From positions 2,193 through 66,192 of the forward strand of contig JACQKW010000014.1 of assembly GCA_016204385.1 (NCBI GenBank): 64,000 nucleotides of DNA. The letters run 5' to 3'. Position numbers and translations under genes: made by a program. Each line of letters begins with the position of its first letter. The first letter of the stretch is position 1. The notes beneath the pieces are model-generated. The model had not been told where the DNA came from. It saw only the letters and a program-made list of their open reading frames with translations, and did no database searches. Positions 1 through 64,000 of this stretch are shown in pieces. This stretch comes from Candidatus Liptonbacteria bacterium. Lineage in GTDB: Bacteria > Patescibacteriota > Minisyncoccia > UBA6257 > 2-01-FULL-56-20.

Positions 1-1428
1 TGCATCGGGAACGTCCTTCACGTTATCCGGAATCGCCATCGCGTCCATGGTAATCTGATAATTTTTGGTATCCAACTCCCGCCACGGATAGCCTCTTTCG
101 TCGGCAATTCCCTTGTGGATCGGAAAGTACTCCTGCGCAAGCGTTTCATTGTAGGCGAAGGGCGAAAGCTCCATGGGATAAAACTCGCCGTAGCGATATG
201 TCCTGCCCTTCTTATCCGTATAGGGCACCCGTGTCATCTGTTCCTTAATTTTTGGCACAAGCTTCTCGTACTCTTCTTTGGAATACCGTTTGTTTAAAAT
301 GCAGTACTCCGAATTCTTTAGGCCGACGCAACCAAAGAGATCGTGGGAATTATGGCAGTTCATGACGTACTGCATATCCCGCACCTGATTCCAGCATTCA
401 TTCCCGAACTGGACGTTCGCAACTTGGATACCGCTGTTGATTTGTTCATACACAAGTTCTGCGGTCGCGCCCCAAAAGGAGTAATCCATCACATCTTTTG
501 CGTCCAAGATTGCGTAAAGATATTTTCCTTCCTCGACGTTTATTACTGTAAACGACCTTGAGACGTTTTTGGAATTCTCAATCCAGTTCCCGCTCATCCT
601 TGTGCTATGGTGGGTAATCAATGCGGGCACGATGAGATTCTTTCGAAATTCATCAAAGCGTGACTGCATCCCTTGGACGAAAATCGCGCTCCCCAAGCCG
701 TAGCCCGCGATAATCCTTTGGTATTCCTCCTTCGTGTAGGGCTTGTTGAAGATGTGATATTTCTTATTCCGCAGGTTCACACACCCAAAACAATTCTGGC
801 AGTTTACGCAGTTTACGAGAAACCACGAATCACTGCAGTTGTTCGATTCCTGCGAAAAAGCCACGTGGTAGCACTGGAAACAATCTATGCATTCGTAGCA
901 TCGTTCTGATTTCTGCACGTTGTAGCCATCCATACACTCTCTGGAATTATTCAGCCACACACCATAACGACAATATTCCGCGACGGTGGTGCCAAAAATA
1001 AGATAACAATTCCTCATGTCGGTTACGCGATTAGTGTATTCGCTCTCCACCTGATTTCCCTGTTTAATGACGCCCGGCCGCGGCACCTCTTTGAGGAGGC
1101 CGGCGAACTGTTCGAAGAATGGCTTCGAGAAATCGTACTCTCGACCATACTCGAGGGCACTCCACTTGTCCGATAACCAACATTGATAGCAGTACGCTTT
1201 GTAGGCAGCATCTGGTGCGTACATCAAAATTTTCATCTCGCCGCAAAGATCGCACTTTCGCTTGTAGAGTGCGCGCTCGTTGCGCCATACAAGGCGTCGA
1301 ATCAGCCGGCACTCGGGACACCACGTGGGTAGCGGGACATGAATTTGCTCATAAAAAGAAAAATCGTCCGGCTCGATCGTGAACTCTTGCTTGCAATTTT
1401 GGCAAACTCGTTGTTCAGCAGTGTTCAT
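1..1428 (-). CDS. Multi-zinc-ribbon Cys-repeat protein, paralog P1 (C-terminus runs off the window start)
   Basis: Absent from the ORF track because it is open at the window edge. My reverse translation from the ATG at 1428..1426 gives MNTAEQRVCQNCKQEFTIEPDDFSFYEQIHVPLPTWCPECRLIRRLVWRNERALYKRKCDLCGEMK...YGREYDFSKPFFEQF...CFGCVNLRNKKYHIFNKPYTKEEY...LFGCVGLKNSEYCILNKRYSKEEYEKLVPKI...YRYGEFYPMELSPFAYNE. This is colinear with the five other paralogs. Confidence 0.85.
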   Translation of the reverse strand, partial: MNTAEQRVCQNCKQEFTIEPDDFSFYEQIHVPLPTWCPECRLIRRLVWRNERALYKRKCDLCGEMKILMYAPDAAYKAYCYQCWLSDKWSALEYGREYDFSKPFFEQFAGLLKEVPRPGVIKQGNQVESEYTNRVTDMRNCYLIFGTTVAEYCRYGVWLNNSRECMDGYNVQKSERCYECIDCFQCYHVAFSQESNNCSDSWFLVNCVNCQNCFGCVNLRNKKYHIFNKPYTKEEYQRIIAGYGLGSAIFVQGMQSRFDEFRKNLIVPALITHHSTRMSGNWIENSKNVSRSFTVINVEEGKYLYAILDAKDVMDYSFWGATAELVYEQINSGIQVANVQFGNECWNQVRDMQYVMNCHNSHDLFGCVGLKNSEYCILNKRYSKEEYEKLVPKIKEQMTRVPYTDKKGRTYRYGEFYPMELSPFAYNETLAQEYFPIHKGIADERGYPWRELDTKNYQITMDAMAIPDNVKDVPDA

Positions 1429-1444
1429 AAGATTCTGGAATATT

Positions 1445-1466
1445 CCAACATTCTGCAGAATGTTGG
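1445..1466. repeat. Perfect 22-nt palindrome between paralogs P2 and P1 (possible hairpin or weak terminator)
   Basis: ccaacattctg/cagaatgttgg lies between the P2 stop (1474..1476) and the P1 ATG (1428). Confidence 0.6.
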
Positions 1467-1473
1467 AGTATCG

Positions 1474-3237
1474 TTATACGACCTCCGCATTATAGCAAGG
1501 TTCACAGTACACGATTTCCTTGCGGTCGGGGGCATACGAAGTTTTAAATTTATTCGGACAGCGACCTTCGGGATGATGCGGGTGAGTAACGGTATTCCGG
1601 TAAGCCAGATAATCGCACATACATTGCTGGTCGTAGAGTCGCCATGGGTTTTTCATGCGAAGCCGCTCATAATGCCGGCAGTTTGGGCAGAGCCGCGGCA
1701 GAGGGAAATTCTGAGTCCGGTAGAATTCGAGCTCCCGAGGCACGACCCGAAAAGCGGACGTGCATTGATCGAGGCACGTACCTTCGTGTGCACACCCAAT
1801 CGTCTTTTCTAATATCCCGTCCCTCGATTCACGAATGTGATCAGATACTTCCTTTGGTTTTACATCAATTGCCGGACTTTTCGCTTCCGGATCGCGCCAG
1901 TTGTATCCCCTTTTCAATATCTCATCCTTCGAGAGGGGGCGGTACTCTTGGGCAACGCTTTGGTTGTATGCGAAAGGACTCAGCTCTATCGGAAAAAATT
2001 CACCATATCGGTAGACTCGTCCCGCTTTACCCTCGTAGGGCATTTCATTCATATGCTTGATGATGCGCGGAACGAGTACTTCGTACTCTTCTTTTGAATA
2101 CGGTTTGTTGAGGATACAGTAGTGTCCATCCTTCATGCCAAAACAGCCGAAGAGATTAGCGGAACTCTTGCACCAGCCCGCATAGGTACAATCTTGAAGG
2201 GCACCGAACGATGCGATTGAAAACTTAAGATTCCGCTCACCCGCCCCCCCACTCACATACTCATACATCAGTTCAGAGCCGACGCCGGTATTGCTTACAT
2301 CCATGGCATCTTTGAGCTGCAAAACACGCTGCCCGTAGCTTACATCTTCAAGATCGTACCCCTCAAAACATTCCCTAACATTCTTCACATTCGCCAATGC
2401 GTCGCCCGTAGCGTTGGCAGACTTCACAATATCTGCATATTTGTGGAGTGCCTTTACGCGCATTTCTTCAAATTCCCCACGCAAGGAATCGAGTGCCGCG
2501 AGGCTTCCGGTATTGATCTTCTTCAATTCTTCTCGATATGCCTCCTTCGTCAATTGCCTGTTGCGAAAGACAAATTCTTTGTTCCGGAGATTCGAGCTCA
2601 TGAAACAATTTCTGGCATTGTGGCAGTCAAAAAGAAACAAGGAGTCGAGGCAAGAACGAACGATCACTGAGTAGTGGGCGTTGTAGTTCTTATCACCATA
2701 GACAATCCATGAGCACTTCTCGGAATCGGTGACGTTGAGACAATCAAAAAGTTGGTGAGATCGGTCAATGTTTTTTGAATAAAAGACTTCTTCGCCAATT
2801 ACCATCGAAAACGAGAGATAACAATCTTTCGCATCACGAATGATGTTCGAATAGGGCGAATTCACGCAGTTTAATTGCCAGAGATTTAATCGTGGCACCT
2901 GATCGAATAGTTCCTTAAATTGCAGGAAGAATGGTTTCGAGAAATCGTAGGACCTCCCGTAGCTCAACGGATTCCAAGCATCCGAAAACCAGCAGTCATG
3001 GCAAAAAACAGGAAACGGGTTTGAGGGATGGTAGCCGGAGAATATATCTCGCTTGCAGTTGGCACATTTCGTTTTAAAGAGGAGTCGCTCGTTCCGCCAC
3101 GCATATCGCCTTTGGAGACGGCACGCTGGACAGAATGTGGGCGGCGGGACATCTATTTTTTTATAAAAATCGAAATCTTGAGCGTCTATAACAAAAGACG
3201 CTTTGCAATTTTGACAAACTTTTATTTCAGCTTCCAT
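1474..3237 (-). CDS. Multi-zinc-ribbon Cys-repeat protein, paralog P2
   Basis: ORF track 1474..3360. I trimmed the start to the ATG at 3237 (MEAEIKVCQNCKASF...) because all paralogs begin 4-17 aa before the CQNC motif and the longer ORF would overlap the upstream gene ending at 3251. The C-terminus EIVYCEPCYNAEVV is typical of the family. Confidence 0.9.
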   Translation of the reverse strand: MEAEIKVCQNCKASFVIDAQDFDFYKKIDVPPPTFCPACRLQRRYAWRNERLLFKTKCANCKRDIFSGYHPSNPFPVFCHDCWFSDAWNPLSYGRSYDFSKPFFLQFKELFDQVPRLNLWQLNCVNSPYSNIIRDAKDCYLSFSMVIGEEVFYSKNIDRSHQLFDCLNVTDSEKCSWIVYGDKNYNAHYSVIVRSCLDSLFLFDCHNARNCFMSSNLRNKEFVFRNRQLTKEAYREELKKINTGSLAALDSLRGEFEEMRVKALHKYADIVKSANATGDALANVKNVRECFEGYDLEDVSYGQRVLQLKDAMDVSNTGVGSELMYEYVSGGAGERNLKFSIASFGALQDCTYAGWCKSSANLFGCFGMKDGHYCILNKPYSKEEYEVLVPRIIKHMNEMPYEGKAGRVYRYGEFFPIELSPFAYNQSVAQEYRPLSKDEILKRGYNWRDPEAKSPAIDVKPKEVSDHIRESRDGILEKTIGCAHEGTCLDQCTSAFRVVPRELEFYRTQNFPLPRLCPNCRHYERLRMKNPWRLYDQQCMCDYLAYRNTVTHPHHPEGRCPNKFKTSYAPDRKEIVYCEPCYNAEVV

Positions 3238-3250
3238 AGGATTTATCTCG

Positions 3251-3544
3251 TTATGATTGTAGTTTTTCCTTAATGCGGCGGGCTTCGTCCTCGATGACCT
3301 CGCCGTCATAGTCGCCGCTGTGGGCGGTCTCCCGGCCATAGGATGGCCTCTTTTGGTCAAGATGGAGACTGAAAAGAAACATGTCCCCCGTTTCTTTGAG
3401 GTAGAGGTGGAACCGCGGGTAATCGGCGCCCAAGGGGCGCACGCAGTTCATTTCTCCGTCGGGCGTGTAGCCCAAGGGCCTATACCCGAGCTCACGGGCG
3501 ACGTTTGCGATATTTAAGCTTCTTACCGGAAGTTCGAATTTCAT
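3251..3544 (-). CDS. Hypothetical protein (97 aa)
   Basis: ATG-initiated ORF packed between paralog P2 and the next small gene. Product MKFELPVRSLNIANVARELGYRPLGY...PRFHLYLKETGDMFLFSLHLDQKRPSY...; I do not recognise a family. Confidence 0.6.
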   Translation of the reverse strand: MKFELPVRSLNIANVARELGYRPLGYTPDGEMNCVRPLGADYPRFHLYLKETGDMFLFSLHLDQKRPSYGRETAHSGDYDGEVIEDEARRIKEKLQS

Positions 3545-3579
3545 GTCGGTTTAGACCACAATCATAAATCTAACTTCGC

Positions 3580-3849
3580 CTAGAGCGCCCGGTAGAGTTC
3601 AAGTACGTCGCCCGGGGCCTCTCCCGCGTAAAACCTCGCGGTTTCCTCGCGCAGTCCCAAAAGCATTCTCGTCCTTTCTCGCCATTTCGGATCCGAGATC
3701 ATAAAATCAATGAGCGCGAGTGTCCGTTCAAGGGCGCCTAAGAAATTTTCTTTGTCTTCCTTCTGCCATCGCGACGCGCGCATAAGTTCGGCGCCAACCA
3801 TAAGAAGCTGCTCACTTTCTGAAAAACCCTGCACGCGGATCGCGTCCAT
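3580..3849 (-). CDS. Hypothetical protein (89 aa)
   Basis: The ORF-track start at 3852 is a TTG. The ATG at 3849 overlaps the upstream stop by 1 nt (TTGATG), suggesting translational coupling. Confidence 0.55.
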   Translation of the reverse strand: MDAIRVQGFSESEQLLMVGAELMRASRWQKEDKENFLGALERTLALIDFMISDPKWRERTRMLLGLREETARFYAGEAPGDVLELYRAL

Positions 3850-4151
3850 CAAAAAAGCAATTGCCTGACTACGAATTCCACGGCCTTTTTTACTTCAGGC
3901 TTTTGGATTTCCATTGTCCGGTTGCCCACCTCGGGCCGGATGTTCACAAGCGAGATAAAATCTATTTTTTTGGTTTTGGGATAGATGTTCGCGCCCCACA
4001 AATTTTTGTACACGGAACCATTGTCTAAAAGCTCCTGCGCGCAATCCATGTGCAACTCACAACCGAGCGCCAATATATTGCGATTAATATCAACAACTAC
4101 CTTGACGAACGACTCCGACGCATCGAGAACTGTTTTTGCTTTTACGATCAT
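3849..4151 (-). CDS. Hypothetical protein (100 aa)
   Basis: ATG ORF MIVKAKTVLDASESFVKVVVDINRNILALGCELHMDCAQELL.... It is the first gene of a three-gene mini-operon embedded in the paralog array. Confidence 0.6.
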   Translation of the reverse strand: MIVKAKTVLDASESFVKVVVDINRNILALGCELHMDCAQELLDNGSVYKNLWGANIYPKTKKIDFISLVNIRPEVGNRTMEIQKPEVKKAVEFVVRQLLF

Positions 4152-4156
4152 GGGAT

Positions 4157-4270
4157 TTACACTACCTCCGCATTATAACAGGGTTCGCCCCGCACCAAAT
4201 TCCGACAGTTGCTCTTGCTCATGCACGATTCCCTTCGGTATCGCCTCCGGCTCTGTTTCTTGATGCTCAT
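4157..4270 (-). pseudogene. Fossil 3' end of a seventh Cys-repeat paralog
   Basis: The reverse strand reads MSIKKQSRRRYRRESCMSKSNCRNLVRGEPCYNAEVV*. The last 9 codons match the family C-terminus (P2: EIVYCEPCYNAEVV*), and gaaccctgttataatgcggaggtagtgtaa is close to the P2 3' end gaaccttgctataatgcggaggtcgtataa. Confidence 0.6.
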
Positions 4271-4312
4271 AGTCTATGCAAAGAATTGGTGCGGGACTTC
4301 AGCTGCTTTTCT

Positions 4313-6001
4313 TCATACGACTTCACTATTGTAGCAGCTTTCGCAGTAGACGACTGGAAATTCTTCCTTTGTGTATACGCTTGGAATTGATCTCCCACAA
4401 TTTCCACACTCTCGATTTTGAACTTTTCGGTGCTTCGCAATAAATAATAATCTTTTCTGGTGTCGCTCAAACGGAGTCAACCGTGGAATCGGCAGGTTAA
4501 AGCGCCGGTAGAATGTGAGTTCCATCGGGATTATGCGATAGGGTTTCCCCGAAGCTTCGCTCTTCAGAACTTTTTCTAAAATACCATCGTTGACGTCTTT
4601 GACATCATCGGGAATCGCATAATCAGAAAATGCATAGGCGGTTTCAGATTCGTATTCGTTCCAATTCAGTCCTTTCTCAAAAACCTGTTTTTTATCGAGC
4701 GGGAAATATTCATTGGCAACCGTTTCATTGTACCCATAAGGAGAGAGTTCCGGCGGGAAGAATTCCCCATATTTATAAACTCGCTCTCGCTTGTCGAGGT
4801 AAGGAGTTGCCGCCATGTGCTTGAGAATCTTTACCATTAAAATCTCATACTCATTTTTTGTGTACTGCTTGTTCAAAATAACATGATTCTTATTTCTCAA
4901 ACTGATGCAACCAAAACAGTTGTGACAATTCAAGAGAAATTCGGAGTATTCTATATCGGATCCTTGCCGCGGAACGCCCATGGAAAAATGGATACGCGAA
5001 AGCTGTTCCGAACCACCCCACACTTCGTACAGCTGTTCGGCTCCCCACACAGATGTCGCATCGTATGAATCTTTGACCTGCAGCGTCAAGAAAATATATC
5101 TAGAATCTTCGGTTTTCTCTGCCATCACACACTCACGACAATTCTTCGACTCTTTGAGAAAATTACCTCTCGAGTTCACTGACTTTTGATCAATAAAAAC
5201 GGCTCGCTGCGGCTTGCTTCTCCAAAATTTGTAAGCCTGCTCACTAATTGCGGTAAGTTTTGCCCGCGAACCAGATGTATTTTCGCTGATAAACGCCTGA
5301 AACTTTTCTTTAGAAACCGGCTCATTAAAAATGTGGTACTGCCTATGCCGCAGGCCGGTACAACCAAAAATATTTGAGCAATCGCGGCAGTCAAAAGAAA
5401 AATATGTGTCGCGGCAATCAAAGCAGAACGTTGAATAAAAAATCTTATAGCATTTCTCGGAGAGGATGCTTTCGTAGGCAAATTGGCTGTCCATTGTCCA
5501 GTAGTTGTCAAAACAATCTTTTCCTCGAAGGACGTACTGATTGTACGCAGAGTCCTCGTTCTTGTGGCCGCCGACATTCAAATAGCAATTTTTGTCATCG
5601 AGTTCATAATTGACCCACGGGCTGTTCACGACGTTCTGCTGGAAAAGAGATAAGCGCGGGACCTTAAGCTGTAAATCCCTCCATTGCGCAAAAAATGGTC
5701 GCGAAAAATCATAGTCGCGGCCATATGCAAGAGAATCCCATTTGTCAGAGTAATAACAAGTCGGACAGTAAACTGTAAATGGTTTATCCGGCGAGTACAC
5801 CGCAATGATGTCATCACGACATAAATCACATTTCCTTTTGTACAAAGAGCGTTCGTTTCGAAAAGCTAACCGTCTTTGAAGCCGGCACTCCGGACACCAT
5901 GTGGGAGGCGGGACCTTGATTTTCTCGTAGAACTGAAAGTCGTCCGGCTCGATCGTGAACTCACACTTACAGTTCTGGCAAACTTTGGTTTCTGATTTCA
6001 T
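4313..6001 (-). CDS. Multi-zinc-ribbon Cys-repeat protein, paralog P3
   Basis: 562-aa ORF, MKSETKVCQNCKCEFTIEPDDFQFYEKIKVPPPTWCPECRLQRRLAFRNERSLYKRKCDLC...VVYCESCYNSEVV. Confidence 0.9.
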   Translation of the reverse strand: MKSETKVCQNCKCEFTIEPDDFQFYEKIKVPPPTWCPECRLQRRLAFRNERSLYKRKCDLCRDDIIAVYSPDKPFTVYCPTCYYSDKWDSLAYGRDYDFSRPFFAQWRDLQLKVPRLSLFQQNVVNSPWVNYELDDKNCYLNVGGHKNEDSAYNQYVLRGKDCFDNYWTMDSQFAYESILSEKCYKIFYSTFCFDCRDTYFSFDCRDCSNIFGCTGLRHRQYHIFNEPVSKEKFQAFISENTSGSRAKLTAISEQAYKFWRSKPQRAVFIDQKSVNSRGNFLKESKNCRECVMAEKTEDSRYIFLTLQVKDSYDATSVWGAEQLYEVWGGSEQLSRIHFSMGVPRQGSDIEYSEFLLNCHNCFGCISLRNKNHVILNKQYTKNEYEILMVKILKHMAATPYLDKRERVYKYGEFFPPELSPYGYNETVANEYFPLDKKQVFEKGLNWNEYESETAYAFSDYAIPDDVKDVNDGILEKVLKSEASGKPYRIIPMELTFYRRFNLPIPRLTPFERHQKRLLFIAKHRKVQNRECGNCGRSIPSVYTKEEFPVVYCESCYNSEVV

Positions 6002-6055
6002 ATTGCTCTCATTTTCCTATTCGCGCGAATTAGAAAGTATGAAAATAGTACTGCA

Positions 6056-7162
6056 TTAATTTCTTTGCGGGTTGGTGCGTTTCAAAGCTTCGATCCCAGG
6101 CAGTTTTTCACCTGATAAAAACTGTAACATTGCTCCGCCGCCGGTCGAGATAAAGCTGAATTTCCTGTCGAGGCCGTATTTCTTGAGGAACATCACCGTC
6201 TCGCCGCCGCCTACGACCGTAAATGCTTTCCGGTTCCGCACGATCGCCCGCGCAAGCGCAAGGGTGCCCTTCCTGTACCTCCCATCTTCAATAAACCCCA
6301 TCGGCCCGTTCCAGATGACGGTTCTCGCGCGCGCGAGATACTTCGAAAAATGCCGCACAGTTTTCTGCCCAACATCGAGTATCTTCTTCTCGCGAACAAG
6401 GTAGTCAATCGGGAGTATTACATTCTTAAATTTAATAATCTCGCGGATGGCCATCCCCGGATGAGGATCGACTACGGAGTCCCCGATATTGATGCCCAAG
6501 ATCCTTAAAATCGTGTTCGCGGGCGCGCCGCCCACGAGAAACGTGTCCGCCTTTCCTTTAAAAAACCTCATCACCTTGAGCTTGTCATGCGCTTTTCCTC
6601 CGCCGAAGACCATCACAAGCGGACGGCGAGGGCGGCGCATCACGCGCGAGAGATGTTCTATCTCCCGTTCAAATTCGAGGCCTCCGTAACTCGGAAGGTA
6701 TCTCGTAATCGCATCAACCGATGCGTCGTCGCGGTGCGATGCAGCGAATGCATCATTTATATAATAGTCCCCCAGGGAGGCAAGCTGTCTTGCGAGCTTG
6801 GGATTATTGTCATACTCCCCTTTCAAGAATCTGATGTTCTCGAGCACGAATACCGACTCCGGCGCCGCGAGCGCGACCATTCGATTAATCTCGCTAAATC
6901 GAAAATGAGGGATGAATTGAACTTTTCTTTTGAGGATGCCGCCTAGAGCTTTCGCGTCGTTCCGCAAACTCAATGCGCGCTTTTTCCCCTTCGGACGGCC
7001 CCGATGGCTTACGATGACGATCTTCGCCTTTACATGAAGAAGCAGACGGAGCGTGGGGACGACCGACTCCATCCGCCATTTGTCTTCGGTATTAAAATCA
7101 AGCCGTAGGACCGCGGCGCCATGAAGACGGTTTTTTGATATCGCGCGGAGGTATCGCATCAT
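6056..7162 (-). CDS. pgk: Phosphoglycerate kinase (short form, 368 aa)
   Basis: N-terminal RLDFNTED..., IVSHRGRPKG, and C-terminal FSFISTGGGAMLQFLSGEKLPGIEAL are typical PGK signatures. Confidence 0.9.
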   Translation of the reverse strand: MMRYLRAISKNRLHGAAVLRLDFNTEDKWRMESVVPTLRLLLHVKAKIVIVSHRGRPKGKKRALSLRNDAKALGGILKRKVQFIPHFRFSEINRMVALAAPESVFVLENIRFLKGEYDNNPKLARQLASLGDYYINDAFAASHRDDASVDAITRYLPSYGGLEFEREIEHLSRVMRRPRRPLVMVFGGGKAHDKLKVMRFFKGKADTFLVGGAPANTILRILGINIGDSVVDPHPGMAIREIIKFKNVILPIDYLVREKKILDVGQKTVRHFSKYLARARTVIWNGPMGFIEDGRYRKGTLALARAIVRNRKAFTVVGGGETVMFLKKYGLDRKFSFISTGGGAMLQFLSGEKLPGIEALKRTNPQRN

Positions 7163-7195
7163 CGCGGCAAAAAAAATGATCTAAATTTTGACATA

Positions 7196-9565
7196 TTATC
7201 CGCGAAGGCGGCGGTATATGCTTTCCTCGATCGCCTGCCGGTCCACGCCGTACGTCATTCGGGAATATTCTTTAAGCTCGTGCGCGAACTCGCGGTCTCC
7301 CGGCTCAAGCGATAATGTCCTCATGTTGAATGGTTTTGTGGTTTCGCCGCGGACGAGGATACGCACATATGCATTGAAGTTATCAATGTTGATAAGGTCG
7401 TTCCGGCTGAATATCGGCTCGAATTGCTTCACGAGAAACTCCGCGTCCTGCACGCCCACGCGGAACACGACTTGCGACCCCACGTTCCCGAAAACCGCAT
7501 CCCTTGTCTTTTCCGTTAACTGCGCGATGAACTGGTGCGCGACGGTGAGGTTCAAGCGATACTTGCGCGCCTCGGAGAGGATGGTTGAAATCGAGTCGGT
7601 GGTGAAGTTTTGAAATTCGTCGATGTAGAGGTTGAAATCCCGCCGTTTGTTCTGGTCCGGGATGTCCACGCGCGAGAGCGCCGCCATAAGGAGCTTGCCG
7701 GTCACGACCATGCCGAGCAATGCGGCGTTGATGTCACCGATCCTCCCTTTCGAAAGGTTGATGAGGAGGATTTTCCCTTCGTCCATACAGGCACGAAAAT
7801 TGAACGCCGACCGCTCCTGGCCGATGATGGGGCGCATATAATCGTTCGAGATGAAATTGTTGAATTTCGAAGTGATGTAGGGCGTCATGTTCGCGAGCGA
7901 CGCCTCCCCGCCGGCCTTCGCCGCTTCTTTCTCCCAGAAATCTATGACGGACAAGTTTTTTATTCTCGTTACTTTCCGCTTCCGGTATTCCGAATCCACG
8001 AATACGCGCGGCACCTCCATAAGCGTCGCGGGCTCGTTCGGCATATCTTCCATGAGAAGCAGGAGCGCATTCCGCATATACTGCTCGAACATGGGCCCCA
8101 TCGTCTCGGGCGGAAAGAGCTTGTTGAAAATGCCCTGCATTTCATTCACGATGAACGTCTTTTCCTCGGGACGGTCGTAATTGAAGTCGAGCATATTGAG
8201 CCCCACCGGGCGCCAGAGATCCGAAGGGTCGAAATAGATGAGGTCCTGCGCGCGATTCTTCGGGATGTATCCCAAAATCGTCTCCGCAAGGTCGCCGTGC
8301 GGATCGATCATCGCCACGCCCCGATTCCTTTGAATATCGTCGATCACCATTTTTGTCATGAGCGTTGATTTCCCCGTGCCGGTCTGCCCGACGACGTAGA
8401 TATGCCGGCGGCGGTCGTCATCAGAGAGACGCACCGGGCGCATTTGGCCGCGAAACACGCTCTCGCCCAAAAGTACGCCGTCCTCGGGGAACACCGCGGG
8501 GGGCGGCGCCTCTTTTGCCTTGAGCCATTTGATGCGCGGCGTCTCGGTGTAGGGAGTCGGAAAATGGTAAAAGCTCGCGATCTCTTCGCTGTTTAACAGC
8601 ATCTTCTGCCGCGCATCGAAATTCCGAAACACATACTGATAGATGAGTTTCTTGTTCTGCCGCGGCTTGACAAACCTGAATTCATTCCTGCCGGGCGCCG
8701 AGAATTGCGAGAAGCCCGCGGCAAGGCCGTCTAAAATGCTCTGCGCCTGAAACGAGGTTCCCGCGGAGGAGACAAGGCGGACGTTCACCTCATACAGCGG
8801 CTTTTTTGCCTTCGCCTCGATGGATTTTACTGCGTCTTCGTCAACGATGCGCTCCCGCTCCTCTGTCGTTTCCGATTTCGCCTGGAACGCGTTCTGTGCC
8901 TCCGCAAACCCGAATGGGAACGCGTGGCCAACCACTTTCTCCAGCGGCTCCCCTTTCTTGAGGAGCCGTATGAAACTATACATTTTTGTCCGCTCTTTTC
9001 TCGATGCGGGGCGCGCGATCACTTGGAGCGCCGCGCCTTCCCCTACCATATTCACTCTTGTGAACGCCCCCGCGATGGATGAAAAGGTATCCGCCCCGAT
9101 CTCGTTATACGTCCGCACGGGAAGCGCATAATGCTCCTTGAGAAGGAGGTAGGATGCCGCAGAGATGCCCTGCGCGTTGAAGATATTGTAGTCGTCCGGC
9201 GCCGCCTCGACGCTTGCGCCGTTCCAAATGCCCTGAATCTGCTTTACGGCCGTTTCGCGTTCGCGGCGCGGCACCGCAATGAAAAAATGTATTTCCTCCC
9301 CCACGTGCGGCACCGCTATTTCAAACACGAACGATTTTCTAAAGGATGCAAGATTCCCCAAAAGCTGTTCGAACTTGCCTATCTCTTTCGCGAAATCTCT
9401 CTCCGCCTGCCCGCCCTCGGGAACTTCGTTCGGCACCCGCACAAGATAAAGCGCCGTCTCGAGCGAGGCGTAAAACGCCCTGCGCACGAGAAGTCGGACA
9501 AGAAAATATGCCCCCAAGGCGGCCAAGGCGCCAAGCAAAAACCACGAAAGGAATTCGAGTATCAT
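7196..9565 (-). CDS. TraG/VirD4/TraD-like P-loop ATPase with N-terminal TM helix (paralog 1)
   Basis: 789 aa. N-terminal hydrophobic helix MILEFLSWFLLGALAALGAYFLV, Walker A VVGQTGTGKST, and later YIDEFQNF and EARKYRLNLTVAHQ. It is closely similar over the ATPase half to the ORF at 56129..57994. Confidence 0.8.
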   Translation of the reverse strand: MILEFLSWFLLGALAALGAYFLVRLLVRRAFYASLETALYLVRVPNEVPEGGQAERDFAKEIGKFEQLLGNLASFRKSFVFEIAVPHVGEEIHFFIAVPRRERETAVKQIQGIWNGASVEAAPDDYNIFNAQGISAASYLLLKEHYALPVRTYNEIGADTFSSIAGAFTRVNMVGEGAALQVIARPASRKERTKMYSFIRLLKKGEPLEKVVGHAFPFGFAEAQNAFQAKSETTEERERIVDEDAVKSIEAKAKKPLYEVNVRLVSSAGTSFQAQSILDGLAAGFSQFSAPGRNEFRFVKPRQNKKLIYQYVFRNFDARQKMLLNSEEIASFYHFPTPYTETPRIKWLKAKEAPPPAVFPEDGVLLGESVFRGQMRPVRLSDDDRRRHIYVVGQTGTGKSTLMTKMVIDDIQRNRGVAMIDPHGDLAETILGYIPKNRAQDLIYFDPSDLWRPVGLNMLDFNYDRPEEKTFIVNEMQGIFNKLFPPETMGPMFEQYMRNALLLLMEDMPNEPATLMEVPRVFVDSEYRKRKVTRIKNLSVIDFWEKEAAKAGGEASLANMTPYITSKFNNFISNDYMRPIIGQERSAFNFRACMDEGKILLINLSKGRIGDINAALLGMVVTGKLLMAALSRVDIPDQNKRRDFNLYIDEFQNFTTDSISTILSEARKYRLNLTVAHQFIAQLTEKTRDAVFGNVGSQVVFRVGVQDAEFLVKQFEPIFSRNDLINIDNFNAYVRILVRGETTKPFNMRTLSLEPGDREFAHELKEYSRMTYGVDRQAIEESIYRRLRG

Positions 9566-9954
9566 TTTATCTTTCCGCGGCGCTTGAGTTCTGGATACAA
9601 CCTGCCCACCACCGCATCATGGAACGCATCGAGCACGAATGCGCTCGATTTGCGGGCAAGCGTATCCGCATGCGCGATGCCGTCGCGGGACGCAACGTCA
9701 AGGAGGTGCTCGATTTCCTGCTTCGTTTCGGGGGACGCGGATGCCGCGTAGTCCGGAATTAAGGATACAGATCCGCCGTTTTCCCTCTTTTCGCCCTCGG
9801 GGTTAAGCTCCCGCAAGGATTTTTTGAGTATTTCCTCCCCCCCCATTCCCCGATATTCGGGGCGCCCGCGGCGGCGTTCTATCTCTCCGGCAAATCTTTC
9901 AAGATCGTGTTCCCGAAATTCCTGTTCTCTTCGAGACGAAGCGTGTTCCTGCAT
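9562..9954 (-). CDS. Hypothetical protein (130 aa), coupled to the TraG-like ATPase
   Basis: ATG ORF whose stop overlaps the ATPase start by 4 nt. Charged, with no recognisable motif. Confidence 0.55.
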   Translation of the reverse strand: MQEHASSRREQEFREHDLERFAGEIERRRGRPEYRGMGGEEILKKSLRELNPEGEKRENGGSVSLIPDYAASASPETKQEIEHLLDVASRDGIAHADTLARKSSAFVLDAFHDAVVGRLYPELKRRGKIK

Positions 9955-10015
9955 ACCATATGAGTATACCTCACTTCGACCCCGTGAGAAAAGAATTCCC
10001 CGTTCCCGGGGAATC

Positions 10016-10318
10016 CTATACCTTCACCACCTCCACTTCCGTAAAAGACTGGCGATGCCCTTTCTTCTTCCGATAGCGCGTCTTCGAATGGTACCGGAAC
10101 ACCATCTGTTTTCGCGCACGCCCTTGCCGCACCACCTTTCCTTCAACCACGCGCGCAAGATACGGCGCGCCGATCTCGACCTCGCTGTCCGAAACTCTGA
10201 GTAATACTTTGTTGAACGGGACGCCGTCGCCTTCGCGAACGTTGATCTTGTCTATCTTTATCTTTTGGCCCTCGCGCACGCGATATTGCTTCCCGCCGGA
10301 TTCTATCACTGCATACAT
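10016..10318 (-). CDS. rplU: 50S ribosomal protein L21
   Basis: MYAVIESGGKQYRVREGQKI...FRYHSKTRYRKKKGHRQ. Start trimmed from ORF-track 10504 to the ATG at 10318, where L21 homology begins. Confidence 0.92.
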   Translation of the reverse strand: MYAVIESGGKQYRVREGQKIKIDKINVREGDGVPFNKVLLRVSDSEVEIGAPYLARVVEGKVVRQGRARKQMVFRYHSKTRYRKKKGHRQSFTEVEVVKV

Positions 10319-10329
10319 AGAAATAAAAA

Positions 10330-10680
10330 TTAACGCACCAAGTTTACGGAAATGATAACCCTGAAACCGATAAAAATCAAGAGGCTTAAAAAAAGCGTCG
10401 CCCATCCGATGAGCGCCTCGAAGAGCGCGCTTCGCTTCGCCATTTCGAGTGAAAGAAAAAAATTCACTCCCACCGCAATGAGCGCCACGATCGCAACGTA
10501 CCATAGATCAATGACTGACCCGGTTTCGGTGATTGAAAAATCGCTGAAATGGATGATGAGGGGCTCTCTGATGTGCCGAAGCGACAAAAAAGCCCATGCG
10601 AATCCCCCGAGGATGAGGAGCGCGCTTGTTCCGAACACCGCAACGCGCCATCGGTGCGTGTGTATGAAATCTGCGATCAT
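10330..10680 (-). CDS. Hypothetical membrane protein (116 aa)
   Basis: ATG ORF with three or four hydrophobic helices. Confidence 0.6.
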   Translation of the reverse strand: MIADFIHTHRWRVAVFGTSALLILGGFAWAFLSLRHIREPLIIHFSDFSITETGSVIDLWYVAIVALIAVGVNFFLSLEMAKRSALFEALIGWATLFLSLLIFIGFRVIISVNLVR

Positions 10681-10683
10681 GTG

Positions 10684-11664
10684 CTACCGCAAGAGCGCGG
10701 CTGCCGTATCGGGATCGACTACGTTGATCTCGACTCCGGTCGAAAGCTCAAATCCCGCGGCAATGGACGTTTTCGGGAGCACCTCTATGTGCCAATGGTA
10801 ATGATCGTGTTTTCTCTGCTCCTTCAAGGGAGCGGTATGAATGAAAAAATTAAAATCGGGGTCGTTCAAGCGCGTCTTCATCCGCCGGATCGTATGTTGA
10901 AGCGCTCGTGCCGCAGCGAGAAGGTCCGCGACGGGAGTGTACTCGAAAAACGGGAGGTGCCGGCGCGGGAATATCCTGAATTCAAACTCCTGCTGAGAAA
11001 CGAACGGCGCGAACGCAACCGCGCGCGCGTCTTTATAGATAATCCGCTTCTCGCGTTTGGCCTCGAATTTGACCATATCACAGTGTACGCACCTCCCGTA
11101 CCGGCGTTTATAATCTTTTGAACCAATGAGCGAATGCTGGATATGCGGCGGGATGATGGGAAGGGTGAGCACTTGATAATGAGGGTGATAGATTGACGCG
11201 CCAGCGCTTGCGCCCCAATTGAAAAACGTCGAGGTGTACACAAGGCATCTGTCTTTCGCAAGCGTGCGGTACCGCTCCTGCAGCACAAGCAATACCCGGA
11301 GCGCGCGCGCGCGCGAAAGCGCGCCGAAATTCTTGTCATGATCCCGCGTGACCACGAGATCATGATGCCCAATGCCAGGCGCACGCTCGTACGGGCCCTC
11401 CCTCCGGAGCGTAAGGCACGCTTGATGGTGGACCAACGCAGGATACTTATTGGGAATTACCGCAACCTCCCATCGCGCGTCATTTGGGTAGCTTACGATC
11501 GGAGCGCTGTTTCCCGAGGCCTTGAGGTTTTCAAACGGACATGTGCGCTTTGGGGACGCGCGGCGGACATGTTTTTTTGCGTGCGCGGCGTGCGGCCGCC
11601 CGGCCCGGTCGGGCGCCATGATTATCCAATCCCTCGAGACCGAATCCCTTCGTAACTCACTCAT
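10684..11664 (-). CDS. galT: Galactose-1-phosphate uridylyltransferase-like (GalT/HIT superfamily) protein
   Basis: HPH-x-Q active-site motif (IYHPHYQV) and a second His-rich half (HDHYHWHIEVLPK). Size is 326 aa. Confidence 0.7.
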   Translation of the reverse strand: MSELRRDSVSRDWIIMAPDRAGRPHAAHAKKHVRRASPKRTCPFENLKASGNSAPIVSYPNDARWEVAVIPNKYPALVHHQACLTLRREGPYERAPGIGHHDLVVTRDHDKNFGALSRARALRVLLVLQERYRTLAKDRCLVYTSTFFNWGASAGASIYHPHYQVLTLPIIPPHIQHSLIGSKDYKRRYGRCVHCDMVKFEAKREKRIIYKDARAVAFAPFVSQQEFEFRIFPRRHLPFFEYTPVADLLAAARALQHTIRRMKTRLNDPDFNFFIHTAPLKEQRKHDHYHWHIEVLPKTSIAAGFELSTGVEINVVDPDTAAALLR

Positions 11665-13559
11665 TTCAATCTGTGTTCATAATACCAATTGAGCGCGTCA
11701 CGCGCGATGGGAAGGGCGTTTAAGCTTCCTTCGCGCGAATTTTCGACGAGTACAAGGATTGCAATGCTCGGTGGATCGCCCTCTCGCGCCGACGCATACC
11801 CCACAAAGAACGCGTTCTCTTCTGTGTTATTTCTTACCTGCGCACTCCCGGTTTTTGCATACACGGGGAACGGCAAATTCAGAAGTGTGCCCGCGGTGCC
11901 CCGAGGAGAAGTCACTGCTTCCCTCATGCCATGTTCGACTTCCAAGAATTCGGCGCGGAGCTCCGAGAGATCCTTGCGGACAACCGGTTCCTGCCCGCGT
12001 GCGCGGATGAAGGGCTCTAAGAGAAAACCCTTGTTCGCAATCGCGTTCACATATGAAAGAAGCTGGATAGGCGTCACAAGCAAATCGCCCTGCCCGATCG
12101 AGACGTTATACGTATCGCCAAGAAGCCATGGATTCCCCGATGCGCGCTCCCGTTCCCGCGGATCGGGCAAAAAACCCTCGGCTTCGCCGGGAAGATCAAT
12201 TCCCGACGGAACTCCCAAAAGGAATTCCTTCCACCACGTTCTCAAGCGTTCCACGCCCAAGCCGCGTATGCCAGCGTTTTCCGGATAGTACGCGACGTCG
12301 GGAGAATTATTCGGCGATCCCCCCCCGACGAGATAAAAATAGACGTTGCTTGATTGCGCGATTGCCGCCGACAAATCAACCGATCCCTGGAAACGCCAAT
12401 CCAGATAACGCGTCGGCTCCTGCGGACGGTACGGATTCGGGATATCGAGGTAGCCGGGAGAAAAAACCCTGCGGTCGGGCGAGATCACCCCCTCGCTAAG
12501 CGCCGCAACCGCGACGAGCGGCTTTATAGTCGAGCCCGGATTGTACGCGCCGCCGATTGCCCTGTTAAAGAGGGGTTCGAGCGGCGAGCGTAACAGTTCC
12601 CTCTTCTCTTCGGGGTTGCCCGAAGATGAAAACACGTTGTTATCCGCGCTCGGCACGGAGAAAAGCGCAAGTATCTCTCCGTTCTGGGGATTCATGGCAA
12701 TGCCAACGCCCGTGGTTCTCTGAAGCGCGCGAAGCCCTTCCGTGAGGCGCGAATAAAAATAATCCTGAAACTCGCTGTCAATCGTGGTCTCAAGGATCTC
12801 TCCAAAGGAGGGAGGGGTTGTCTCGGGCTCGGTACGCGGCATGCCTCGCGCATCGCGAACGTGTATCACGCTGCCGGGCGTGCCGCGCAACCGCGAGTCG
12901 TATTGCGCCTCGAGTCCCGCGCGGCCCACGGTTGCGTGGTATCCAAGCGCGGGATCATTTTTAAGGTCGCGCGCATTCACGAGGCCCGTGTACCCCACAA
13001 CCGTTGAGAGGGCCGGGCCCTGCGGATACTTTCGCTTAAATCCTTCCTCAAATGAGAACGCAGGTTCGCTGAGCGCCTTTAGGGCGCGCAATTCATCGCG
13101 CCCTATGCCCTCCGAGAGCACCACCGTACCCGACCGCGCTCCAAGATCCGCCTCGCGTATCCTTTGCCAGACCGAATCGGGAGAAAGCTTGAGGATCTGC
13201 TCCGCGGCGTGGAGCACTCGCAACTCGGTATCCGGATCGGTCAAAAATTTCCCGGTATCCAGCGCAAGGAGGAAACTCGGCTCATTCTCGGCAAGCACCT
13301 TTCCGAAACGATCCACGATCACCCCGCGGGGAGCCGGAATTTCCTTATGCGCCGACATATTGACGGCCGCGCGCGCGCTATACTGCGGGGCGCGCGCGCC
13401 CAAGAAAAAAATCTGCCCAAGCACCACAATCCCCGCGCCCACGACCGCAACGCCGGAGAGCGCAAGCGTGCGCGGCGGAAGCGGCACCTCTATGACGTTT
13501 GATTCGTCTGTCCACGCGCCCGCGAGCGCTTCCTCAAACGACAACCCCTCTTTCTTCAT
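11661..13559 (-). CDS. mrdA: Penicillin-binding protein 2 (transpeptidase)
   Basis: SxxK (PGSTIKP) and KTG (YAKTGSA) motifs plus an N-terminal TM. Start trimmed to the ATG at 13559 (MKKEGLSF), which overlaps the upstream stop as ATGA. Located directly downstream of mreBCD. Confidence 0.85.
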   Translation of the reverse strand: MKKEGLSFEEALAGAWTDESNVIEVPLPPRTLALSGVAVVGAGIVVLGQIFFLGARAPQYSARAAVNMSAHKEIPAPRGVIVDRFGKVLAENEPSFLLALDTGKFLTDPDTELRVLHAAEQILKLSPDSVWQRIREADLGARSGTVVLSEGIGRDELRALKALSEPAFSFEEGFKRKYPQGPALSTVVGYTGLVNARDLKNDPALGYHATVGRAGLEAQYDSRLRGTPGSVIHVRDARGMPRTEPETTPPSFGEILETTIDSEFQDYFYSRLTEGLRALQRTTGVGIAMNPQNGEILALFSVPSADNNVFSSSGNPEEKRELLRSPLEPLFNRAIGGAYNPGSTIKPLVAVAALSEGVISPDRRVFSPGYLDIPNPYRPQEPTRYLDWRFQGSVDLSAAIAQSSNVYFYLVGGGSPNNSPDVAYYPENAGIRGLGVERLRTWWKEFLLGVPSGIDLPGEAEGFLPDPRERERASGNPWLLGDTYNVSIGQGDLLVTPIQLLSYVNAIANKGFLLEPFIRARGQEPVVRKDLSELRAEFLEVEHGMREAVTSPRGTAGTLLNLPFPVYAKTGSAQVRNNTEENAFFVGYASAREGDPPSIAILVLVENSREGSLNALPIARDALNWYYEHRLK

Positions 13560-14032
13560 ACTAATTCCTGAACCTCCCTTCCATAAAAATATTTGAAATA
13601 TCCGTAGACAAAAAGGCCGTAGATGCCCGCAAGGACGATGTCCTCCAATAGTGCGTACGGCGCGTAGGAGACCAACTGAAATGAAGACACGGCGTAAAAC
13701 GCCGCAATGCCGATCATGACCGAAACGATGTTTGCAAGCCACCCGCGCACCGCAAAAATTATTTTTCGCATAAAAAATAAGGTAAAGGGAATAATGAACA
13801 GGAGGTACAATTCGATGCCGGGGAGCGGATGCCAGTGGAGGAAAAACGCCGCGAGGGAAACGATGAAGACGAGCTCAAAAAAACCCAAAAAAAGCGAGAA
13901 CGTGATGAGCGCGGCAAGCACGAAATCGGGCAGGAAACCGAACGCGACACCTGCATAAAATCGCAGGTACAACGTTGCCGCAAGGATGAGTACGGCCGAG
14001 ATGAGCCCTTTATTGCTGTGGAGCGGCGGCAT
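13556..14032 (-). CDS. mreD: Putative rod shape-determining protein MreD
   Basis: Polytopic small membrane protein between mreC and PBP2. Assignment is by position only; the start is uncertain (ATG at 14032 chosen). Confidence 0.5.
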   Translation of the reverse strand: MPPLHSNKGLISAVLILAATLYLRFYAGVAFGFLPDFVLAALITFSLFLGFFELVFIVSLAAFFLHWHPLPGIELYLLFIIPFTLFFMRKIIFAVRGWLANIVSVMIGIAAFYAVSSFQLVSYAPYALLEDIVLAGIYGLFVYGYFKYFYGREVQELV

Positions 14033-14699
14033 TCTTGGTGCGGACCGATACGGCGCGGACGTCGCGCATATCATAGGGAAACGTGATGGTCGCCTCTTGA
14101 AAAAGCTGGTCTGCCGAGAGCGTGACTGCGCGCACTTCTCCCACCGGCGTTCCTACCGGAAAACCCGGAGACGCGCTCACGATCGAATCGCCTGCTTTCA
14201 CTTTTACCTGCCGATCAATGAGCGTGATTCGCGGCTGATTTCCCCCGACGAGGAGCGCGTCGAACCCTTGCGCTCCCACGCGCACGGCAGACTGCCAGCG
14301 ATAATCGAACACCGTCCGTACCACGCTTGAATCTTCAAATACCTCTTTTGCGGCGCCCAAGAGAAACTCACCGAAAAGCACCGCATCTTCGGGGGAGATC
14401 CCCTCCGCCGCTCCCGCGTTCACCAAAAGCTCATTCCTGAAATTATAAGGATATCGCGAATAGACGAGCGCGGGCACGCGCACTGCCTTCTCTTCCGGCA
14501 ATTGCGCCCGCACGCTCTCTAACAATTCTGCCTCGCTTTTCAAACGCGCGTTCTCCTTCTTGAGCGTGTCGAGTTCGGAATCCGCGCGCCGTGGCCCCGA
14601 AAGGAGCTCTTGCACGCTCCACCCGATGCGCGGCTGCCAGACAATAAGAAATACGAGAAACACGATTAATCCCGCAAGCGACCAGCTTTCTTTCTCCAT
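14010..14699 (-). CDS. mreC: Rod shape-determining protein MreC
   Basis: N-terminal TM, coiled-coil LDTLKKENARLKSEAELLESV, a C-terminal beta-rich domain, and a position after mreB. Confidence 0.7.
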   Translation of the reverse strand: MEKESWSLAGLIVFLVFLIVWQPRIGWSVQELLSGPRRADSELDTLKKENARLKSEAELLESVRAQLPEEKAVRVPALVYSRYPYNFRNELLVNAGAAEGISPEDAVLFGEFLLGAAKEVFEDSSVVRTVFDYRWQSAVRVGAQGFDALLVGGNQPRITLIDRQVKVKAGDSIVSASPGFPVGTPVGEVRAVTLSADQLFQEATITFPYDMRDVRAVSVRTKNAAAPQQ

Positions 14700-14719
14700 A
14701 TCATTACAGTATACAAGGG

Positions 14720-15763
14720 CTACAGATTGATCACGAGGGGCTTGAGGGGATTATCGAGAAGGTCGCGGTGCGCCTCAAAATCGTCCACGATCCTCCCCAA
14801 ACCGCGCGCGACGCAGGTCAGAGGATCGTCCGCAACGGTCGCGACGATTGAGGTCTCTTTCTCAATGAGGCGGTCGAGTCCGCGGAGAAGCGCGCCCCCT
14901 CCGCACAGGTACACTCCTTGTTTCAGCATGTCTCCCACGAGTTCCGGCGGCGTTCCTGCAATCACATCGCGCACCGCATCCGTGATGATGCCGAGGGATC
15001 TCGCCATTGCCGCGCGGAGGTGGTTGTTTTTTACGAGAATTTCCTTTGGCAACCCCGTGCTCTGGTCGCGGCCGCGGAGCGCAATTTCGAGCCGCCCGTC
15101 GAGCGGAACCGCGGAACCGGCCTCGATTTTCGCAAGCTCCGCAGTGGGTTCGCCGATAATGAGCCCGAACTCTTCTTTTATGAACCGCGCAATATCGTCA
15201 TTGAGTTTATCTCCTGCAACCTTGAGCGTCCTTGATACCACGGGCCCGCCCATCGAAATCACCGCAATATCGGTGGTGCCGCCGCCCACGTCCACGATAA
15301 GGCTCGCGGTCGGCCGTTCGATCGGCAATCCTGCGCCCATCGCGGCGACCACAGGCGCCTCGACGAGGTATACTTTGCCGCATCCGGCATTCAACGCCAC
15401 ATCCTCGATTGATTTTCTCTCCACCTCGGTCAGATTATTGGGAATCGCGAGAATTCCTCTCCTGAACCCGAACGACAACCCATGGCTCACGCGCTTCAAG
15501 AACTGGCGCAACAGCTCCTGCGTCATCTCAAAATCGGATATCACCCCTCCCACGAGAGGGCGCACCACCCCGATGTGCGGCGGCGTTCGGTTGAGCATCT
15601 TTTTCGCATCGTCGCCCACGGCAAGAATCTGATTCGTTTTTCTGTTGATCGCGGCGCACGAAGGTTCGTTCACGATAATGCCGCGATTCCGAAGATAGAT
15701 AAGGGAGTTGGCGGTGCCAAGGTCAATCCCCACGTCTCTCATAAATTGATACAATCCCCTCAT
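14720..15763 (-). CDS. mreB: Rod shape-determining protein MreB
   Basis: Actin-fold motifs GIDLGTANSL and DVGGGTTDIAVIS. Start set to the ATG at 15763, just after the proS stop. Confidence 0.9.
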   Translation of the reverse strand: MRGLYQFMRDVGIDLGTANSLIYLRNRGIIVNEPSCAAINRKTNQILAVGDDAKKMLNRTPPHIGVVRPLVGGVISDFEMTQELLRQFLKRVSHGLSFGFRRGILAIPNNLTEVERKSIEDVALNAGCGKVYLVEAPVVAAMGAGLPIERPTASLIVDVGGGTTDIAVISMGGPVVSRTLKVAGDKLNDDIARFIKEEFGLIIGEPTAELAKIEAGSAVPLDGRLEIALRGRDQSTGLPKEILVKNNHLRAAMARSLGIITDAVRDVIAGTPPELVGDMLKQGVYLCGGGALLRGLDRLIEKETSIVATVADDPLTCVARGLGRIVDDFEAHRDLLDNPLKPLVINL

Positions 15764-15768
15764 GGTAT

Positions 15769-17013
15769 TTAGGTAGACAGACCAATCATCCCGCACGCTT
15801 CCTTAAGCGAAACGACGTTTCGTTGTTCCTCTCCTCGCCGTTTCATTTCCACGTGAGCGCTCCCTTCCTGTTTCGTCTTCTTGCTCACCACCATGCGCCA
15901 CGGAATTCCTACGAGGTCCGCTTCGGCGAACTTTTCGCCGGGCGTCTCGTCCCTGTCGTCATAGAGTACTTCAATCCGACGTGCCTGTAAATCGCGGTAT
16001 ATTTCTCCCCCCTCCGCGCGATCAAGTTCGAGCAGATGAACCTGGTATGGCGCGATCGCGTCCGGCCAGAGAATACCCTTCGCATCGTGATGAAGCTCTA
16101 CCGCCGCGCCCATAAGGCGCCCCACTCCGATACCGTAGGAACCCATGACCACGTCTTCGCGTGTTCCCTCGCGCGAAAGGAAGGCAAGGTTGAACGCCTT
16201 CGCAAATTTTGTTCCGAGCGGGAAAATGTTCCCCACCTCGATCGAGTGTTTCTTCTCGACGTTTCCTTTCCCGCACTTCGGGCATTTTCCTCCCTCCGTG
16301 AGCTTTGAGATTTCCGCGTTTTCGGCGTATTCGCACGCGCGGCAGACGAATATGGTGTCTTCGCCGTTCTCCGAAACCGCCTGGAATTCGTGTGTATTTT
16401 CCTTGGTAAAGTCTCCTCCCCCGGCGAGCGTGAGGATCGCGCGTACGCCGCACCGCGCAAATATGGCGTGGTATGCGGCAATGACCTTTTGATAGTATGC
16501 GGCGAAATCCTCCTCGCTCGCGTGGAAACTGTAGAGATCTTTCATGATGAACTCTCTGCCGCGAAGGAGTCCCGACTTTGCCCGCGGCTCATTCCTGAAC
16601 TTCGTCTGAATCTGATATGCCGAAAACGGGAGGTCCTTGTAGGAGCTCACATACTGCTTTGCGATTGCCGTCATCACCTCCTCGTGCGTCCACCCCAAAC
16701 TGAAACGGGCGTGGTCCTCGCCTTTTCCCCGTATCTCAAAGCCAACCGGCACATCCCATCTGCCGCTTGCATCAAAATATTTTTTATCCACGAGCGCGGG
16801 CATGAGTATCTCCTCACCCCCGATCGCGTTCATCTCCTCGCGGATAATCGCCGCAATCTTCTGGATCACCCGCCATCCGAGCGGCAGATACGAATACACT
16901 CCCGCGGAATTTTTAAACACGAACCCGCCCCGCGAAAGGAGCTTTGCGTTTACCGCCGCTTCGTCCTTCGGCGCATCCCTCTCTACCCGCGTGAAAAGCC
17001 CAGATTGGCGCAT
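15769..17013 (-). CDS. proS: Proline--tRNA ligase
   Basis: Homology starts at MRQSGLFTRVERDAPKDEAAVNAKLLSRGGFV. Class II motifs FRNEPRAKSGLLRGREF and GSYGIGVGRL are present. The ORF-track N-terminal extension to 17271 has no ProS-like sequence. Confidence 0.85.
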   Translation of the reverse strand: MRQSGLFTRVERDAPKDEAAVNAKLLSRGGFVFKNSAGVYSYLPLGWRVIQKIAAIIREEMNAIGGEEILMPALVDKKYFDASGRWDVPVGFEIRGKGEDHARFSLGWTHEEVMTAIAKQYVSSYKDLPFSAYQIQTKFRNEPRAKSGLLRGREFIMKDLYSFHASEEDFAAYYQKVIAAYHAIFARCGVRAILTLAGGGDFTKENTHEFQAVSENGEDTIFVCRACEYAENAEISKLTEGGKCPKCGKGNVEKKHSIEVGNIFPLGTKFAKAFNLAFLSREGTREDVVMGSYGIGVGRLMGAAVELHHDAKGILWPDAIAPYQVHLLELDRAEGGEIYRDLQARRIEVLYDDRDETPGEKFAEADLVGIPWRMVVSKKTKQEGSAHVEMKRRGEEQRNVVSLKEACGMIGLST

Positions 17014-17051
17014 TACGTCTAAGCTTACCACGCGCGCGGAAACCTGGTAAA

Positions 17052-17183
17052 CCCCCACACCGAATTGAGATGGGCATCCTTCCGAAGCCGTTCCAGGGAT
17101 ATTGTATAGGGCGTTCAGGCGAAACGTGTCGAGCATTGGAAGTTGCGGAACGCAGGGCTTCGCAATCTCAATTCGGTGGGGGG
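17052..17183 (-). promoter_or_regulatory. Structured proS leader enclosed by a long-range helix
   Basis: caccgaattgagat (17058..17071) is the exact reverse complement of atctcaattcggtg (17165..17178). A C5/G5 extension follows across a 2-nt bulge. The helix encloses about 95 nt between mraY and proS. Confidence 0.35.
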
Positions 17184-17204
17184 TACACCGAACACGCCGG
17201 CGAG

Positions 17205-18254
17205 TCAGAGAATGCGGGAGAGGAAAAAGATCACGAGGCCGAACGACGAGGAGAGCGCAGAGATTATCCAAAACCTCATGGTGACCTGGGACTCGGGCCA
17301 GCCGAGCGCCTCAAAATGGTGGTGGATCGGCGTGGAGAGAAACAATTTTTTCCCGCGCAATTTCTTGCTCACCATCTGCCCGAGCACGGAAAGCGATTCT
17401 ATGACGAGGATGACCGCGAAGAACGGGAGGAGGAGCGTGGTATTCGTGAGCATCGAGATGACCCCGAGGGTGATGCCGAGCGACATCGAGCCAGTATCGC
17501 CCATAAAGAACCGCGCGGGATATATGTTATACCAGAGGAACGCGAGTAGCGCGCCGATCACGACGCCGCCGAACGCCGCAAGATCGAAGCGCTGAAGTAC
17601 GAATGCAACGGTCGTGAGCGCCGCGAACGCAAAAAGAAGCACTCCTCCCAAGAGGCCGTCCAGACCATCCGCTTCATTTGCGGAAAACGCGCTCGCGACA
17701 ATGATGAAAAGGAAGATCGGTATGTACCACACGCCAATGCTCACATTCCCGAAAAAAGGGACGGTGAGAATATCCCAATCGAGCCGAAAGTAGAACCACC
17801 ACGCTCCCGCCGCGGCGACACACGCGTAGAGCATGAGCTTGTGCCGAATCTTCAAGCCGCCGCCGCGTGCTCCTCCCCACTTCCTCACGCCAAGCCAGTC
17901 ATCCCACAGGCCAAGCACGGCGGCGACCGCCAAAAACGCAAGCGGGAGATAGGTTTCCGCGCGGTTAATAAAATTAAGGTAGCCCCATCCCCCATCCAAG
18001 AAGTAGTCGAGAATCCCGAAAATCGCCGCGAGGCCGAGTACCGTAGTCCATATAATCACTCCGCCGCCCGTAGGAGTCCCTTCCTTCTTCTCGTGAAATT
18101 TGTTGAATACCGGCGCATTGCTCGCCGAGCGAATCTGCTTTACAAACCTGTTTTTTTTAAGCGACGATATCCAGAACGGCGTCGCGATAAGCGCGAACAA
18201 AAACGAAATGGTAGTAAGAATAATGATGCGAACTGCCTGCCCTACTTCCATCAT
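17205..18254 (-). CDS. mraY: Phospho-N-acetylmuramoyl-pentapeptide transferase
   Basis: Polytopic membrane protein with NEADGLDGL and FMGDTGS motifs. Confidence 0.9.
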   Translation of the reverse strand: MMEVGQAVRIIILTTISFLFALIATPFWISSLKKNRFVKQIRSASNAPVFNKFHEKKEGTPTGGGVIIWTTVLGLAAIFGILDYFLDGGWGYLNFINRAETYLPLAFLAVAAVLGLWDDWLGVRKWGGARGGGLKIRHKLMLYACVAAAGAWWFYFRLDWDILTVPFFGNVSIGVWYIPIFLFIIVASAFSANEADGLDGLLGGVLLFAFAALTTVAFVLQRFDLAAFGGVVIGALLAFLWYNIYPARFFMGDTGSMSLGITLGVISMLTNTTLLLPFFAVILVIESLSVLGQMVSKKLRGKKLFLSTPIHHHFEALGWPESQVTMRFWIISALSSSFGLVIFFLSRIL

Positions 18255-19273
18255 GGCGAAGAACGCGAAACCGCCGATGGTTCGACCCAGTAATGCTCCG
18301 TGAACCAGTCGAAAAGTTTTTCCGTGTCCCCGAAACGATCGAGCGTTCCGAGCGCCGCGACCACGAACGGCCTGCCTCTCCAGGAAAACACCGTGAGAAG
18401 ATTTCCGGTCGCCTCGTCGGTGTACCCCGTCTTTCCCCCGAGAAACCGAAGCTCTCCGGAAAATGCGTTGCTATTCGAAATAGAGCGAAGGGTGTTCGTG
18501 TGAAGCTCGGTCACCACGACCGTCGGATTCCGCGTCACGGAAAAGAGCGCAGGGTATTCTTCAAAAATTTTCCGCGCAAGCGTTACGAGATCGCGCGCGG
18601 TTGATTGATTTGCCGCGGAAAGCCCCGTCGGCTCCTGAAAGGACGTGTCACTCATTCCCCATTCCTTTGCGCGGGCATTCATCTCGGATACGAACGCCTC
18701 GCGGCCGTACTGACGAGCGAGCGCGAGCGCTGCCTCGTTGCGTGAGGCAACAAGGGCAAGTTTCAAGAGATCCCTCGCCCGATATTCATCCCCGATAAGG
18801 AGGCCGCTCGCGCTGCTCTCGGGTGAAAAATCAGACGCGGTAAGCGCAATCGGCGCTTCGGACTGGATGCGATCGGCCGCGATGACCGCGGTCATTAATT
18901 TTGTGATTGATGCAATGGGCCATCGCGCGCCGGACGCCCGGCTTGCATATAGTTCCTCGGTCGCCAAGTCGGCAACCACATACGAAGACGCCTCGAGTGC
19001 GGGCGGCAATCCGGCCTTGCGGGGATAAAATGCCCGACCCACGGCGCGAAATACGGAGCCCAATGACGCAAGCCCCGACCGCGCTTCGGAGAGCGCCGCG
19101 CCTGGTTCGCCCTCGATCGGCTCCGTCCCCGCGATCGGCCGGGCGACAACCGCAAATGCGCCTCGCTGCGCTTTTTTCTCCGCCGGGAAATCCCCCCTCG
19201 AGTAATGGCCTCCAAGCACTACCGCCCCCGCGAGCGCGACCAAGAAAATCAATGTTTGGACGTTGCGGCTCAT
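18251..19273 (-). CDS. D-alanyl-D-alanine carboxypeptidase (serine-type)
   Basis: SxxK (SITKLMT), SxN (ASRNEA) and KTG (GGKTGYT) motifs. N-terminal signal/TM. Confidence 0.8.
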   Translation of the reverse strand: MSRNVQTLIFLVALAGAVVLGGHYSRGDFPAEKKAQRGAFAVVARPIAGTEPIEGEPGAALSEARSGLASLGSVFRAVGRAFYPRKAGLPPALEASSYVVADLATEELYASRASGARWPIASITKLMTAVIAADRIQSEAPIALTASDFSPESSASGLLIGDEYRARDLLKLALVASRNEAALALARQYGREAFVSEMNARAKEWGMSDTSFQEPTGLSAANQSTARDLVTLARKIFEEYPALFSVTRNPTVVVTELHTNTLRSISNSNAFSGELRFLGGKTGYTDEATGNLLTVFSWRGRPFVVAALGTLDRFGDTEKLFDWFTEHYWVEPSAVSRSSP

Positions 19274-19282
19274 GGAAGAGAT

Positions 19283-19849
19283 CTACGTGGTATGCTCCGG
19301 AGACGTTTCAAACACTTTACGGAGAGACTGGTATCTTTCATATTCGGGCAGTTCTTCCTTCTTTGCGACGCCGAGGTGCTTTAAGAGTTCCGCGCTTGGC
19401 TCATAGAGAACGCTGTCTCCCTCGCTCGAATCCGCCGCGCGCTCGAGGAGCCCCCGCATCAGAAGGTTCCGGAGCGTAAAGCTGGAATTCACGCCCCGCA
19501 GATACTCTATCCGGCTTCTCGCAATCGGCCCGAGATAGGCAACGATCGAGAGCGTCTCTAAGCTCGCGGGAGTAAGATCGCGGCTCATCTCCTCCTTTAT
19601 GAACCTCGCGAGCATTTCGCCAAAATCGGGTTTCGTGACCAGTTGCACCCGGCCTTTGAGATGCATAAGCGAGAGCCCCCGCGCGGAATCCTCTAGGCGT
19701 TCCGCGAGAGCGCCCACGAGCGCGGTAACTTCTTCCGCTCTCACCTCGAGCGCCTCGGCGATTTTCTCGTCCGTAATCGGCTCGCCATGGATGAAAAGGA
19801 GCGCTTCGAGCCTCGCAAGTTTCTGATCCGTACTGCGTTCGATGTCCAT
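19283..19849 (-). CDS. scpB: Segregation and condensation protein B
   Basis: LEALLFIHGEPI... and tandem winged-helix layout; adjacent to scpA. Confidence 0.8.
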   Translation of the reverse strand: MDIERSTDQKLARLEALLFIHGEPITDEKIAEALEVRAEEVTALVGALAERLEDSARGLSLMHLKGRVQLVTKPDFGEMLARFIKEEMSRDLTPASLETLSIVAYLGPIARSRIEYLRGVNSSFTLRNLLMRGLLERAADSSEGDSVLYEPSAELLKHLGVAKKEELPEYERYQSLRKVFETSPEHTT

Positions 19850-19853
19850 ACAA

Positions 19854-20588
19854 TTATTTCTTTTCCCCTGACCGTATCAGTATATCAGAAAAATCCGAGC
19901 TTTGTTCAAGCACTACGCGGCTTTCGCGCGCAAGATGAAGCAGCGCCAAAAAGATCACGATTATCTCGGAGCGGGATTTTTTATCCGAAAGATTGGTAAA
20001 CGTGTGCTCGCTCCCCCTCTCGAGCCGGCGTATTATTTCCTGGATTTTTTCTTCGAGCGTAACCGCGGCGTCTTCGATTTTCTGCGTTTCGCGCGAGAAC
20101 GTTTGGAATATCTCTGCAATTGCCCCGAGCGCACGCGAGAGACGCCCGGCGTCCGTGGTGCGGCCGGGGTGAAATATGGGGGGTTCGTCCTCGGCGCTCC
20201 GGACGGCGCCTCGGATGAGGAAATACGGCCTGCTGACCGCCATGCGCTTTGCGCGCCACAGCTTCATGAGTATCCTCTGCGCGGGCTGAAGCTCGCGATA
20301 TAACTTCAGGCGCGCTTCAAGTTCGCGAATTTCCCCCTCCTCCTCCGCGGTCACGCGAAAATCGGGAAGGAGCGATCTTGATTTTATGAGCACGAGGCGG
20401 CTCGCTACCACTATGAAATCGGTGAGCATTCTTGCCTCAACGCGCTCAAGCTTCCGAATGTAGTTCAGAAAATCGTTCGTGACCTTTGCAAGGCTGATCT
20501 CGTTGATCTCGAGCTTTTGCTCCTCGATAAGCTCGAGTAATTTGTGGAGCGGCCCGCTGAATTGTTCAAGGGTGAGCTCGTACGTCAT
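19854..20588 (-). CDS. scpA: Segregation and condensation protein A
   Basis: LEQFSGPLHKLLELIEEQKLEINEISLAKVTNDFL is a typical ScpA N-terminus. Confidence 0.8.
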   Translation of the reverse strand: MTYELTLEQFSGPLHKLLELIEEQKLEINEISLAKVTNDFLNYIRKLERVEARMLTDFIVVASRLVLIKSRSLLPDFRVTAEEEGEIRELEARLKLYRELQPAQRILMKLWRAKRMAVSRPYFLIRGAVRSAEDEPPIFHPGRTTDAGRLSRALGAIAEIFQTFSRETQKIEDAAVTLEEKIQEIIRRLERGSEHTFTNLSDKKSRSEIIVIFLALLHLARESRVVLEQSSDFSDILIRSGEKK

Positions 20589-20642
20589 TCACGTGGAAAT
20601 TTACGAGATGTAGCAATCGGCATACTATTCATACTTTGTGTA

Positions 20643-21932
20643 TCATTCATCGCCCGCCGACTCGAGCGCGCCTTCGGTATATTTGTTTGCCGGGTCCCAC
20701 AAGAGCCACCCCGCATAACGATCGGTGCTCGAGCCCCGAACGAGCGCGTCTTCGGTCGCCCGAATCTCTGCGCGCACCATTGTCTCATCGTACATCGCTC
20801 CAAGATCAAAATCCTGAAGCCACGGGCGAAGCTTTGCTCTTAGAGAGCGTATGGCGAATGGCGTGGAAGATGCCGTTGAACTTGCATTCAAGATATTCGT
20901 CAATCGCCCGATCTTTGAGAGCGCATTGTCCATCGAATATTTCACCACCTCATACGGATAGGCGGCGGGATTCTTGTACCCGAGGAATCCGGGCGCGTAG
21001 TGCGAGGGATATACCATAGGAGAAACAAAATCAAAATATTCATACGCGGATTCGATGACCTGCCCGATACCCAAGTCCCCTTTGTTTACCGTAGTAAGCC
21101 CGAAGAGGTCCGCGGAAATTTTCGCTCCCGGGAGGCGGGAACGCAGAAACGAAAAAAAATCGCGCATCACGTCTGCTTTCGGCGTGCGCTCGTCCCAGAC
21201 GGGGTGCGCGATGCGTTCAAGATCGCCGTCAGATGCGAAACGCACATAATCGAAATTAATTTCATCAAAGCCGCGGGAGAGCGCGTCTTCGGCGATCGCC
21301 GCATTGTATTCCCACACCTCGCGCGACGCGGAATCCATCCATGCAAGCCCTTTTCGATCAGTCCATGCCTCGCCGGTGGATGTATCCCTGAGCGCAAGTT
21401 CGGGGCGCGCTTTGGCGAGCACCGAATCCTGAAATACCGACACCCGCCCGATGACATACACGCCCCTGTCGTGCAGGTCTTTAATGAGGCGGTGGGGATA
21501 CCGGATTCGTATATCGTCCTCCGCGCCCGCGGCAAGAACCTGCGCAAGCCCCGTGCGGTACGCCACAGAGCCGGAAAAATCTTTGATGTCAATGACGACG
21601 CCGTTGAGCTCCGTCCCCTCAAGCAAGTCCGTGACCCGCTTCATCGTGAGAGGAGCGCCCGCAGACCAGCTCGTGAGGTAGATCCCCTTTACGATCTCCG
21701 GGGGGTTTGGAAGGGGCACCTGCTTCGGGATATCTTCGTTCTCCTGCGGTTCCGCCCGCGCTCGAGGCGCGTTCCGGGAGGCGCCGGAGGAGAGCACGTC
21801 CACGATCGCGGGATCAGTGACGCCCGAAAGGCCCTCCGAGACCACGGTAATCGTGTTCCGGGGCGCGAACACCGCGAGTATGCCGAAGAGAAGCAGCGCG
21901 AGCGCTGCGGAAAGAATGAGCGTGATGCGCAT
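20643..21932 (-). CDS. Putative glycoside-hydrolase-like TIM-barrel protein, membrane anchored
   Basis: N-terminal TM, then GIYLTSWSAG...NGVVIDIKDFSGSVAYRT...NFDYVRF, reminiscent of the DUF4015-type putative glycoside hydrolases. Family call is from memory only. Confidence 0.55.
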   Translation of the reverse strand: MRITLILSAALALLLFGILAVFAPRNTITVVSEGLSGVTDPAIVDVLSSGASRNAPRARAEPQENEDIPKQVPLPNPPEIVKGIYLTSWSAGAPLTMKRVTDLLEGTELNGVVIDIKDFSGSVAYRTGLAQVLAAGAEDDIRIRYPHRLIKDLHDRGVYVIGRVSVFQDSVLAKARPELALRDTSTGEAWTDRKGLAWMDSASREVWEYNAAIAEDALSRGFDEINFDYVRFASDGDLERIAHPVWDERTPKADVMRDFFSFLRSRLPGAKISADLFGLTTVNKGDLGIGQVIESAYEYFDFVSPMVYPSHYAPGFLGYKNPAAYPYEVVKYSMDNALSKIGRLTNILNASSTASSTPFAIRSLRAKLRPWLQDFDLGAMYDETMVRAEIRATEDALVRGSSTDRYAGWLLWDPANKYTEGALESAGDE

Positions 21933-22020
21933 GCAAGAAAAGAGTACGTGCGGCAGAAGGCGACAATTTCAAGTATCATACCGCCGAAAGTTGCGGTTCG
22001 CAACGGCTTTCACCTATACT

Positions 22021-23142
22021 ATGCGAGGAATGTCCCTCTCATTTTACCGGAAATACAGGCCGAAAACGCTCGGCGATCTCCTTGGCCAGGAAACCAACCG
22101 CGATATCTTGCGAAGCGCGGCAAAGCAAAACCGGATCGGCCACGCATATCTCTTTTACGGCCCGCGAGGCACGGGGAAAACGACGACGGCAAGGATCCTC
22201 GCAAAACTCCTGAATTGCGAAACGCGCGCAGGCGATGCGGCGTTTCGCGCGCAGGGCGAGCCCTGCAACTCGTGCGGCACATGCATCGCAATTGACCGCG
22301 GCACCGCGCTCGATCTTATCGAGATTGACGCGGCCTCAAACCGCGGCATTGACGAAATCCGCAATCTCAAAGAAGGCATCTACACGAGCCCCGCAGAGAA
22401 CCAGTACAAAGTGTATATCATTGACGAAGCGCATATGCTCACCCGCGAAGCGATGAATGCGCTCCTCAAAACGCTCGAAGAGCCTCCGCGCCACGCCGCG
22501 CTCATTCTCGCCACCACCGAATTCGAAAAGCTTCCTCCAACGATCACCTCCCGCACACAGCGTTTCCTTTTCAAAAAAATCCCAAAACAGGCCATAGTTG
22601 AGAAGCTGAAGGTGATCGCGGACGCCGAGCGCATACGCATCGAACCGGCCGCGCTTGAGCTTATCGCCGCGGCGGGAGAAGGCAGTTTTCGCGACGCAGA
22701 ATCGCTTCTCGACCAGATAGCAGCCGCCGAGGAACACATCACGCTTGCGGCCGCGGAGCGCATCTCGGGAAAAGCGGGCGCCGCAAAGGTGCGCGCGCTC
22801 GCGGGGCTGATCTTCGCGAGGGATTTAAAGGGAAGCCTTGCGTATCTCGCGGGGCTCCACGAGGAAGGGCAGAATATCGTGAATTTCACGAAAGATCTCA
22901 TTCATTACTTGAGAAAAGCAGTCACGCTCAAACTGAACCCCTCCCTCGAAAAATTTTACCGCGATGAATTTGCCGAGCATGAACTCTCCGAGCTTGTAGC
23001 CCTTGCGTCTTCCGCAGACGCGCGCGTCCACATACCATTCCTCAAAGCGCTCATCCGGGCATATGGAGAAATGCGCTACAGCCCGCTCGCGATCGTGCCG
23101 ATCGAGATCGCAATCGTCGAGCACTTACAATCCGAAGCGTAG
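22021..23142 (+). CDS. dnaX: DNA polymerase III subunit gamma/tau (short)
   Basis: YRKYRPKTLGDLLGQE, Walker A GPRGTGKTTTARI, Zn module CNSCGTC, and DEAHML. Start set to the ATG at 22021. Confidence 0.85.
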   Translation: MRGMSLSFYRKYRPKTLGDLLGQETNRDILRSAAKQNRIGHAYLFYGPRGTGKTTTARILAKLLNCETRAGDAAFRAQGEPCNSCGTCIAIDRGTALDLIEIDAASNRGIDEIRNLKEGIYTSPAENQYKVYIIDEAHMLTREAMNALLKTLEEPPRHAALILATTEFEKLPPTITSRTQRFLFKKIPKQAIVEKLKVIADAERIRIEPAALELIAAAGEGSFRDAESLLDQIAAAEEHITLAAAERISGKAGAAKVRALAGLIFARDLKGSLAYLAGLHEEGQNIVNFTKDLIHYLRKAVTLKLNPSLEKFYRDEFAEHELSELVALASSADARVHIPFLKALIRAYGEMRYSPLAIVPIEIAIVEHLQSEA

Positions 23143-23163
23143 TTTTTCTCCCCGGCATTTCCC

Positions 23164-24138
23164 CTACTCGAGCGCGGGAAGGAGCAGCGGGCCGAAACTC
23201 TCCACGACGGCCCCCGAACCAGATTTTGCATCCAAGCGGTAGTAGCGCGGAACGTGAAGCGTATGATCGAGAATTCTGAAGGCATACGCCTGACCGGGGT
23301 TTATGCTCTCCTTCTCATCCAATTTTTCCCACGGGCCGTTCTCTCCTTCCGATCGGTAGACAACCACCGCGACCGTGCTTGAAGGCAAATTCTGCCATCC
23401 GATCTCGATCCGCTTGTCCGCGTGAAGAACCCAAAATTGCCCCGTCGCGCTCTCGCACGGCCCCGCAACCTGCCCCGAGGGCGTATAGCAATAATTTCCG
23501 TCCGTACCCCCCGATCCTCCGCCTCCTCCCGCGGGAACGCCTCCCGCTGTTCCGCCGCCTGCGGGCGTAGTGCCCCCTTCGGCCGGGCTACTTCCCGCGG
23601 GAGGGACGCCCGCACCCCCTTCGCCGCCTCCGCTTTGTCCCGCACCCGCGCCTGAACCGGGAGGCGCCGCAGTATCCCCGCTTCCCGCTCCGGGGAGAAC
23701 AGGGGGCGTTTCTCCGGGGACTATTGCTCCGGATTCCCAAAGCGCATTGCCGTCCGCATCAACCGCCTTTACAAGGTACTTATAGGCGAGGGGGTCATCC
23801 TCGCTCTCAAAAATTTTAATCTCGACGACTTCCGTATCGCAGCCGGGGAAGACCCTTTTTGTCTTCCAGAGGAGCCACCGGGTCTCGGTAAGTTTTGATC
23901 TGAAGATTTGAATGTCAGCGGTGCCTTCCGGGATGTTATTGCAGCGAAGAAAAAGCGAGGAAGCATCTTCGCTTCTCCAGAGGTCGGCGGAGGGCCCGGC
24001 GGGGACGGGCGCGGGCCGTGCGTCATCCAATCCGAAGAAATCGGGCTGGGAACGCGAGACGAGAAAGAACACGAGCGCGCCCAAGGCGGCAAACACTATT
24101 AGGAGCCCGAAAATATAGTAGTACTTGAGCGAGCTCAT
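23164..24138 (-). CDS. Membrane-anchored protein with two beta-rich domains split by a Gly/Pro/Ala linker (last gene of the pilus operon)
   Basis: N-terminal TM YYYIFGLLIVFAALGALVFFLV and a low-complexity linker PGAGSGDTAAPPGSGAGAGQSGGGEGGAG.... Only 11 nt downstream of the pilin gene. Confidence 0.6.
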   Translation of the reverse strand: MSSLKYYYIFGLLIVFAALGALVFFLVSRSQPDFFGLDDARPAPVPAGPSADLWRSEDASSLFLRCNNIPEGTADIQIFRSKLTETRWLLWKTKRVFPGCDTEVVEIKIFESEDDPLAYKYLVKAVDADGNALWESGAIVPGETPPVLPGAGSGDTAAPPGSGAGAGQSGGGEGGAGVPPAGSSPAEGGTTPAGGGTAGGVPAGGGGGSGGTDGNYCYTPSGQVAGPCESATGQFWVLHADKRIEIGWQNLPSSTVAVVVYRSEGENGPWEKLDEKESINPGQAYAFRILDHTLHVPRYYRLDAKSGSGAVVESFGPLLLPALE

Positions 24139-24149
24139 TGTGCCGTCTG

Positions 24150-24647
24150 TCAGCGCGTCACGGATACCGTCTGCCCGGCCTCCGCGAACGGGGCCGAGAC
24201 GGTGATCTCGCCGCTCGATGCGTTCTTCACCACCTGATACCCGGTGTCATAATCGGAGATGCTTGCATAATGCGCGCCGGAGGCCGACGGGTCGAAGGGA
24301 AGGTTCTGCAGGTAGGACGGTACAAGACAGGGCGCGATATTGTAGTTCCCGGCTCCCACCGCCATTTTTTTGGACGACGTCGGTATATCGCCGCTTGCGC
24401 ACGTAAATATCGCCGTCCTCGTATCGGCAACATTCTGGCGAATCGCGATCACGATCGCATTCACGTGCGAGCGGCGCTCGGAATTCCTTGCCCGGGAAAA
24501 AAGCCCTGCGGGATTCCCCACAATAAAGAACGTTCCGGCAATAATCACTGCGATGCCGACCGCAATCGAGAGCTCGATCAGCGTAAGCCCATTCTTGCCT
24601 CCGCAGAACCCATGTGTATCCGTCCTCGTCCGCATGTGAGTATTCAT
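24150..24647 (-). CDS. Type IV pilin-like protein (prepilin N-terminal domain)
   Basis: KNGLTLIELSIAVGIAVIIAG is a class III signal (G/LTLIE) followed by a hydrophobic helix. The ATG at 24647 overlaps the upstream stop by 1 nt. The ORF-track extension to 24851 is rejected. Confidence 0.75.
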   Translation of the reverse strand: MNTHMRTRTDTHGFCGGKNGLTLIELSIAVGIAVIIAGTFFIVGNPAGLFSRARNSERRSHVNAIVIAIRQNVADTRTAIFTCASGDIPTSSKKMAVGAGNYNIAPCLVPSYLQNLPFDPSASGAHYASISDYDTGYQVVKNASSGEITVSAPFAEAGQTVSVTR

Positions 24648-26080
24648 TATTGTACCTCCTCCCACGAGAGAAGCGTATATTGCTCGCTCGTGAGCGGAAA
24701 GCTCGGCGGCGGGCTGTAGAGAAGGTTGCCGTCGTAGACAAGATTCCTCGTGAGGTAGCCGGTGCCGTCCGTATAGGCAAACCCGTAGCGGATATTCGAC
24801 GCGATCATTCCGAAGGAGGTGATTATTGTTTTCGTGTGATGTGGAGAACACCGCGGAATGGAGGTCGGCGGGCGATAATAGTACCTTCCCACGCGTCCGT
24901 TCTGCGCGACAAGCGCCGCGTCAATGCGCAGATCGGCCTCGCTCGTCATCCCGATATTTATATTGTTCTGCGCAACCAAACTAATCACGTCGCTCCCGTC
25001 ATAGTTGGTGTAGAGTATATCGTTCGTAACGGAAATGCTCGTGCGCGTCGAAGGGTTGTCGGGAAATGTGCCGGAACCGATCGTGAGGCGCGCCGTACTT
25101 ACCTGTCCCCTCACCCACGCGTGATCCTCTAAAAAGATGATGCCGCTCGCGGGGATGGGGTTATTGCCGAGGAGCGCCCTGTTCTGCACGCTCCATGTCC
25201 CCCAGCCAGATTGGCCAAGCAGGTTATTGCACCCGAAGGGCGGCGGCACAAGCCCGGTCACGCGGTACAGGTCAAACGTATCGTCCGTCTTCAACACCAC
25301 CTCATACCCAAGCGCAGTTGATGACGGCCGGTAAAATCCGCTCATGATGGCGTCGGCCTTCATCTGCGAAAGGTCCTGTTTTAACCCGTCAAAGTCAACC
25401 GCGGGCACGGGGAAATTTCTTCCCACGGCGAACACATCCGGCCGGTTCGGAGCGGACGCGGGAGGAGAAGGATCTGCGGGCGCCACGCACGTATGCACCC
25501 CGAGCGAATTCACCGTGCACGCGTCACCATCCGTATCGTTATACGATGCGAGCGCGCTTGTCACGAGGTTGTGCGCAAAACCGTCGAAGCGAATGCCTCC
25601 GTTCGAGTGCACCTCGCCGAACACCTCGGTCCCTCCTCCAAACCGGTTGTTGGCATTCACGACAATCGAATATTTCGCGAACGACGGTATGCCCATCCTG
25701 ACTTTGATCGCTTTCGCGACCGAACTGTCGGCAATGACCCTGCCGGTGCTCTTTACGGTGACGATCGTGGATCCCAGCGGCGGGGCGGTGATCTCGAGCG
25801 TAAACGTTCCAATGTTCACCCCGAGCCGGTCAAAGTAATTGTGCACGTAGGGGCCGGGGCCGCCCGTGCCGTCTTGGTAATCCGCGGGTGCGTGCGCAAG
25901 ATGCCAGCGATAGTATTCGATGCCCGCCTCCGCAATCGTAAACGCCGAGGCCTTGTTCAAGCTCCGCACGGAAAGCTTCAGGAACGACACCGCAAGGAAT
26001 ACGAATCCGCTTAACACCACAACCGCAACGGCCGCGAAGATGATGACTTGGAGCGATATTTGTCCCCTCGTGCGGTTCAT
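24647..26080 (-). CDS. Large pilus-associated protein with PilX-like N-terminal helix (477 aa)
   Basis: MNRTRGQISLQVIIFAAVAVVVLSGFVFLAV... followed by a long Gly/Thr/Asn-rich beta region. Operon context. Confidence 0.65.
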   Translation of the reverse strand: MNRTRGQISLQVIIFAAVAVVVLSGFVFLAVSFLKLSVRSLNKASAFTIAEAGIEYYRWHLAHAPADYQDGTGGPGPYVHNYFDRLGVNIGTFTLEITAPPLGSTIVTVKSTGRVIADSSVAKAIKVRMGIPSFAKYSIVVNANNRFGGGTEVFGEVHSNGGIRFDGFAHNLVTSALASYNDTDGDACTVNSLGVHTCVAPADPSPPASAPNRPDVFAVGRNFPVPAVDFDGLKQDLSQMKADAIMSGFYRPSSTALGYEVVLKTDDTFDLYRVTGLVPPPFGCNNLLGQSGWGTWSVQNRALLGNNPIPASGIIFLEDHAWVRGQVSTARLTIGSGTFPDNPSTRTSISVTNDILYTNYDGSDVISLVAQNNINIGMTSEADLRIDAALVAQNGRVGRYYYRPPTSIPRCSPHHTKTIITSFGMIASNIRYGFAYTDGTGYLTRNLVYDGNLLYSPPPSFPLTSEQYTLLSWEEVQ

Positions 26081-26087
26081 AAATTCT

Positions 26088-26693
26088 TCATTTCCCTCTT
26101 AGATTTCTTATGTTCACGAGATCAGAAAAGAGAACCGGCTTGGGAGCCCGCGGGCTCGCGTCGGCGAACACCTGTACCTTCACCATGCGGATGTTCGAGA
26201 TGACGAGGGGGTACGAAAGCGGCGCCCCGGAACCGGTGAAATTCTTATCGTAATACTCGAATATCGGCGCTGTGGTCGAGACCACTTTTTCGACCGCAAT
26301 CGCAATTGTTTCCGTGCTCGTCGCGTACACGAGCGGATTGCCTGTTGGCTCGATCACGCCGCGATTGATCGTGCTCGTCGAGAGAGAATAGCGGACTCGC
26401 TCGTAGATGCCGTCGGAATCAATGTCGCTGTAGAACGCGAGCGTGCTCGTGGTCGCTTCTCCGATCGGATACGCGCCCGAATTCGAAGAACCCATCGAGC
26501 GGATCTCGGTCACGAGCACCTGGAAGGTCTGCTCAAGGTCCTGCCGCACCTCGAGTTTCTGGTTCACGAGGTTCTCAAACTGCGAAGTGGTGGTCACAAA
26601 ACTCGAGATCACAAAAAGTACGCCCGCAAAAATCCCCATCACTATCACGATCTCGAGAAATGTAATTCCGCTCCGGCCTCGTGCGTATCTCAT
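26088..26693 (-). CDS. Minor pilin-like protein (prepilin N-terminal domain)
   Basis: RGRSGITFLEIVIVMGIFAGVLFV. The ATG at 26693 overlaps the upstream stop as ATGA. Confidence 0.7.
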   Translation of the reverse strand: MRYARGRSGITFLEIVIVMGIFAGVLFVISSFVTTTSQFENLVNQKLEVRQDLEQTFQVLVTEIRSMGSSNSGAYPIGEATTSTLAFYSDIDSDGIYERVRYSLSTSTINRGVIEPTGNPLVYATSTETIAIAVEKVVSTTAPIFEYYDKNFTGSGAPLSYPLVISNIRMVKVQVFADASPRAPKPVLFSDLVNIRNLRGK

Positions 26694-28453
26694 AATGGAG
26701 GAAGAAGTAGTTCCTGTTGCTGCCATGCGCCGCTCACGCTCACCGAGCTCGTCGCCTGGGCATAGCCGGGGGCGACGGCGGTTATTGTGTACGCGCCGGG
26801 AGAGAGGTTTTGGAAAAGGACTTGCGACGGCGGCACGCATACTGAATTGAACTCAATGCTCACGTCGTCAACCTGCGGCGTCGCAAATTCGCTTGCCGTC
26901 ATAAGATATGCCTTATATCTCACGTAGCGATTGCCGTTGTGCTGGCCGTGCAGAACTTCGCCGCTTGCCGAATAATACGTGCCGGGCGTTCCGTCGGGGC
27001 CCGTAAAGTTCCACGTGGCCTGATCGTTGTTTGAAGCGATCTGAAACCGCGCGCTCCCGGGGCCGGTCGCGGGCGGCTCTGTGAGCGGATTCCATGCAAG
27101 CGAATAATACGTTGCGGTGCTCGATCCCACATTGATGGTCTGCGAGACGAGCCAGCTTGTCGTAGTCGTGCTGTACCTGCCATCGGACTCTTGCGCAAGC
27201 TTGAATGATCCCGGCGCCGACTCCGTCTCCACCCCCCCGCTCTGGCTGCTGTATGAACCTCCCGACCAGTCGGTCTCACGCACAAAACTGCGGCCGGTCA
27301 CCTTCGTCTCCGAAAAACCGGCGCTGGAAAGCGTCGTGGTCGAGCCCCCAATCGTCCCGCCGGTCACTGCGTTTTTCACTGTGATAAGGAGCGCATTCGG
27401 CGCCGAAGGCAAAAGAACGAAACTGAACGCCCCGGTGCTTGCGGGATTCACGACCGTCGGAAACAAAGGAATGGTGCCGAGAACATCGGACAGAGAATCG
27501 CTCAACAACGCGTTATACGTATCCCACTCGATGTTCCCGAACGTCCTTGTGCCGCTTGCGTCCGTCGCGGACGTGGTTGAGAACTTAAGGACGTCGGGAC
27601 TCGTGCCGATGAGCTTCGTGCCGCTCAACGTGAACGACTTGCCCGCGAAGGGGCTGCACGTCGCATCGTGGGTCTTTACCTGTATAGTGCTGGTCCGGTC
27701 GATTGCAAAACTTACCGACGTCACCGTCTGCTCCGCCACGGTTGCGTGGGGTTTCAAAGGATTCGGGTTCCCCGGCGCGCCGGGCGGAAACGTCTTCTCG
27801 CTCGAAAATCCCGCTTTTGAGACCGATAGCTCATAGGAGAGCGTGCTTGTGGGAACGTCAACAAGCTGGAACACGCCGTTTATATTCGTGCTGTCGGTCA
27901 AATCTATGGACGGCGACACGCTCGTATTCACCACGCGCACCTGCGCATTCTCTATCGGAAGGCCGAACGCGTCAAAGACGTTCACGAAGAGCGACCCGTT
28001 CCTGCTTGTACTCTCGAGGTTTTGCGGTGCAACCGTGGTGGTAATGAGAATGGGAACAAAACGCCCGCACGTGCCGCACGATGCTTCAAGCTCGATCAAT
28101 TTATAATCCGCCGGCGCCGTATCATTCGGCGCTCCGCCCAGGGTGCCGTCGAAGGGGTCGTCAATGTTCCGGATAACCGTCCGGAGAGTGAAGTTTATAT
28201 CGCTCCACGAGACCGCTTGTTCCTGGGGCAGTATTCCCGCGGGTACCCCGCCCACCGTCCCCACGTTCTCGTACGGGAGATTGCGGATAATCTCGATCTC
28301 ACGGTTCAAGACCGAAACTGCGATCGTCCGCAGGCTTGAATTATTGAGCACGTCGAGGATCGTAAAATAGACAAGGAAAATCCCGCCGAAAAGAAGCGTG
28401 ATAATGCCGAGCGTGAGGACAAGATCAATAAGGCTAAAACCCTTCCGTTCCAT
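26690..28453 (-). CDS. Giant pilin-like protein (587 aa) with prepilin N-terminus
   Basis: MERKGFSLIDLVLTLGIITLLFGGIF, then repeated beta-sandwich-like segments (VRVVNTSVSPSIDLTDSTNINGVFQLVDVP...). Confidence 0.7.
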   Translation of the reverse strand: MERKGFSLIDLVLTLGIITLLFGGIFLVYFTILDVLNNSSLRTIAVSVLNREIEIIRNLPYENVGTVGGVPAGILPQEQAVSWSDINFTLRTVIRNIDDPFDGTLGGAPNDTAPADYKLIELEASCGTCGRFVPILITTTVAPQNLESTSRNGSLFVNVFDAFGLPIENAQVRVVNTSVSPSIDLTDSTNINGVFQLVDVPTSTLSYELSVSKAGFSSEKTFPPGAPGNPNPLKPHATVAEQTVTSVSFAIDRTSTIQVKTHDATCSPFAGKSFTLSGTKLIGTSPDVLKFSTTSATDASGTRTFGNIEWDTYNALLSDSLSDVLGTIPLFPTVVNPASTGAFSFVLLPSAPNALLITVKNAVTGGTIGGSTTTLSSAGFSETKVTGRSFVRETDWSGGSYSSQSGGVETESAPGSFKLAQESDGRYSTTTTSWLVSQTINVGSSTATYYSLAWNPLTEPPATGPGSARFQIASNNDQATWNFTGPDGTPGTYYSASGEVLHGQHNGNRYVRYKAYLMTASEFATPQVDDVSIEFNSVCVPPSQVLFQNLSPGAYTITAVAPGYAQATSSVSVSGAWQQQELLLPPL

Positions 28454-28455
28454 TG

Positions 28456-29526
28456 CTAATTGCTGATGCTCTGCGTCAAGGAATAAATCGGCGTGATGAT
28501 GGAGAGCGCCACAAACCCCACCACGATGCCCATGACGAGAAGGAAGAACGGCTCCATGAAACTGGTGAGGTTCTTGATCGAGTTATCAACCTCATCAACG
28601 TAATATTCCGAAATGTAAAAAAGGTTTTCCTCAAGACTCCCCGTGTTCTCCCCCACCTCGATCATTGCGGTCAAGATCGGCGGAAATATCTTCTTTTCTT
28701 TGCGGAGGTATTCGCCGAGCGGTTCTCCCTTCCGCACGTGCTCCGCGGCCGCCACGAGCGCCTGCTGGTATACCGCGTTGTCGAAGGTGTGGCTTGCAAT
28801 AATCACTGCCTCGACGATTTTAACGCCGCTCTTGAGAAGCACGCCCAATACGCGGGTGAAATTCGCCACATTCACGTCAACCGAGAGGCGCCCCACGGCG
28901 GGAAGCGCGAGGAACACGCGGTCAGTGTACCACTTGAACGACTTCACTCGCAGAAGAAGGCGGTATGCAATAATGAGCGCGACGAAGCCCGCAAGCACCC
29001 ATGCCCCGTAGGCGCGCAGGAAACTCAATAGGCTTATGAGCATCTGCGTGGTCACCGGCAATTCCACGTTCAAACTCGAGAAGATCGGCATCACTTTGGG
29101 AAATACGAAGAACGTGAGGAACGAAGTAATCACCATGGTCATCACGAGAAGGATGATCGGATAGATCATTGCCGACCGCACCTTGCCGTGGAGCGCTTTC
29201 CGCTTTCGCAATTCTTCGGCGAGATACAGAAGATTTTCGGCGAGCGTGCCGCTCGCCTCGCCCACCTGCACGATGCTTAAAAAGAACTCGCCGAACGATT
29301 TTCGATATGGCTTCAAGCCGTCCGCGAGCGATTGCCCGTTGCTGATGGTCGTCACGAGATGGTCGAGCAGCGGGATGAGCTTCTTTGAGCTTATCTGCTT
29401 GCGGAGAATCTTAATGGCGTCAAACAGCGGGATGCCCGCTTTGATCATAATGGAGAGATGCCGCGCAAAATTGATCCGCTCCTGAAGCGATAATCGCACA
29501 TGCGTTGGGCGGCGCGAAAGTGTCAT
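28456..29526 (-). CDS. pilC: Type II secretion / type IV pilus platform protein (GspF/PilC family)
   Basis: Duplicated GspF-type halves (LSIMIKAGIPLFDAIKIL... and LGVLLKSGVKIVEAVIIA...) with three TM segments. Confidence 0.85.
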   Translation of the reverse strand: MTLSRRPTHVRLSLQERINFARHLSIMIKAGIPLFDAIKILRKQISSKKLIPLLDHLVTTISNGQSLADGLKPYRKSFGEFFLSIVQVGEASGTLAENLLYLAEELRKRKALHGKVRSAMIYPIILLVMTMVITSFLTFFVFPKVMPIFSSLNVELPVTTQMLISLLSFLRAYGAWVLAGFVALIIAYRLLLRVKSFKWYTDRVFLALPAVGRLSVDVNVANFTRVLGVLLKSGVKIVEAVIIASHTFDNAVYQQALVAAAEHVRKGEPLGEYLRKEKKIFPPILTAMIEVGENTGSLEENLFYISEYYVDEVDNSIKNLTSFMEPFFLLVMGIVVGFVALSIITPIYSLTQSISN

Positions 29527-29593
29527 GGTAATTTCTCCATCGCTCGGAGGCAGGGTTCGGCGGAGAAAGCCCCCGTGCCCCCTCGGACTTCCC

Positions 29594-30829
29594 TCACTCC
29601 CGAATAATCCGCAAGATCTCCTCGATGCTCGTGATGCCCTGGAGCGCCTTTTGAAAACCGTCCTGGATCATGGTGCGCATCCCGGATTTCACCGCCGCCG
29701 CCTTGATCTCGGACGCATCCGCTCGTTTGAGGATAAGGGTTCGGATGTCGTCATTCACCTCGAGCACTTCTCGAACGCCGACTCTTCCGCGATATCCCGT
29801 TCCGTTGCACAAATTGCATCCTTTGCCCTTAAACAGGCCCTGATGATCAAGTTTCACTTCCGGAAGAAGCTCGCTTAAACTTTTCTTTTCCGCCTCTGTC
29901 ACCACACGCTTTCCTTTGCACTCGGTGCAGATGGTCCGCACAAGGCGCTGGCCCATCACGAGGTTCACGGTGGATGCCACGAGGAACGGCGGCACGTCCA
30001 TATCAATGAGGCGCGGGAATGTCGTTGCCGCGTCGTTCGTGTGGAGCGTCGAGAGCACCAGGTGCCCGGTCAAGGCGGCGTTTACCGCGATGTTCGCGGT
30101 CTCCTCGTCGCGGATCTCGCCGACCATGACGATATTCGGGTCCTGCCGAAGGATTGAACGAAGGCCGCTTGCAAACGTAAGCCCCACGCGGCTGTTCACC
30201 TGTATCTGGTTCGTCCCTTCGAGCGAGTATTCGATCGGGTCCTCGATCGTGATGATGGAAACCTCGGGCCGATTGAGTTCTTTGAGTATCGTGTAGAGGG
30301 TCGTCGTCTTCCCCGAACCCGTGGGGCCGTTCGCAAGAATCATGCCGTACGGCTTCTTGATCGCGCGATACACGATGTCGTACTCCTTTTCCTGGAATCC
30401 GAGGTCTTTGAGCGCAAATGTCCTTGTTTCCGCAAGAATCCGCATCACCGCGTTCTCTCCATAGTGCGTGGGCGCGATCGAAACGCGCACGTCCGCGTTG
30501 CCGATGCCCTCGATTTCCGCCTTGAACCGCCCGTCCTGCGGCTCATTGTGCTCGTCGGTGCGGAGCCCCGAGAGCACCTTGATGCGGCTGATGATCTCCG
30601 GCTGGAGGCCCATCGAAATGCCGATGTGGTCGAAAATGTCCTGCAGTATCCCGTCGATCCGGAATCGGATGCGAAGCCGGTGCTCGCCGGGCTGAATATG
30701 AATGTCAGACGCTTGCGAAATGTATGAGTACGCGATAAAGAGATCCACCAGCTTGATGATGGAAATCTCCTCGATTGGCTTGATTAGCTGCTTCTCGATC
30801 TCAACCTTGAGCGCCTGCGCGTCTTTCAT
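29594..30829 (-). CDS. pilB: Type IV pilus assembly ATPase (GspE/PilB family)
   Basis: Walker [13 protein letters not shown], Asp box, Walker [10 protein letters not shown], His box [10 protein letters not shown], and tetracysteine CTECKG...[12 protein letters not shown]. Confidence 0.9.
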
Positions 30830-30945
30830 AAGCGGTTAGATTCATTATAGCACAGAGATAGGCAAAAAAATCGCCATTCTGCGAGCATGCGAAAAAGAAC
30901 CGGGCGTGCGGCGGCCGCTCCCCGCGCCGAACACCCAAAAAATCC

Positions 30946-31962
30946 CTATTTCACCGCATTCACGGCCCCTGTTTCCGCGCTCACTTCAAGATTCACCTGC
31001 TGCGTTCCTTTCGTTCCCCTCATTTTCCACGTGGGTTTTCCCGCGGAACTCACTAACTTCATGGTGAGGATGGCACTCGCGTGTCCCCCGCCGATCGCAA
31101 GCTCGAGCGCGCGCGAGGCCGGAACCGCAAGCCCTTCTTCGCTCAATTGAAAATCCCTGCTTTTAAGGACGTTTCCCACATATTCAAGGCGGATCGCGGG
31201 ATGCAATTCAAAATTTTCTTTTACCTCTCCGTTCTCATCCATCCCAACGGTCGCCCGATTGACCACCGTACCACTCACCACATTCACGGTAGTATCCCTG
31301 CCAATGTTTATAATCGCTTTTCCCCGGCTCGTTGCGGAGACCACGGGGAAGAACAGATATTCGCCGTCTCCGGTCACGTGAAGCGACTTTGCCGCATCGA
31401 AATCCAAAATCACGCCGGTCGCCTCGCCTCGCCGCACCTCAATGGAAATGAGAAACGAGAGGTTGCCCGAAGGAAGCTTCGCGGAGCGCGATGATCCGTC
31501 GAATCCCGTAATCTCGATGCCGCCGACGGTAAAGGATATTTTCCCGTAGTTCCCTTCGCGAATGTTCGCGTCAGAGAGAAGCGCGATCGTGCCCGAGCGG
31601 TCGAGCGCCAAAAGGTCAAACCGCTTCGGCGCGTTTACCACCGTCACCCACCCGGACTGCGGACTGTGCACCCGAAGCTCCCGTACGGTAATAAAAAGAG
31701 ATTTGAAGGAACCGAGCGCCGCAGTTTCATCGGTCACGCCGAATACCACGCGCCCGGAATTCGCGGTTGGCCTCGGGGTTGCCGCAGGCGCCTGCGGAGC
31801 GATGCCGGTCTGTATGCCGCCTTCGATTTCAGATTTCCCGGCAGGTTCTGCGGCGGCGAGGCCGCCCGCCGGAGCCGGCGCCCGCGCCGGGAGATTCATG
31901 AGCAACACCGCGCCCACAAGGACAAGCGCCGCAATTCCTATCACCGCATATTTTTGGTTCAT
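30946..31962 (-). CDS. Secreted/lipid-anchored protein, DUF4382-like
   Basis: The ATG at 31962 gives MNQKYAVIGIAALVLVGAVLLMN.... Later VVFGVTDE...LFITVRELRVHSPQSGWVTVVNAPKRFDLLAL resembles DUF4382. The 549-aa ORF-track extension is rejected. Confidence 0.6.
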   Translation of the reverse strand: MNQKYAVIGIAALVLVGAVLLMNLPARAPAPAGGLAAAEPAGKSEIEGGIQTGIAPQAPAATPRPTANSGRVVFGVTDETAALGSFKSLFITVRELRVHSPQSGWVTVVNAPKRFDLLALDRSGTIALLSDANIREGNYGKISFTVGGIEITGFDGSSRSAKLPSGNLSFLISIEVRRGEATGVILDFDAAKSLHVTGDGEYLFFPVVSATSRGKAIINIGRDTTVNVVSGTVVNRATVGMDENGEVKENFELHPAIRLEYVGNVLKSRDFQLSEEGLAVPASRALELAIGGGHASAILTMKLVSSAGKPTWKMRGTKGTQQVNLEVSAETGAVNAVK

Positions 31963-32088
31963 GTAAATAGTATACCTCGCGCGCGGCGAAAGTGAACACC
32001 GCGCATGGATCCGCATTGCATCCTTCCGCGAGATCGGTATACTTGATTCCAGCATTGATTTTCCACATTCAGAGAAAGGGGGTGCGAG

Positions 32089-32760
32089 ATGGCGCAGAGT
32101 GCCCGCGGAAGGAATCAGGAAGAACGCTGGTTCAAGATGCTCTTTTTTGCCTTCGATATTCTGCATCGGCGCGTATTCGGAGAAACGGATATCACGGAAC
32201 GCATCGTCATCGAACCGGATGGGTGCGACTACGTGATGCGCTATTTCTCCCCGGCCGAAGTACGCACGGAGCTTCCACCGCAATCCAAGAGAATTCTCGA
32301 GAGAAGAAAGCTCCGCAAGGGGCAGGATGCATTCGTCCTCGAGCGCGAGGGATTTCTCGAATATCTTCATGACATGCCCGCGCTCTACGGAGAAGTGCTC
32401 GGCGTGAATGGCTCCCGCCCGATCCCGAAGCGCCTTTTGATCGCGCTCCTTGCGCTCCACGAGTGCCGGCACAAAGCGCATGCGCGGAAGTTGGTGCGGC
32501 ACGTCTCCGAGCGGAACATACTCGACCGCATGGACGGCCACCTCCCGAAGCGCGAGCATCCGGAATTCGTACATCTCTCCACACAATTTTTTCAAATGGT
32601 GCTCGAGATCACGGAAGAGCTGAAATCAATCCCGCCCGACGAAACGGACGCGTATCTCGTCGAGGCCCTCGGCCTCTACTTCTGGGAACGGAGCCGAACG
32701 AGCGACCTCTCGCTTCTTGCGAAGCATTTCTCACGGTTTGTGCTCCTTGCGCCTCGATAA
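32089..32760 (+). CDS. Hypothetical protein (223 aa)
   Basis: ATG preceded by the SD-like agaaaggggg, and a rho-independent terminator 30 nt after the stop. Preferred over the overlapping minus-strand ORFs. Confidence 0.55.
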   Translation: MAQSARGRNQEERWFKMLFFAFDILHRRVFGETDITERIVIEPDGCDYVMRYFSPAEVRTELPPQSKRILERRKLRKGQDAFVLEREGFLEYLHDMPALYGEVLGVNGSRPIPKRLLIALLALHECRHKAHARKLVRHVSERNILDRMDGHLPKREHPEFVHLSTQFFQMVLEITEELKSIPPDETDAYLVEALGLYFWERSRTSDLSLLAKHFSRFVLLAPR

Positions 32761-32790
32761 GGAACCATACTCTCGTACCTTGAACACACG

Positions 32791-32822
32791 ACCCGCAGAC
32801 TTACTTTGCGGGTCTTTTTATT
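32791..32822 (+). terminator. Rho-independent terminator
   Basis: acccgca/tgcgggt 7-bp stem followed by ctttttatt. Confidence 0.7.
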
Positions 32823-32875
32823 CCCTACCGTCTAATCCGACGGTCGTCGGATTGGACAGTAAACAGTGCAAAATT

Positions 32876-33328
32876 TCAAATCCAGCGGCGAACGGTTCGC
32901 GCGTATTCCTCGTACGCCGCGCCGAACCGCTCGCGGAGCCGTTTCTCCTCGAAGGGAATGACGACGCGATCCAAGACCGCGTAGAAGAGGATGAGCGGGA
33001 GGAACGAGGAGAACGAGCCCATGGTCGCGGAGGCGCCCAAAAGCATAAGCAAGTATCCGAGGTAGACGGGATTTCTCGAGACGCGGTACGGACCCTCCCT
33101 CACTAAATGCGTGGGCATGCCGCCCGGATAGACGGTGGTCTTATGTTTTTCAAAGAGCCGAAAGAATGCAATCAGAAAATAAAGGCCAATCGCCATGGGT
33201 GCGAGGCCCAAGAGCGTGTAGGGATAAAGGAGCCATTCATACAAGGGCTCGCGGCGGTCGAGAATCACCTCGAGCGCGAGCGAGGCGAAAAACGCGCCGA
33301 GCGGAATGAGGTTGTAGAGGTATTTCAT
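32876..33328 (-). CDS. Isoprenylcysteine carboxyl / phospholipid methyltransferase family membrane protein
   Basis: VREGPYRVSRNPVYLGYLLMLLGASATMGS...EEKRLRERFG is a typical ICMT/PEMT C-terminal motif. Confidence 0.7.
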   Translation of the reverse strand: MKYLYNLIPLGAFFASLALEVILDRREPLYEWLLYPYTLLGLAPMAIGLYFLIAFFRLFEKHKTTVYPGGMPTHLVREGPYRVSRNPVYLGYLLMLLGASATMGSFSSFLPLILFYAVLDRVVIPFEEKRLRERFGAAYEEYARTVRRWI

Positions 33329-33412
33329 AATAAGGCTTCTTCGGGATCGGTCTAAGAGTTCGGCTGACTCGCTTGCCCTGAACGTAGTTGAAAGGGGCTC
33401 GGTCGGGGTTTT

Positions 33413-33624
33413 TTACCCGTTATCCCAATCTTCACTTGAGATGCCCGCCTGCCGCAAGATTTCCGCGACAAGGTGCTTCGAGATGTCGCTCCGATGCGGA
33501 TTGGGGATTCTCACTTTTAATTCGCCGCGCACCATAAATAAATGACGGCCGCTGAATAGGGGCCGCTGAATCCCAACTTCCTGAATTTCTGGACAAGCTT
33601 CCGCCACGAAATGCTTTTTGGCAT
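33413..33624 (-). pseudogene. hicA: HicA-family toxin gene disrupted by a 1-nt frameshift
   Basis: Frame 1 from the ATG at 33624 reads MPKSISWRKLVQKFRKLGFSGPYS. Frame 2 continues GRHLFMVRGELKVRIPNPHRSDISKHLVAEILRQAGISSEDW*. The switch lies near 33548..33556. One extra G would restore ...LGFSGPYSGGRHLFM.... Confidence 0.65.
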
Positions 33625-33637
33625 GCATCCAAAAAGG

Positions 33638-33886
33638 TTATCGAGAGGACTTCACTAATTCGCGGCGGTCAACTTTGACTGAAAAACCAGGAACCCGTTC
33701 GTGATCCCGCACCTTTAGAATCAACCAATCTTCCAGAACTTCGCGTAATTCCTTCCGGCAGTCCTCTAAATTCTTCGCACTTGCCCATACGCCCTTGAGC
33801 CCGGGAATTTCACCGAAATAAACCCCGTTTTTAAGGAGTTTGTAACGAGCCTCTTTCAGTTTTTTGAGTATGTAATCGCTCAACAT
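33638..33886 (-). CDS. hicB: HicB-like antitoxin (UPF0150-type)
   Basis: MLSDYILKKLKEARYKLLKNGVYFGEIPGLKGVWASAKNLEDCRKELREVLEDWL. Lies 13 nt upstream of hicA. The ATG at 33886 is preferred over the TTG at 33943. Confidence 0.65.
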   Translation of the reverse strand: MLSDYILKKLKEARYKLLKNGVYFGEIPGLKGVWASAKNLEDCRKELREVLEDWLILKVRDHERVPGFSVKVDRRELVKSSR

Positions 33887-34010
33887 CTTTTCAATATTAG
33901 CACTACTGGCCACGCGATTCAATCTCTCCTTTGTGTGCTTCAAAACTCTACTGACCCGCCCACCCCGTAAAATCCATCAGAGATGGATTTTACGGAGTCT
34001 CGGTCACAGG

Positions 34011-34556
34011 CTATACCCGCTTAAGGTAACGATCAACTTTCAATAGCGCAACGCAAGTCGCTGAATGAGTGATCTTGCTCTCCATAACCAAGCGGATAGC
34101 TTTCTTCAACGGCACTTTGATAACTTTGATGCTTTCTGTGCCTTCCTGATTCGCTTTCCCTTGCGATAAACCGCGCGCGAGATACATGTGGTTCGGGGAG
34201 TAAACGACTGTGGTAAAAGGGTCTACTGCGCCGAGGTAGGTCCATCGTTTTGCGTTTAAACCAGTTTCTTCTTTGAGTTCCCGCTTTGCGGCGCTTAATT
34301 TGCTCTCTCCCCTGTCAATTCCGCCGCTTATTGCTTCGATGGTCACCCTGCCAACTCCGTAGTGATATTCTTTCGTGAGATACACGTTATCCCTGTTGTC
34401 GAGAGGAATTACCGAACTGCCGGGCAACATTGTTACCACCCCGAAGATACCCCTCTTCCCATCCGGGCGAATCACACTATCTTCGCGGACAGATATCCAG
34501 CGGTTTTTATAGACAATTCTACTCTTTTTTATTTTCCACGACCCTCGTTTTTTCAT
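34011..34556 (-). CDS. NUDIX hydrolase (ADP-ribose pyrophosphatase-like)
   Basis: Nudix box GGIDRGESKLSAAKRELKEETGL. Confidence 0.8.
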   Translation of the reverse strand: MKKRGSWKIKKSRIVYKNRWISVREDSVIRPDGKRGIFGVVTMLPGSSVIPLDNRDNVYLTKEYHYGVGRVTIEAISGGIDRGESKLSAAKRELKEETGLNAKRWTYLGAVDPFTTVVYSPNHMYLARGLSQGKANQEGTESIKVIKVPLKKAIRLVMESKITHSATCVALLKVDRYLKRV

Positions 34557-34580
34557 GGCGTGATTATACTGCCTAGTCGG

Positions 34581-35207
34581 CTATGACTTCTGTCCCCAAA
34601 CAACGACCCAAGGGACATTCACCCGTTTGAGTTCATCTTTGGCGATTGCGGAGTAAATTATTTTGAAGCCCACCTTGCACAGTAGGGCTTCAATTTCCTT
34701 TTTAGTGAAGAACGTGAAGAATCTGCCCCGATCTTGAGACAATATTTCTTTCACTAAACGTGATCCCCTACCTTGCTTTACTGCAACGTGCACTATACCC
34801 CCAGATTTGAGTATACGGTAAAAATTTTTTAAGACCCTCGCCAATTCGTTTCTCTTGAGATGCATTAAAACAGCGTTTGCCCAAATACCATCGAATGAGT
34901 AGGCAGGAAAGGTAATACTTCTCAAATCTTTCCGAAGAAATTTTACTCTAGGCGAGTATTTTTCTGCTTCCTTCACAAAAACATCGGACGCGTCTATCCC
35001 GACAACTTGAAATCCTCTTCTTGCGAAGACCTTGCTATCTCTGCCGCCCGCAGAACCCACATCCAAAACCTTGGCGTTCGCAGGAAACATTTTCATAAAT
35101 CGAGCACGCTGCCTTGGTACTGCTCTTGAAATACGCCTAATGTAGCGCTTGCCTAAGTGATTATAGGTTGAGATCGTTTCCTTATATAAATCCGTCACAT
35201 TTAACAA
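34581..35207 (-). CDS. Class I SAM-dependent methyltransferase
   Basis: Motif I VLDVGSAGGRDS, later IWANAVLMHL. TTG start as given by the ORF track. Confidence 0.75.
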   Translation of the reverse strand: MLNVTDLYKETISTYNHLGKRYIRRISRAVPRQRARFMKMFPANAKVLDVGSAGGRDSKVFARRGFQVVGIDASDVFVKEAEKYSPRVKFLRKDLRSITFPAYSFDGIWANAVLMHLKRNELARVLKNFYRILKSGGIVHVAVKQGRGSRLVKEILSQDRGRFFTFFTKKEIEALLCKVGFKIIYSAIAKDELKRVNVPWVVVWGQKS

Positions 35208-35310
35208 TCGTGTGTTTCTCGATGGATTCGACGTGGTTCACCACAAGTCGCGCGTCGCGCACATCATACCGCGTTTTTGAGAAAAAATCCAAATAGAAAA
35301 TGATGACAGC

Positions 35311-35339
35311 TTGACATTTCTATGAAAAGGGTTTATAAT
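35311..35339 (+). promoter_or_regulatory. Sigma-70-type promoter
   Basis: TTGACA, 17 nt, TATAAT. Lies 48 nt upstream of the ATG at 35387, which has the SD gggagg. Confidence 0.6.
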
Positions 35340-35386
35340 GCCGTTTAGCATTTAACCATAAGCCGCATGGCGGCGGGAGGTGAAAA

Positions 35387-35833
35387 ATGAGCTGGAAGTT
35401 GATAGCCCTCGGCCCGCTCTTCATGTGGGCCCTCTATGCAGTCTTCGGATCGCTTTCGAGCAAGGCGAACGGCGAGCGCGTTACGATGGCCGCGGAAGCC
35501 GGCGCGATGGTAGCAGTTGCCATGTTCGCGTTTCGAGCTGGTGACGTGAGCGACTTTCGTCGCGTGACCGCGCTCTCCGCGATCTTCATGATCGTGACGG
35601 GGCTCATGTCGGCGGCGGGCGTGCTCACCCAATTCTACGCTTTCCGCATCGCCCCGCAGAACCATCAGGGAACGGTGGCGATGCTCGGAGGGATGTTCCC
35701 GGTCTTGGGATTCGCGATCCTCGACCTCATGCACCGCGTCGGCATCCCCGGCGGCTCCCCCGGCAGTTCCCGCCAGTGGATCGGCGTCGCCCTTGCCGCT
35801 CTCGGGCTCTGGTTCGTAGGCAGCGGACGCTAA
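35387..35833 (+). CDS. Small membrane protein (EamA-half-like, 148 aa)
   Basis: Four or five hydrophobic helices. Own promoter, SD and terminator. Confidence 0.6.
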   Translation: MSWKLIALGPLFMWALYAVFGSLSSKANGERVTMAAEAGAMVAVAMFAFRAGDVSDFRRVTALSAIFMIVTGLMSAAGVLTQFYAFRIAPQNHQGTVAMLGGMFPVLGFAILDLMHRVGIPGGSPGSSRQWIGVALAALGLWFVGSGR

Positions 35834-35856
35834 TATGGCGAAGATCGAAGCAGTGC

Positions 35857-35885
35857 GGACGCGGCCACGGTCGCGTCCTTTTTTT
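35857..35885 (+). terminator. Rho-independent terminator
   Basis: ggacgcg/cgcgtcc stem followed by a T7 run. Confidence 0.75.
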
Positions 35886-35898
35886 ACGCCTCGCGGAT

Positions 35899-35927
35899 TT
35901 GATTCAATTTCTCAAAAACCCTAAACT
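35899..35927 (+). promoter_or_regulatory. Putative promoter of tRNA-Gln
   Basis: TTGATT, 17 nt, TAAACT. Ends 12 nt before the tRNA 5' end. Confidence 0.5.
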
Positions 35928-35938
35928 GTACTCGCAAT

Positions 35939-36009
35939 TGCCGGGTCGTCTAACGGTAGGACGTTTGGCTCTGAACCAAAAAATTGGGGTTCGATTCCCT
36001 GCCCGGCAG
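35939..36009 (+). tRNA. tRNA-Gln (anticodon CUG)
   Basis: Hand-folded cloverleaf: acceptor TGCCGGG/CCCGGCA (U1-A72), D arm GTCT-AACGGTA-GGAC, anticodon arm TTTGG-CTCTGAA-CCAAA, T arm TGGGG-TTCGATT-CCCTG. No encoded CCA. Confidence 0.85.
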
Positions 36010-36093
36010 CAGTTAGATTTTGCCGCGCGCAAGCGCTTGCAAAATCAACTGTCCCGAGCGAGGCGTAGCCGACGAGGGACTTAAAATAACACG

Positions 36094-36360
36094 ATGTACT
36101 TCGTCTATATCATTCGGTGTAGCGATAAAAGTTTTTATACGGGTATCACTAGCGATTTAAAAAGGAGATTTAAACAACACAAGAACAAAAGGGGCGGGAA
36201 CTACACTCAATCTCATCGAGTAGAAAAAATAGTGTATACCGAGCAGTTCAAAACAAGAAGCGGAGCTCTCAAGCGTGAATCTGAAATCAAACGTTGGCGG
36301 CGGGAGAAAAAATTGGATTTAATTAAAAACGACCATGCCGCACATTCACGAAAAAATTGA
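36094..36360 (+). CDS. GIY-YIG nuclease family protein (small, UPF0213-like)
   Basis: MYFVYIIRCSDKSFYTGITSDLKRRFKQHK...ALKRESEIKRWRREKK. Confidence 0.8.
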   Translation: MYFVYIIRCSDKSFYTGITSDLKRRFKQHKNKRGGNYTQSHRVEKIVYTEQFKTRSGALKRESEIKRWRREKKLDLIKNDHAAHSRKN

Positions 36361-36799
36361 TTTTGCAGTAGGGGTTTTTGTGGTACACCGGAATCGCGTG
36401 CTTTTGGTGTTTCACAAAAACCTCAAGATGTGGCTGCCGCTCGGGGGACACATTGAACTAGATGAGGACCCGGAACAAGCGCTCTTCCGCGAGGTGAAGG
36501 AAGAGAGCGGACTTGATATTGAAATGATATCTCAAAAGCCCAAAGAGAAATTTGAGGGCAGAAAATTCCTCTATCCTCCGGCGTATCTTGACATTCATCC
36601 CATAGGGGAGAACCACCGCCACATCGGGATGGTCTACTTCGCGAAGTCAAAATCGGAGAAGGTTACACTTGCCGCGGAGGAGCACGACGAGATTAGATGG
36701 TTTTCAGAGCGCGAGCTTCAGGATCCCACATTCAAGGTTCAGCCCGATATACAGTTTTACGCGAAGGAGGCGTTGCAGCGCGCTCAGGGAACTTGGTAG
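36335..36799 (+). CDS. NUDIX hydrolase
   Basis: Nudix box GGHIELDEDPEQALFREVKEESGL. Confidence 0.8.
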   Translation: MPHIHEKIDFAVGVFVVHRNRVLLVFHKNLKMWLPLGGHIELDEDPEQALFREVKEESGLDIEMISQKPKEKFEGRKFLYPPAYLDIHPIGENHRHIGMVYFAKSKSEKVTLAAEEHDEIRWFSERELQDPTFKVQPDIQFYAKEALQRAQGTW

Positions 36800-36807
36800 A
36801 GTGACAT

Positions 36808-36836
36808 AAAAAAACGCACGCGCGGGTGCGCGTGCG
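36808..36836 (-). terminator. Rho-independent terminator (minus strand, for the RRM gene)
   Basis: cgcacgcgc/gcgcgtgcg stem. On the minus strand it is followed by T7 (A7 at 36808..36814 on plus). Confidence 0.6.
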
Positions 36837-36908
36837 GAGTGCGTTTGTGTTGCCTCGAGAAACTTAGCGGATCGGTTCGGGATCGTACGCGGCTGCTCCC
36901 GGGTTCTT

Positions 36909-36948
36909 GCGTAAGAAAAAATCCCTGACAAGGGATTTTTTCTTACGC
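36909..36948. terminator. 18-bp perfect hairpin between convergent genes
   Basis: gcgtaagaaaaaatccct-gaca-agggattttttcttacgc, with U/A runs inside the stem. Confidence 0.55.
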
Positions 36949-36963
36949 GAACGGGTTCCCGGT

Positions 36964-37284
36964 TTAATTGCGTCCGTATCCGCCGCGGCCGCCTCGGTTA
37001 AATCCGCCGCCTCCGCCTTCGCGCGGAGGGCGGGATTCCATGGGGCGGGCAACATTCACCGTGAGACTGCGTCCATCGAGATCCTTCCCGTTGAACATCT
37101 CAATCGCTTTCTGGGCTTCCTCGTCGGACGACATCTCGACAAAACCGAATCCCTTGGAGCGGCCCGTCATCTTGTCCATGATGATGGTTGCCGATACCAC
37201 GGATCCCGCCTGCGAGAACATGTCCTTTAAGGCCTGCTCGACGGTGCTGTAGGAGAGCCCGCCGACATATAACTTTTTTCCCAT
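36964..37284 (-). CDS. RNA-binding protein (RRM domain with RGG tail)
   Basis: RNP2 KLYVGGLSY, RNP1 KGFGFVEM, and C-terminal REGGGGGFNRGGRGGYGRN. Confidence 0.85.
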   Translation of the reverse strand: MGKKLYVGGLSYSTVEQALKDMFSQAGSVVSATIIMDKMTGRSKGFGFVEMSSDEEAQKAIEMFNGKDLDGRSLTVNVARPMESRPPREGGGGGFNRGGRGGYGRN

Positions 37285-37575
37285 CGTATGCTCGTGTAGT
37301 ATTTCAATAAGTCGACCTCATCCTATGCATTCCCCTCATCGTGTGCGCAAGGCGCAGAGACCAAGAACGCTAAGAACTTACCTCGAGCCGTATCATAACA
37401 TATTGTGGAAAACAATCAACAGGGGTGCCGGAGGAGCTTTATTATTATATCCTCTCGAGCTTATTGAATGAGCTTGCCCAGCCGTCCGCGTGGTTCTCCA
37501 TGCTCTCTTTCGTGCCAAAGGCGCCGTGCGTGAGCGTCACTTCCATTCCGCCAAACTTGCCTCCGCCGTTCTACA

Positions 37576-37689
37576 CAATAAAAAGCCACGAGGAAACAGC
37601 GGGCCGCCTAAGGACATACCCTGCTGGTGCGCCCGCCCCAGGGCTGCGACCGAAAGTAGTCCGAAGCCGTCGCGCGGCCTCCTCGTGGT
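37576..37689 (-). ncRNA. Candidate small structured RNA of unknown class
   Basis: A GC-rich, multi-helix segment of about 113 nt. It is closed by ccacgagga (37586..37594) pairing with tcctcgtgg (37680..37688). On the minus strand the closing helix is followed by CUUUUU. A consensus promoter lies immediately upstream and there is no credible ORF. Confidence 0.45.
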
Positions 37690-37695
37690 AGTTTC

Positions 37696-37725
37696 ACTAT
37701 ATTTGAACGGCGCGGATTTTGTCAA
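37696..37725 (-). promoter_or_regulatory. Sigma-70-type promoter driving the candidate sRNA
   Basis: The minus strand reads TTGACA, 18 nt, TATAGT. It ends 7 nt before the closing helix. Confidence 0.55.
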
Positions 37726-37750
37726 AAGCAAGGTATGCCTGCCAAAGCAC

Positions 37751-38101
37751 CTATTTTCTTCGCGTCCAACGCTCTGGCCAACGCGCGAGCATGAGCCCGA
37801 GCGAGGCCGCAAAGAGCCCGATGTCGCGCACGGTGATCGTGTCAATGCCCACGACGGTGAGTACCAGCGCGAGATGGAGAAACGCGAGGAGCGAGAAGAA
37901 AAACGTGGCGAGGTCAACAAGAAGAAAGAAACCGATCGCCACGTCCAAGATCGCGGTTCCTATCATCGCCTCGTACATGGGGACCGGCAGGATGCCCGCG
38001 GCCCACGGCTGGAGCAATCCTCCCCACTCCTCTGGATTCCGGAATATAAGCACTCCCACCCACAAAAAGGTGATTGCCGTGCCCACACGCACGATGTGCA
38101 T
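37751..38101 (-). CDS. Small polytopic membrane protein (DoxX-like?)
   Basis: The ATG at 38101 gives MHIVRVGTAITFLWVGVLIFRNPEEW.... Four hydrophobic helices. Family uncertain. Confidence 0.5.
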   Translation of the reverse strand: MHIVRVGTAITFLWVGVLIFRNPEEWGGLLQPWAAGILPVPMYEAMIGTAILDVAIGFFLLVDLATFFFSLLAFLHLALVLTVVGIDTITVRDIGLFAASLGLMLARWPERWTRRK

Positions 38102-38150
38102 TCCCGATTCCTTTTTTAGATAAGAGTTCTTGAGTATTTGCATAAGTAAT

Positions 38151-38579
38151 TTATGTAAGCCGCGCAGAGAGCACAATTATATCCATTAGCGCGACCGTCC
38201 CCGCCGACATAAGGCACCAAAAGCACCATGCGCCAATCACTTTCCACTGGAGATACGTGAAAATCACGGACATTAGGGTCGCGCCCAAAAGCATAAGTTT
38301 CCCTAAAGTAAGCCATGTTTCGAGCGGCTCCACGCCCACCACGAGGAACGCGGCGATTGCGGTAAAGGCAACGTAGAACAGCATTCCAAGAAGATCATTG
38401 TGGATGCCGAAGAACATGCGGTTGTATTTGCTGTTCAAGACCGTCTCGCATCCTTCGCCCACAGGGCAGACGGGCACTTCGGCGGCGATGCGCTTGCGGA
38501 TTAAATACGCCGTTTCGCTAATCCCGATCGCAGCAATCGTAAAAAGAAGCGCGTGCGGCGTGAGGTTAATGAGGGGCAT
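38151..38579 (-). CDS. Vitamin K epoxide reductase (VKOR) family protein
   Basis: Loop Cys pair CPVGEGC and active-site CFWC in the last helix. Four TM helices. Confidence 0.75.
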   Translation of the reverse strand: MPLINLTPHALLFTIAAIGISETAYLIRKRIAAEVPVCPVGEGCETVLNSKYNRMFFGIHNDLLGMLFYVAFTAIAAFLVVGVEPLETWLTLGKLMLLGATLMSVIFTYLQWKVIGAWCFWCLMSAGTVALMDIIVLSARLT

Positions 38580-38689
38580 GGAATGTACACATTATACCAA
38601 CGGTCTCTTTAAGTAAAAAGCGACAATAAAACGCAATTAAATAAAAAGCAATAAATGTTTCAGATAGATACAAATTGCTGCGAAAATAA

Positions 38690-38713
38690 ACGGTCTCCTC
38701 GTGCGGAGACCGT
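38690..38713 (-). terminator. Hairpin with flanking T-rich tracts (orientation ambiguous)
   Basis: acggtctcc/ggagaccgt stem. It is followed by tttattttc on the minus strand and cttctttgg on the plus strand. No upstream minus-strand gene is present. Confidence 0.4.
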
Positions 38714-38775
38714 CTTCTTTGGAAAGATTGCGATACGAATGGTCGGGAGTAGCGACACCATCACACATGAAGTGC

Positions 38776-38807
38776 CCCCCACTGCGGATGCAGTGGGGGT
38801 TTTTCTT
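38776..38807 (+). terminator. Strong rho-independent terminator with no annotated upstream gene
   Basis: cccccactgc-ggat-gcagtggggg followed by tttttctt. Confidence 0.65.
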
Positions 38808-38893
38808 ACTCGTCTATAGCATGTTCTTGTATTCACGCGCATTGCGATTACACTGTAGGAGCACTTTTCACAACTGAATATGGAGGCACCGCA

Positions 38894-40363
38894 ATGAACC
38901 AGATCTATGCGTACCGGGAACCGCCGCCGAAACTAAGCGCCTCGACGATGCAGTCGTTCGTGAACTGCGAAATGCAGTGCGCGTATGAGCGCCTCTTGGT
39001 AGACCCTCCCTCGATCCTCGAGCCCCTGCCGCGCGTCTTCGGCAACGTCATCCACTCCCTCCACGAACTCCTGTGGAAGAATCCGGCGGAGCGTGCGGAC
39101 GGCGTCGTTCGCCGAGGCATGGGAATTCTCTCCGGGGTTTTGAAAGGAGCGCACGGCCTGAAGGGCGAGAAATCGCCCCCCGTGCTCATCCGCTTTCTCA
39201 CACGGCGGCAGATCACAGGCCTTACGGAAAGCGAAGTCGAGGAGCGAACCAAAGAAGAGAAAGAAAAATATATGGCGAAAGGCCGCCTTATGCTCCAAGC
39301 CCTTCGGCTCGAGCGAATCGCGCCCGTCCCCAACCTTGACCTCGTTGAAGTCGAGCGAGACTTAGGGAAAGACGGCATTGAGATCCAGGAGCACCACGCG
39401 TGGAGAGCATACAGGTTGAGCGGCCGGATGGACCGCATCTTCCACTACGCGGACGGCAGTTACGAAATTTTCGACGTGAAAACCGGGAAAGTGGACGAGC
39501 GGTACGCGCGCCTTGTGCTGCTTCACAACATCCAGATGACGCTTTACCACAGAGCCGGCTTCAGTCTTTTCGGAAGGGATCCGATCCGGATGTGGCTCAT
39601 CGCATTGAGGGACGTGAGCAAGAGTACGCTCGCGCGTGCGCAGGAAGAACTTTCCTCCGGCCGCTCGCCAGACGCCTTGAGGGAAATGTACGTTGAGGTT
39701 CCGCTTCGAAAACCCGTTGACTTCACGGACCTCGCACAGCTCGCGGCGGACATCGACACCGTAATGCGCATGGTTATCTTCCCGCACAGGTACCGGCCGT
39801 GGCAGATCGAGGCGTGGGAACCTCTTTCGGCGATAGGGAAGAAAGCCGACTTCAAGGACAACGTCCGGGAGGGACGTTTCATGCCGCGGATCGGCGCATG
39901 GTGTGAAACGTGCACCTTCCTTGAAGCATGCCGCGAAGACAACGCCAGTGACTGGGAGAAGCACTACCGCACCCGCGCGGTGCCCGCGGGCAATGAGACG
40001 CCTCCTCCCGCAGCGCCACACGTGCCGCCGGACGAGCCTCAAGTTGCGCTCTTTGAAACCTTCGCTCGCCCAAAATCGCTTCGGAAGAGCGACCGCGAGC
40101 ATAAGCGGAAACTGCGCGAGCTGGGGTTCCTTCCCCGAAAATCGCTCCTTGCGCTCTATAAGAGAGCCCCGCAGCTCATCCCCGCGTTTCGGAACATCCC
40201 TTGCGCGTGCAGGGAGCTTGACGTGTTCCACCCGGAGATGATCGCCCGTCTCCTCATAAGCTTCCTCAAAGGAACACCGCCCATTCTAGAGGTAGTGAGG
40301 CAACACTGTCCCTACGAGGAATGCCCCTTCCGCGAAACCCGCGCGGAGGCAGTACAGCAGTGA
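38894..40363 (+). CDS. PD-(D/E)XK nuclease, Cas4/RecB-like with Fe-S Cys ligands and a long C-terminal extension
   Basis: GRMDRIFHYADGSYEIFDVKTGK (D...D-x-K core), an N-terminal Cys pair NCEMQC, and a C-x2-C-x5-C cluster CETCTFLEAC. About 145 extra C-terminal residues carry further Cys pairs (PCAC, CPYEEC). Confidence 0.75.
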   Translation: MNQIYAYREPPPKLSASTMQSFVNCEMQCAYERLLVDPPSILEPLPRVFGNVIHSLHELLWKNPAERADGVVRRGMGILSGVLKGAHGLKGEKSPPVLIRFLTRRQITGLTESEVEERTKEEKEKYMAKGRLMLQALRLERIAPVPNLDLVEVERDLGKDGIEIQEHHAWRAYRLSGRMDRIFHYADGSYEIFDVKTGKVDERYARLVLLHNIQMTLYHRAGFSLFGRDPIRMWLIALRDVSKSTLARAQEELSSGRSPDALREMYVEVPLRKPVDFTDLAQLAADIDTVMRMVIFPHRYRPWQIEAWEPLSAIGKKADFKDNVREGRFMPRIGAWCETCTFLEACREDNASDWEKHYRTRAVPAGNETPPPAAPHVPPDEPQVALFETFARPKSLRKSDREHKRKLRELGFLPRKSLLALYKRAPQLIPAFRNIPCACRELDVFHPEMIARLLISFLKGTPPILEVVRQHCPYEECPFRETRAEAVQQ

Positions 40364-40370
40364 CGTACAA

Positions 40371-40398
40371 GGAGTCCTGGAATCCAGGACTCCTTTTT
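40371..40398 (+). terminator. Rho-independent terminator
   Basis: ggagtcctgg-aat-ccaggactcc followed by ttttt. Confidence 0.75.
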
Positions 40399-40489
40399 CT
40401 ACGCACCGCCCCGCGTTACAGAACAGTGCGGGATTCCACCCCGCGGCCACATGGCCGCGGGGCTTCACTTTTATGAATGAACGGGTAAA

Positions 40490-40993
40490 ATGAATGCTAT
40501 GGAGAAAACCCACACTGCTATGCTCGAAACCGCAACTTTCGGCGCCGGATGCTTCTGGGGCGTCGAGGAATTATTTGCGCATACACAAGGCGTGAAAGAC
40601 ACCGCCGTGGGTTACATGGGCGGCACGAAAGAAAACCCGACCTACGAAGACGTCTGCACGGACAAAACCGGACATGCGGAGGCGGTGCAGGTAAAGTACG
40701 ATCCAAAAGAAGTTTTGTACGAGAAACTACTCAACATCTTCTGGGAAAACCACGATCCGACGACGCCGAACCGGCAGGGCCCGGACACAGGAACGCAATA
40801 TCGCTCGGTTGTCTTTTTTCACAGCAAGGATCAAGAACGCATTGCAAAAGAATCAAAACAAAAACTCGAAGCGTCGGGAAAACATAAAAAGCCCGTGGTG
40901 ACCGAAATCGTCCCCGCTTCGACTTTCTGGCGCGCCGAGGAATACCATCAGCGGTATCTTGAAAAGCGGGGGCTTAGCACCTGTCATAGTTAG
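40490..40993 (+). CDS. msrA: Peptide-methionine (S)-S-oxide reductase
   Basis: [12 protein letters not shown] active site and YHQRYL near the C-terminus. Confidence 0.9.
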
Positions 40994-41010
40994 CCCGAAT
41001 GCGCGGGCTC

Positions 41011-41529
41011 CTATGGGGCGGCGCGCGTGAAGCGTTTTACAAGCGTTACTTCGTTCCCCTTCTCGTTGAACCGCACTTCATCGAAAAACGACTCCATTAA
41101 ACGGATACCCCTGCCCGCCTCGGCTTCCGCGTCCGCATCGCTCCGGGAGGCGCTCTGCCAATCGAAACCGTTCCCTTGATCCCGTATAGTCACCTCCGCC
41201 AAGTCGCGCGTGACGTTCAATTTCACCGCAACGGTGAGGTCTGACGGCGCGCTTCCCTGCTTTTGGAGCACTTCCCTCAAAAACTCCTCCCTGCTCCCGA
41301 TCTTCGGTATGCCGAGATTGCCGTGCCCGATCGCATTTACGATCGCTTCGTCGAATGCAAGTTCCATTAAGCCAACGTCCTTCTCATCCCATCCCGCATC
41401 CACGAGCCGCTTTAAAAACTCTTGCGCTGCGGGCTCCGCCACGCGGACGTCGGAAGGCAGTTTCCACTCATCGCCCTCGAAATAGTTAGAGAAATCCCTC
41501 TCGCGCGCTTGATCTTCAGTGTGTTCCAT
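41011..41529 (-). CDS. HATPase_c-type ATP-binding protein (anti-sigma-factor kinase-like, RsbW/SpoIIAB-like)
   Basis: N box EAIVNAIGHGN, G1 box IRDQGNGFD, and GRGIRLM. No STAS partner seen nearby. Confidence 0.7.
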   Translation of the reverse strand: MEHTEDQARERDFSNYFEGDEWKLPSDVRVAEPAAQEFLKRLVDAGWDEKDVGLMELAFDEAIVNAIGHGNLGIPKIGSREEFLREVLQKQGSAPSDLTVAVKLNVTRDLAEVTIRDQGNGFDWQSASRSDADAEAEAGRGIRLMESFFDEVRFNEKGNEVTLVKRFTRAAP

Positions 41530-41604
41530 GCGTTCACTCGTTGAAATGCACTGCGCAATGCCGCAGATGCGCCCCGCACGCCGTCGCGTATATCAGTTCA
41601 TTCC

Positions 41605-41799
41605 CTATCCAACCCTCCTTTGTAGAATCGCAATAATGATCAAAAATATCCAGAGCGCGCCCGCAGCGACCCAAAGCCAGAAAATGAATATAAAAAATTT
41701 CAAAAGCGTTACGCGGCCGAACAGCGGCACGTCGTTCGCCGCAAGGAACCCGTACCATCCTTTGATTCGTTGAATCCACGAGTGAAGCATGGCGAGCAT
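41605..41799 (-). CDS. Possible small membrane protein (64 aa)
   Basis: Contains one strong hydrophobic helix, FFIFIFWLWVAAGALWIFLIIIAIL. No other support. Confidence 0.3.
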   Translation of the reverse strand: MLAMLHSWIQRIKGWYGFLAANDVPLFGRVTLLKFFIFIFWLWVAAGALWIFLIIIAILQRRVG

Positions 41800-41829
41800 T
41801 TCAGGAATCCGCGCGAATGTTGCGTCTCA

Positions 41830-42384
41830 TCATTGCCCGAATCGAACAGGTATGCGCAACTCATCGTCGTGCTCCGGCAATCCCGACGGATTGTCTTTTC
41901 TAAGCACGACAATGCCCTTTTCGGTGTTCGGCGGTTCGAATGTAATTGTTGCGCGGAACGGGACGAATTCCTCGGTCATCCATTCATCCTGCGCCTCTGC
42001 GACCGTGACGGCGAGCTCGTTTCCTTGCGCGTCAAAAAGCCGGACGGGAAAGCTCGCTTCGAAAAACCAGAAGCCGCGCGCTTCTCCCTCCACCGCAAGC
42101 GGGCTTTTGACCGTTTGGTTCGGCGTCACGCTCCGGACACGGATACGATCGCTCTTCTCGCGCACGTTCCCGATATCTTCCATGAATATCTTCCCGCCGG
42201 GGGCGCGGCACTGCCGGGGATACGATTCCATTATTTGATACCCCCGCTTCGCGCATGCGTCAAAATTCTCGATTGTCGGGGCGCTGCGTTCCAAGGAAAA
42301 TTGAAACAAACCGCCGAGCACGCCTAAGAAGGCGATGCCCGCCGCGATCAAAACGAATGAGGCGATGAGTATAATCTGCTTCAC
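41830..42384 (-). CDS. Membrane-anchored Gmad2-like immunoglobulin-fold protein
   Basis: N-terminal TM, then SPLAVEGEARGFWFFEASFPVRLFDAQGNEL...FVPFRATITF, resembling Gmad2 domains. GTG start. Confidence 0.6.
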   Translation of the reverse strand: MKQIILIASFVLIAAGIAFLGVLGGLFQFSLERSAPTIENFDACAKRGYQIMESYPRQCRAPGGKIFMEDIGNVREKSDRIRVRSVTPNQTVKSPLAVEGEARGFWFFEASFPVRLFDAQGNELAVTVAEAQDEWMTEEFVPFRATITFEPPNTEKGIVVLRKDNPSGLPEHDDELRIPVRFGQ

Positions 42385-42387
42385 GTA

Positions 42388-42822
42388 CTATGTGTGCTGA
42401 TCTCTCTTCAAATCAAGACAGACCGAATTGATGCAGTATCGCTTCCCTCCTTTTTCTTTCGGGCCGCCCGCCCGACCGGAACGGTACGTTTCGGGCAGGT
42501 CGTCAAACACATGCCCCAAATGGGAACCGCACTGCTTGCAGAGCACCTCGGTGCGCGTCATGCCATGACCCGTATCCTCGCGAAGCTCGACATTCTCGCG
42601 GTTTGCCGGTTCGGTGAAACTCGGCCAGCCGGTGCCCGAATCGAATTTTGCGTCGGACGAGAAAAGCTCCGCCCCGCACGCCCTGCAGCGATACATCCCT
42701 TTCGCGTGCTCCTTGTAGTATTTGCCGGTAAAGGCGGGCTCCGTCCCCTTCTCGCGAAGCACGTGGTATTCGTACGGCGTGAGTTTCTTTTTCCACTCCG
42801 CGTCCGATTTCTCCTTATCCAT
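42388..42822 (-). CDS. msrB: Peptide-methionine (R)-S-oxide reductase
   Basis: CRACGAELF...GWPSF...CKQCGSHLGHVF, with Zn Cys pairs and the catalytic motif. Confidence 0.9.
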   Translation of the reverse strand: MDKEKSDAEWKKKLTPYEYHVLREKGTEPAFTGKYYKEHAKGMYRCRACGAELFSSDAKFDSGTGWPSFTEPANRENVELREDTGHGMTRTEVLCKQCGSHLGHVFDDLPETYRSGRAGGPKEKGGKRYCINSVCLDLKRDQHT

Positions 42823-42828
42823 AGGTGC

Positions 42829-43215
42829 TTACCACGCGGCGTACGCCCATGGTTCCGGAATCATGAGCATCATAAGCGCGGCGCCGAGGAGCGCCATATT
42901 CTTCATAAAGTTCACCTGATCGCCCATCTTTGCCATTGGATCGGAAACCGCCCAATATGCGTGCATCTTGAACGACACCGCGAGAAGAAACACCGCGAGA
43001 AGCAGTACGGCGTATTGGATATAGACGCCGAGCGCAATTCCCAGGCCGCCAAGAAGTATGAACAAGCCCGAGAAATGCACCATGAACTTCGCATTCGCAA
43101 TGCCTTTTGATGAGGCGTATCCCGCAAGCATGTCGTTATTCATGATGTGCCGTATGCCATTCATCACGAAAAACCCGCCGTAGAGTATTCTCCCGATCAA
43201 GAAAAGCAGTTCCAT
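42829..43215 (-). CDS. DoxX family membrane protein
   Basis: MELLFLIGRILYGGFFVMNGIRHI.... The ORF-track start at 43281 is a TTG, so the ATG at 43215 is preferred. Confidence 0.7.
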   Translation of the reverse strand: MELLFLIGRILYGGFFVMNGIRHIMNNDMLAGYASSKGIANAKFMVHFSGLFILLGGLGIALGVYIQYAVLLLAVFLLAVSFKMHAYWAVSDPMAKMGDQVNFMKNMALLGAALMMLMIPEPWAYAAW

Positions 43216-43297
43216 ATCGTTTGCATTAAATGTTGTTTCCCGCGACCTTTTTACCTTGTATATACTACCATACTCAATCAATCCATCAAACTATACG

Positions 43298-44416
43298 TTA
43301 TCTTCGCGCCCGCCGCATCTCACCCAATTTTTCCACCCGGACGCCGATAAGGCGGATTTTCTTTTTTTTTAGATTTTCACGTTTGTCCAAAAACGGCATA
43401 ACAAGCCGCATTGCCTCAAATTGGAGCGCACCAAGGTCCGAGACCGGGTCTCGAAACGTATGTGCCCGCGTTTTGGTCTCAAAGTCCGCGAAACGGACGG
43501 TAATCGAGACGCCGCGAAAACTTTTCCATTCGCTCGTCGTAAGGTGCGCAATCACGCTCTCGCACATCGCGGCAAGGCGCTCCTGGATAAAATTCGAATC
43601 TTTCGTGTCTTCCCGAAACGTCTCCTGTTCGCCGATTGATTTCCGTTCGTATTCCTGGACGATCGGCGACTCGTCAACGCCCCGTGCTTTCCGGTAGAGC
43701 GAGAGTCCCCACTTGCCGAGCATCTCCCCGAGTTCTGTCTGTGAGAATCGCGTGAGATCACGGATTGTGCTCACTCCTTTTTCCGAGAACATCGCCTCGG
43801 TTTTCGGACCGATGCCGGGGATTTTCCGGATCGGGAGCGGTTCAAGAAATGCCTCGACAAGCTCGGCGCAAGTTTTTTCGTCGTCATGGCCAACAATCGT
43901 GAGCCCGTCCGGCTTTTTGAAATCGGATGCAATTTTGGCGACGAGTTTATTGGGGCCCATGCCGATAGAGGCAGTGAGTTTTTCCTTCTCTCTGATCTCC
44001 TGCTTTATGCTCTCGCAGATCGCGCGCGCCCCTTCATATGAGTCCGAGAAACTCAAATCCATATATGCTTCATCCACCGACGCTGCTTCCACACGCGCCA
44101 CGCACGTTCGAATGATGGCCATAATGCGCTCCGAAACTTCGCCGTAGCGCGCGAAATTTCCTCCGAGAAAGACGGCGGGCGGTCTCCCTTTTTGCCGGGC
44201 TGCCTCGGAACGCCGCCAGGCGGTCGAGATCGGCATTGCCGAGTGGATTCCGTACTCCCGCGCTTTGTAATTCGCGGTCGAAACCACCCCCCTACCCTTG
44301 CCTTCTTCAGGATCAGCTCCCACGACAATCGGAAGTCCCTTGAGCCGTGGTTTATCCCGCTCCTCAATCGCCGCGAAAAAGGCATCCATATCGAGATGCG
44401 CAATAATCCTTTTCAT
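43298..44416 (-). CDS. dinB: DNA polymerase IV (Y-family)
   Basis: MKRIIAHLDMDAFFAAIEERDKPRLKGLPIVVG...SVDEAYMDL...GIGPKT. Confidence 0.9.
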   Translation of the reverse strand: MKRIIAHLDMDAFFAAIEERDKPRLKGLPIVVGADPEEGKGRGVVSTANYKAREYGIHSAMPISTAWRRSEAARQKGRPPAVFLGGNFARYGEVSERIMAIIRTCVARVEAASVDEAYMDLSFSDSYEGARAICESIKQEIREKEKLTASIGMGPNKLVAKIASDFKKPDGLTIVGHDDEKTCAELVEAFLEPLPIRKIPGIGPKTEAMFSEKGVSTIRDLTRFSQTELGEMLGKWGLSLYRKARGVDESPIVQEYERKSIGEQETFREDTKDSNFIQERLAAMCESVIAHLTTSEWKSFRGVSITVRFADFETKTRAHTFRDPVSDLGALQFEAMRLVMPFLDKRENLKKKKIRLIGVRVEKLGEMRRARR

Positions 44417-44610
44417 AAAATCACTTGGATATGGATGCTCGAAAGGGGGTCGGGGAAACGCGTGAGGGGTTCCCCGTGTTGGAAAACCTGCGAAGCAGGA
44501 GTTAGAAACTCCGCCTTCGCCCGGCGGCTACGGACGGGCAGGCGAGGGTTTCTAAGGAGTCCCGTAAAGCGGGACGACGCATCCATATCCAAATGGCCAA
44601 TGATCCTCAT
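44413..44610 (-). promoter_or_regulatory. Structured dinB leader carrying a duplicated dinB 5' end (65-codon upstream ORF coupled by ATGA)
   Basis: The upstream ORF starts MRIIGHLDMDA, compared with dinB MKRIIAHLDMDA. Its stop overlaps the dinB ATG. A 14-bp perfect helix, 44425..44438 with 44579..44592, encloses at least five hairpins. Confidence 0.5.
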
Positions 44611-44665
44611 ATCCTAATCGTACCGTTCCTGACAAGCCCGGAAAAGCAATGAAGGGAGGGTCAAT

Positions 44666-44694
44666 TTGACATTTCTAAATTGTTTTGTTAAGAT
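44666..44694 (+). promoter_or_regulatory. Sigma-70-type promoter
   Basis: TTGACA, 17 nt, TAAGAT. Upstream of the 88-aa plus-strand ORF, which has the SD gaaaggaagg. Confidence 0.6.
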
Positions 44695-44777
44695 AGTCGG
44701 CGGCACATCGCATTTCACCGAGCTCTCGCGCGTTCTGTGAGCGGGGCGACGCACCACCCAAGAAAGGAAGGCGTGGC

Positions 44778-45044
44778 ATGGACGACGGCGTACTCGTTTT
44801 CAAGTTCAAGCGGCCGCTTCAGCTCGCGGCGGGCGGGATTACTCCCGGAGGAGCGATCTTTCCCATCGAGGTGATCCGGTACATCGATCTCGTGAAGAAT
44901 ACGCTGCACGTCGCGCTTCCCCATAAGCTCGAGTTTCGTGAGACCACCGTGCTCATTTTCTACGATGGCCTCGCGATCCTCGTCGAGAGGGACACCCTGG
45001 GGGAAGTTCAGTTCACAAGACACGAGAGCACCGCCGCGGCATAA
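44778..45044 (+). CDS. Hypothetical protein (88 aa)
   Basis: The promoter, SD and a terminator whose loop contains the stop codon all support the plus-strand ORF over the overlapping 149-aa minus-strand ORF. Confidence 0.55.
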   Translation: MDDGVLVFKFKRPLQLAAGGITPGGAIFPIEVIRYIDLVKNTLHVALPHKLEFRETTVLIFYDGLAILVERDTLGEVQFTRHESTAAA

Positions 45045-45058
45045 CCGCGGCTTTTTTT
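45033..45058 (+). terminator. Rho-independent terminator
   Basis: gccgcgg-cataa-ccgcggc followed by T7. Confidence 0.8.
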
Positions 45059-45102
45059 CCCAACGCTCCGGCGTATGGCCGTATCCGCACCCGTGAGGCC
45101 CC

Positions 45103-46101
45103 CTACTCCAACTCCGCTCCGCGCGAAACCTGCTCAATAAACCGCAATGGATCCACGCTCGCATCTTTTATCTTTACGGAAAAATGCAGATGCGGTTCGA
45201 GCGCATACCCCGTATCTCCCACGTGCCCGAGAACGCCGCCCCGCAAAACCTTTGCGCCCTGTTCCACGCCGATTGAATCGAGATGGAGATAGAGCGAATA
45301 AATGCCCAGCCCGTGGTCAACGACCACGGTATTCCCGTAGTTTTTAAATTGCCGCGCGAGCCGCACCGCGCCGTCGTTTACCGCCATTACGTGAGTCCCC
45401 CTCGGCGCATCAAGATCAACCCCCAAATGCTGGAGTTCCGATGATCCGCTTTTCCGTATAGTGCCGTAGGCACCGGCAATTTCCATGCGTACGAGCGGAT
45501 TCTCAAACGGCCGCGTGAAGAGCGCCGCGTGAGTGATCGCCGCGATCGCATCGCGTACGATTCGATTCTCCTCTTCCACGATATTCTCCACGATATTCTT
45601 CGGGGTGTACCCCCGCGCTTCAAGGTCCGGCGTGAGCGCAAGTTCGCTCACGGGAAAACTTCGCGTTCGCACCGTTATTTCATCCCGATACGCGCTTCCG
45701 TCCTCAAATGCGATGCGGACGCCGTATGTTCCCGGCTTCATCTTCGCATCCACCCCGTACAAACCGATCCACTCGCCGCGTTGGAACAATTCGAAGAAAT
45801 CAACATCCGTTGCGCCGACCGCTCCCGTTTGAACCTTGCGCGCCGGAGATGCCGCAATCACGAGCGTGTCGCCCTGCTCAAGCGATTGTGAAGAAAAACG
45901 GACGTACGATTTCTCGAGAACGCTCCTTTGGCTTCCCTCTTTTTCCGCCCCCTGCAGTCCGGCCTCGGGCGCAACTTCCGTCACCGCGATCGCGGCGGGC
46001 AACTGGAGCGCCTCCCCGCTTCTTGGAACAAAGGTTCGCGCAAGCAATATCATTGCGATCGAGAGGACGAGTACGACGACCAACAATGGAGCGGCTCGCA
46101 T
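45103..46101 (-). CDS. M23 family metallopeptidase
   Basis: HLGVDLDAPRGTHVMAVNDG, GNTVVVDHGLGIYSLYLHL and GDTGYALEPHLHFSV. N-terminal signal/TM. Confidence 0.85.
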   Translation of the reverse strand: MRAAPLLVVVLVLSIAMILLARTFVPRSGEALQLPAAIAVTEVAPEAGLQGAEKEGSQRSVLEKSYVRFSSQSLEQGDTLVIAASPARKVQTGAVGATDVDFFELFQRGEWIGLYGVDAKMKPGTYGVRIAFEDGSAYRDEITVRTRSFPVSELALTPDLEARGYTPKNIVENIVEEENRIVRDAIAAITHAALFTRPFENPLVRMEIAGAYGTIRKSGSSELQHLGVDLDAPRGTHVMAVNDGAVRLARQFKNYGNTVVVDHGLGIYSLYLHLDSIGVEQGAKVLRGGVLGHVGDTGYALEPHLHFSVKIKDASVDPLRFIEQVSRGAELE

Positions 46102-46125
46102 AGTACGAATGGCGCCTTTTTCCGA

Positions 46126-46587
46126 TTATTCCCCTTGGGGACCGACGCCCGCCGGAATCAGCACTTCGTTCCGCAGTTCGTCATACACGCGGTCGGTTAC
46201 CGCGTCGGTTACCTTCCCATTCTGGACAGTCACCACCGTGACGTGCGGAGTAATCACCGTTGCAAGCACCTCGCCCTCTCTGTTTCCAAAACCGGCATTC
46301 CGCGAATCAAACGAAAAAACAAATTCATAACAATCCGGGCACGGCAGGGGGCCCTCCGCCTCGTGCGTGAGATTATAGCCGTCGAAGAGATACGTGGGGG
46401 CGCTCGTTTTCACCCATTCCTGCGCAATTTCCCGGGCAATTTTGATCCCGGCATCTCCCTCCCCGCCCTGGTGCGGAGCACTCGAAACCGGTGCATTCCC
46501 CGAAAAGAGGAGCGCGAGAAACTGCCCGCCCACCAAACTAAAAGCCACGATGACCCCAACCGCAATTGCGAGAATTTTCTTCCCCAT
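46126..46587 (-). CDS. Hypothetical exported/membrane-anchored protein (153 aa)
   Basis: N-terminal TM MGKKILAIAVGVIVAFSLVGG. No recognisable motif. Confidence 0.55.
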   Translation of the reverse strand: MGKKILAIAVGVIVAFSLVGGQFLALLFSGNAPVSSAPHQGGEGDAGIKIAREIAQEWVKTSAPTYLFDGYNLTHEAEGPLPCPDCYEFVFSFDSRNAGFGNREGEVLATVITPHVTVVTVQNGKVTDAVTDRVYDELRNEVLIPAGVGPQGE

Positions 46588-46645
46588 AGGCTATGCCACA
46601 ATCAAAAAAATGTTCCCGAGAAGGCAAACCGCGCGGGCATGGCGC

Positions 46646-46885
46646 CTACTTCGCAGGCATCCCGCTCGAAGCGCCGCTCGAGCACATTTTGCAATTCTTC
46701 TTGTGCGTGGCAATCTCGTAAATCGCCGAGATCCCCACCAGTACGTAAATGATCTTGGTGATCGCCGCGTCCGGTCCTCCGAAAAGCAAGCCGATATCCC
46801 AATTGAAAATTCCCACTAAGAGCCAGTTTAGGCCCCCGACAAGGAGGAGTGTAAACGTAATTTTGTGCAATTTATCTCCGTTCAT
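46646..46885 (-). CDS. DUF378-like small membrane protein
   Basis: The ATG at 46885 gives MNGDKLHKITFTLLLVGGLNWLLVGIFNWDIGLLFGG...IIYVLVGISAIYEI. Confidence 0.65.
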   Translation of the reverse strand: MNGDKLHKITFTLLLVGGLNWLLVGIFNWDIGLLFGGPDAAITKIIYVLVGISAIYEIATHKKNCKMCSSGASSGMPAK

Positions 46886-47040
46886 CAGAGAAGCATACTT
46901 CACGTTTTTTTTCGACCTTTCAAAAAAAGAGTTATCTTTATACAGTATCGCACAGCGTGCACGGCAAGGCAAAATTCGACAATCTCGATCAAATTTTATA
47001 TGGTAAATGTACCGCAATTATCCTGCACTACCGCGCAAAA

Positions 47041-48567
47041 ATGAAATTCAAGCTCTCAAGACGCATGTTCGCGATACTCGTGATCCTCGCAGCCGCCGGA
47101 GGAGCCGCGGCATGGAACGCGCTGCGCAACGAAGGAGCCGCATACCAAACCGTTCGCGCCGCGCGAACCACGGTCGTGCAGGAAGTAAGCGTCACGGGAA
47201 GGACAGAGCCCGTCGAGGATGCCGAACTTGGGTTTGAAAACAGCGGCCGCGTAAGCCGCGTTGCCGCTTTCGTGGGCGAACGCGTGGTCAAGGGTACGCT
47301 ACTCGTCGAACTCGACGCGAAAGAACTTTCTGCGGATCTCCGCGAAGCCGAAGCGAGCGTTGAGACAGAACGCGCGAAGCTCCAGGAACTTCTGCGAGGC
47401 ACGCGAATCGAAGAGATCCGGGTGCAGGAAGCAAAAGTGGGCGAAACAGGAATCGCTCGCGAGAACGCAGAAATAGCAGTCCGAGACGCCATCCGCGAAG
47501 CGTTCATACAGGCGGATGACGCGATCAGAAACAAAGTGGATCAGTTCTTTACCGACCCGCAACGCGCAAACCCTCAACTTACATTCGAGCTTCCGAACGC
47601 AACGCTCAAAAAGGCGATCGAAACCGAACGGGCTGCCCTTGAGCACACGCTGCGCGCATGGAATACTACGCTTCTTGAGATCAGTGCGCCTCCCGCAAGG
47701 AACAATTTGAATCAGGTTCAGTCGTTTTTGAGTAACGTCGCGGAGGGCTTAAGCGTGGTTGCTCCCGCGGGGTCCATTACGCAGGCCAATATTGATAAAT
47801 ATCGCGCGGACGTCGCCGCCGCGCGCGTGAACGTAAGCGGCGCCACGAACAACCTCTCGACGGCAGAAGAAAAATTCAGAAATGCAGAAACGTCGCTCAC
47901 GGTACAAGAACGCGAGCTTGCCTTAGCGCGCGCGGGCGCGGCGCAAGAAGAAATTGACGCGCAGGCGGCACAACTGCGGCAAGCGGAAGCGCGTGTGCAG
48001 GTAACGCAGGCCCAAATCGCCAAACGCATCCTTCGGTCGCCTATCACCGGCGTCGTCACGGTACAGAACGGGAAATTGGGTGAAATTATCGCGGCGAACA
48101 CGCCGATCGTGTCGGTCATCTCCGACGAAGCATTTGAGATCGAAGCGAACATCTCCGAGGCAGACATCGTCAAGGTCAAATTAGGCGATCCCGCGGCGCT
48201 CACGCTCGACGCCTATGGAGCGGACGTTGTGTTTAAGGCAAGCGTAAGCGCCATCGACCCCGCGGAAACCGTAATCGAGGGCGTTACCACATACAAAACA
48301 ACGCTGCAATTCGACGCCACCAATGTCCCGATCCGTTCCAATATGACCGCGAACATAGACATTTTAACCGCGGAGAAGCGCGACGCGCTCTCCATCCCAC
48401 AACGGGCAATCTTTACGAAAAACGGAGGGAAATTCGTTCGCGTCGTCAAGGGGACGGGGCTGCAGGAAGTTCGGGTGGAAACGGGGCTTCTCGGATCTGA
48501 CGGCACAGTAGAGATCACCTCGGGGCTCCGCGAGGGCGAAGAAGTAGTCACCTTCATCGAAACATAA
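47041..48567 (+). CDS. Efflux transporter periplasmic adaptor (HlyD/MacA family)
   Basis: N-terminal TM, a long coiled-coil (LQELLRGTRIEEI...AQLRQAEARVQVTQAQIAK), then beta-barrel segments ILRSPITGVVT. Confidence 0.8.
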   Translation: MKFKLSRRMFAILVILAAAGGAAAWNALRNEGAAYQTVRAARTTVVQEVSVTGRTEPVEDAELGFENSGRVSRVAAFVGERVVKGTLLVELDAKELSADLREAEASVETERAKLQELLRGTRIEEIRVQEAKVGETGIARENAEIAVRDAIREAFIQADDAIRNKVDQFFTDPQRANPQLTFELPNATLKKAIETERAALEHTLRAWNTTLLEISAPPARNNLNQVQSFLSNVAEGLSVVAPAGSITQANIDKYRADVAAARVNVSGATNNLSTAEEKFRNAETSLTVQERELALARAGAAQEEIDAQAAQLRQAEARVQVTQAQIAKRILRSPITGVVTVQNGKLGEIIAANTPIVSVISDEAFEIEANISEADIVKVKLGDPAALTLDAYGADVVFKASVSAIDPAETVIEGVTTYKTTLQFDATNVPIRSNMTANIDILTAEKRDALSIPQRAIFTKNGGKFVRVVKGTGLQEVRVETGLLGSDGTVEITSGLREGEEVVTFIET

Positions 48568-48582
48568 GAGGGACATCTCCTC

Positions 48583-49305
48583 GTGGCGCTCATCGAAGTC
48601 GAACAACTCTCAAAAACCTACCGCGACGGAGCAACAGAGACTCGCGCGGTGCAGGGAGTTTCCTTTCAAATTCACGAAGGAGAATTTGTGGCGATCATGG
48701 GGCCATCGGGATCTGGAAAATCAACCATCCTCCACATTATGGGATTTTTAGACACGCCTACCGGCGGCATATACCGATTCGAAGGGAAGCACGTTCGGCA
48801 CTATTCAGACAAAGAGCGCGCGCACGTGCGAAACAGGAAAATGGGGTTTGTATTCCAAGCGTTCAATCTCCTGCCGCGAACGACGGTGTATGAGAACGTG
48901 AAACTCCCTCTCTTTTATTCCGACGTGCCGGAGTCCGAGTGGGACGCGCGCGTGAGAAGCGCGATTGCATCCGTGAACCTCTCGCACCGCGCGGAGTACG
49001 ACACCACTCGGCTCTCGGGAGGCGAGAAGCAGCGAGCCGCAATCGCCCGCGCGCTCGTGATGAATCCCCCGCTCATCTTCGCGGATGAGCCCACGGGCAA
49101 CCTCGATTCAAAATCCGGAGCAGTGGTCATGGAAACGCTCCAGAAACTGAACGAAGCGCACGGCCGCACGATTATCCTTATCACCCATGAAACGCTTACC
49201 GCAGAACACGCGGGGCGAATCCTCCATGTGAGAGACGGGAAAATCGAGGTCGATATCCATGTCGCACAGCGGCGCACCGCGCACAGCCACGAATTCTCAA
49301 AATGA
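48583..49305 (+). CDS. ABC transporter ATP-binding protein (MacB/LolD-like)
   Basis: Walker A GPSGSGKST, signature LSGGEKQR, Walker B LIFADEPT. GTG start. Confidence 0.9.
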   Translation: MALIEVEQLSKTYRDGATETRAVQGVSFQIHEGEFVAIMGPSGSGKSTILHIMGFLDTPTGGIYRFEGKHVRHYSDKERAHVRNRKMGFVFQAFNLLPRTTVYENVKLPLFYSDVPESEWDARVRSAIASVNLSHRAEYDTTRLSGGEKQRAAIARALVMNPPLIFADEPTGNLDSKSGAVVMETLQKLNEAHGRTIILITHETLTAEHAGRILHVRDGKIEVDIHVAQRRTAHSHEFSK

Positions 49306-50540
49306 AGCTGTCCCACACATTCGCTATCGCGCTCGTGGGGCTCAAAACCCACAAATCGCGTTCCGCGCTTACCATCCTCGGCATCGTGATCGGCATCACG
49401 GCAATCATCCTCATCATGTCGCTCGGCAAAAGCGCGCAGGATCTCATTTTGGGGCAAATCCAAGGACTCGGTTCAAAAACTATCGTGGTTATCCCGGGCC
49501 GGGAACCCCGGGGACCAAGCGACGTCGCGCAAATCTTCAGCGATTCTCTCAAAGAACGCGATCTCGAGGCGCTTCAAAAAAAATCGAATGTGCCTACCCT
49601 TTCACGCGTCATGCCGGTGCTCTTCGGCGGGGACACCGCGTCGTACCTCGGTGAGACCTATCGCCTCACCGCGTTCGGCGCAACCGATTTGATTACGGAA
49701 CTATTTGACCTCTCGGTCGCGGAGGGAATGTTTTTCTCGGAGTCCGACATACAAAGCCGCGGGAGCGTAGTAGTTATTGGATCGAAAGTGAAGCAGGAAC
49801 TTTTCGGAAACCAAGGAGCGCTCGGCGAGAAAATAAAGATCAAAGAGCGGAATTATCGCGTGATCGGCATACTTCCGAAGAAAGGCCAGGTGTCGTTTTT
49901 TAACTTCGACGAAACTGCGATCATTCCCTACACCACCGCGCAGCAATACGTGTTTGGGATAAAACATTTTCACCGCTTCATCGTTGAGGCAACCGAGGAA
50001 TCCCTCATTCCCCAGACCGTAAAAGACATCGAGCTCACGCTCCGCGAGAACCATGGGATTACCGATCCGGACAAAGACGATTTTTTCGTGGAGACCCAAG
50101 CTGATCTCGCACGCCGCCTCGGAACGATCACCGACATCCTTACGCTTTTCCTTGTCTCGGTGGCTGCCATCTCGCTCGTCGTGGGGGGCATTGGCATCAT
50201 GAATATCATGCTCGTGTCGGTCACCGAGCGCACGCGCGAGATTGGACTCCGCAAGGCGCTCGGCGCCACCGAAGCGGACATATTGAATCAATTTCTGCTT
50301 GAGGCGATGACGCTCACGGGCACGGGCGGCGTTCTCGGAATCATGTTCGGTGCGGTTCTTTCGTTTGCGGCGTCAGTAATCCTCACGCGATTCGTCGGAC
50401 TCGGATGGACGTTTACGTTTCCCGTGCCCGCGGCGCTTATCGGCCTCGGCGTCTCCGCGCTTATCGGCCTTGTGTTTGGGATATACCCTGCCCGTGAGGC
50501 CTCCTTAAAAAATCCGATAGATGCGTTGCGGTATGAGTGA
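49302..50540 (+). CDS. ABC transporter permease (MacB/FtsX-like)
   Basis: MacB periplasmic domain plus the FtsX C-terminal helices, RTREIGLRKALGA. 4-nt overlap with the ATPase gene. Confidence 0.9.
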   Translation: MKLSHTFAIALVGLKTHKSRSALTILGIVIGITAIILIMSLGKSAQDLILGQIQGLGSKTIVVIPGREPRGPSDVAQIFSDSLKERDLEALQKKSNVPTLSRVMPVLFGGDTASYLGETYRLTAFGATDLITELFDLSVAEGMFFSESDIQSRGSVVVIGSKVKQELFGNQGALGEKIKIKERNYRVIGILPKKGQVSFFNFDETAIIPYTTAQQYVFGIKHFHRFIVEATEESLIPQTVKDIELTLRENHGITDPDKDDFFVETQADLARRLGTITDILTLFLVSVAAISLVVGGIGIMNIMLVSVTERTREIGLRKALGATEADILNQFLLEAMTLTGTGGVLGIMFGAVLSFAASVILTRFVGLGWTFTFPVPAALIGLGVSALIGLVFGIYPAREASLKNPIDALRYE

Positions 50541-50573
50541 GCGCTCTATGATCTAAAAATTGCCTTTGTATAG

Positions 50574-50598
50574 AAAAAGGCTCGCCGCGCGGCGAGCC
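50574..50598 (-). terminator. Rho-independent terminator (minus strand)
   Basis: ggctcgcc-gcgc-ggcgagcc. On the minus strand it is followed by tttttct. Confidence 0.65.
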
Positions 50599-50611
50599 TG
50601 TAGTGCACGAA

Positions 50612-50911
50612 TCAGATCTTCACCCTGAAGGAAACGAAAGAGCCGTTACTGTGGGGATGGATGCCGGAGACGCTACCACCCTCAACCTCGTTCATGAGAA
50701 GCAGATCGTGGATTTCCCCAAGATCCGCTCGGTACTGGGGAAAATCGGTCTGGAGCTCGGTCACCAGTCCACCCGTCTCGAGTGTGTCCTTAAGCCTCTC
50801 GAGCACGGAGAGATTCCCGGAAACCACTCCGGGAACCGACACCTTCACAACGAACACGCGATTCTCGCGACTCGGCGAACAGTCCACATTGAGCCTATCC
50901 TCCGTCTGCAT
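50612..50911 (-). CDS. Hypothetical protein (99 aa)
   Basis: Strong SD ctaaggaggagcggg before the ATG, and its own terminator. No family recognised. Confidence 0.55.
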   Translation of the reverse strand: MQTEDRLNVDCSPSRENRVFVVKVSVPGVVSGNLSVLERLKDTLETGGLVTELQTDFPQYRADLGEIHDLLLMNEVEGGSVSGIHPHSNGSFVSFRVKI

Positions 50912-51063
50912 CCCGCTCCTCCTTAGTGAAAAGGGTTCGCGCTTGAAATACCTCTCTTATTGTGCGTGAAAAACACGCGATTGTCAAAACATCGAGTTAT
51001 GCACAAAAATCTTTTTCCCCACCCACAAGCCGTCGGTCCTCGGCGGCTTAATCCTCCACAAAT

Positions 51064-51094
51064 AAAAAAGAGCCAAGCGCATTGGCGCCTGGCT
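51064..51094 (-). terminator. Rho-independent terminator (minus strand)
   Basis: agccaagcgc-attg-gcgcctggct (one mismatch). On the minus strand it is followed by cttttttatt. Confidence 0.6.
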
Positions 51095-52036
51095 TTATAC
51101 GGTACCCGGAAACACTTCGAACACTGTATACGTTTCGTACTCGCGGATTACTCTTAGCTGTATGGATCCGAGGCGAACTTCGGGTCGGTCGAGCGCCGAC
51201 TCTGCAAGTTCCATTTGCCTGGTTTTCTTGCCATCCCACTCGATGAGATCGGCAATCTCCCGCCAAAGCCCGTTCTTCCTTCCGTGCGGGAGATGATGCT
51301 CCATCATTTCCGCAAGCAGGTAGGGCGTCCTCGATAAACTCGATGTCTCGATCCTGTCCTTCGCAGCCCCGACGCACTTTGGGTTTCGGAATCCCTTTCT
51401 GGACTTCCCGTAGTGGTGAAGCAGCAGGTCGAGGTAGCGCGCAAGGCCTCTCATGTGCCTTCCGAGCCCGACATTCAACTCCCGTTCCGCGTAGTAGACG
51501 TCGCGGAGAAAAAACTCGTCGCTCACGGACACGCTAAAGCGCGTCCCTCGTGGTTGCGGCTTGTGGTTTTCGGACGCGAAGATCCTCCTCTGCTTTCGGC
51601 TGTAATACGCCCGGTGCGTGCGCACGTAAAAAGGATTCCCGGGCCCGCACTTCCATGCCGCAAAACGCTCATCGGCGATGCACTGGAGCCGATTGAATAC
51701 TACGGGCGCAACGGCGCGGTATTGCTCCTCCGAAAGGGAGAGCCAATTGCGCCTCCCTCCGATATGGGATGCGGCGGGGGTTTTGCTTCGGGCGTATGCC
51801 TCGTGATACGGGCGGGATTTCCTCTGCCCTATTTCAGAGAGCAGCGCCTCGTCGAACTGCCTGCCGAATGCCTCTCCGGAACCCACGACCGCGATCACCT
51901 GCAGGCCGGGATCGGGATTCTTCGTCTCGCGGATAAAATTCTCGCGAACCTCGAGTACGATCTCCGCTTCTCTTCTCACCCGCTTGACGTCCCTTCGCAC
52001 GAGCTCTGGAATCATATCCGGACGTATTCCGCGCAC
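51095..52036 (-). CDS. Hypothetical protein (313 aa)
   Basis: GTG start preceded by a strong SD (aaaggaggtg, 9 nt upstream). Arg/His-rich, with no motif I recognise. Confidence 0.6.
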   Translation of the reverse strand: MRGIRPDMIPELVRRDVKRVRREAEIVLEVRENFIRETKNPDPGLQVIAVVGSGEAFGRQFDEALLSEIGQRKSRPYHEAYARSKTPAASHIGGRRNWLSLSEEQYRAVAPVVFNRLQCIADERFAAWKCGPGNPFYVRTHRAYYSRKQRRIFASENHKPQPRGTRFSVSVSDEFFLRDVYYAERELNVGLGRHMRGLARYLDLLLHHYGKSRKGFRNPKCVGAAKDRIETSSLSRTPYLLAEMMEHHLPHGRKNGLWREIADLIEWDGKKTRQMELAESALDRPEVRLGSIQLRVIREYETYTVFEVFPGTV

Positions 52037-52096
52037 GAACGTTCACCTCCTTTCCGATTCAAGAGTTAAGTTTCTACTCTTATTGATACAGGAAAA

Positions 52097-52954
52097 TCAC
52101 CGTTCTGTAAACACCTGAATTTTTTCTCCTCTTCGTACGAGCTTCACCGTGCCGTCCCGATCGGTACGGAACAGGTGCGGCGTGAACGCCGAAATCCGCC
52201 CGCGCGCCTCTTCGGTCGGGTGGCCGTATCGGTTTTGCCCCACCTCGATCACGGTTATCTTCGGCCCCACTTCTTTAAGAAATCGGTCGCTTGAAGAATA
52301 CTTCGAACCATGGTGAGGGATTTTCAGAATATCGGCCTGCAGATTGTTCCGGTCTGCGAGATATTCCTCCACGTTCGAGCCAATGTCGCCGGTAAAGAGC
52401 CCGCGGAACCGCGGCGAATTGACCATCATGACCAGGCTTGTATCGTTCAATTCGCCGCTTCCGATCCATTCTCCGTCCGGGGAAAGAACCGAGACCGAGT
52501 GGTCGCGATATGAGAGCGAATCGCCTGCGCCGAGCACGACATGCGGCGTGCGTCCCGCCTGTAGCTTCTCCGTAAGCATGAACCACTCGGGCTGCTCCAC
52601 GCTCCTCCCGTTCGTCGCAAAAACACCGAAACGGTATCTGCCAAGGAGAGTGTTGAACCCGTTAAAATGGTCGAGCTGGGGATGCGTGATTACCGCCACG
52701 TCTATATACCGATCGGCGGATCCCAAAATGCGCTCGAGACTCCGCAACACTTTTCCATCGGGCCCCGCGTCTATAAGAATCTTTACGTTTCCCGGCAGCA
52801 CGATAAGCTCGCTGTCGCCTTGTCCGACATCCAAAAAATAAAGCTCGGGGCGGTCGCGTGAGCCCCCAAGAAACACCTGCGACCAAAGAAAAACATCGAG
52901 CGCGATGCATGCGGCAAGGATAAGCACATGAATGTTTTTATCGCGTGTGCTCAT
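52097..52954 (-). CDS. MBL-fold metallo-hydrolase (ComEC C-terminal beta-lactamase-like module as a separate gene)
   Basis: HPQLDHFNG metal motif, DVGQGDS, HHGS, and an N-terminal TM. ATGA overlap with the upstream ComEC gene. Confidence 0.8.
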   Translation of the reverse strand: MSTRDKNIHVLILAACIALDVFLWSQVFLGGSRDRPELYFLDVGQGDSELIVLPGNVKILIDAGPDGKVLRSLERILGSADRYIDVAVITHPQLDHFNGFNTLLGRYRFGVFATNGRSVEQPEWFMLTEKLQAGRTPHVVLGAGDSLSYRDHSVSVLSPDGEWIGSGELNDTSLVMMVNSPRFRGLFTGDIGSNVEEYLADRNNLQADILKIPHHGSKYSSSDRFLKEVGPKITVIEVGQNRYGHPTEEARGRISAFTPHLFRTDRDGTVKLVRRGEKIQVFTER

Positions 52955-54423
52955 GGTCTCGGAGCCGTGCGGCGGTTAAAATTCATCGTAAACCACAAGA
53001 CCGCGCCGTAATACAGGGCAACAAGCGGCACTGACGCGAAGCGTATCGAAAACCGCACGGCCGAAAAAAATCCTATCACGCCTATCTGAAAATGAAGGAG
53101 AAGGCTCACCATCCATGCAAGCATTGCGCCTATCGGCGCGAGGAGAGCGTTCATGCCCGCGAGCACGAAACCGAAGAACATAGTGAGCGGCACAGTGCCG
53201 AGAATGAGCACGTTTGCCGCAAGCGAGGTAAGCGAAAAATCGCCGAACGACAGGATAAGGAGCGGCGCCACGGCAAGTTGCGCGGCGGCGGTGGTTCGTA
53301 AATTCTCGCGCCACGAAAGGATGCCTTTTAGAGGAGGAGTGCGGCGCCGCGTGATCCGCAGAATGCAATTCTCGATCGCGGGCCCTATATACACGATGCC
53401 AAGCAGACTCAAAAACGAGAGCGCGAAGCCCAGATCAAACCGCACGACGGCGGGATCGAAGAGCGCCATCCCGGCCGCGGTGAGCGTGACCGGATTTCGA
53501 AAACTATGAATTTTCCCGATGTCTTTCGCAAGAAGAACCAGGAACCCCATAATCGCCGCGCGCACGACCGATGCCTCGGCTCCCACCATGAGCACGAAAA
53601 GGACGATGACTGCGGTCGTGAGCACAAAGGTGATTCTTCGGGAAAGGAAATATCCAAAGACGCCAGAGACCGCGAGCACGAGTATCCCGATGTTATACCC
53701 CGAAAGCGCCACAAGGTGGGTGGTGCCGCTTCGGGACATTTGCTCCTTTAATTCCCGCGTGAAGTCGGATCGCGCGCCCAAGGTAAGCCCCGAGAGAAGC
53801 GCGGCGGAATCCGCGGGGAGCGTCTGCTTGAACTGCGCCACCATTTTTTGTTTTAGGGCAAAAAGCGTTTCTTTTATCCAGAATCCCCGATGCGCCTCGA
53901 CAAATTCCATTTTCGGAAACACCGAAACCGGAGACGATACCCTGTCCTCCGGCGCATTGATCTTGCCGTCAAATGAAATGAGGTCGCCGTAACGGCGCTC
54001 GGGGGCCACACCCGTGACCACGTCAATGCGCCCCGCAAAGGGGGGTTCAAGCGCCACCACGAACCGCTGTGACCTTTCGGTGAACTTCGGCTCGCGCGCC
54101 ACCACTCCCGAAAACTGAATGCGTTCGTCGTACGGCACATTCATATGCGCATCGCGGACATTCAAGAACAGATGGAAATAGAAGATACCGAAACACAGCG
54201 AGAGAAACGCCGCCGCGTAATAGCGCGGAGGAATCCGGATAGATAGCCACAGTGCCCCGCCCAATGCGCCGAGCGTGCCGAGTACAACGCGCGCATCCCA
54301 CGCCGTGGACGCCGCAAGGACGCCGAAAAGAAACGCAATCGCTCCGACGAAGAGAAGATTCGCGGGAACTTCAAAAAAGTCCGCGCGTTCACCTACGCCC
54401 GGCGGGAGTTCTGTTTTCTCCAT
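52951..54423 (-). CDS. comEC: ComEC/Rec2 competence channel protein (DUF4131 plus competence domain only)
   Basis: Polytopic. OB-like N-terminal part (FSGVVAREPKFTERSQRFVV), then the competence-domain helices (SGTTHLVALSGYNIGIL...). Confidence 0.85.
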   Translation of the reverse strand: MEKTELPPGVGERADFFEVPANLLFVGAIAFLFGVLAASTAWDARVVLGTLGALGGALWLSIRIPPRYYAAAFLSLCFGIFYFHLFLNVRDAHMNVPYDERIQFSGVVAREPKFTERSQRFVVALEPPFAGRIDVVTGVAPERRYGDLISFDGKINAPEDRVSSPVSVFPKMEFVEAHRGFWIKETLFALKQKMVAQFKQTLPADSAALLSGLTLGARSDFTRELKEQMSRSGTTHLVALSGYNIGILVLAVSGVFGYFLSRRITFVLTTAVIVLFVLMVGAEASVVRAAIMGFLVLLAKDIGKIHSFRNPVTLTAAGMALFDPAVVRFDLGFALSFLSLLGIVYIGPAIENCILRITRRRTPPLKGILSWRENLRTTAAAQLAVAPLLILSFGDFSLTSLAANVLILGTVPLTMFFGFVLAGMNALLAPIGAMLAWMVSLLLHFQIGVIGFFSAVRFSIRFASVPLVALYYGAVLWFTMNFNRRTAPRP

Positions 54424-54437
54424 TGCTTTATATTAAC

Positions 54438-54480
54438 AAAAAAAGACCCTCTGGCGCTTCCGAAGAAGCGCTCGAGGGTC
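54438..54480 (-). terminator. Strong hairpin plus T7 immediately upstream of the comEC start
   Basis: gaccctctggcgcttc-cgaa-gaagcgctcgagggtc. On the minus strand it is followed by T7, which ends 14 nt before the comEC ATG. Confidence 0.7.
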
Positions 54481-54517
54481 AAAGGGTCCTGATCCGAACG
54501 GCCAAAGAGCCGAAGGA

Positions 54518-55201
54518 TCAAGAATTGCGGGAGAGCACCTGGACGTCAGCGGCCCACGCACTCGGGCTCGCGATGGAGTTCGCGTCCACGCTCCAGCCGT
54601 GGCCACCCCAGCCCGCCACGTAGACCGCGCAGAGCACCCTGGAGTCGTCCTTGATGTAGAAGATGTTCCACAGACCGTTCGTGAGGAGCGGGCCACGCTC
54701 GCAGTGCTTCTGCGCTGTCATAAGTGCAAAGAGTTCGGCAAGTGTGGTCTCGACTTTCTCACTGCCCAGTGCGGCGATGATGGATTCGTTCACGGACGAG
54801 CGGGAAAGCTTCCCGTACTTAAGAGTTGATCCTCCGAACGGTTGCTCCTCTTTGCCGAGGAACCACACTTTGAAGTTGTCTCCCAGACGGGAGATCTCCA
54901 CAGGCGCGGTTTTCCTGACGTTCACGACGAAGCGGTCGCGGGCGACAAATGGAGTCGTTGTTGCGGCAACCGTTGCCGTGCCGACAGAGATGAGGAGCGG
55001 TGCGGCCTCGGTTGCACGCTTCTCCTCTTGGGGAAGGAGTGCCTTGCGCAGAGCATTCTTCATGGCTCCGCGGTTACCATGCCACCACAAGGCGATATCT
55101 TCCGATACCTCCCCGGGGCGCGGGAGTTGAAGGAGGATGTCCGCTTGGAACTGAATGTACCAGCCCGGGACTCCGCTTGAGAGGGTTCCATGATCTGACA
55201 T
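54518..55201 (-). CDS. Hypothetical protein (227 aa)
   Basis: ATG ORF with its own terminator. No TM and no recognisable motif. Confidence 0.6.
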   Translation of the reverse strand: MSDHGTLSSGVPGWYIQFQADILLQLPRPGEVSEDIALWWHGNRGAMKNALRKALLPQEEKRATEAAPLLISVGTATVAATTTPFVARDRFVVNVRKTAPVEISRLGDNFKVWFLGKEEQPFGGSTLKYGKLSRSSVNESIIAALGSEKVETTLAELFALMTAQKHCERGPLLTNGLWNIFYIKDDSRVLCAVYVAGWGGHGWSVDANSIASPSAWAADVQVLSRNS

Positions 55202-55331
55202 GGTGGTTTCTCCCTTATTGTGAAATACGTTAACTGCTAGATATACTATGGCATCACTTCTATTTATCTGTCAAGCGCAGTCGCGCTTCCTTAATCCCAC
55301 GGCTCTCAAAAACTCGTCAATGATGCGATCG

Positions 55332-56042
55332 TTACATTATCGAGTTGTTATTATTTTTTCGCCGCCATTCTTCGATTTTCTTGTGATCGCCGGAAAGCAA
55401 CACTTTAGGTACCGCAAGTTTTTTTCTACCTGCGGCAAAAACTTCAGGCCGGGTATAGACGGGATACGAGCCCTTGATCTCCTCAAGCGATTCGCGCTTT
55501 CCCAAAAATCCGGGGAGAAAGCGGCTCACCGCTTCCATGAGCACGAGCGCGGGAAGTTCGCCTCCCGAGAGCACATAATCCCCTATCGAGATTTCTTCGT
55601 CCGCAATGTGCTCTGCCACCCGCTCATCCACGCCCTCATACCGCCCGCAGATGAGAATCAGCTGGTCGCACATCGCTAATCGCTTAGCGATTTTGGCATC
55701 CAATTTTCTGCCGCGAGTGGAAAATAAAATTACCTTCTGACGCTTTGCGCTTTGCGCTTTGCGCTTTGCCGTCGCGACCACCCTATATATCGGTTCAATC
55801 TTTAAGACCATCCCCGGCCCGCCGCCGAACGCGCGGTCGTCCACCTGCCCGAACGACCATTTTCGTTCGGCCCGCCCGACTGAACCGGTCGGGCGGGCCT
55901 GTGTGTGCCGCCCGGACGCGAAATCGCGGAGGTTGTGAATTTTAACCGCGAGTAGTCCTTCCTTCTGCGCGCGCCTCAAGAGTGACTCCGCAAGATAAGA
56001 ATCAAAAATCTTTGGGAAAATGGTTATTATATCAAAACGCAT
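55332..56042 (-). CDS. trmD: tRNA (guanine37-N1)-methyltransferase
   Basis: MRFDIITIFPKIFDSYL...VDDRAFGGGPGMV...LICGRYEGVDERV...SIGDYVLSGGELPA. Confidence 0.9.
   Translation of the reverse strand: MRFDIITIFPKIFDSYLAESLLRRAQKEGLLAVKIHNLRDFASGRHTQARPTGSVGRAERKWSFGQVDDRAFGGGPGMVLKIEPIYRVVATAKRKAQSAKRQKVILFSTRGRKLDAKIAKRLAMCDQLILICGRYEGVDERVAEHIADEEISIGDYVLSGGELPALVLMEAVSRFLPGFLGKRESLEEIKGSYPVYTRPEVFAAGRKKLAVPKVLLSGDHKKIEEWRRKNNNNSIM
55741..55768. repeat. Four perfect tandem copies of the heptamer cgctttg inside trmD
   Basis: Read directly: cgctttg x4. Encodes AKRKAQSAKRQ on the minus strand. Confidence 0.9.
55849..55899. repeat. Two adjacent perfect palindromes inside trmD, matching an in-frame 19-codon insertion
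   Basis: ccgaacga-ccattt-tcgttcgg (55849..55870) and ggcccgcccgac-tgaaccg-gtcgggcgggcc (55869..55899). Together they encode QARPTGSVGRAERKWSFGQ. Confidence 0.8.
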
Positions 56043-56128
56043 CCCAGCAAATTATTGTATAAAGAATCTCCTCCGAAGGAGGATCCCCGCCTCCGGCGGA
56101 GAAGATCGAGGGGAAGATGGTGACGATA

Positions 56129-57994
56129 TCAAACCGAACGCCCTTCTTGTTCATCCTGTGCGATTTCCGGAGGACGTGCGGCGTTTGAACCTTGAAGCGC
56201 TGATTTCACCGCTTCGCGGAGTTTTTCTATATCCACTTCCGCGTGCTTCCTGTGCTTCACCGCGGGCATCTCCGAGGGCTTGAGTTCCTTGAGCGACAGG
56301 TGCTCTCTCGCCTCGTCCCGGGGCGCGGGAACCTCCTCAAAGACAGGTTTTTTGGGCGGCCGGAGCTCCACTTTTTCCTCTCTCGGCTTTTCGAACTCAA
56401 TGCCGAAATCGCCAAGGTCGGACATGAATCGTTCTTCAGCGCGCGGGCGTTCAACCTTCTCAACCTTGACCCGCGGCATCTCCCCCGCTTTCACTTTTGC
56501 GAGGCACTCGCGGCAGTAGATCGGCCGCCCTGCCGTGGGAATGAAATTCAACTCGGTGTGCTTCCCGCACGAGGAACACACTGCCGGATACCTGATCTTC
56601 GTGTCACTCACGGCTCCCGCGCGCTCCCGCCGCTCGCGGGACGGAGGAGAGGAAACCCCCATGGTCTCCCCCATCATATCGCCCATCATGCCGCTCCAAC
56701 GATTAATTTCTTCTTCCACCGCCTCGCGCGGCTTTCCGTAGAGCGCGCGCGACGACTCAATAATCTCGTTTACGTGCATTGACGATCCGGGAATCTTGAA
56801 TGGCGGAAGCGTGTTTGCCGAAAAAGGCCTGCTCGTGATGCCGTCAACCATAAGCTTCAGATACACGCAATAATTTGGGAGATTCACCAGATCCTGCATG
56901 TTGAATTCCGGCTCGAATTCCTTCTCAAAGAATTCCGCGTCTCCGGCGCCCACGCGGAACGTAACCATGGTTCCCACGTTCCCGAATACCGCGTCGCGCA
57001 CCACGGTCGATACATCGGTGATGAGCTGACCCACATACTGGTGGGCGAGAATCAGATTCAGGCGATACTTCCGCGCTTCGGAAAGAATGCCCGCAAAGGA
57101 ATCCGTGGCAAAATTTTGGAACTCGTCCACATAGAGGTAAAAATCTTCCCGCTCATCTTCCGGAATACGGACGCGCTCCATCGCCGAGAGCTGAATCTTC
57201 GTAATGAGCATCGCGCCCAACAGCGCGGAGTTGTCCTCGCCGATCCTTCCTTTCGAGACATTCACGAGGAAGATCTTCTTCGTGTTCATAATGTCGAAGA
57301 TGTCAATCGTGCTCTTTGACTGCCCCACCACGTTCCTGATGAGACTCGTCGAAAGAAACTGGCCCACTTTGTTCTGAATGGGGGCAATGGCTTCGTTCCG
57401 GAACTGGTCGCGCCACTGCTCGTACTCGTTCACCCAAAATGCTTTGACCACGGGATCTCTTACGTTATTGATTATTTTTTGCCGATAGTCCTTGTCAACC
57501 AGAATCCTCGTGATGCCCAAAAGGGTCGTTCCCGGCGTCTCAAGAAGCGCAAGGATCGCATTGTTCATAATGTACTCCATCCTCGCGGACCACACATTCG
57601 CCCAGATTTTCGTAAAAATCGCCATAAGCCCCGAGGCCACAAGGTGCTTATACTTCGGATCGGGAAGCTCAAGCACGTTGAAGCCGAGATGATAGTCGGT
57701 ATCCGCAGGGTTAAAATACACCACGTCTTTCACGCGCTGCTCGGGAATCTTTGAGATGATGCTTTCCACTAATTCGCCGTGCGGATCCACCACGCACACC
57801 CCTTCGCCGTTTATAATATCTTGCACTACCATGTTATGGAGGAGCGCGGTTTTCCCCGTGCCCGTCTTGCCCACCACGTACATGTGCTGCCTGCGGTCGC
57901 GGCGCTTCACGCCAAAGAGCCGATTCGTATTCCGAAAATCAGTTCTGCCGAAATAGACGACCTCCGCGGCCGCGGGAAGAGCCGATCGCATCAT
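56129..57994 (-). CDS. TraG/VirD4/TraD-like P-loop ATPase with C-terminal zinc-ribbon tail (paralog 2)
   Basis: Walker A VVGKTGTGKTAL, YVDEFQNF, and EARKYRLNLILAHQ. The C-terminal tail contains CSSCGKHTELNFIPTAGRPIYCRECL. No N-terminal TM. The ATG at 57994 is preferred over the TTG at 58012. Confidence 0.8.
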   Translation of the reverse strand: MMRSALPAAAEVVYFGRTDFRNTNRLFGVKRRDRRQHMYVVGKTGTGKTALLHNMVVQDIINGEGVCVVDPHGELVESIISKIPEQRVKDVVYFNPADTDYHLGFNVLELPDPKYKHLVASGLMAIFTKIWANVWSARMEYIMNNAILALLETPGTTLLGITRILVDKDYRQKIINNVRDPVVKAFWVNEYEQWRDQFRNEAIAPIQNKVGQFLSTSLIRNVVGQSKSTIDIFDIMNTKKIFLVNVSKGRIGEDNSALLGAMLITKIQLSAMERVRIPEDEREDFYLYVDEFQNFATDSFAGILSEARKYRLNLILAHQYVGQLITDVSTVVRDAVFGNVGTMVTFRVGAGDAEFFEKEFEPEFNMQDLVNLPNYCVYLKLMVDGITSRPFSANTLPPFKIPGSSMHVNEIIESSRALYGKPREAVEEEINRWSGMMGDMMGETMGVSSPPSRERRERAGAVSDTKIRYPAVCSSCGKHTELNFIPTAGRPIYCRECLAKVKAGEMPRVKVEKVERPRAEERFMSDLGDFGIEFEKPREEKVELRPPKKPVFEEVPAPRDEAREHLSLKELKPSEMPAVKHRKHAEVDIEKLREAVKSALQGSNAARPPEIAQDEQEGRSV

Positions 57995-58069
57995 ACGTAT
58001 AGTATATCCCAAAAAACGCCGTGAAAAAAGAGGCGGTGATGCGCACTGGACGCACGCCCCGCATGAACT

Positions 58070-58375
58070 CTACGCCACGCAGCTCATGAGCCAATCCTTA
58101 TACTCGCGATTCAGGCGAAAAAGCGAGAACGACGCCACGCACGGCACCTTGTAGCTGTGGAGCTCGCGCACGATGTCTTCCACTTGGTGTACTTTGGAAT
58201 CAATCGTCTTTACGATCATGGCGGCCTCGGGAACATCTTTCACTGCTCCATTTTCAGGATAGACGGAATGAATGAGATGGATATTCACGCATCCCGCCGC
58301 TTTGCGCTTAATGAGCGCGTGCGAAATCTTCTTCGCTTCTTCCTCGTTTTTGCAGGTGATATAGAGAAAGAGCAT
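58070..58375 (-). CDS. cutA: Divalent-cation tolerance protein CutA
   Basis: MLFLYITCKNEEEAKKISHALIKRKAAGCVNI...YKVPCV... is typical CutA1. Confidence 0.85.
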   Translation of the reverse strand: MLFLYITCKNEEEAKKISHALIKRKAAGCVNIHLIHSVYPENGAVKDVPEAAMIVKTIDSKVHQVEDIVRELHSYKVPCVASFSLFRLNREYKDWLMSCVA

Positions 58376-58440
58376 AGAGGTAAAACGTAGAGCGACCTTT
58401 CCGGGTAGTAGTCCGCCTCAGGCGGATCACTGCCTGGTTT

Positions 58441-58511
58441 CCCGGTAGTAGAACTTCGATCATTTACCAATATTGTTCGCATAGCGAACCAATCGAAGTT
58501 TCACTACCGGG
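58441..58511. repeat. Imperfect 20-bp inverted repeat enclosing a second hairpin (cutA leader)
   Basis: cccggtagtagaacttcgat (58441..58460) against atcgaagtttcactaccggg (58492..58511). Inner hairpin ttcgc-ata-gcgaa. A third related copy, ccgggtagtag, lies at 58401..58411. Confidence 0.7.
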
Positions 58512-58521
58512 TTTCACCCGC

Positions 58522-58550
58522 ATTATACGCGCGGGATTGCCTCAAAACAA
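58522..58550 (-). promoter_or_regulatory. Putative promoter for cutA
   Basis: The minus strand reads TTGTTT, 17 nt, TATAAT, giving a structured 5' leader of about 135 nt. Confidence 0.45.
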
Positions 58551-58716
58551 CGGCGTGAAGTTTACCTATTAAAAATCCCCCTCAAGAACGAAATTGCGCG
58601 ATGCGTTATCGCGAAGGCAAGAGAAGAAAAAAGAAGTTTAATCGTTTTTAAAAAAATGTGCAGCCGCCTCATGCGCTTCTTATTCTAATATTCTTAAGAA
58701 CATTAGAACAATAAGA

Positions 58717-60549
58717 TTAGACGATCTCTGACTGATAGCATTGCTCGCAGTAGACGATTTCAGGGCGCTCGGGGGCGTAGCTTGTTTCGAATTCGTTCGG
58801 GCACGGTTGCTCGCCGTGGAAGTGGGTTGCAGAGTTTTTATACGCAGGTTCCCCTTTGCCGCGTGCGCCGTGCGAGCCGAGACACGTGCACCGCCTGTGC
58901 CACAACCGATAGCGCCGCTTCCCCTCCACACGCTCGTAATGCCGGCACTCGGGACACAACCGCGGGAGGGGCACGCGGAGCCGCCGGTAAAATTCGAGTT
59001 CCTTGGGTACGATTTTAAATACACCTTTGCATTGGTGGAGACAGTGCGCGCGGTGGCCGCACGTGATCACCGTTTCAAAGATATCGCCCTCTGTATCCTT
59101 GATGTGGTCGGGAAGCTCTTCGGGCGAGAGGGCCTGCTCGTAATTTTTCTCTTCCACATCCCGCCATCGAAACTTTTTCTCAAGCGCGGCGTCTTTCGTG
59201 AGCGGAAAGTACTCATGCGCCATGGAATCGTTGTAGGCAATCGTGGAAAACTCCGGAGGGAAATATTCCCCGTAGCGATACACGATTTGCCATTTGCCAT
59301 TTGCTCTTTGCGATACATACGGCATCTCGTTCATGTGCGCCATGATTTTCGGAACGAGTTTCTCATACTCCTCTTTGGTATATTGCTTGTTTAAAATACA
59401 GTATTCCTTGTTCCGAAGCCCCGCACATCCAAAAAGATGCGCGCACCCGAACGCAGTCATGGAATAGCGGACGTCGAACGAATCGGTTGCTCCCGTTGAG
59501 AAAAACACCCGCTCCGAGCCGATCGCGTTCGCCTCATAGAGAAGCTCGGCGCGCGCGCCTCCGCTAAAGACATCGTAGGAATCCTTAAGCCTTCGGCCGC
59601 CTATAAGCGCGTATTTTACGTTTTCGCCGCCGTCCCGGATTTCAAAGCTAAACTTGCAGTTCTTCGCATGTTCAATGTTGTCTCCCGTACAATCAACCGC
59701 GTTTTTCGAGATCATGTAGCGGCGCGGAAACCGGGCGATAAGCTCAGCGTGCCTCGCGTGAACCATCTGAAGCGTCCGATAGCTTCCAAGATCCATTTTT
59801 GCCATCTCTGCCTCATAATCCTTTTTCGAATAAGGTTTATTAAAAATATGGTACTGCTTGTTCCGGAGGCCCACGCAGCCGAAACAATTCGATACATTGT
59901 GGCAATCGTAGAGGAAGGAGGAGTCCATGCATTCAACGCAATACGCGCTAAAGCGAAGATTAAAGCACCGTGTGCAGGAGAAACACTCATAGAGCACTTC
60001 GCAAAAGATACAGATGGAAGTGTCCACCGCGTCGCGGCAGAGCGCGGGGGTGTTCGAATACATGCAATCCTGCGAGAAATATGCGCCCGAGACAAGATAG
60101 CAATTTTTTGAATTGATTGCCGACGTGCAGTAATCGCAATTCACCGAGTTCGTGATATTCATGTTCGGGCGTGGAACCGCGCCCTTGAGCTCAAAGAACT
60201 GTTCAAAAAACGGCTGCGAGAAATCATACTCTCTGCCATACCGCAGAGGATCCCATTTGTCCGACCACCAATACGCTTGATCATAGACCACATCGCCGCC
60301 ACCGGGCGGATAGCGACTGATAAGTTCCTCGTTGTGGCCCGGCGCCTCACACTTCCGCTTAAAGAGAGCGCGCTCGTTGGATCCCACCATTTTCCTCATC
60401 ATCCTGCACTCCGGGCAGAACGTCGGCGGCGGGACGGAGATTTTCTCGTAGAACTGGAAATCTTGAGCGTCTATTACAAATTGCCCCTTACAGTTCTGGC
60501 AGGTCGCAGACACTGAGCGTAGCGAATGTGTTTTTGTTTCCTGATTCAT
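58717..60549 (-). CDS. Multi-zinc-ribbon Cys-repeat protein, paralog P4
   Basis: 610 aa. MNQETKTHSLRSVSATCQNCKGQFVIDAQDFQFYEKISVPPPTFCPECR...PEIVYCEQCYQSEIV. Confidence 0.9.
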   Translation of the reverse strand: MNQETKTHSLRSVSATCQNCKGQFVIDAQDFQFYEKISVPPPTFCPECRMMRKMVGSNERALFKRKCEAPGHNEELISRYPPGGGDVVYDQAYWWSDKWDPLRYGREYDFSQPFFEQFFELKGAVPRPNMNITNSVNCDYCTSAINSKNCYLVSGAYFSQDCMYSNTPALCRDAVDTSICIFCEVLYECFSCTRCFNLRFSAYCVECMDSSFLYDCHNVSNCFGCVGLRNKQYHIFNKPYSKKDYEAEMAKMDLGSYRTLQMVHARHAELIARFPRRYMISKNAVDCTGDNIEHAKNCKFSFEIRDGGENVKYALIGGRRLKDSYDVFSGGARAELLYEANAIGSERVFFSTGATDSFDVRYSMTAFGCAHLFGCAGLRNKEYCILNKQYTKEEYEKLVPKIMAHMNEMPYVSQRANGKWQIVYRYGEYFPPEFSTIAYNDSMAHEYFPLTKDAALEKKFRWRDVEEKNYEQALSPEELPDHIKDTEGDIFETVITCGHRAHCLHQCKGVFKIVPKELEFYRRLRVPLPRLCPECRHYERVEGKRRYRLWHRRCTCLGSHGARGKGEPAYKNSATHFHGEQPCPNEFETSYAPERPEIVYCEQCYQSEIV

Positions 60550-60555
60550 TGATTT

Positions 60556-60647
60556 TTATCCCGCCGATGGCGGGATCCTCGATTTTGTAAATTCGCTTCG
60601 CTCATACAAAATCGGACAATTTTGGCAGATTTTGGTTTGCGCTTCGG
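60556..60647 (-). pseudogene. Fossil 5' end of a Cys-repeat paralog in the P5-P4 spacer
   Basis: Directly after the P5 stop the minus strand reads EAQTKICQNCPILYERSEFTKSRIPPSAG*. Compare the family N-terminus ETKxCQNCKxxFxIxxxDFxFYEKIxVPPPT. The segment between CQNC and FYEK is deleted. Confidence 0.5.
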
Positions 60648-62441
60648 TCATATCACTTCTGCCTGATAGCACGGCTCGCAGTAGACGATTTCAGGGCGCT
60701 CGGGCTGGTAGCTGGTTTCAAAAGCATTCGGACAGTGCTCTCCGTTTTTATGAGAGGTGTGAGGAAGACCGAGATTTGCGTATTGATGATTGGTGCGCGG
60801 TTGTTCGTCGCTTGTCTCGCCCGCACACATGCATTTCCTCGCATACCACTTCATCGGATTTCTAAATTGCATCCGCTCCCGATGACGGCAACCGTCGCAG
60901 AGACGTGGCAGGGGCAGTCTAAAACGTTTATAAAACTCGAATTCCGGCTTCACGATCCGATAGGCGCGCGCGCAGGAAAGGCATTCGATAATTTCTTTCG
61001 TGACGTCCTGTGCGACGTCATTAATATGATCGGGAAGGTCGCTTGAACGGATAGTAGTATCAAATTTCTTTTTGTCCTCTTCCCACCAGTTGAAACCGCC
61101 TTGCGCTGCCGCCTCTTTACTTTTCGGAAAATAATCGCTGGCTGCCGACTCGTTGTATCCCAAGGGCGAAAACTCTGGCGGGAAGAATTCGCCGTATCGG
61201 TACTTCCTCTCGTTCTGATCCTTAAAAGGCATGGCGTGCATGTGTTCGATAATTCTTTTCCTAAGTTCTTTGAACTCCTGCGGAGAATATTCCTTGTTCA
61301 AAATGCAATACTGCTTTTTCTTGAGACCCACGCACCCAAAAAGATTAGATGAGGAATGACACAGCATGCAATATTCCAGATTTTCGCAATCGGGCCAACA
61401 GTCAGTACAGAATTTAAGATCATAACAGTTTTCTCCGCAGACGACTGCTTCATATATGAGCTCTGAATCGCCGCCCCAGCTCGTAAAATCAGACGAATCC
61501 CTGGCATCAACCATGTCCTGGGAGTATCTTATGTTTTCCATATTCAGTCCCTGATAGGAGCGGAAGACGTTCTTTGCGTGATAAATATACTCCCCCACCA
61601 CGTTTGTATTGTGGGTGCCGTGCGCGTACCGCATCGGAAACCGCGACCAAAATTCATGCGCTTTTCTCTTCGACTCCTCGAGCGCCCGATATGACCCGAG
61701 GTTAAACTCTTTTATCTTTTTCATGTACTCCTCTTTTGCATGCGGCTCATTGAAAATGTGATACTGTTTGTGCCGCAAATTCACGCATCCGAAACAGTCG
61801 CTGCAGTTATCGCAGTTAAGGCAAAACCACACGTTCCGGCAGTCGCCGCTCTCTACGGTAAAAAAAACTTGCCAGCAACGGCCGGCAGAAAAAACCTCAT
61901 AGCACAGCTCGCAGTTGTTTGTCATGTAGAAATCCATCGAATTTCTCATACTCAAAAATTTTATGCCGTAGAGGCAGTTTTCTGATTTATCGCCATGGGA
62001 TCCTCCATTAAAACAGAGGTAGCAGTCTTTGAGATCGGCAACCTGGTTGCAATAATCACTGCGGACAAGGTTCTTGATGGATCGCGAGGGCCACGGCACG
62101 GCGTACATCAACTCGCGAAATTGCTCAAAAAATGGTTTTGAGAAGTCATACTCCCGGCCGTAGGCCATGGGGTCCCAGTTGTCAGACCACCAGTAATCAT
62201 GATCGTAGATCTTGACCGGTGACGCCTTCGAAAAAGTAGAAAAGACTTCTTTTCCTGCAAGCGCCTCTGGCTTCCGAAAGAGAGTACGTTCAGACCAAAA
62301 CGCATACCGCCGCACGGCACGGCACTCCGGGCAGAACGTCGGCGGCGGGACGGAGATTTTTTCGTAAAATAAGAAATCTTCGGGTTCGATGGTGAACTGG
62401 GTTTTACAGTTTTGGCAGGTTTTAGTTTCTGACTGATTCAT
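60648..62441 (-). CDS. Multi-zinc-ribbon Cys-repeat protein, paralog P5
   Basis: 597 aa. MNQSETKTCQNCKTQFTIEPEDFLFYEKISVPPPTFCPECR...PEIVYCEPCYQAEVI. Confidence 0.9.
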   Translation of the reverse strand: MNQSETKTCQNCKTQFTIEPEDFLFYEKISVPPPTFCPECRAVRRYAFWSERTLFRKPEALAGKEVFSTFSKASPVKIYDHDYWWSDNWDPMAYGREYDFSKPFFEQFRELMYAVPWPSRSIKNLVRSDYCNQVADLKDCYLCFNGGSHGDKSENCLYGIKFLSMRNSMDFYMTNNCELCYEVFSAGRCWQVFFTVESGDCRNVWFCLNCDNCSDCFGCVNLRHKQYHIFNEPHAKEEYMKKIKEFNLGSYRALEESKRKAHEFWSRFPMRYAHGTHNTNVVGEYIYHAKNVFRSYQGLNMENIRYSQDMVDARDSSDFTSWGGDSELIYEAVVCGENCYDLKFCTDCWPDCENLEYCMLCHSSSNLFGCVGLKKKQYCILNKEYSPQEFKELRKRIIEHMHAMPFKDQNERKYRYGEFFPPEFSPLGYNESAASDYFPKSKEAAAQGGFNWWEEDKKKFDTTIRSSDLPDHINDVAQDVTKEIIECLSCARAYRIVKPEFEFYKRFRLPLPRLCDGCRHRERMQFRNPMKWYARKCMCAGETSDEQPRTNHQYANLGLPHTSHKNGEHCPNAFETSYQPERPEIVYCEPCYQAEVI

Positions 62442-62488
62442 GGCACAGGAAACATCATCCCTACATTCTCAAGTATGTTAGGATGTTT

Positions 62489-64000
62489 TTAGACGACTTC
62501 TGCCTGATAGCACGGTTCGCAATACACAATCTCCGGACGCTCGGGGGCGTACGTCGTCTTGATTGGTTTCTCGCATTTCGCGCATGCACGGTCAAAAATT
62601 TTCATCGGCCCGCGGCGGCGAATCCGGTCTCGCTGGCGGCAGAAAAAACATTGGCGCGGAATAGGGACGATCATTCGGCGGTAAAATTGCAGCTCTGCCG
62701 GAATAACATTGTAGTTTCTACCGCATGAAACACACGCCAAGATCTCGTTCGTGATAGAATCTGGCACATCCTTGATGTGGTCGGGGATCTCCGCGGGCTT
62801 CATAGTCCCCCTGCCCGTGGTCATCTGAATGTCCTCTTCCCACCGAAGCCCCCGCCGCAGAGCTTCTTCCTTAGTAAACGGGAGGTTGTCTTGTCCTACG
62901 GTTTCGTTATACGCAAATGGCGCGAGCGAAGGAGGCATGAAAAGTCCGTATTCTTTCATATGCTCCAACTCATTAACAATATGCCGACGAAGCCGGTGAT
63001 ATTCTTTTTCGTCATACCGCTTGTTTAAGATGCAATATTTTGCATTCCGCACGCTATCACAACCGATACAATCGCTGTTTGTGCCACGCCGCACCATAAA
63101 GGAATACATCACATTCTGCGAATTCTCGACTGCATACGAAGCCATCACGCGGCTTGAGTAACCTGTTCCCACATTCTCCAAAAGAAGCTCTGAATCATAG
63201 CCGAAACCGATCAGATCGTAGCAATCCTTCGCGAATTTAACCGAAAAAAGATATTTGGAATCCTCGCATTGTTGCGCTTCAAAACAATGATGCAAATTCT
63301 TTGTTTCCACCAAATAATCGCCGGTTGAGCGGATGGTCTTGAGGTTGTTATTCTCTCGCCGCGGGAACTTGAGCGAGAATTCTTCAAATTGTTTTCGCGC
63401 TTCCTCCATCTTGGAAAAGCTGCCGCGAATCTCTCCCACGCGTTTCTCGTAGTCCTTCTTGGAAAGCGGCTCATTAAAAAAATGATGGCTTTTGTTCCGC
63501 AGATTCACGCATGCAAAACAATTCTGACACCCGCTTGCATTCAAGAGAAATATGGAGTCCACACTACCGTTCACATTATGCCCAAAGCACACTCCGTTCG
63601 ACTGATTTACATTCACCGTCTCATAGCAACGTTCGAGATTCAGCCCAAAATAGCCATCGAGCGAATCACGCGAGAAACTCACTCCGCGCGAGTACAGCAC
63701 ATTCTCATTACCGCCGCCGTTAAAAATCAGGTAGCAATCCTTGTTGCCGCCGGCGACATTGGTGTATTCACTGTTCACATTTGACCCAAGCTTGCCGGAA
63801 GCGGAAATAAAGGTGGTCATTTTCGGCACCCACCTGAACAGCTCACCGAGCTGTTCGAAAAAGGGCTTGCCCTCGTCGTACTCGATCGTGTACGAGAACG
63901 GATCCCACGCATCTGATTCATAGCACCGCTCACAATAGATTGTGTAGGGCAACTTGGGATTGTACATCGAAATCACGGATTTCTTGCAGAGATCACACTT
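62489..64000 (-). CDS. Multi-zinc-ribbon Cys-repeat protein, paralog P6 (N-terminus runs off the window end)
   Basis: The reading frame is open to position 64000. The last in-window codons read KCDLCKKSVISMYNPKLPYTIYCERCY, which is the second zinc ribbon of the family. C-terminus PEIVYCEPCYQAEVV. Confidence 0.85.
   Translation of the reverse strand, partial: KCDLCKKSVISMYNPKLPYTIYCERCYESDAWDPFSYTIEYDEGKPFFEQLGELFRWVPKMTTFISASGKLGSNVNSEYTNVAGGNKDCYLIFNGGGNENVLYSRGVSFSRDSLDGYFGLNLERCYETVNVNQSNGVCFGHNVNGSVDSIFLLNASGCQNCFACVNLRNKSHHFFNEPLSKKDYEKRVGEIRGSFSKMEEARKQFEEFSLKFPRRENNNLKTIRSTGDYLVETKNLHHCFEAQQCEDSKYLFSVKFAKDCYDLIGFGYDSELLLENVGTGYSSRVMASYAVENSQNVMYSFMVRRGTNSDCIGCDSVRNAKYCILNKRYDEKEYHRLRRHIVNELEHMKEYGLFMPPSLAPFAYNETVGQDNLPFTKEEALRRGLRWEEDIQMTTGRGTMKPAEIPDHIKDVPDSITNEILACVSCGRNYNVIPAELQFYRRMIVPIPRQCFFCRQRDRIRRRGPMKIFDRACAKCEKPIKTTYAPERPEIVYCEPCYQAEVV

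Follow-up and report, generated by a model that had tools for sequence, protein, structure and literature searches.

What separates the two copies of the start of dinB in the 64-kb stretch of DNA analysed here (the window), and does it belong to the regulation of that gene? The gene itself is intact: its product carries the Pfam domains IMS (2.9e-41), IMS_C, and HHH, and is 100% identical to a protein named 'DNA polymerase IV [Candidatus Liptonbacteria bacterium]'. The features on which the argument rests are the following, with H1, H2, H3, and H5 denoting hairpins.

43298-44416, minus strand: dinB (DNA polymerase IV), 372 aa, intact
44579-44610, minus strand: copy 1 of the dinB 5' end, ATG plus 10 codons (MRIIGHLDMDA)
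44382-44416, minus strand: copy 2 of the dinB 5' end, ATG AAA plus 10 codons (MKRIIAHLDMDA), running on into dinB
44413-44610, minus strand: upstream ORF (uORF), 65 codons, copy 1 plus read-through of the whole element
44382-44578, minus strand: element unit, 197 nt
44559-44578, minus strand: element 5' end, GUC plus hairpin H1 (GUCCCG-CUUUA-CGGGAC)
44442-44555, minus strand: conserved scaffold, comprising H2, H3, linker, H5, and GACCCCCUUU
Scaffold H2: UUAGAAACC...GUUUCUAA, with a loop extension of 34 nt
Scaffold H3: small hairpin (GCUUCGC), followed by a UUUUCC linker and then H5
Scaffold H5: CACGGGGAAC...GUUUCCCCG, followed by GACCCCCUUU
44422-44438, minus strand: antisense ('guide-like') target copy, GCAUCCAUAUCCAA(GUG)
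44417-44421, minus strand: remainder of the A/U-rich spacer between the antisense segment and the dinB ATG, without a Shine-Dalgarno sequence

A sequence-only reading of this locus had reported a second copy of the first 11 codons of dinB upstream of the gene, a 65-codon ORF that this copy opens and that closes with ATGA on the dinB start, an 11-mer shared by the two direct copies with its antisense copy between them, the lack of an obvious Shine-Dalgarno sequence ahead of dinB, and an intact frame (MRIIGHLDMDA-FFAA) when copy 1 is joined to the codons following copy 2. All of these were borne out. The 11-mer, GATATGGATGC, occurs exactly three times in the whole 64 kb, at 44579-44589 (-), at 44382-44392 (-), and inverted at 44428-44438, against a chance expectation of 0.04. 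Copies 1 and 2 (the latter over 44382-44410) form a direct repeat of 29 nt with 83% identity and 197-nt spacing. Copy 1 terminates at the left junction, directly after GATATGGATGC, the right junction lies after 44382, and the non-dinB stretch of the insert is 162 nt long (44417-44578). The insertion point falls behind HLDMDA and ahead of FF, within the catalytic motif of DNA polymerase IV. The sequence upstream of the dinB ATG is ccaagtgattttATG, with no GGAGG-like sequence; the 11-nt spacer, which begins AGUGAUUUU, starts within the antisense part (44422-44438), and spacer and start together resemble the native dinB 5' UTR and start of the closest relative (L123, aaagtaatATGaaaag).

The antisense segment can pair in two ways. 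With copy 1 it forms an inverted repeat of 17 nt at 94% (44422-44438 with 44579-44595), 14 nt of which are perfect, and with the dinB copy (copy 2) a perfect one of 11 nt. The predicted RNA fold of the region has an energy of -94 kcal/mol (z = -3.3; 0/200 shuffles as stable), and in it the copy 1/antisense helix closes a multi-hairpin domain. The 14-bp helix proposed in the earlier reading is thus recovered, while the closed domain, which had been credited with at least five hairpins, shows four, one of them long and with an extension. When copy 1 is masked, the antisense segment is predicted to pair with copy 2 and to leave the dinB AUG in a loop (-72.9 kcal/mol), the alternative structure that had been anticipated.

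To place the element among other loci, we used a covariance model (R1) built from 27 other loci with the window left out. R1 matched the window at 44442-44555(-) with 43.1 bits (E=2.3e-8), its sole match in the 64 kb, and the features it scores are the H2 hairpin, the UUCC linker, the H5 hairpin, and GACCCCUUUC. A covariation analysis, one of the checks suggested for this leader, showed that the scaffold covaries across family loci: 97.6% of the cells in the scaffold alignment are paired versus 88.7% in shuffles, double-change cells number 48 versus 14 in shuffles, and slid controls collapse. G-U pairs are present on the element strand. The Rfam scan suggested alongside it returned no family for the element at gathering or permissive thresholds. 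Against Rfam 15 at the gathering threshold, the window gave only a tRNA at 35939-36009, and permissive scans of the window element and of the L119 and L097 copies gave chance miRNA- or sRNA-like matches far below threshold. No second copy of the element was found in the window by BLAST of the element, in agreement with R1 run with filters off.

Copies were retrieved from metagenomes with the pattern CACGGGRAN{8,38}CCCGACCCCN{25,35}TATGAA, taken from the 3' part of the element without dinB-specific bases. The search yielded 40 metagenome loci, 35 of them validated by R1 (E 7e-16 to 1.5e-7), counts that are not independent because several loci are orthologous (GT set, RNase H set) and that are biased by the TATGAA in the pattern toward copies before an ATGAA start or a terminator containing TATGAA. 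Since 35 copies were validated despite this arbitrary 6-mer, the family probably has very many more copies than these. IMG/VR scans with two patterns gave nothing or one chance match at 10 bits, and plasmid and phage collections gave no match. The family is large and apparently undescribed, occurring in many genes and tRNAs of ultra-small (CPR) bacteria; full-text searching of the literature found no description of such elements.

Family members are located a few dozen bases inside one end of a conserved gene. They lie in sense orientation in the 5' ends of protein genes, namely GT4 glycosyltransferase, RNase H, MurD-like, and translational (EF-Tu-type) GTPase genes and dinB, and in antisense orientation at the 3' ends of tRNAs (tRNA-Leu, -Arg, -Asn, -Ser, and -Tyr) and of some protein genes (GAPDH and alaS, encoding AlaRS). 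Every resolved copy begins with a partial copy of the target end and variable 5' hairpins, continues with the conserved, covarying scaffold (H2, UUCC linker, H5, and GACCCCUUUCC), and ends with an antisense copy of its own target, a short spacer, and a second target copy. Because this second copy is continuous with the rest of the gene, the target gene remains whole. Direct repeats measure 11-79 nt and are spaced 146-260 nt apart, and the elements are about 145-260 nt in size. The 5' module differs among subfamilies; GUCG stands directly after the junction in many copies and is absent in other subfamilies.

The antisense segment is the most distinctive part of this anatomy. It is 10-24 nt long, reads as the reverse complement of local target sequence that lies at the insertion point or spans it, and begins 5-8 nt past GACCCC in nearly every resolved locus (7 nt in the window). 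It follows local synonymous changes (GAT to GAC in L081; C/T between L098 and L117), near-identical scaffolds carry quite different antisense segments (the L094 pair; L095 versus L110), and the segment of L097 makes up one of the two 39-nt arms of a perfect palindrome. In the window, the antisense segment matches its target copies too, with 11 nt of copy 2 and 14-17 nt of copy 1. The three-way pairing is a consequence of the family architecture, in which one antisense target copy lies between two sense copies.

At dinB, homologous elements occupy the identical site in L023 and L081, each with its own uORF. In both, the position of H1 is also taken by a hairpin of different sequence, and in L081 copy 1 stands immediately behind GGAG, 5 nt past the upstream gene. 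The element is present at 0/79 other dinB loci. The closest DinB relatives (70% and 65% identity) lack the element, their upstream spacers being 67-76 nt long with no R1 match. The four dinB-borne copies are not mutually nearest DinB relatives. We saw no filled/empty pair of near-identical alleles, and mobility is therefore inferred from distribution. A similarity upstream of dinB in L029 proved to be a chance match, and long DinB homologues (404-411 aa), considered as in-frame read-through fusions, were rejected since their N-terminal or internal extras are unlike translations of the scaffold.

We conclude, with a probability of roughly 0.8, that the 197-nt unit is one copy of a miniature, protein-less, site-specific insertion-element family of Patescibacteria (CPR). 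The earlier suggestion that an element had inserted into dinB carrying a replacement 5' end was essentially right; what it described as a possible scar is a complete family copy.

Flanking direct repeats of a gene end, a restored gene, and insertion at tRNA 3' ends (T-arm), the classic targets of integrases, would also be expected if a larger integrase-type integrative element had shrunk to a miniature remnant (attL-attR scar, CIME-like). We consider this unlikely, because an integrase or cargo is found in or adjoining 0 of about 38 copies, because all copies measure 145-260 nt and share a covarying scaffold whatever the target, unlike independent deletion scars, and because att sites have no counterpart to an antisense target copy at a fixed distance from the scaffold. 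Very unlikely, in our view, is an intron-like element removed at the RNA level between the repeats, restoring MRIIGHLDMDA-FFAA with the antisense segment as exon-binding or internal guide. Excision would keep the frame, the pairing between an internal segment and the 14 nt that close the '5' exon' is reminiscent of EBS-IBS or P1, and insertion in a catalytic motif is typical of homing introns. However, the element is too small, has no group I or group II core and no Rfam match at gathering or permissive thresholds, and carries a second start codon and a stop-free frame ending on the start that an intron would not need. Splicing would also be of no help to the tRNA, GAPDH, and alaS targets, to which the element runs antisense, and group II introns are reported to be absent from Patescibacteria (PMC13011429).

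The locus could instead hold a leader devoted to regulating dinB in cis, be it a translational switch or a riboswitch, in which the antisense segment toggles between the upstream copy (start free) and the dinB copy (start trapped). The three-way pairing exists, both predicted folds are stable, the uORF ends at the start codon, and two other dinB loci keep the structure, with H1 and the antisense segment covarying among them. Yet this scaffold, with an antisense segment fitted to each target, is also found ahead of unrelated genes and, in antisense orientation, behind tRNAs, GAPDH, and alaS; it is missing from the 79 other dinB loci and from the closest relatives, and it has neither a ligand-pocket-like conserved junction nor an Rfam family. 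Such a switch, offered by the sequence-only reading as one identity for the feature, is not supported, and we rate it as very unlikely. A local accident, in which tandem duplication or replication slippage of the dinB start was joined by chance hairpins, has practically no likelihood: template switching can yield direct repeats plus an inverted repeat, but the intervening 140 nt are homologous to about 37 other loci, a family membership that refutes this origin, and the threefold occurrence of the 11-mer stands against an expectation well below one.

Within the insertion-element reading, a local translational role of the element at dinB is plausible, because the uORF runs the whole length of the element and closes at the start of dinB. 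Its TGA and the dinB ATG share bases as ATGA (44413-44416), preceded by ccaagtgatttt, so the stop overlaps a start that has no independent Shine-Dalgarno sequence, the arrangement of a coupled uORF. In 13/14 of the insertions into protein genes, the upstream ORF crosses the element without a stop and ends within -11..+5 of the new ATG, with all three frames used for read-through across loci. Sense-strand stop triplets in the elements number 20, versus 39.4 +/- 5.2 expected, and the probability of at least 13/14 being open, given the open frames of each element, is 0.015. These sequence statistics suggest translational coupling of the upstream ORF to the new start across the family. The uORF peptide is not a conserved protein; its profile had a single match among 5.8 billion proteins, leading to L081.

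In the window, the old expression signals probably still serve dinB. Translation would begin at 44610 and proceed through 11 DinB codons and 54 element codons, with the ribosomes melting the structure, stopping at the UGA overlapping the new AUG (44413-44416), and re-initiating to produce full-length DinB; the dinB AUG, without a Shine-Dalgarno sequence, would otherwise be caught in the antisense/copy-2 hairpin. This resembles termination-reinitiation in operons (ATGA), where a stop likewise overlaps the next start without a Shine-Dalgarno sequence and within structure that ribosomes can open, with the difference that here a shortened copy of the same gene and a mobile element together form the upstream cistron.

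No mobilising protein was found inside the elements. All-against-all ORF clustering across 38 loci recovered only syntenic host genes and no recurrent neighbour family, and Pfam searches of the 30 largest window ORFs found no reverse transcriptase and no recombinase. The large ORFs of the window encode PGK, PBP2, MreB/C, ScpA/B, DnaX, pilus/T2SS, and ComEC proteins as well as VirD4-like ATPases and a PD-(D/E)XK nuclease, all of them ordinary CPR genes. A scaffold-binding enzyme encoded elsewhere may mobilise the element, and the antisense segment would either direct insertion by base pairing with the target or be templated from the target during insertion. The element may spread between homologous genes, because its targets are highly conserved motifs. 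That near-identical scaffolds carry different antisense segments, and that the L097 segment belongs to a perfect palindrome, leaves room for the segment being produced by insertion instead of guiding it. We advance only tentatively the idea of a new mobile-element class, a protein-less scaffold of ~150-250 nt plus guide, whose antisense segment would direct a trans-acting enzyme to the matching gene-end site and be re-templated for each target, with the gene end duplicated so that the host gene survives.

Several mechanisms were considered and rejected. No self-cleaving ribozyme core (hairpin N*GUC, HDV-like, or hammerhead) could be fitted by eye or through Rfam. A simple homing nuclease of the TnpB/omega-RNA kind (scaffold then guide) does not fit, since a locus that already holds the element (copy 2 plus the remainder of the gene) is still matched by the antisense segment. 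A pure fold-back origin of the antisense copy fits L097 but fails in L117 and the window, where the copy lies far from the would-be loop. The differences between copies 1 and 2 are not adenine-specific, as a DGR would require.

Among known systems, mobile group II introns pair EBS1/EBS2/delta with the IBS of the target and move by retrohoming. The element is similar in that an internal segment could base-pair with the 10-24 nt immediately 5' of the insertion point, and in some cases with a few nt past it, and in its sense insertion into conserved gene sites and its structured, RNA-like core. In contrast to group II introns, which exceed 600 nt, it measures 145-260 nt, has no domain V/VI core or intron-encoded reverse transcriptase (no Rfam match to Intron_gpII or group-II-D1D4, and no ORF besides the read-through uORF), duplicates the target end, and supplies a new start, with no sign of a need for splicing. 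Group I introns have a P3-P9 core and a guide sequence adjoining the 5' splice site, whereas the element has no Rfam match and its antisense segment lies 140 nt from the left junction. Bridge RNAs or seekRNAs of IS110/IS1111 carry a re-programmable target-complementary stretch in a structured non-coding RNA. The element shares with them a structured non-coding part with such a stretch and a high site specificity, but there is no DEDD recombinase gene in or adjoining it, and only a single contiguous antisense stretch has been recognised so far, where IS110/IS1111 RNAs have bipartite loops for target and donor. To our knowledge, IS110 leaves no long target duplication.

Integrase-type elements (P4-like islands in tRNA 3' ends, e14 in icd, and CIMEs) likewise insert at gene ends with a replacement end, let the gene survive, leave direct repeats, and use tRNA T-arms as targets. 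The flanking gene-end repeats and the restored gene are present here, but there is no tyrosine or serine recombinase, integrase, or cargo, and the element adds a common folded scaffold across targets and an inverted target copy. MITEs and Rickettsia palindromic elements (RPEs) are also miniature, non-coding, multi-copy, and presumably mobilised in trans, and RPEs are tolerated within reading frames and translated through. The terminal repeats of the element come from each target instead of a parent IS (none was found), so that its inverted repeat is target sequence and differs at every target; its duplications are long and variable (11-79 nt), and its sites are conserved motifs at gene ends. 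Target-primed reverse transcription of the R2/SINE type offers site specificity, precise 3' junctions, variable or truncated 5' modules, target duplications of variable length, and flanking target sequence carried along. R2 has no counterpart to the antisense target copy, however, no reverse transcriptase partner is known here, and we know of no bacterial non-LTR system. Retrons have an adjacent reverse transcriptase gene and a1/a2 repeats unrelated to their flanks; in the window no reverse transcriptase lies nearby and the closing helix is made of target sequence.

The leader of dinB is thus best viewed as a tolerated selfish insertion and not as a dedicated riboswitch, and it exposes a widespread family in Patescibacteria whose insertion sites are catalytic or otherwise conserved motifs near gene ends, with the gene end restored. 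We know of no earlier element that combines MITE-like size and lack of coding capacity with motif insertion that restores the gene end and a target-complementary segment at a fixed position. A guide function of this segment would imply a programmable insertion enzyme and, with it, a nucleic-acid-guided system for insertion that is compact and re-programmable by nature; were the segment a footprint instead, the elements would preserve the trace of an unusual insertion chemistry, one that duplicates the target in both inverted and direct orientation. Either way, copies of the element can mislead annotation, giving rise to spurious small ORFs and N-terminal extensions, and the family would show how, in nature, a gene can stay functional when ribosomes read through a structured insert and re-initiate behind it.

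The features at the dinB 5' end of the window are:

44416 to 43298, minus strand: dinB, 372 aa, with Pfam IMS, IMS_C and HHH domains
44610-44413, minus strand: upstream ORF (uORF), 65 codons, N-terminus MRIIGHLDMDA versus MKRIIAHLDMDA in dinB
44382-44578, minus strand: the 197-nt element

A protein named DNA polymerase IV in a Candidatus Liptonbacteria MAG is 100% identical to the window DinB. As the sequence-only reading had described, a second, upstream copy of the dinB 5' end (copy 1) opens the uORF, whose TGA overlaps the dinB ATG. The two sense copies match over 29 nt (83% identity, spacing 197 nt). The shared 11-mer and its intervening complement were likewise recovered: GATATGGATGC occurs in sense at 44589-44579 and 44392-44382, inverted at 44428-44438, and nowhere else in the window (3 occurrences vs 0.04 by chance). 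The antisense segment that holds the inverted occurrence can indeed pair with either copy, forming a 17-nt inverted repeat with copy 1 (94%, 14 nt perfect) and a perfect 11-nt one with the copy continuous with the gene (copy 2). In the RNA fold (-94 kcal/mol, z = -3.3), the copy 1/antisense helix closes a hairpin domain as proposed, with four hairpins instead of five; when copy 1 was masked, the antisense segment paired with copy 2 and left the AUG in a loop, the expected trapping of the start. The spacer and copy 2 resemble the sequence that natively starts dinB in the nearest relative. The uORF/dinB strand showed nothing promoter-like; a sigma-70-like site of good quality (TTGACA-17-TAAGAT with TG; 44666-44694, plus strand) points away from dinB and faces an 88-aa ORF lacking a Pfam match (44778-45044, plus strand).

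Among 80 dinB loci from one-genome-per-species contigs, a second start encoding DMDA precedes dinB in L023 alone (DinB 51% identical). Its uORF (85 codons, MIQRIIAHLDMDA...) ends 4 nt before dinB, and it carries an antisense copy, gacatccatatcaag, and an interior homologous to the window element, sharing the blocks TTAGAAACCC, GTTTCTAAC, GCTTCGC, GTTTTCC..CACGGG and CCCGACCCC; the first hairpin is present at the corresponding position but differs in sequence. Searching with a profile built from both uORF peptides retrieved one further dinB case, L081, whose target is GACATGGAC with the matching change in its antisense copy, and whose copy 1 lies 5 nt past the upstream gene with a canonical GGAG in front. 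Two dinB-type starts 2.1 kb apart in a Bryobacterales MAG (L072; KMSTFFHVDMDAFFVSVE at 1865 and KMSTYFHVDMDAFFVSVE at 3983) appear to reflect entire dinB genes duplicated in tandem, with no relation to the element.

Metagenome contigs were scanned with a pattern from the 3' part of the element that contains zero dinB bases, CACGGGRAN{8,38}CCCGACCCCN{25,35}TATGAA, which returned 40 loci; the TATGAA requirement biased this retrieval, and several loci are orthologous to one another. A covariance model of the conserved scaffold (R1), trained on 27 of the 40 with the window left out, confirmed 35 (E between 7e-16 and 1.5e-7) and rejected L082, L090, L099, L106 and L107 as chance pattern matches. 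It gave a single match in the window (44442-44555, minus strand; 43 bits, E=2e-8) and none in the 79 other dinB loci. R1 also revealed additional copies in three loci: in L094 (6050-6610), two members separated by 280 nt follow one tRNA-Leu gene each (tag and taa), and a second, weaker scaffold lies near the first in L086 (1511-1606 and 1696-1782, in tandem, 185 nt apart) and in L091 (457-540 and 1664-1771). The targets are:

Sense, element then gene: GT4 glycosyltransferases (six distinct loci), RNase H (two loci), MurD-like ligase (one), EF-Tu-type GTPases (two), dinB (L096)
tRNA genes, element convergent and abutting the tRNA 3' part: Leu (twice), Arg, Asn, Ser, Tyr
GAPDH 3' end (L104): element antisense, inside the NEFGYS motif
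alaS 3' end (L115): element antisense

The target motifs are catalytic or otherwise invariant (DMDA|FF, AHxD|xGK, GNPG, WGGA, GLGxxG, tRNA T-loop), as are the sites occupied by homing introns and inteins. The L096 copy (470-660, minus strand) occupies the same dinB site with a different 5' subfamily (AATTTCACTGCTCGC...); its copy 1 and antisense segment have largely decayed, to 'ATG TAG' and GCATCC, and it resembles an old insertion that has since become fixed as a simple 5' leader.

The family members share the following parts, in order on the element strand:

1: copy 1, a partial copy of the target end
2: variable 5' module, missing from the shortest copies
3: hairpin H2, xxRAACCC-ACGG-UUYxx, outer stem covarying
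4: optional small hairpin
5: UUCCnC linker
6: hairpin H5, CACGGGRAAAC-loop-GUUUYCCCG
7: ACCCCUUUCC
8: antisense segment, a 10-24-nt reverse complement of the local target, 5-8 nt past GACCCC
9: spacer, 0-19 nt
10: copy 2 of the target end, running on into the intact gene

Direct repeats span 11-79 nt and units 146-260 nt, and the antisense segment ends at the junction or at most 11 nt past it. In the MAFFT alignment, scaffold pairing reached 97.6% (88.7% in column shuffles), with 48 double-change cells (14 in shuffles), a signal that collapsed when partners were slid. G-U pairs on the element strand imply that this strand folds, as RNA or single-stranded DNA. The 5' modules resemble a truncation series: longer copies (L089, L100, L103, L104) have an extra module upstream of H2, GGACUAGCUC...UUCGGUUCCGGCUCACUCC, and shorter ones look like 5'-truncated versions of them.

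The sequence-only reading had offered either a dedicated translational switch or the scar of an element that inserted with a replacement 5' end. The looped start codon is what a switch would use, but the same scaffold stands at unrelated genes and tRNAs, no Rfam family matches the element, and its patchy distribution among dinB genes does not fit a conserved leader. In the two closest DinB relatives (70% and 65% identical), the stretch in front of dinB is only 67-76 nt long and R1 has no match. For all four dinB genes that carry the element, the nearer relatives are element-free ones. This patchiness indicates horizontal gain, frequent precise loss via the direct repeats, or a combination of the two; filled/empty polymorphism was not found. 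A dedicated switch is not the explanation of the feature; the insertion proposal was essentially right.

How the interrupted gene stays functional is suggested by the reading frames. Of 14 insertions at the 5' ends of protein genes, 13 (all but L083) have an ORF from copy 1 that is open across the whole element. All three frames are in use across loci, and the stop falls at -11 to +5 relative to the new ATG, with ATGA the commonest form. Given the open frames per element, the probability of at least 13 of 14 is 0.015, for loci that are partly non-independent. Sense-strand stop triplets number 20 in 1591 nt (39.4 +/- 5.2 expected), and their density is 12.6 per kb in sense copies vs 22.7 per kb in copies antisense to the target. 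The new starts have no Shine-Dalgarno sequence and are located within the loop that the antisense/copy-2 hairpin forms. Termination-reinitiation coupling across the element is the simplest reading of these sequence features, and uORF coupling is probably how dinB stays expressed. Ribosomes would load at the old start, open up the element as they translate it and then pass to the new start, retaining control by the native promoter and ribosome-binding site.

No copy contains an ORF, the copies share no recurrent neighbouring protein, and no mobilising enzyme was found. The antisense segment lies at a fixed distance from the conserved scaffold, the layout of scaffold-plus-guide RNAs, and often spans the insertion point by 5-8 nt, thus matching the intact target beyond the element's own copy. 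In older copies (L118, L121, L098) it agrees with copy 2 instead of copy 1 at 8/8 differing positions, and a change in copy 2 between L098 and L117 is mirrored in the segment, so the pairing has been either kept up or inherited jointly. Unrelated antisense segments occur on scaffolds that are almost the same, both in the neighbouring L094 pair (identical 42-nt 3' scaffold, different 5' modules) and in L095 (GT) compared with L110 (MurD), whose targets differ by one base in ten. Either re-specification of the antisense segment outpaces scaffold divergence, or gene conversion keeps the scaffolds alike.

These features fit a trans-acting enzyme that would insert the element with the antisense segment as guide. 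One possibility is target-primed copying, with an RNA or single-stranded-DNA intermediate that brings flanking target sequence along; the element would then home from one homologous gene to another and co-convert the flanks. Fresh copies have a perfectly identical 27-58-nt tract at the junction, to the left of which the first codons of copy 2 are homologous but different (L110, L083, L095); the L117 duplication takes in 9 nt of 5' UTR. Alternatively, the inverted and direct target copies may themselves have been produced during insertion. At tRNA loci, the stretch from antisense segment to tRNA 3' end forms a terminator-like hairpin, and in L097 (804-882; likewise L102, L105 and L109) segment, hairpin and tRNA-Arg 3' end make up a perfect palindrome (39-nt arms, 1-nt loop), which points to fold-back (template-switch) synthesis or to a long hairpin being strongly selected.

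Elsewhere in the window, just one nuclease-like protein was noticed among the large ORFs, a 489-aa PD-(D/E)XK-superfamily nuclease (38894-40363, plus strand) that nothing ties to the element. The window also encodes two VirD4/TraG-like coupling ATPases, ComEC and a T2SS-F/T2SS-E pair (7196-9565, 56129-58012, 52951-54423 and 28456-30829, all minus strand). Such DNA-uptake or transfer machinery is usual in CPR genomes, and the element might spread by it. Large ORFs of 324-628 aa at 1474-3360, 4313-6001, 23164-26080 and 58717-63976 (all minus strand) have no Pfam match at 1e-5.

Several known systems share single traits with the element: group II introns (an internal segment pairs with the 5' flank), integrase-type islands (a restored gene end, tRNA T-arms as targets), MITEs or RPEs (miniature, non-coding, translated through) and SINEs or R2 (variable 5' ends and duplications), but it fails the defining features of each. 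Group II introns are reported absent from Patescibacteria (PMC13011429). Plasmid, phage and IMG/VR collections yielded nothing similar, and full-text literature searches brought up no description of such elements. Conservatively, the element is a new variant of site-specific, non-autonomous insertion element; that the family forms a new class of guide-bearing element is a tentative reading, to which we give a probability of roughly 0.35. The main value of the dinB finding is the element family that it reveals.
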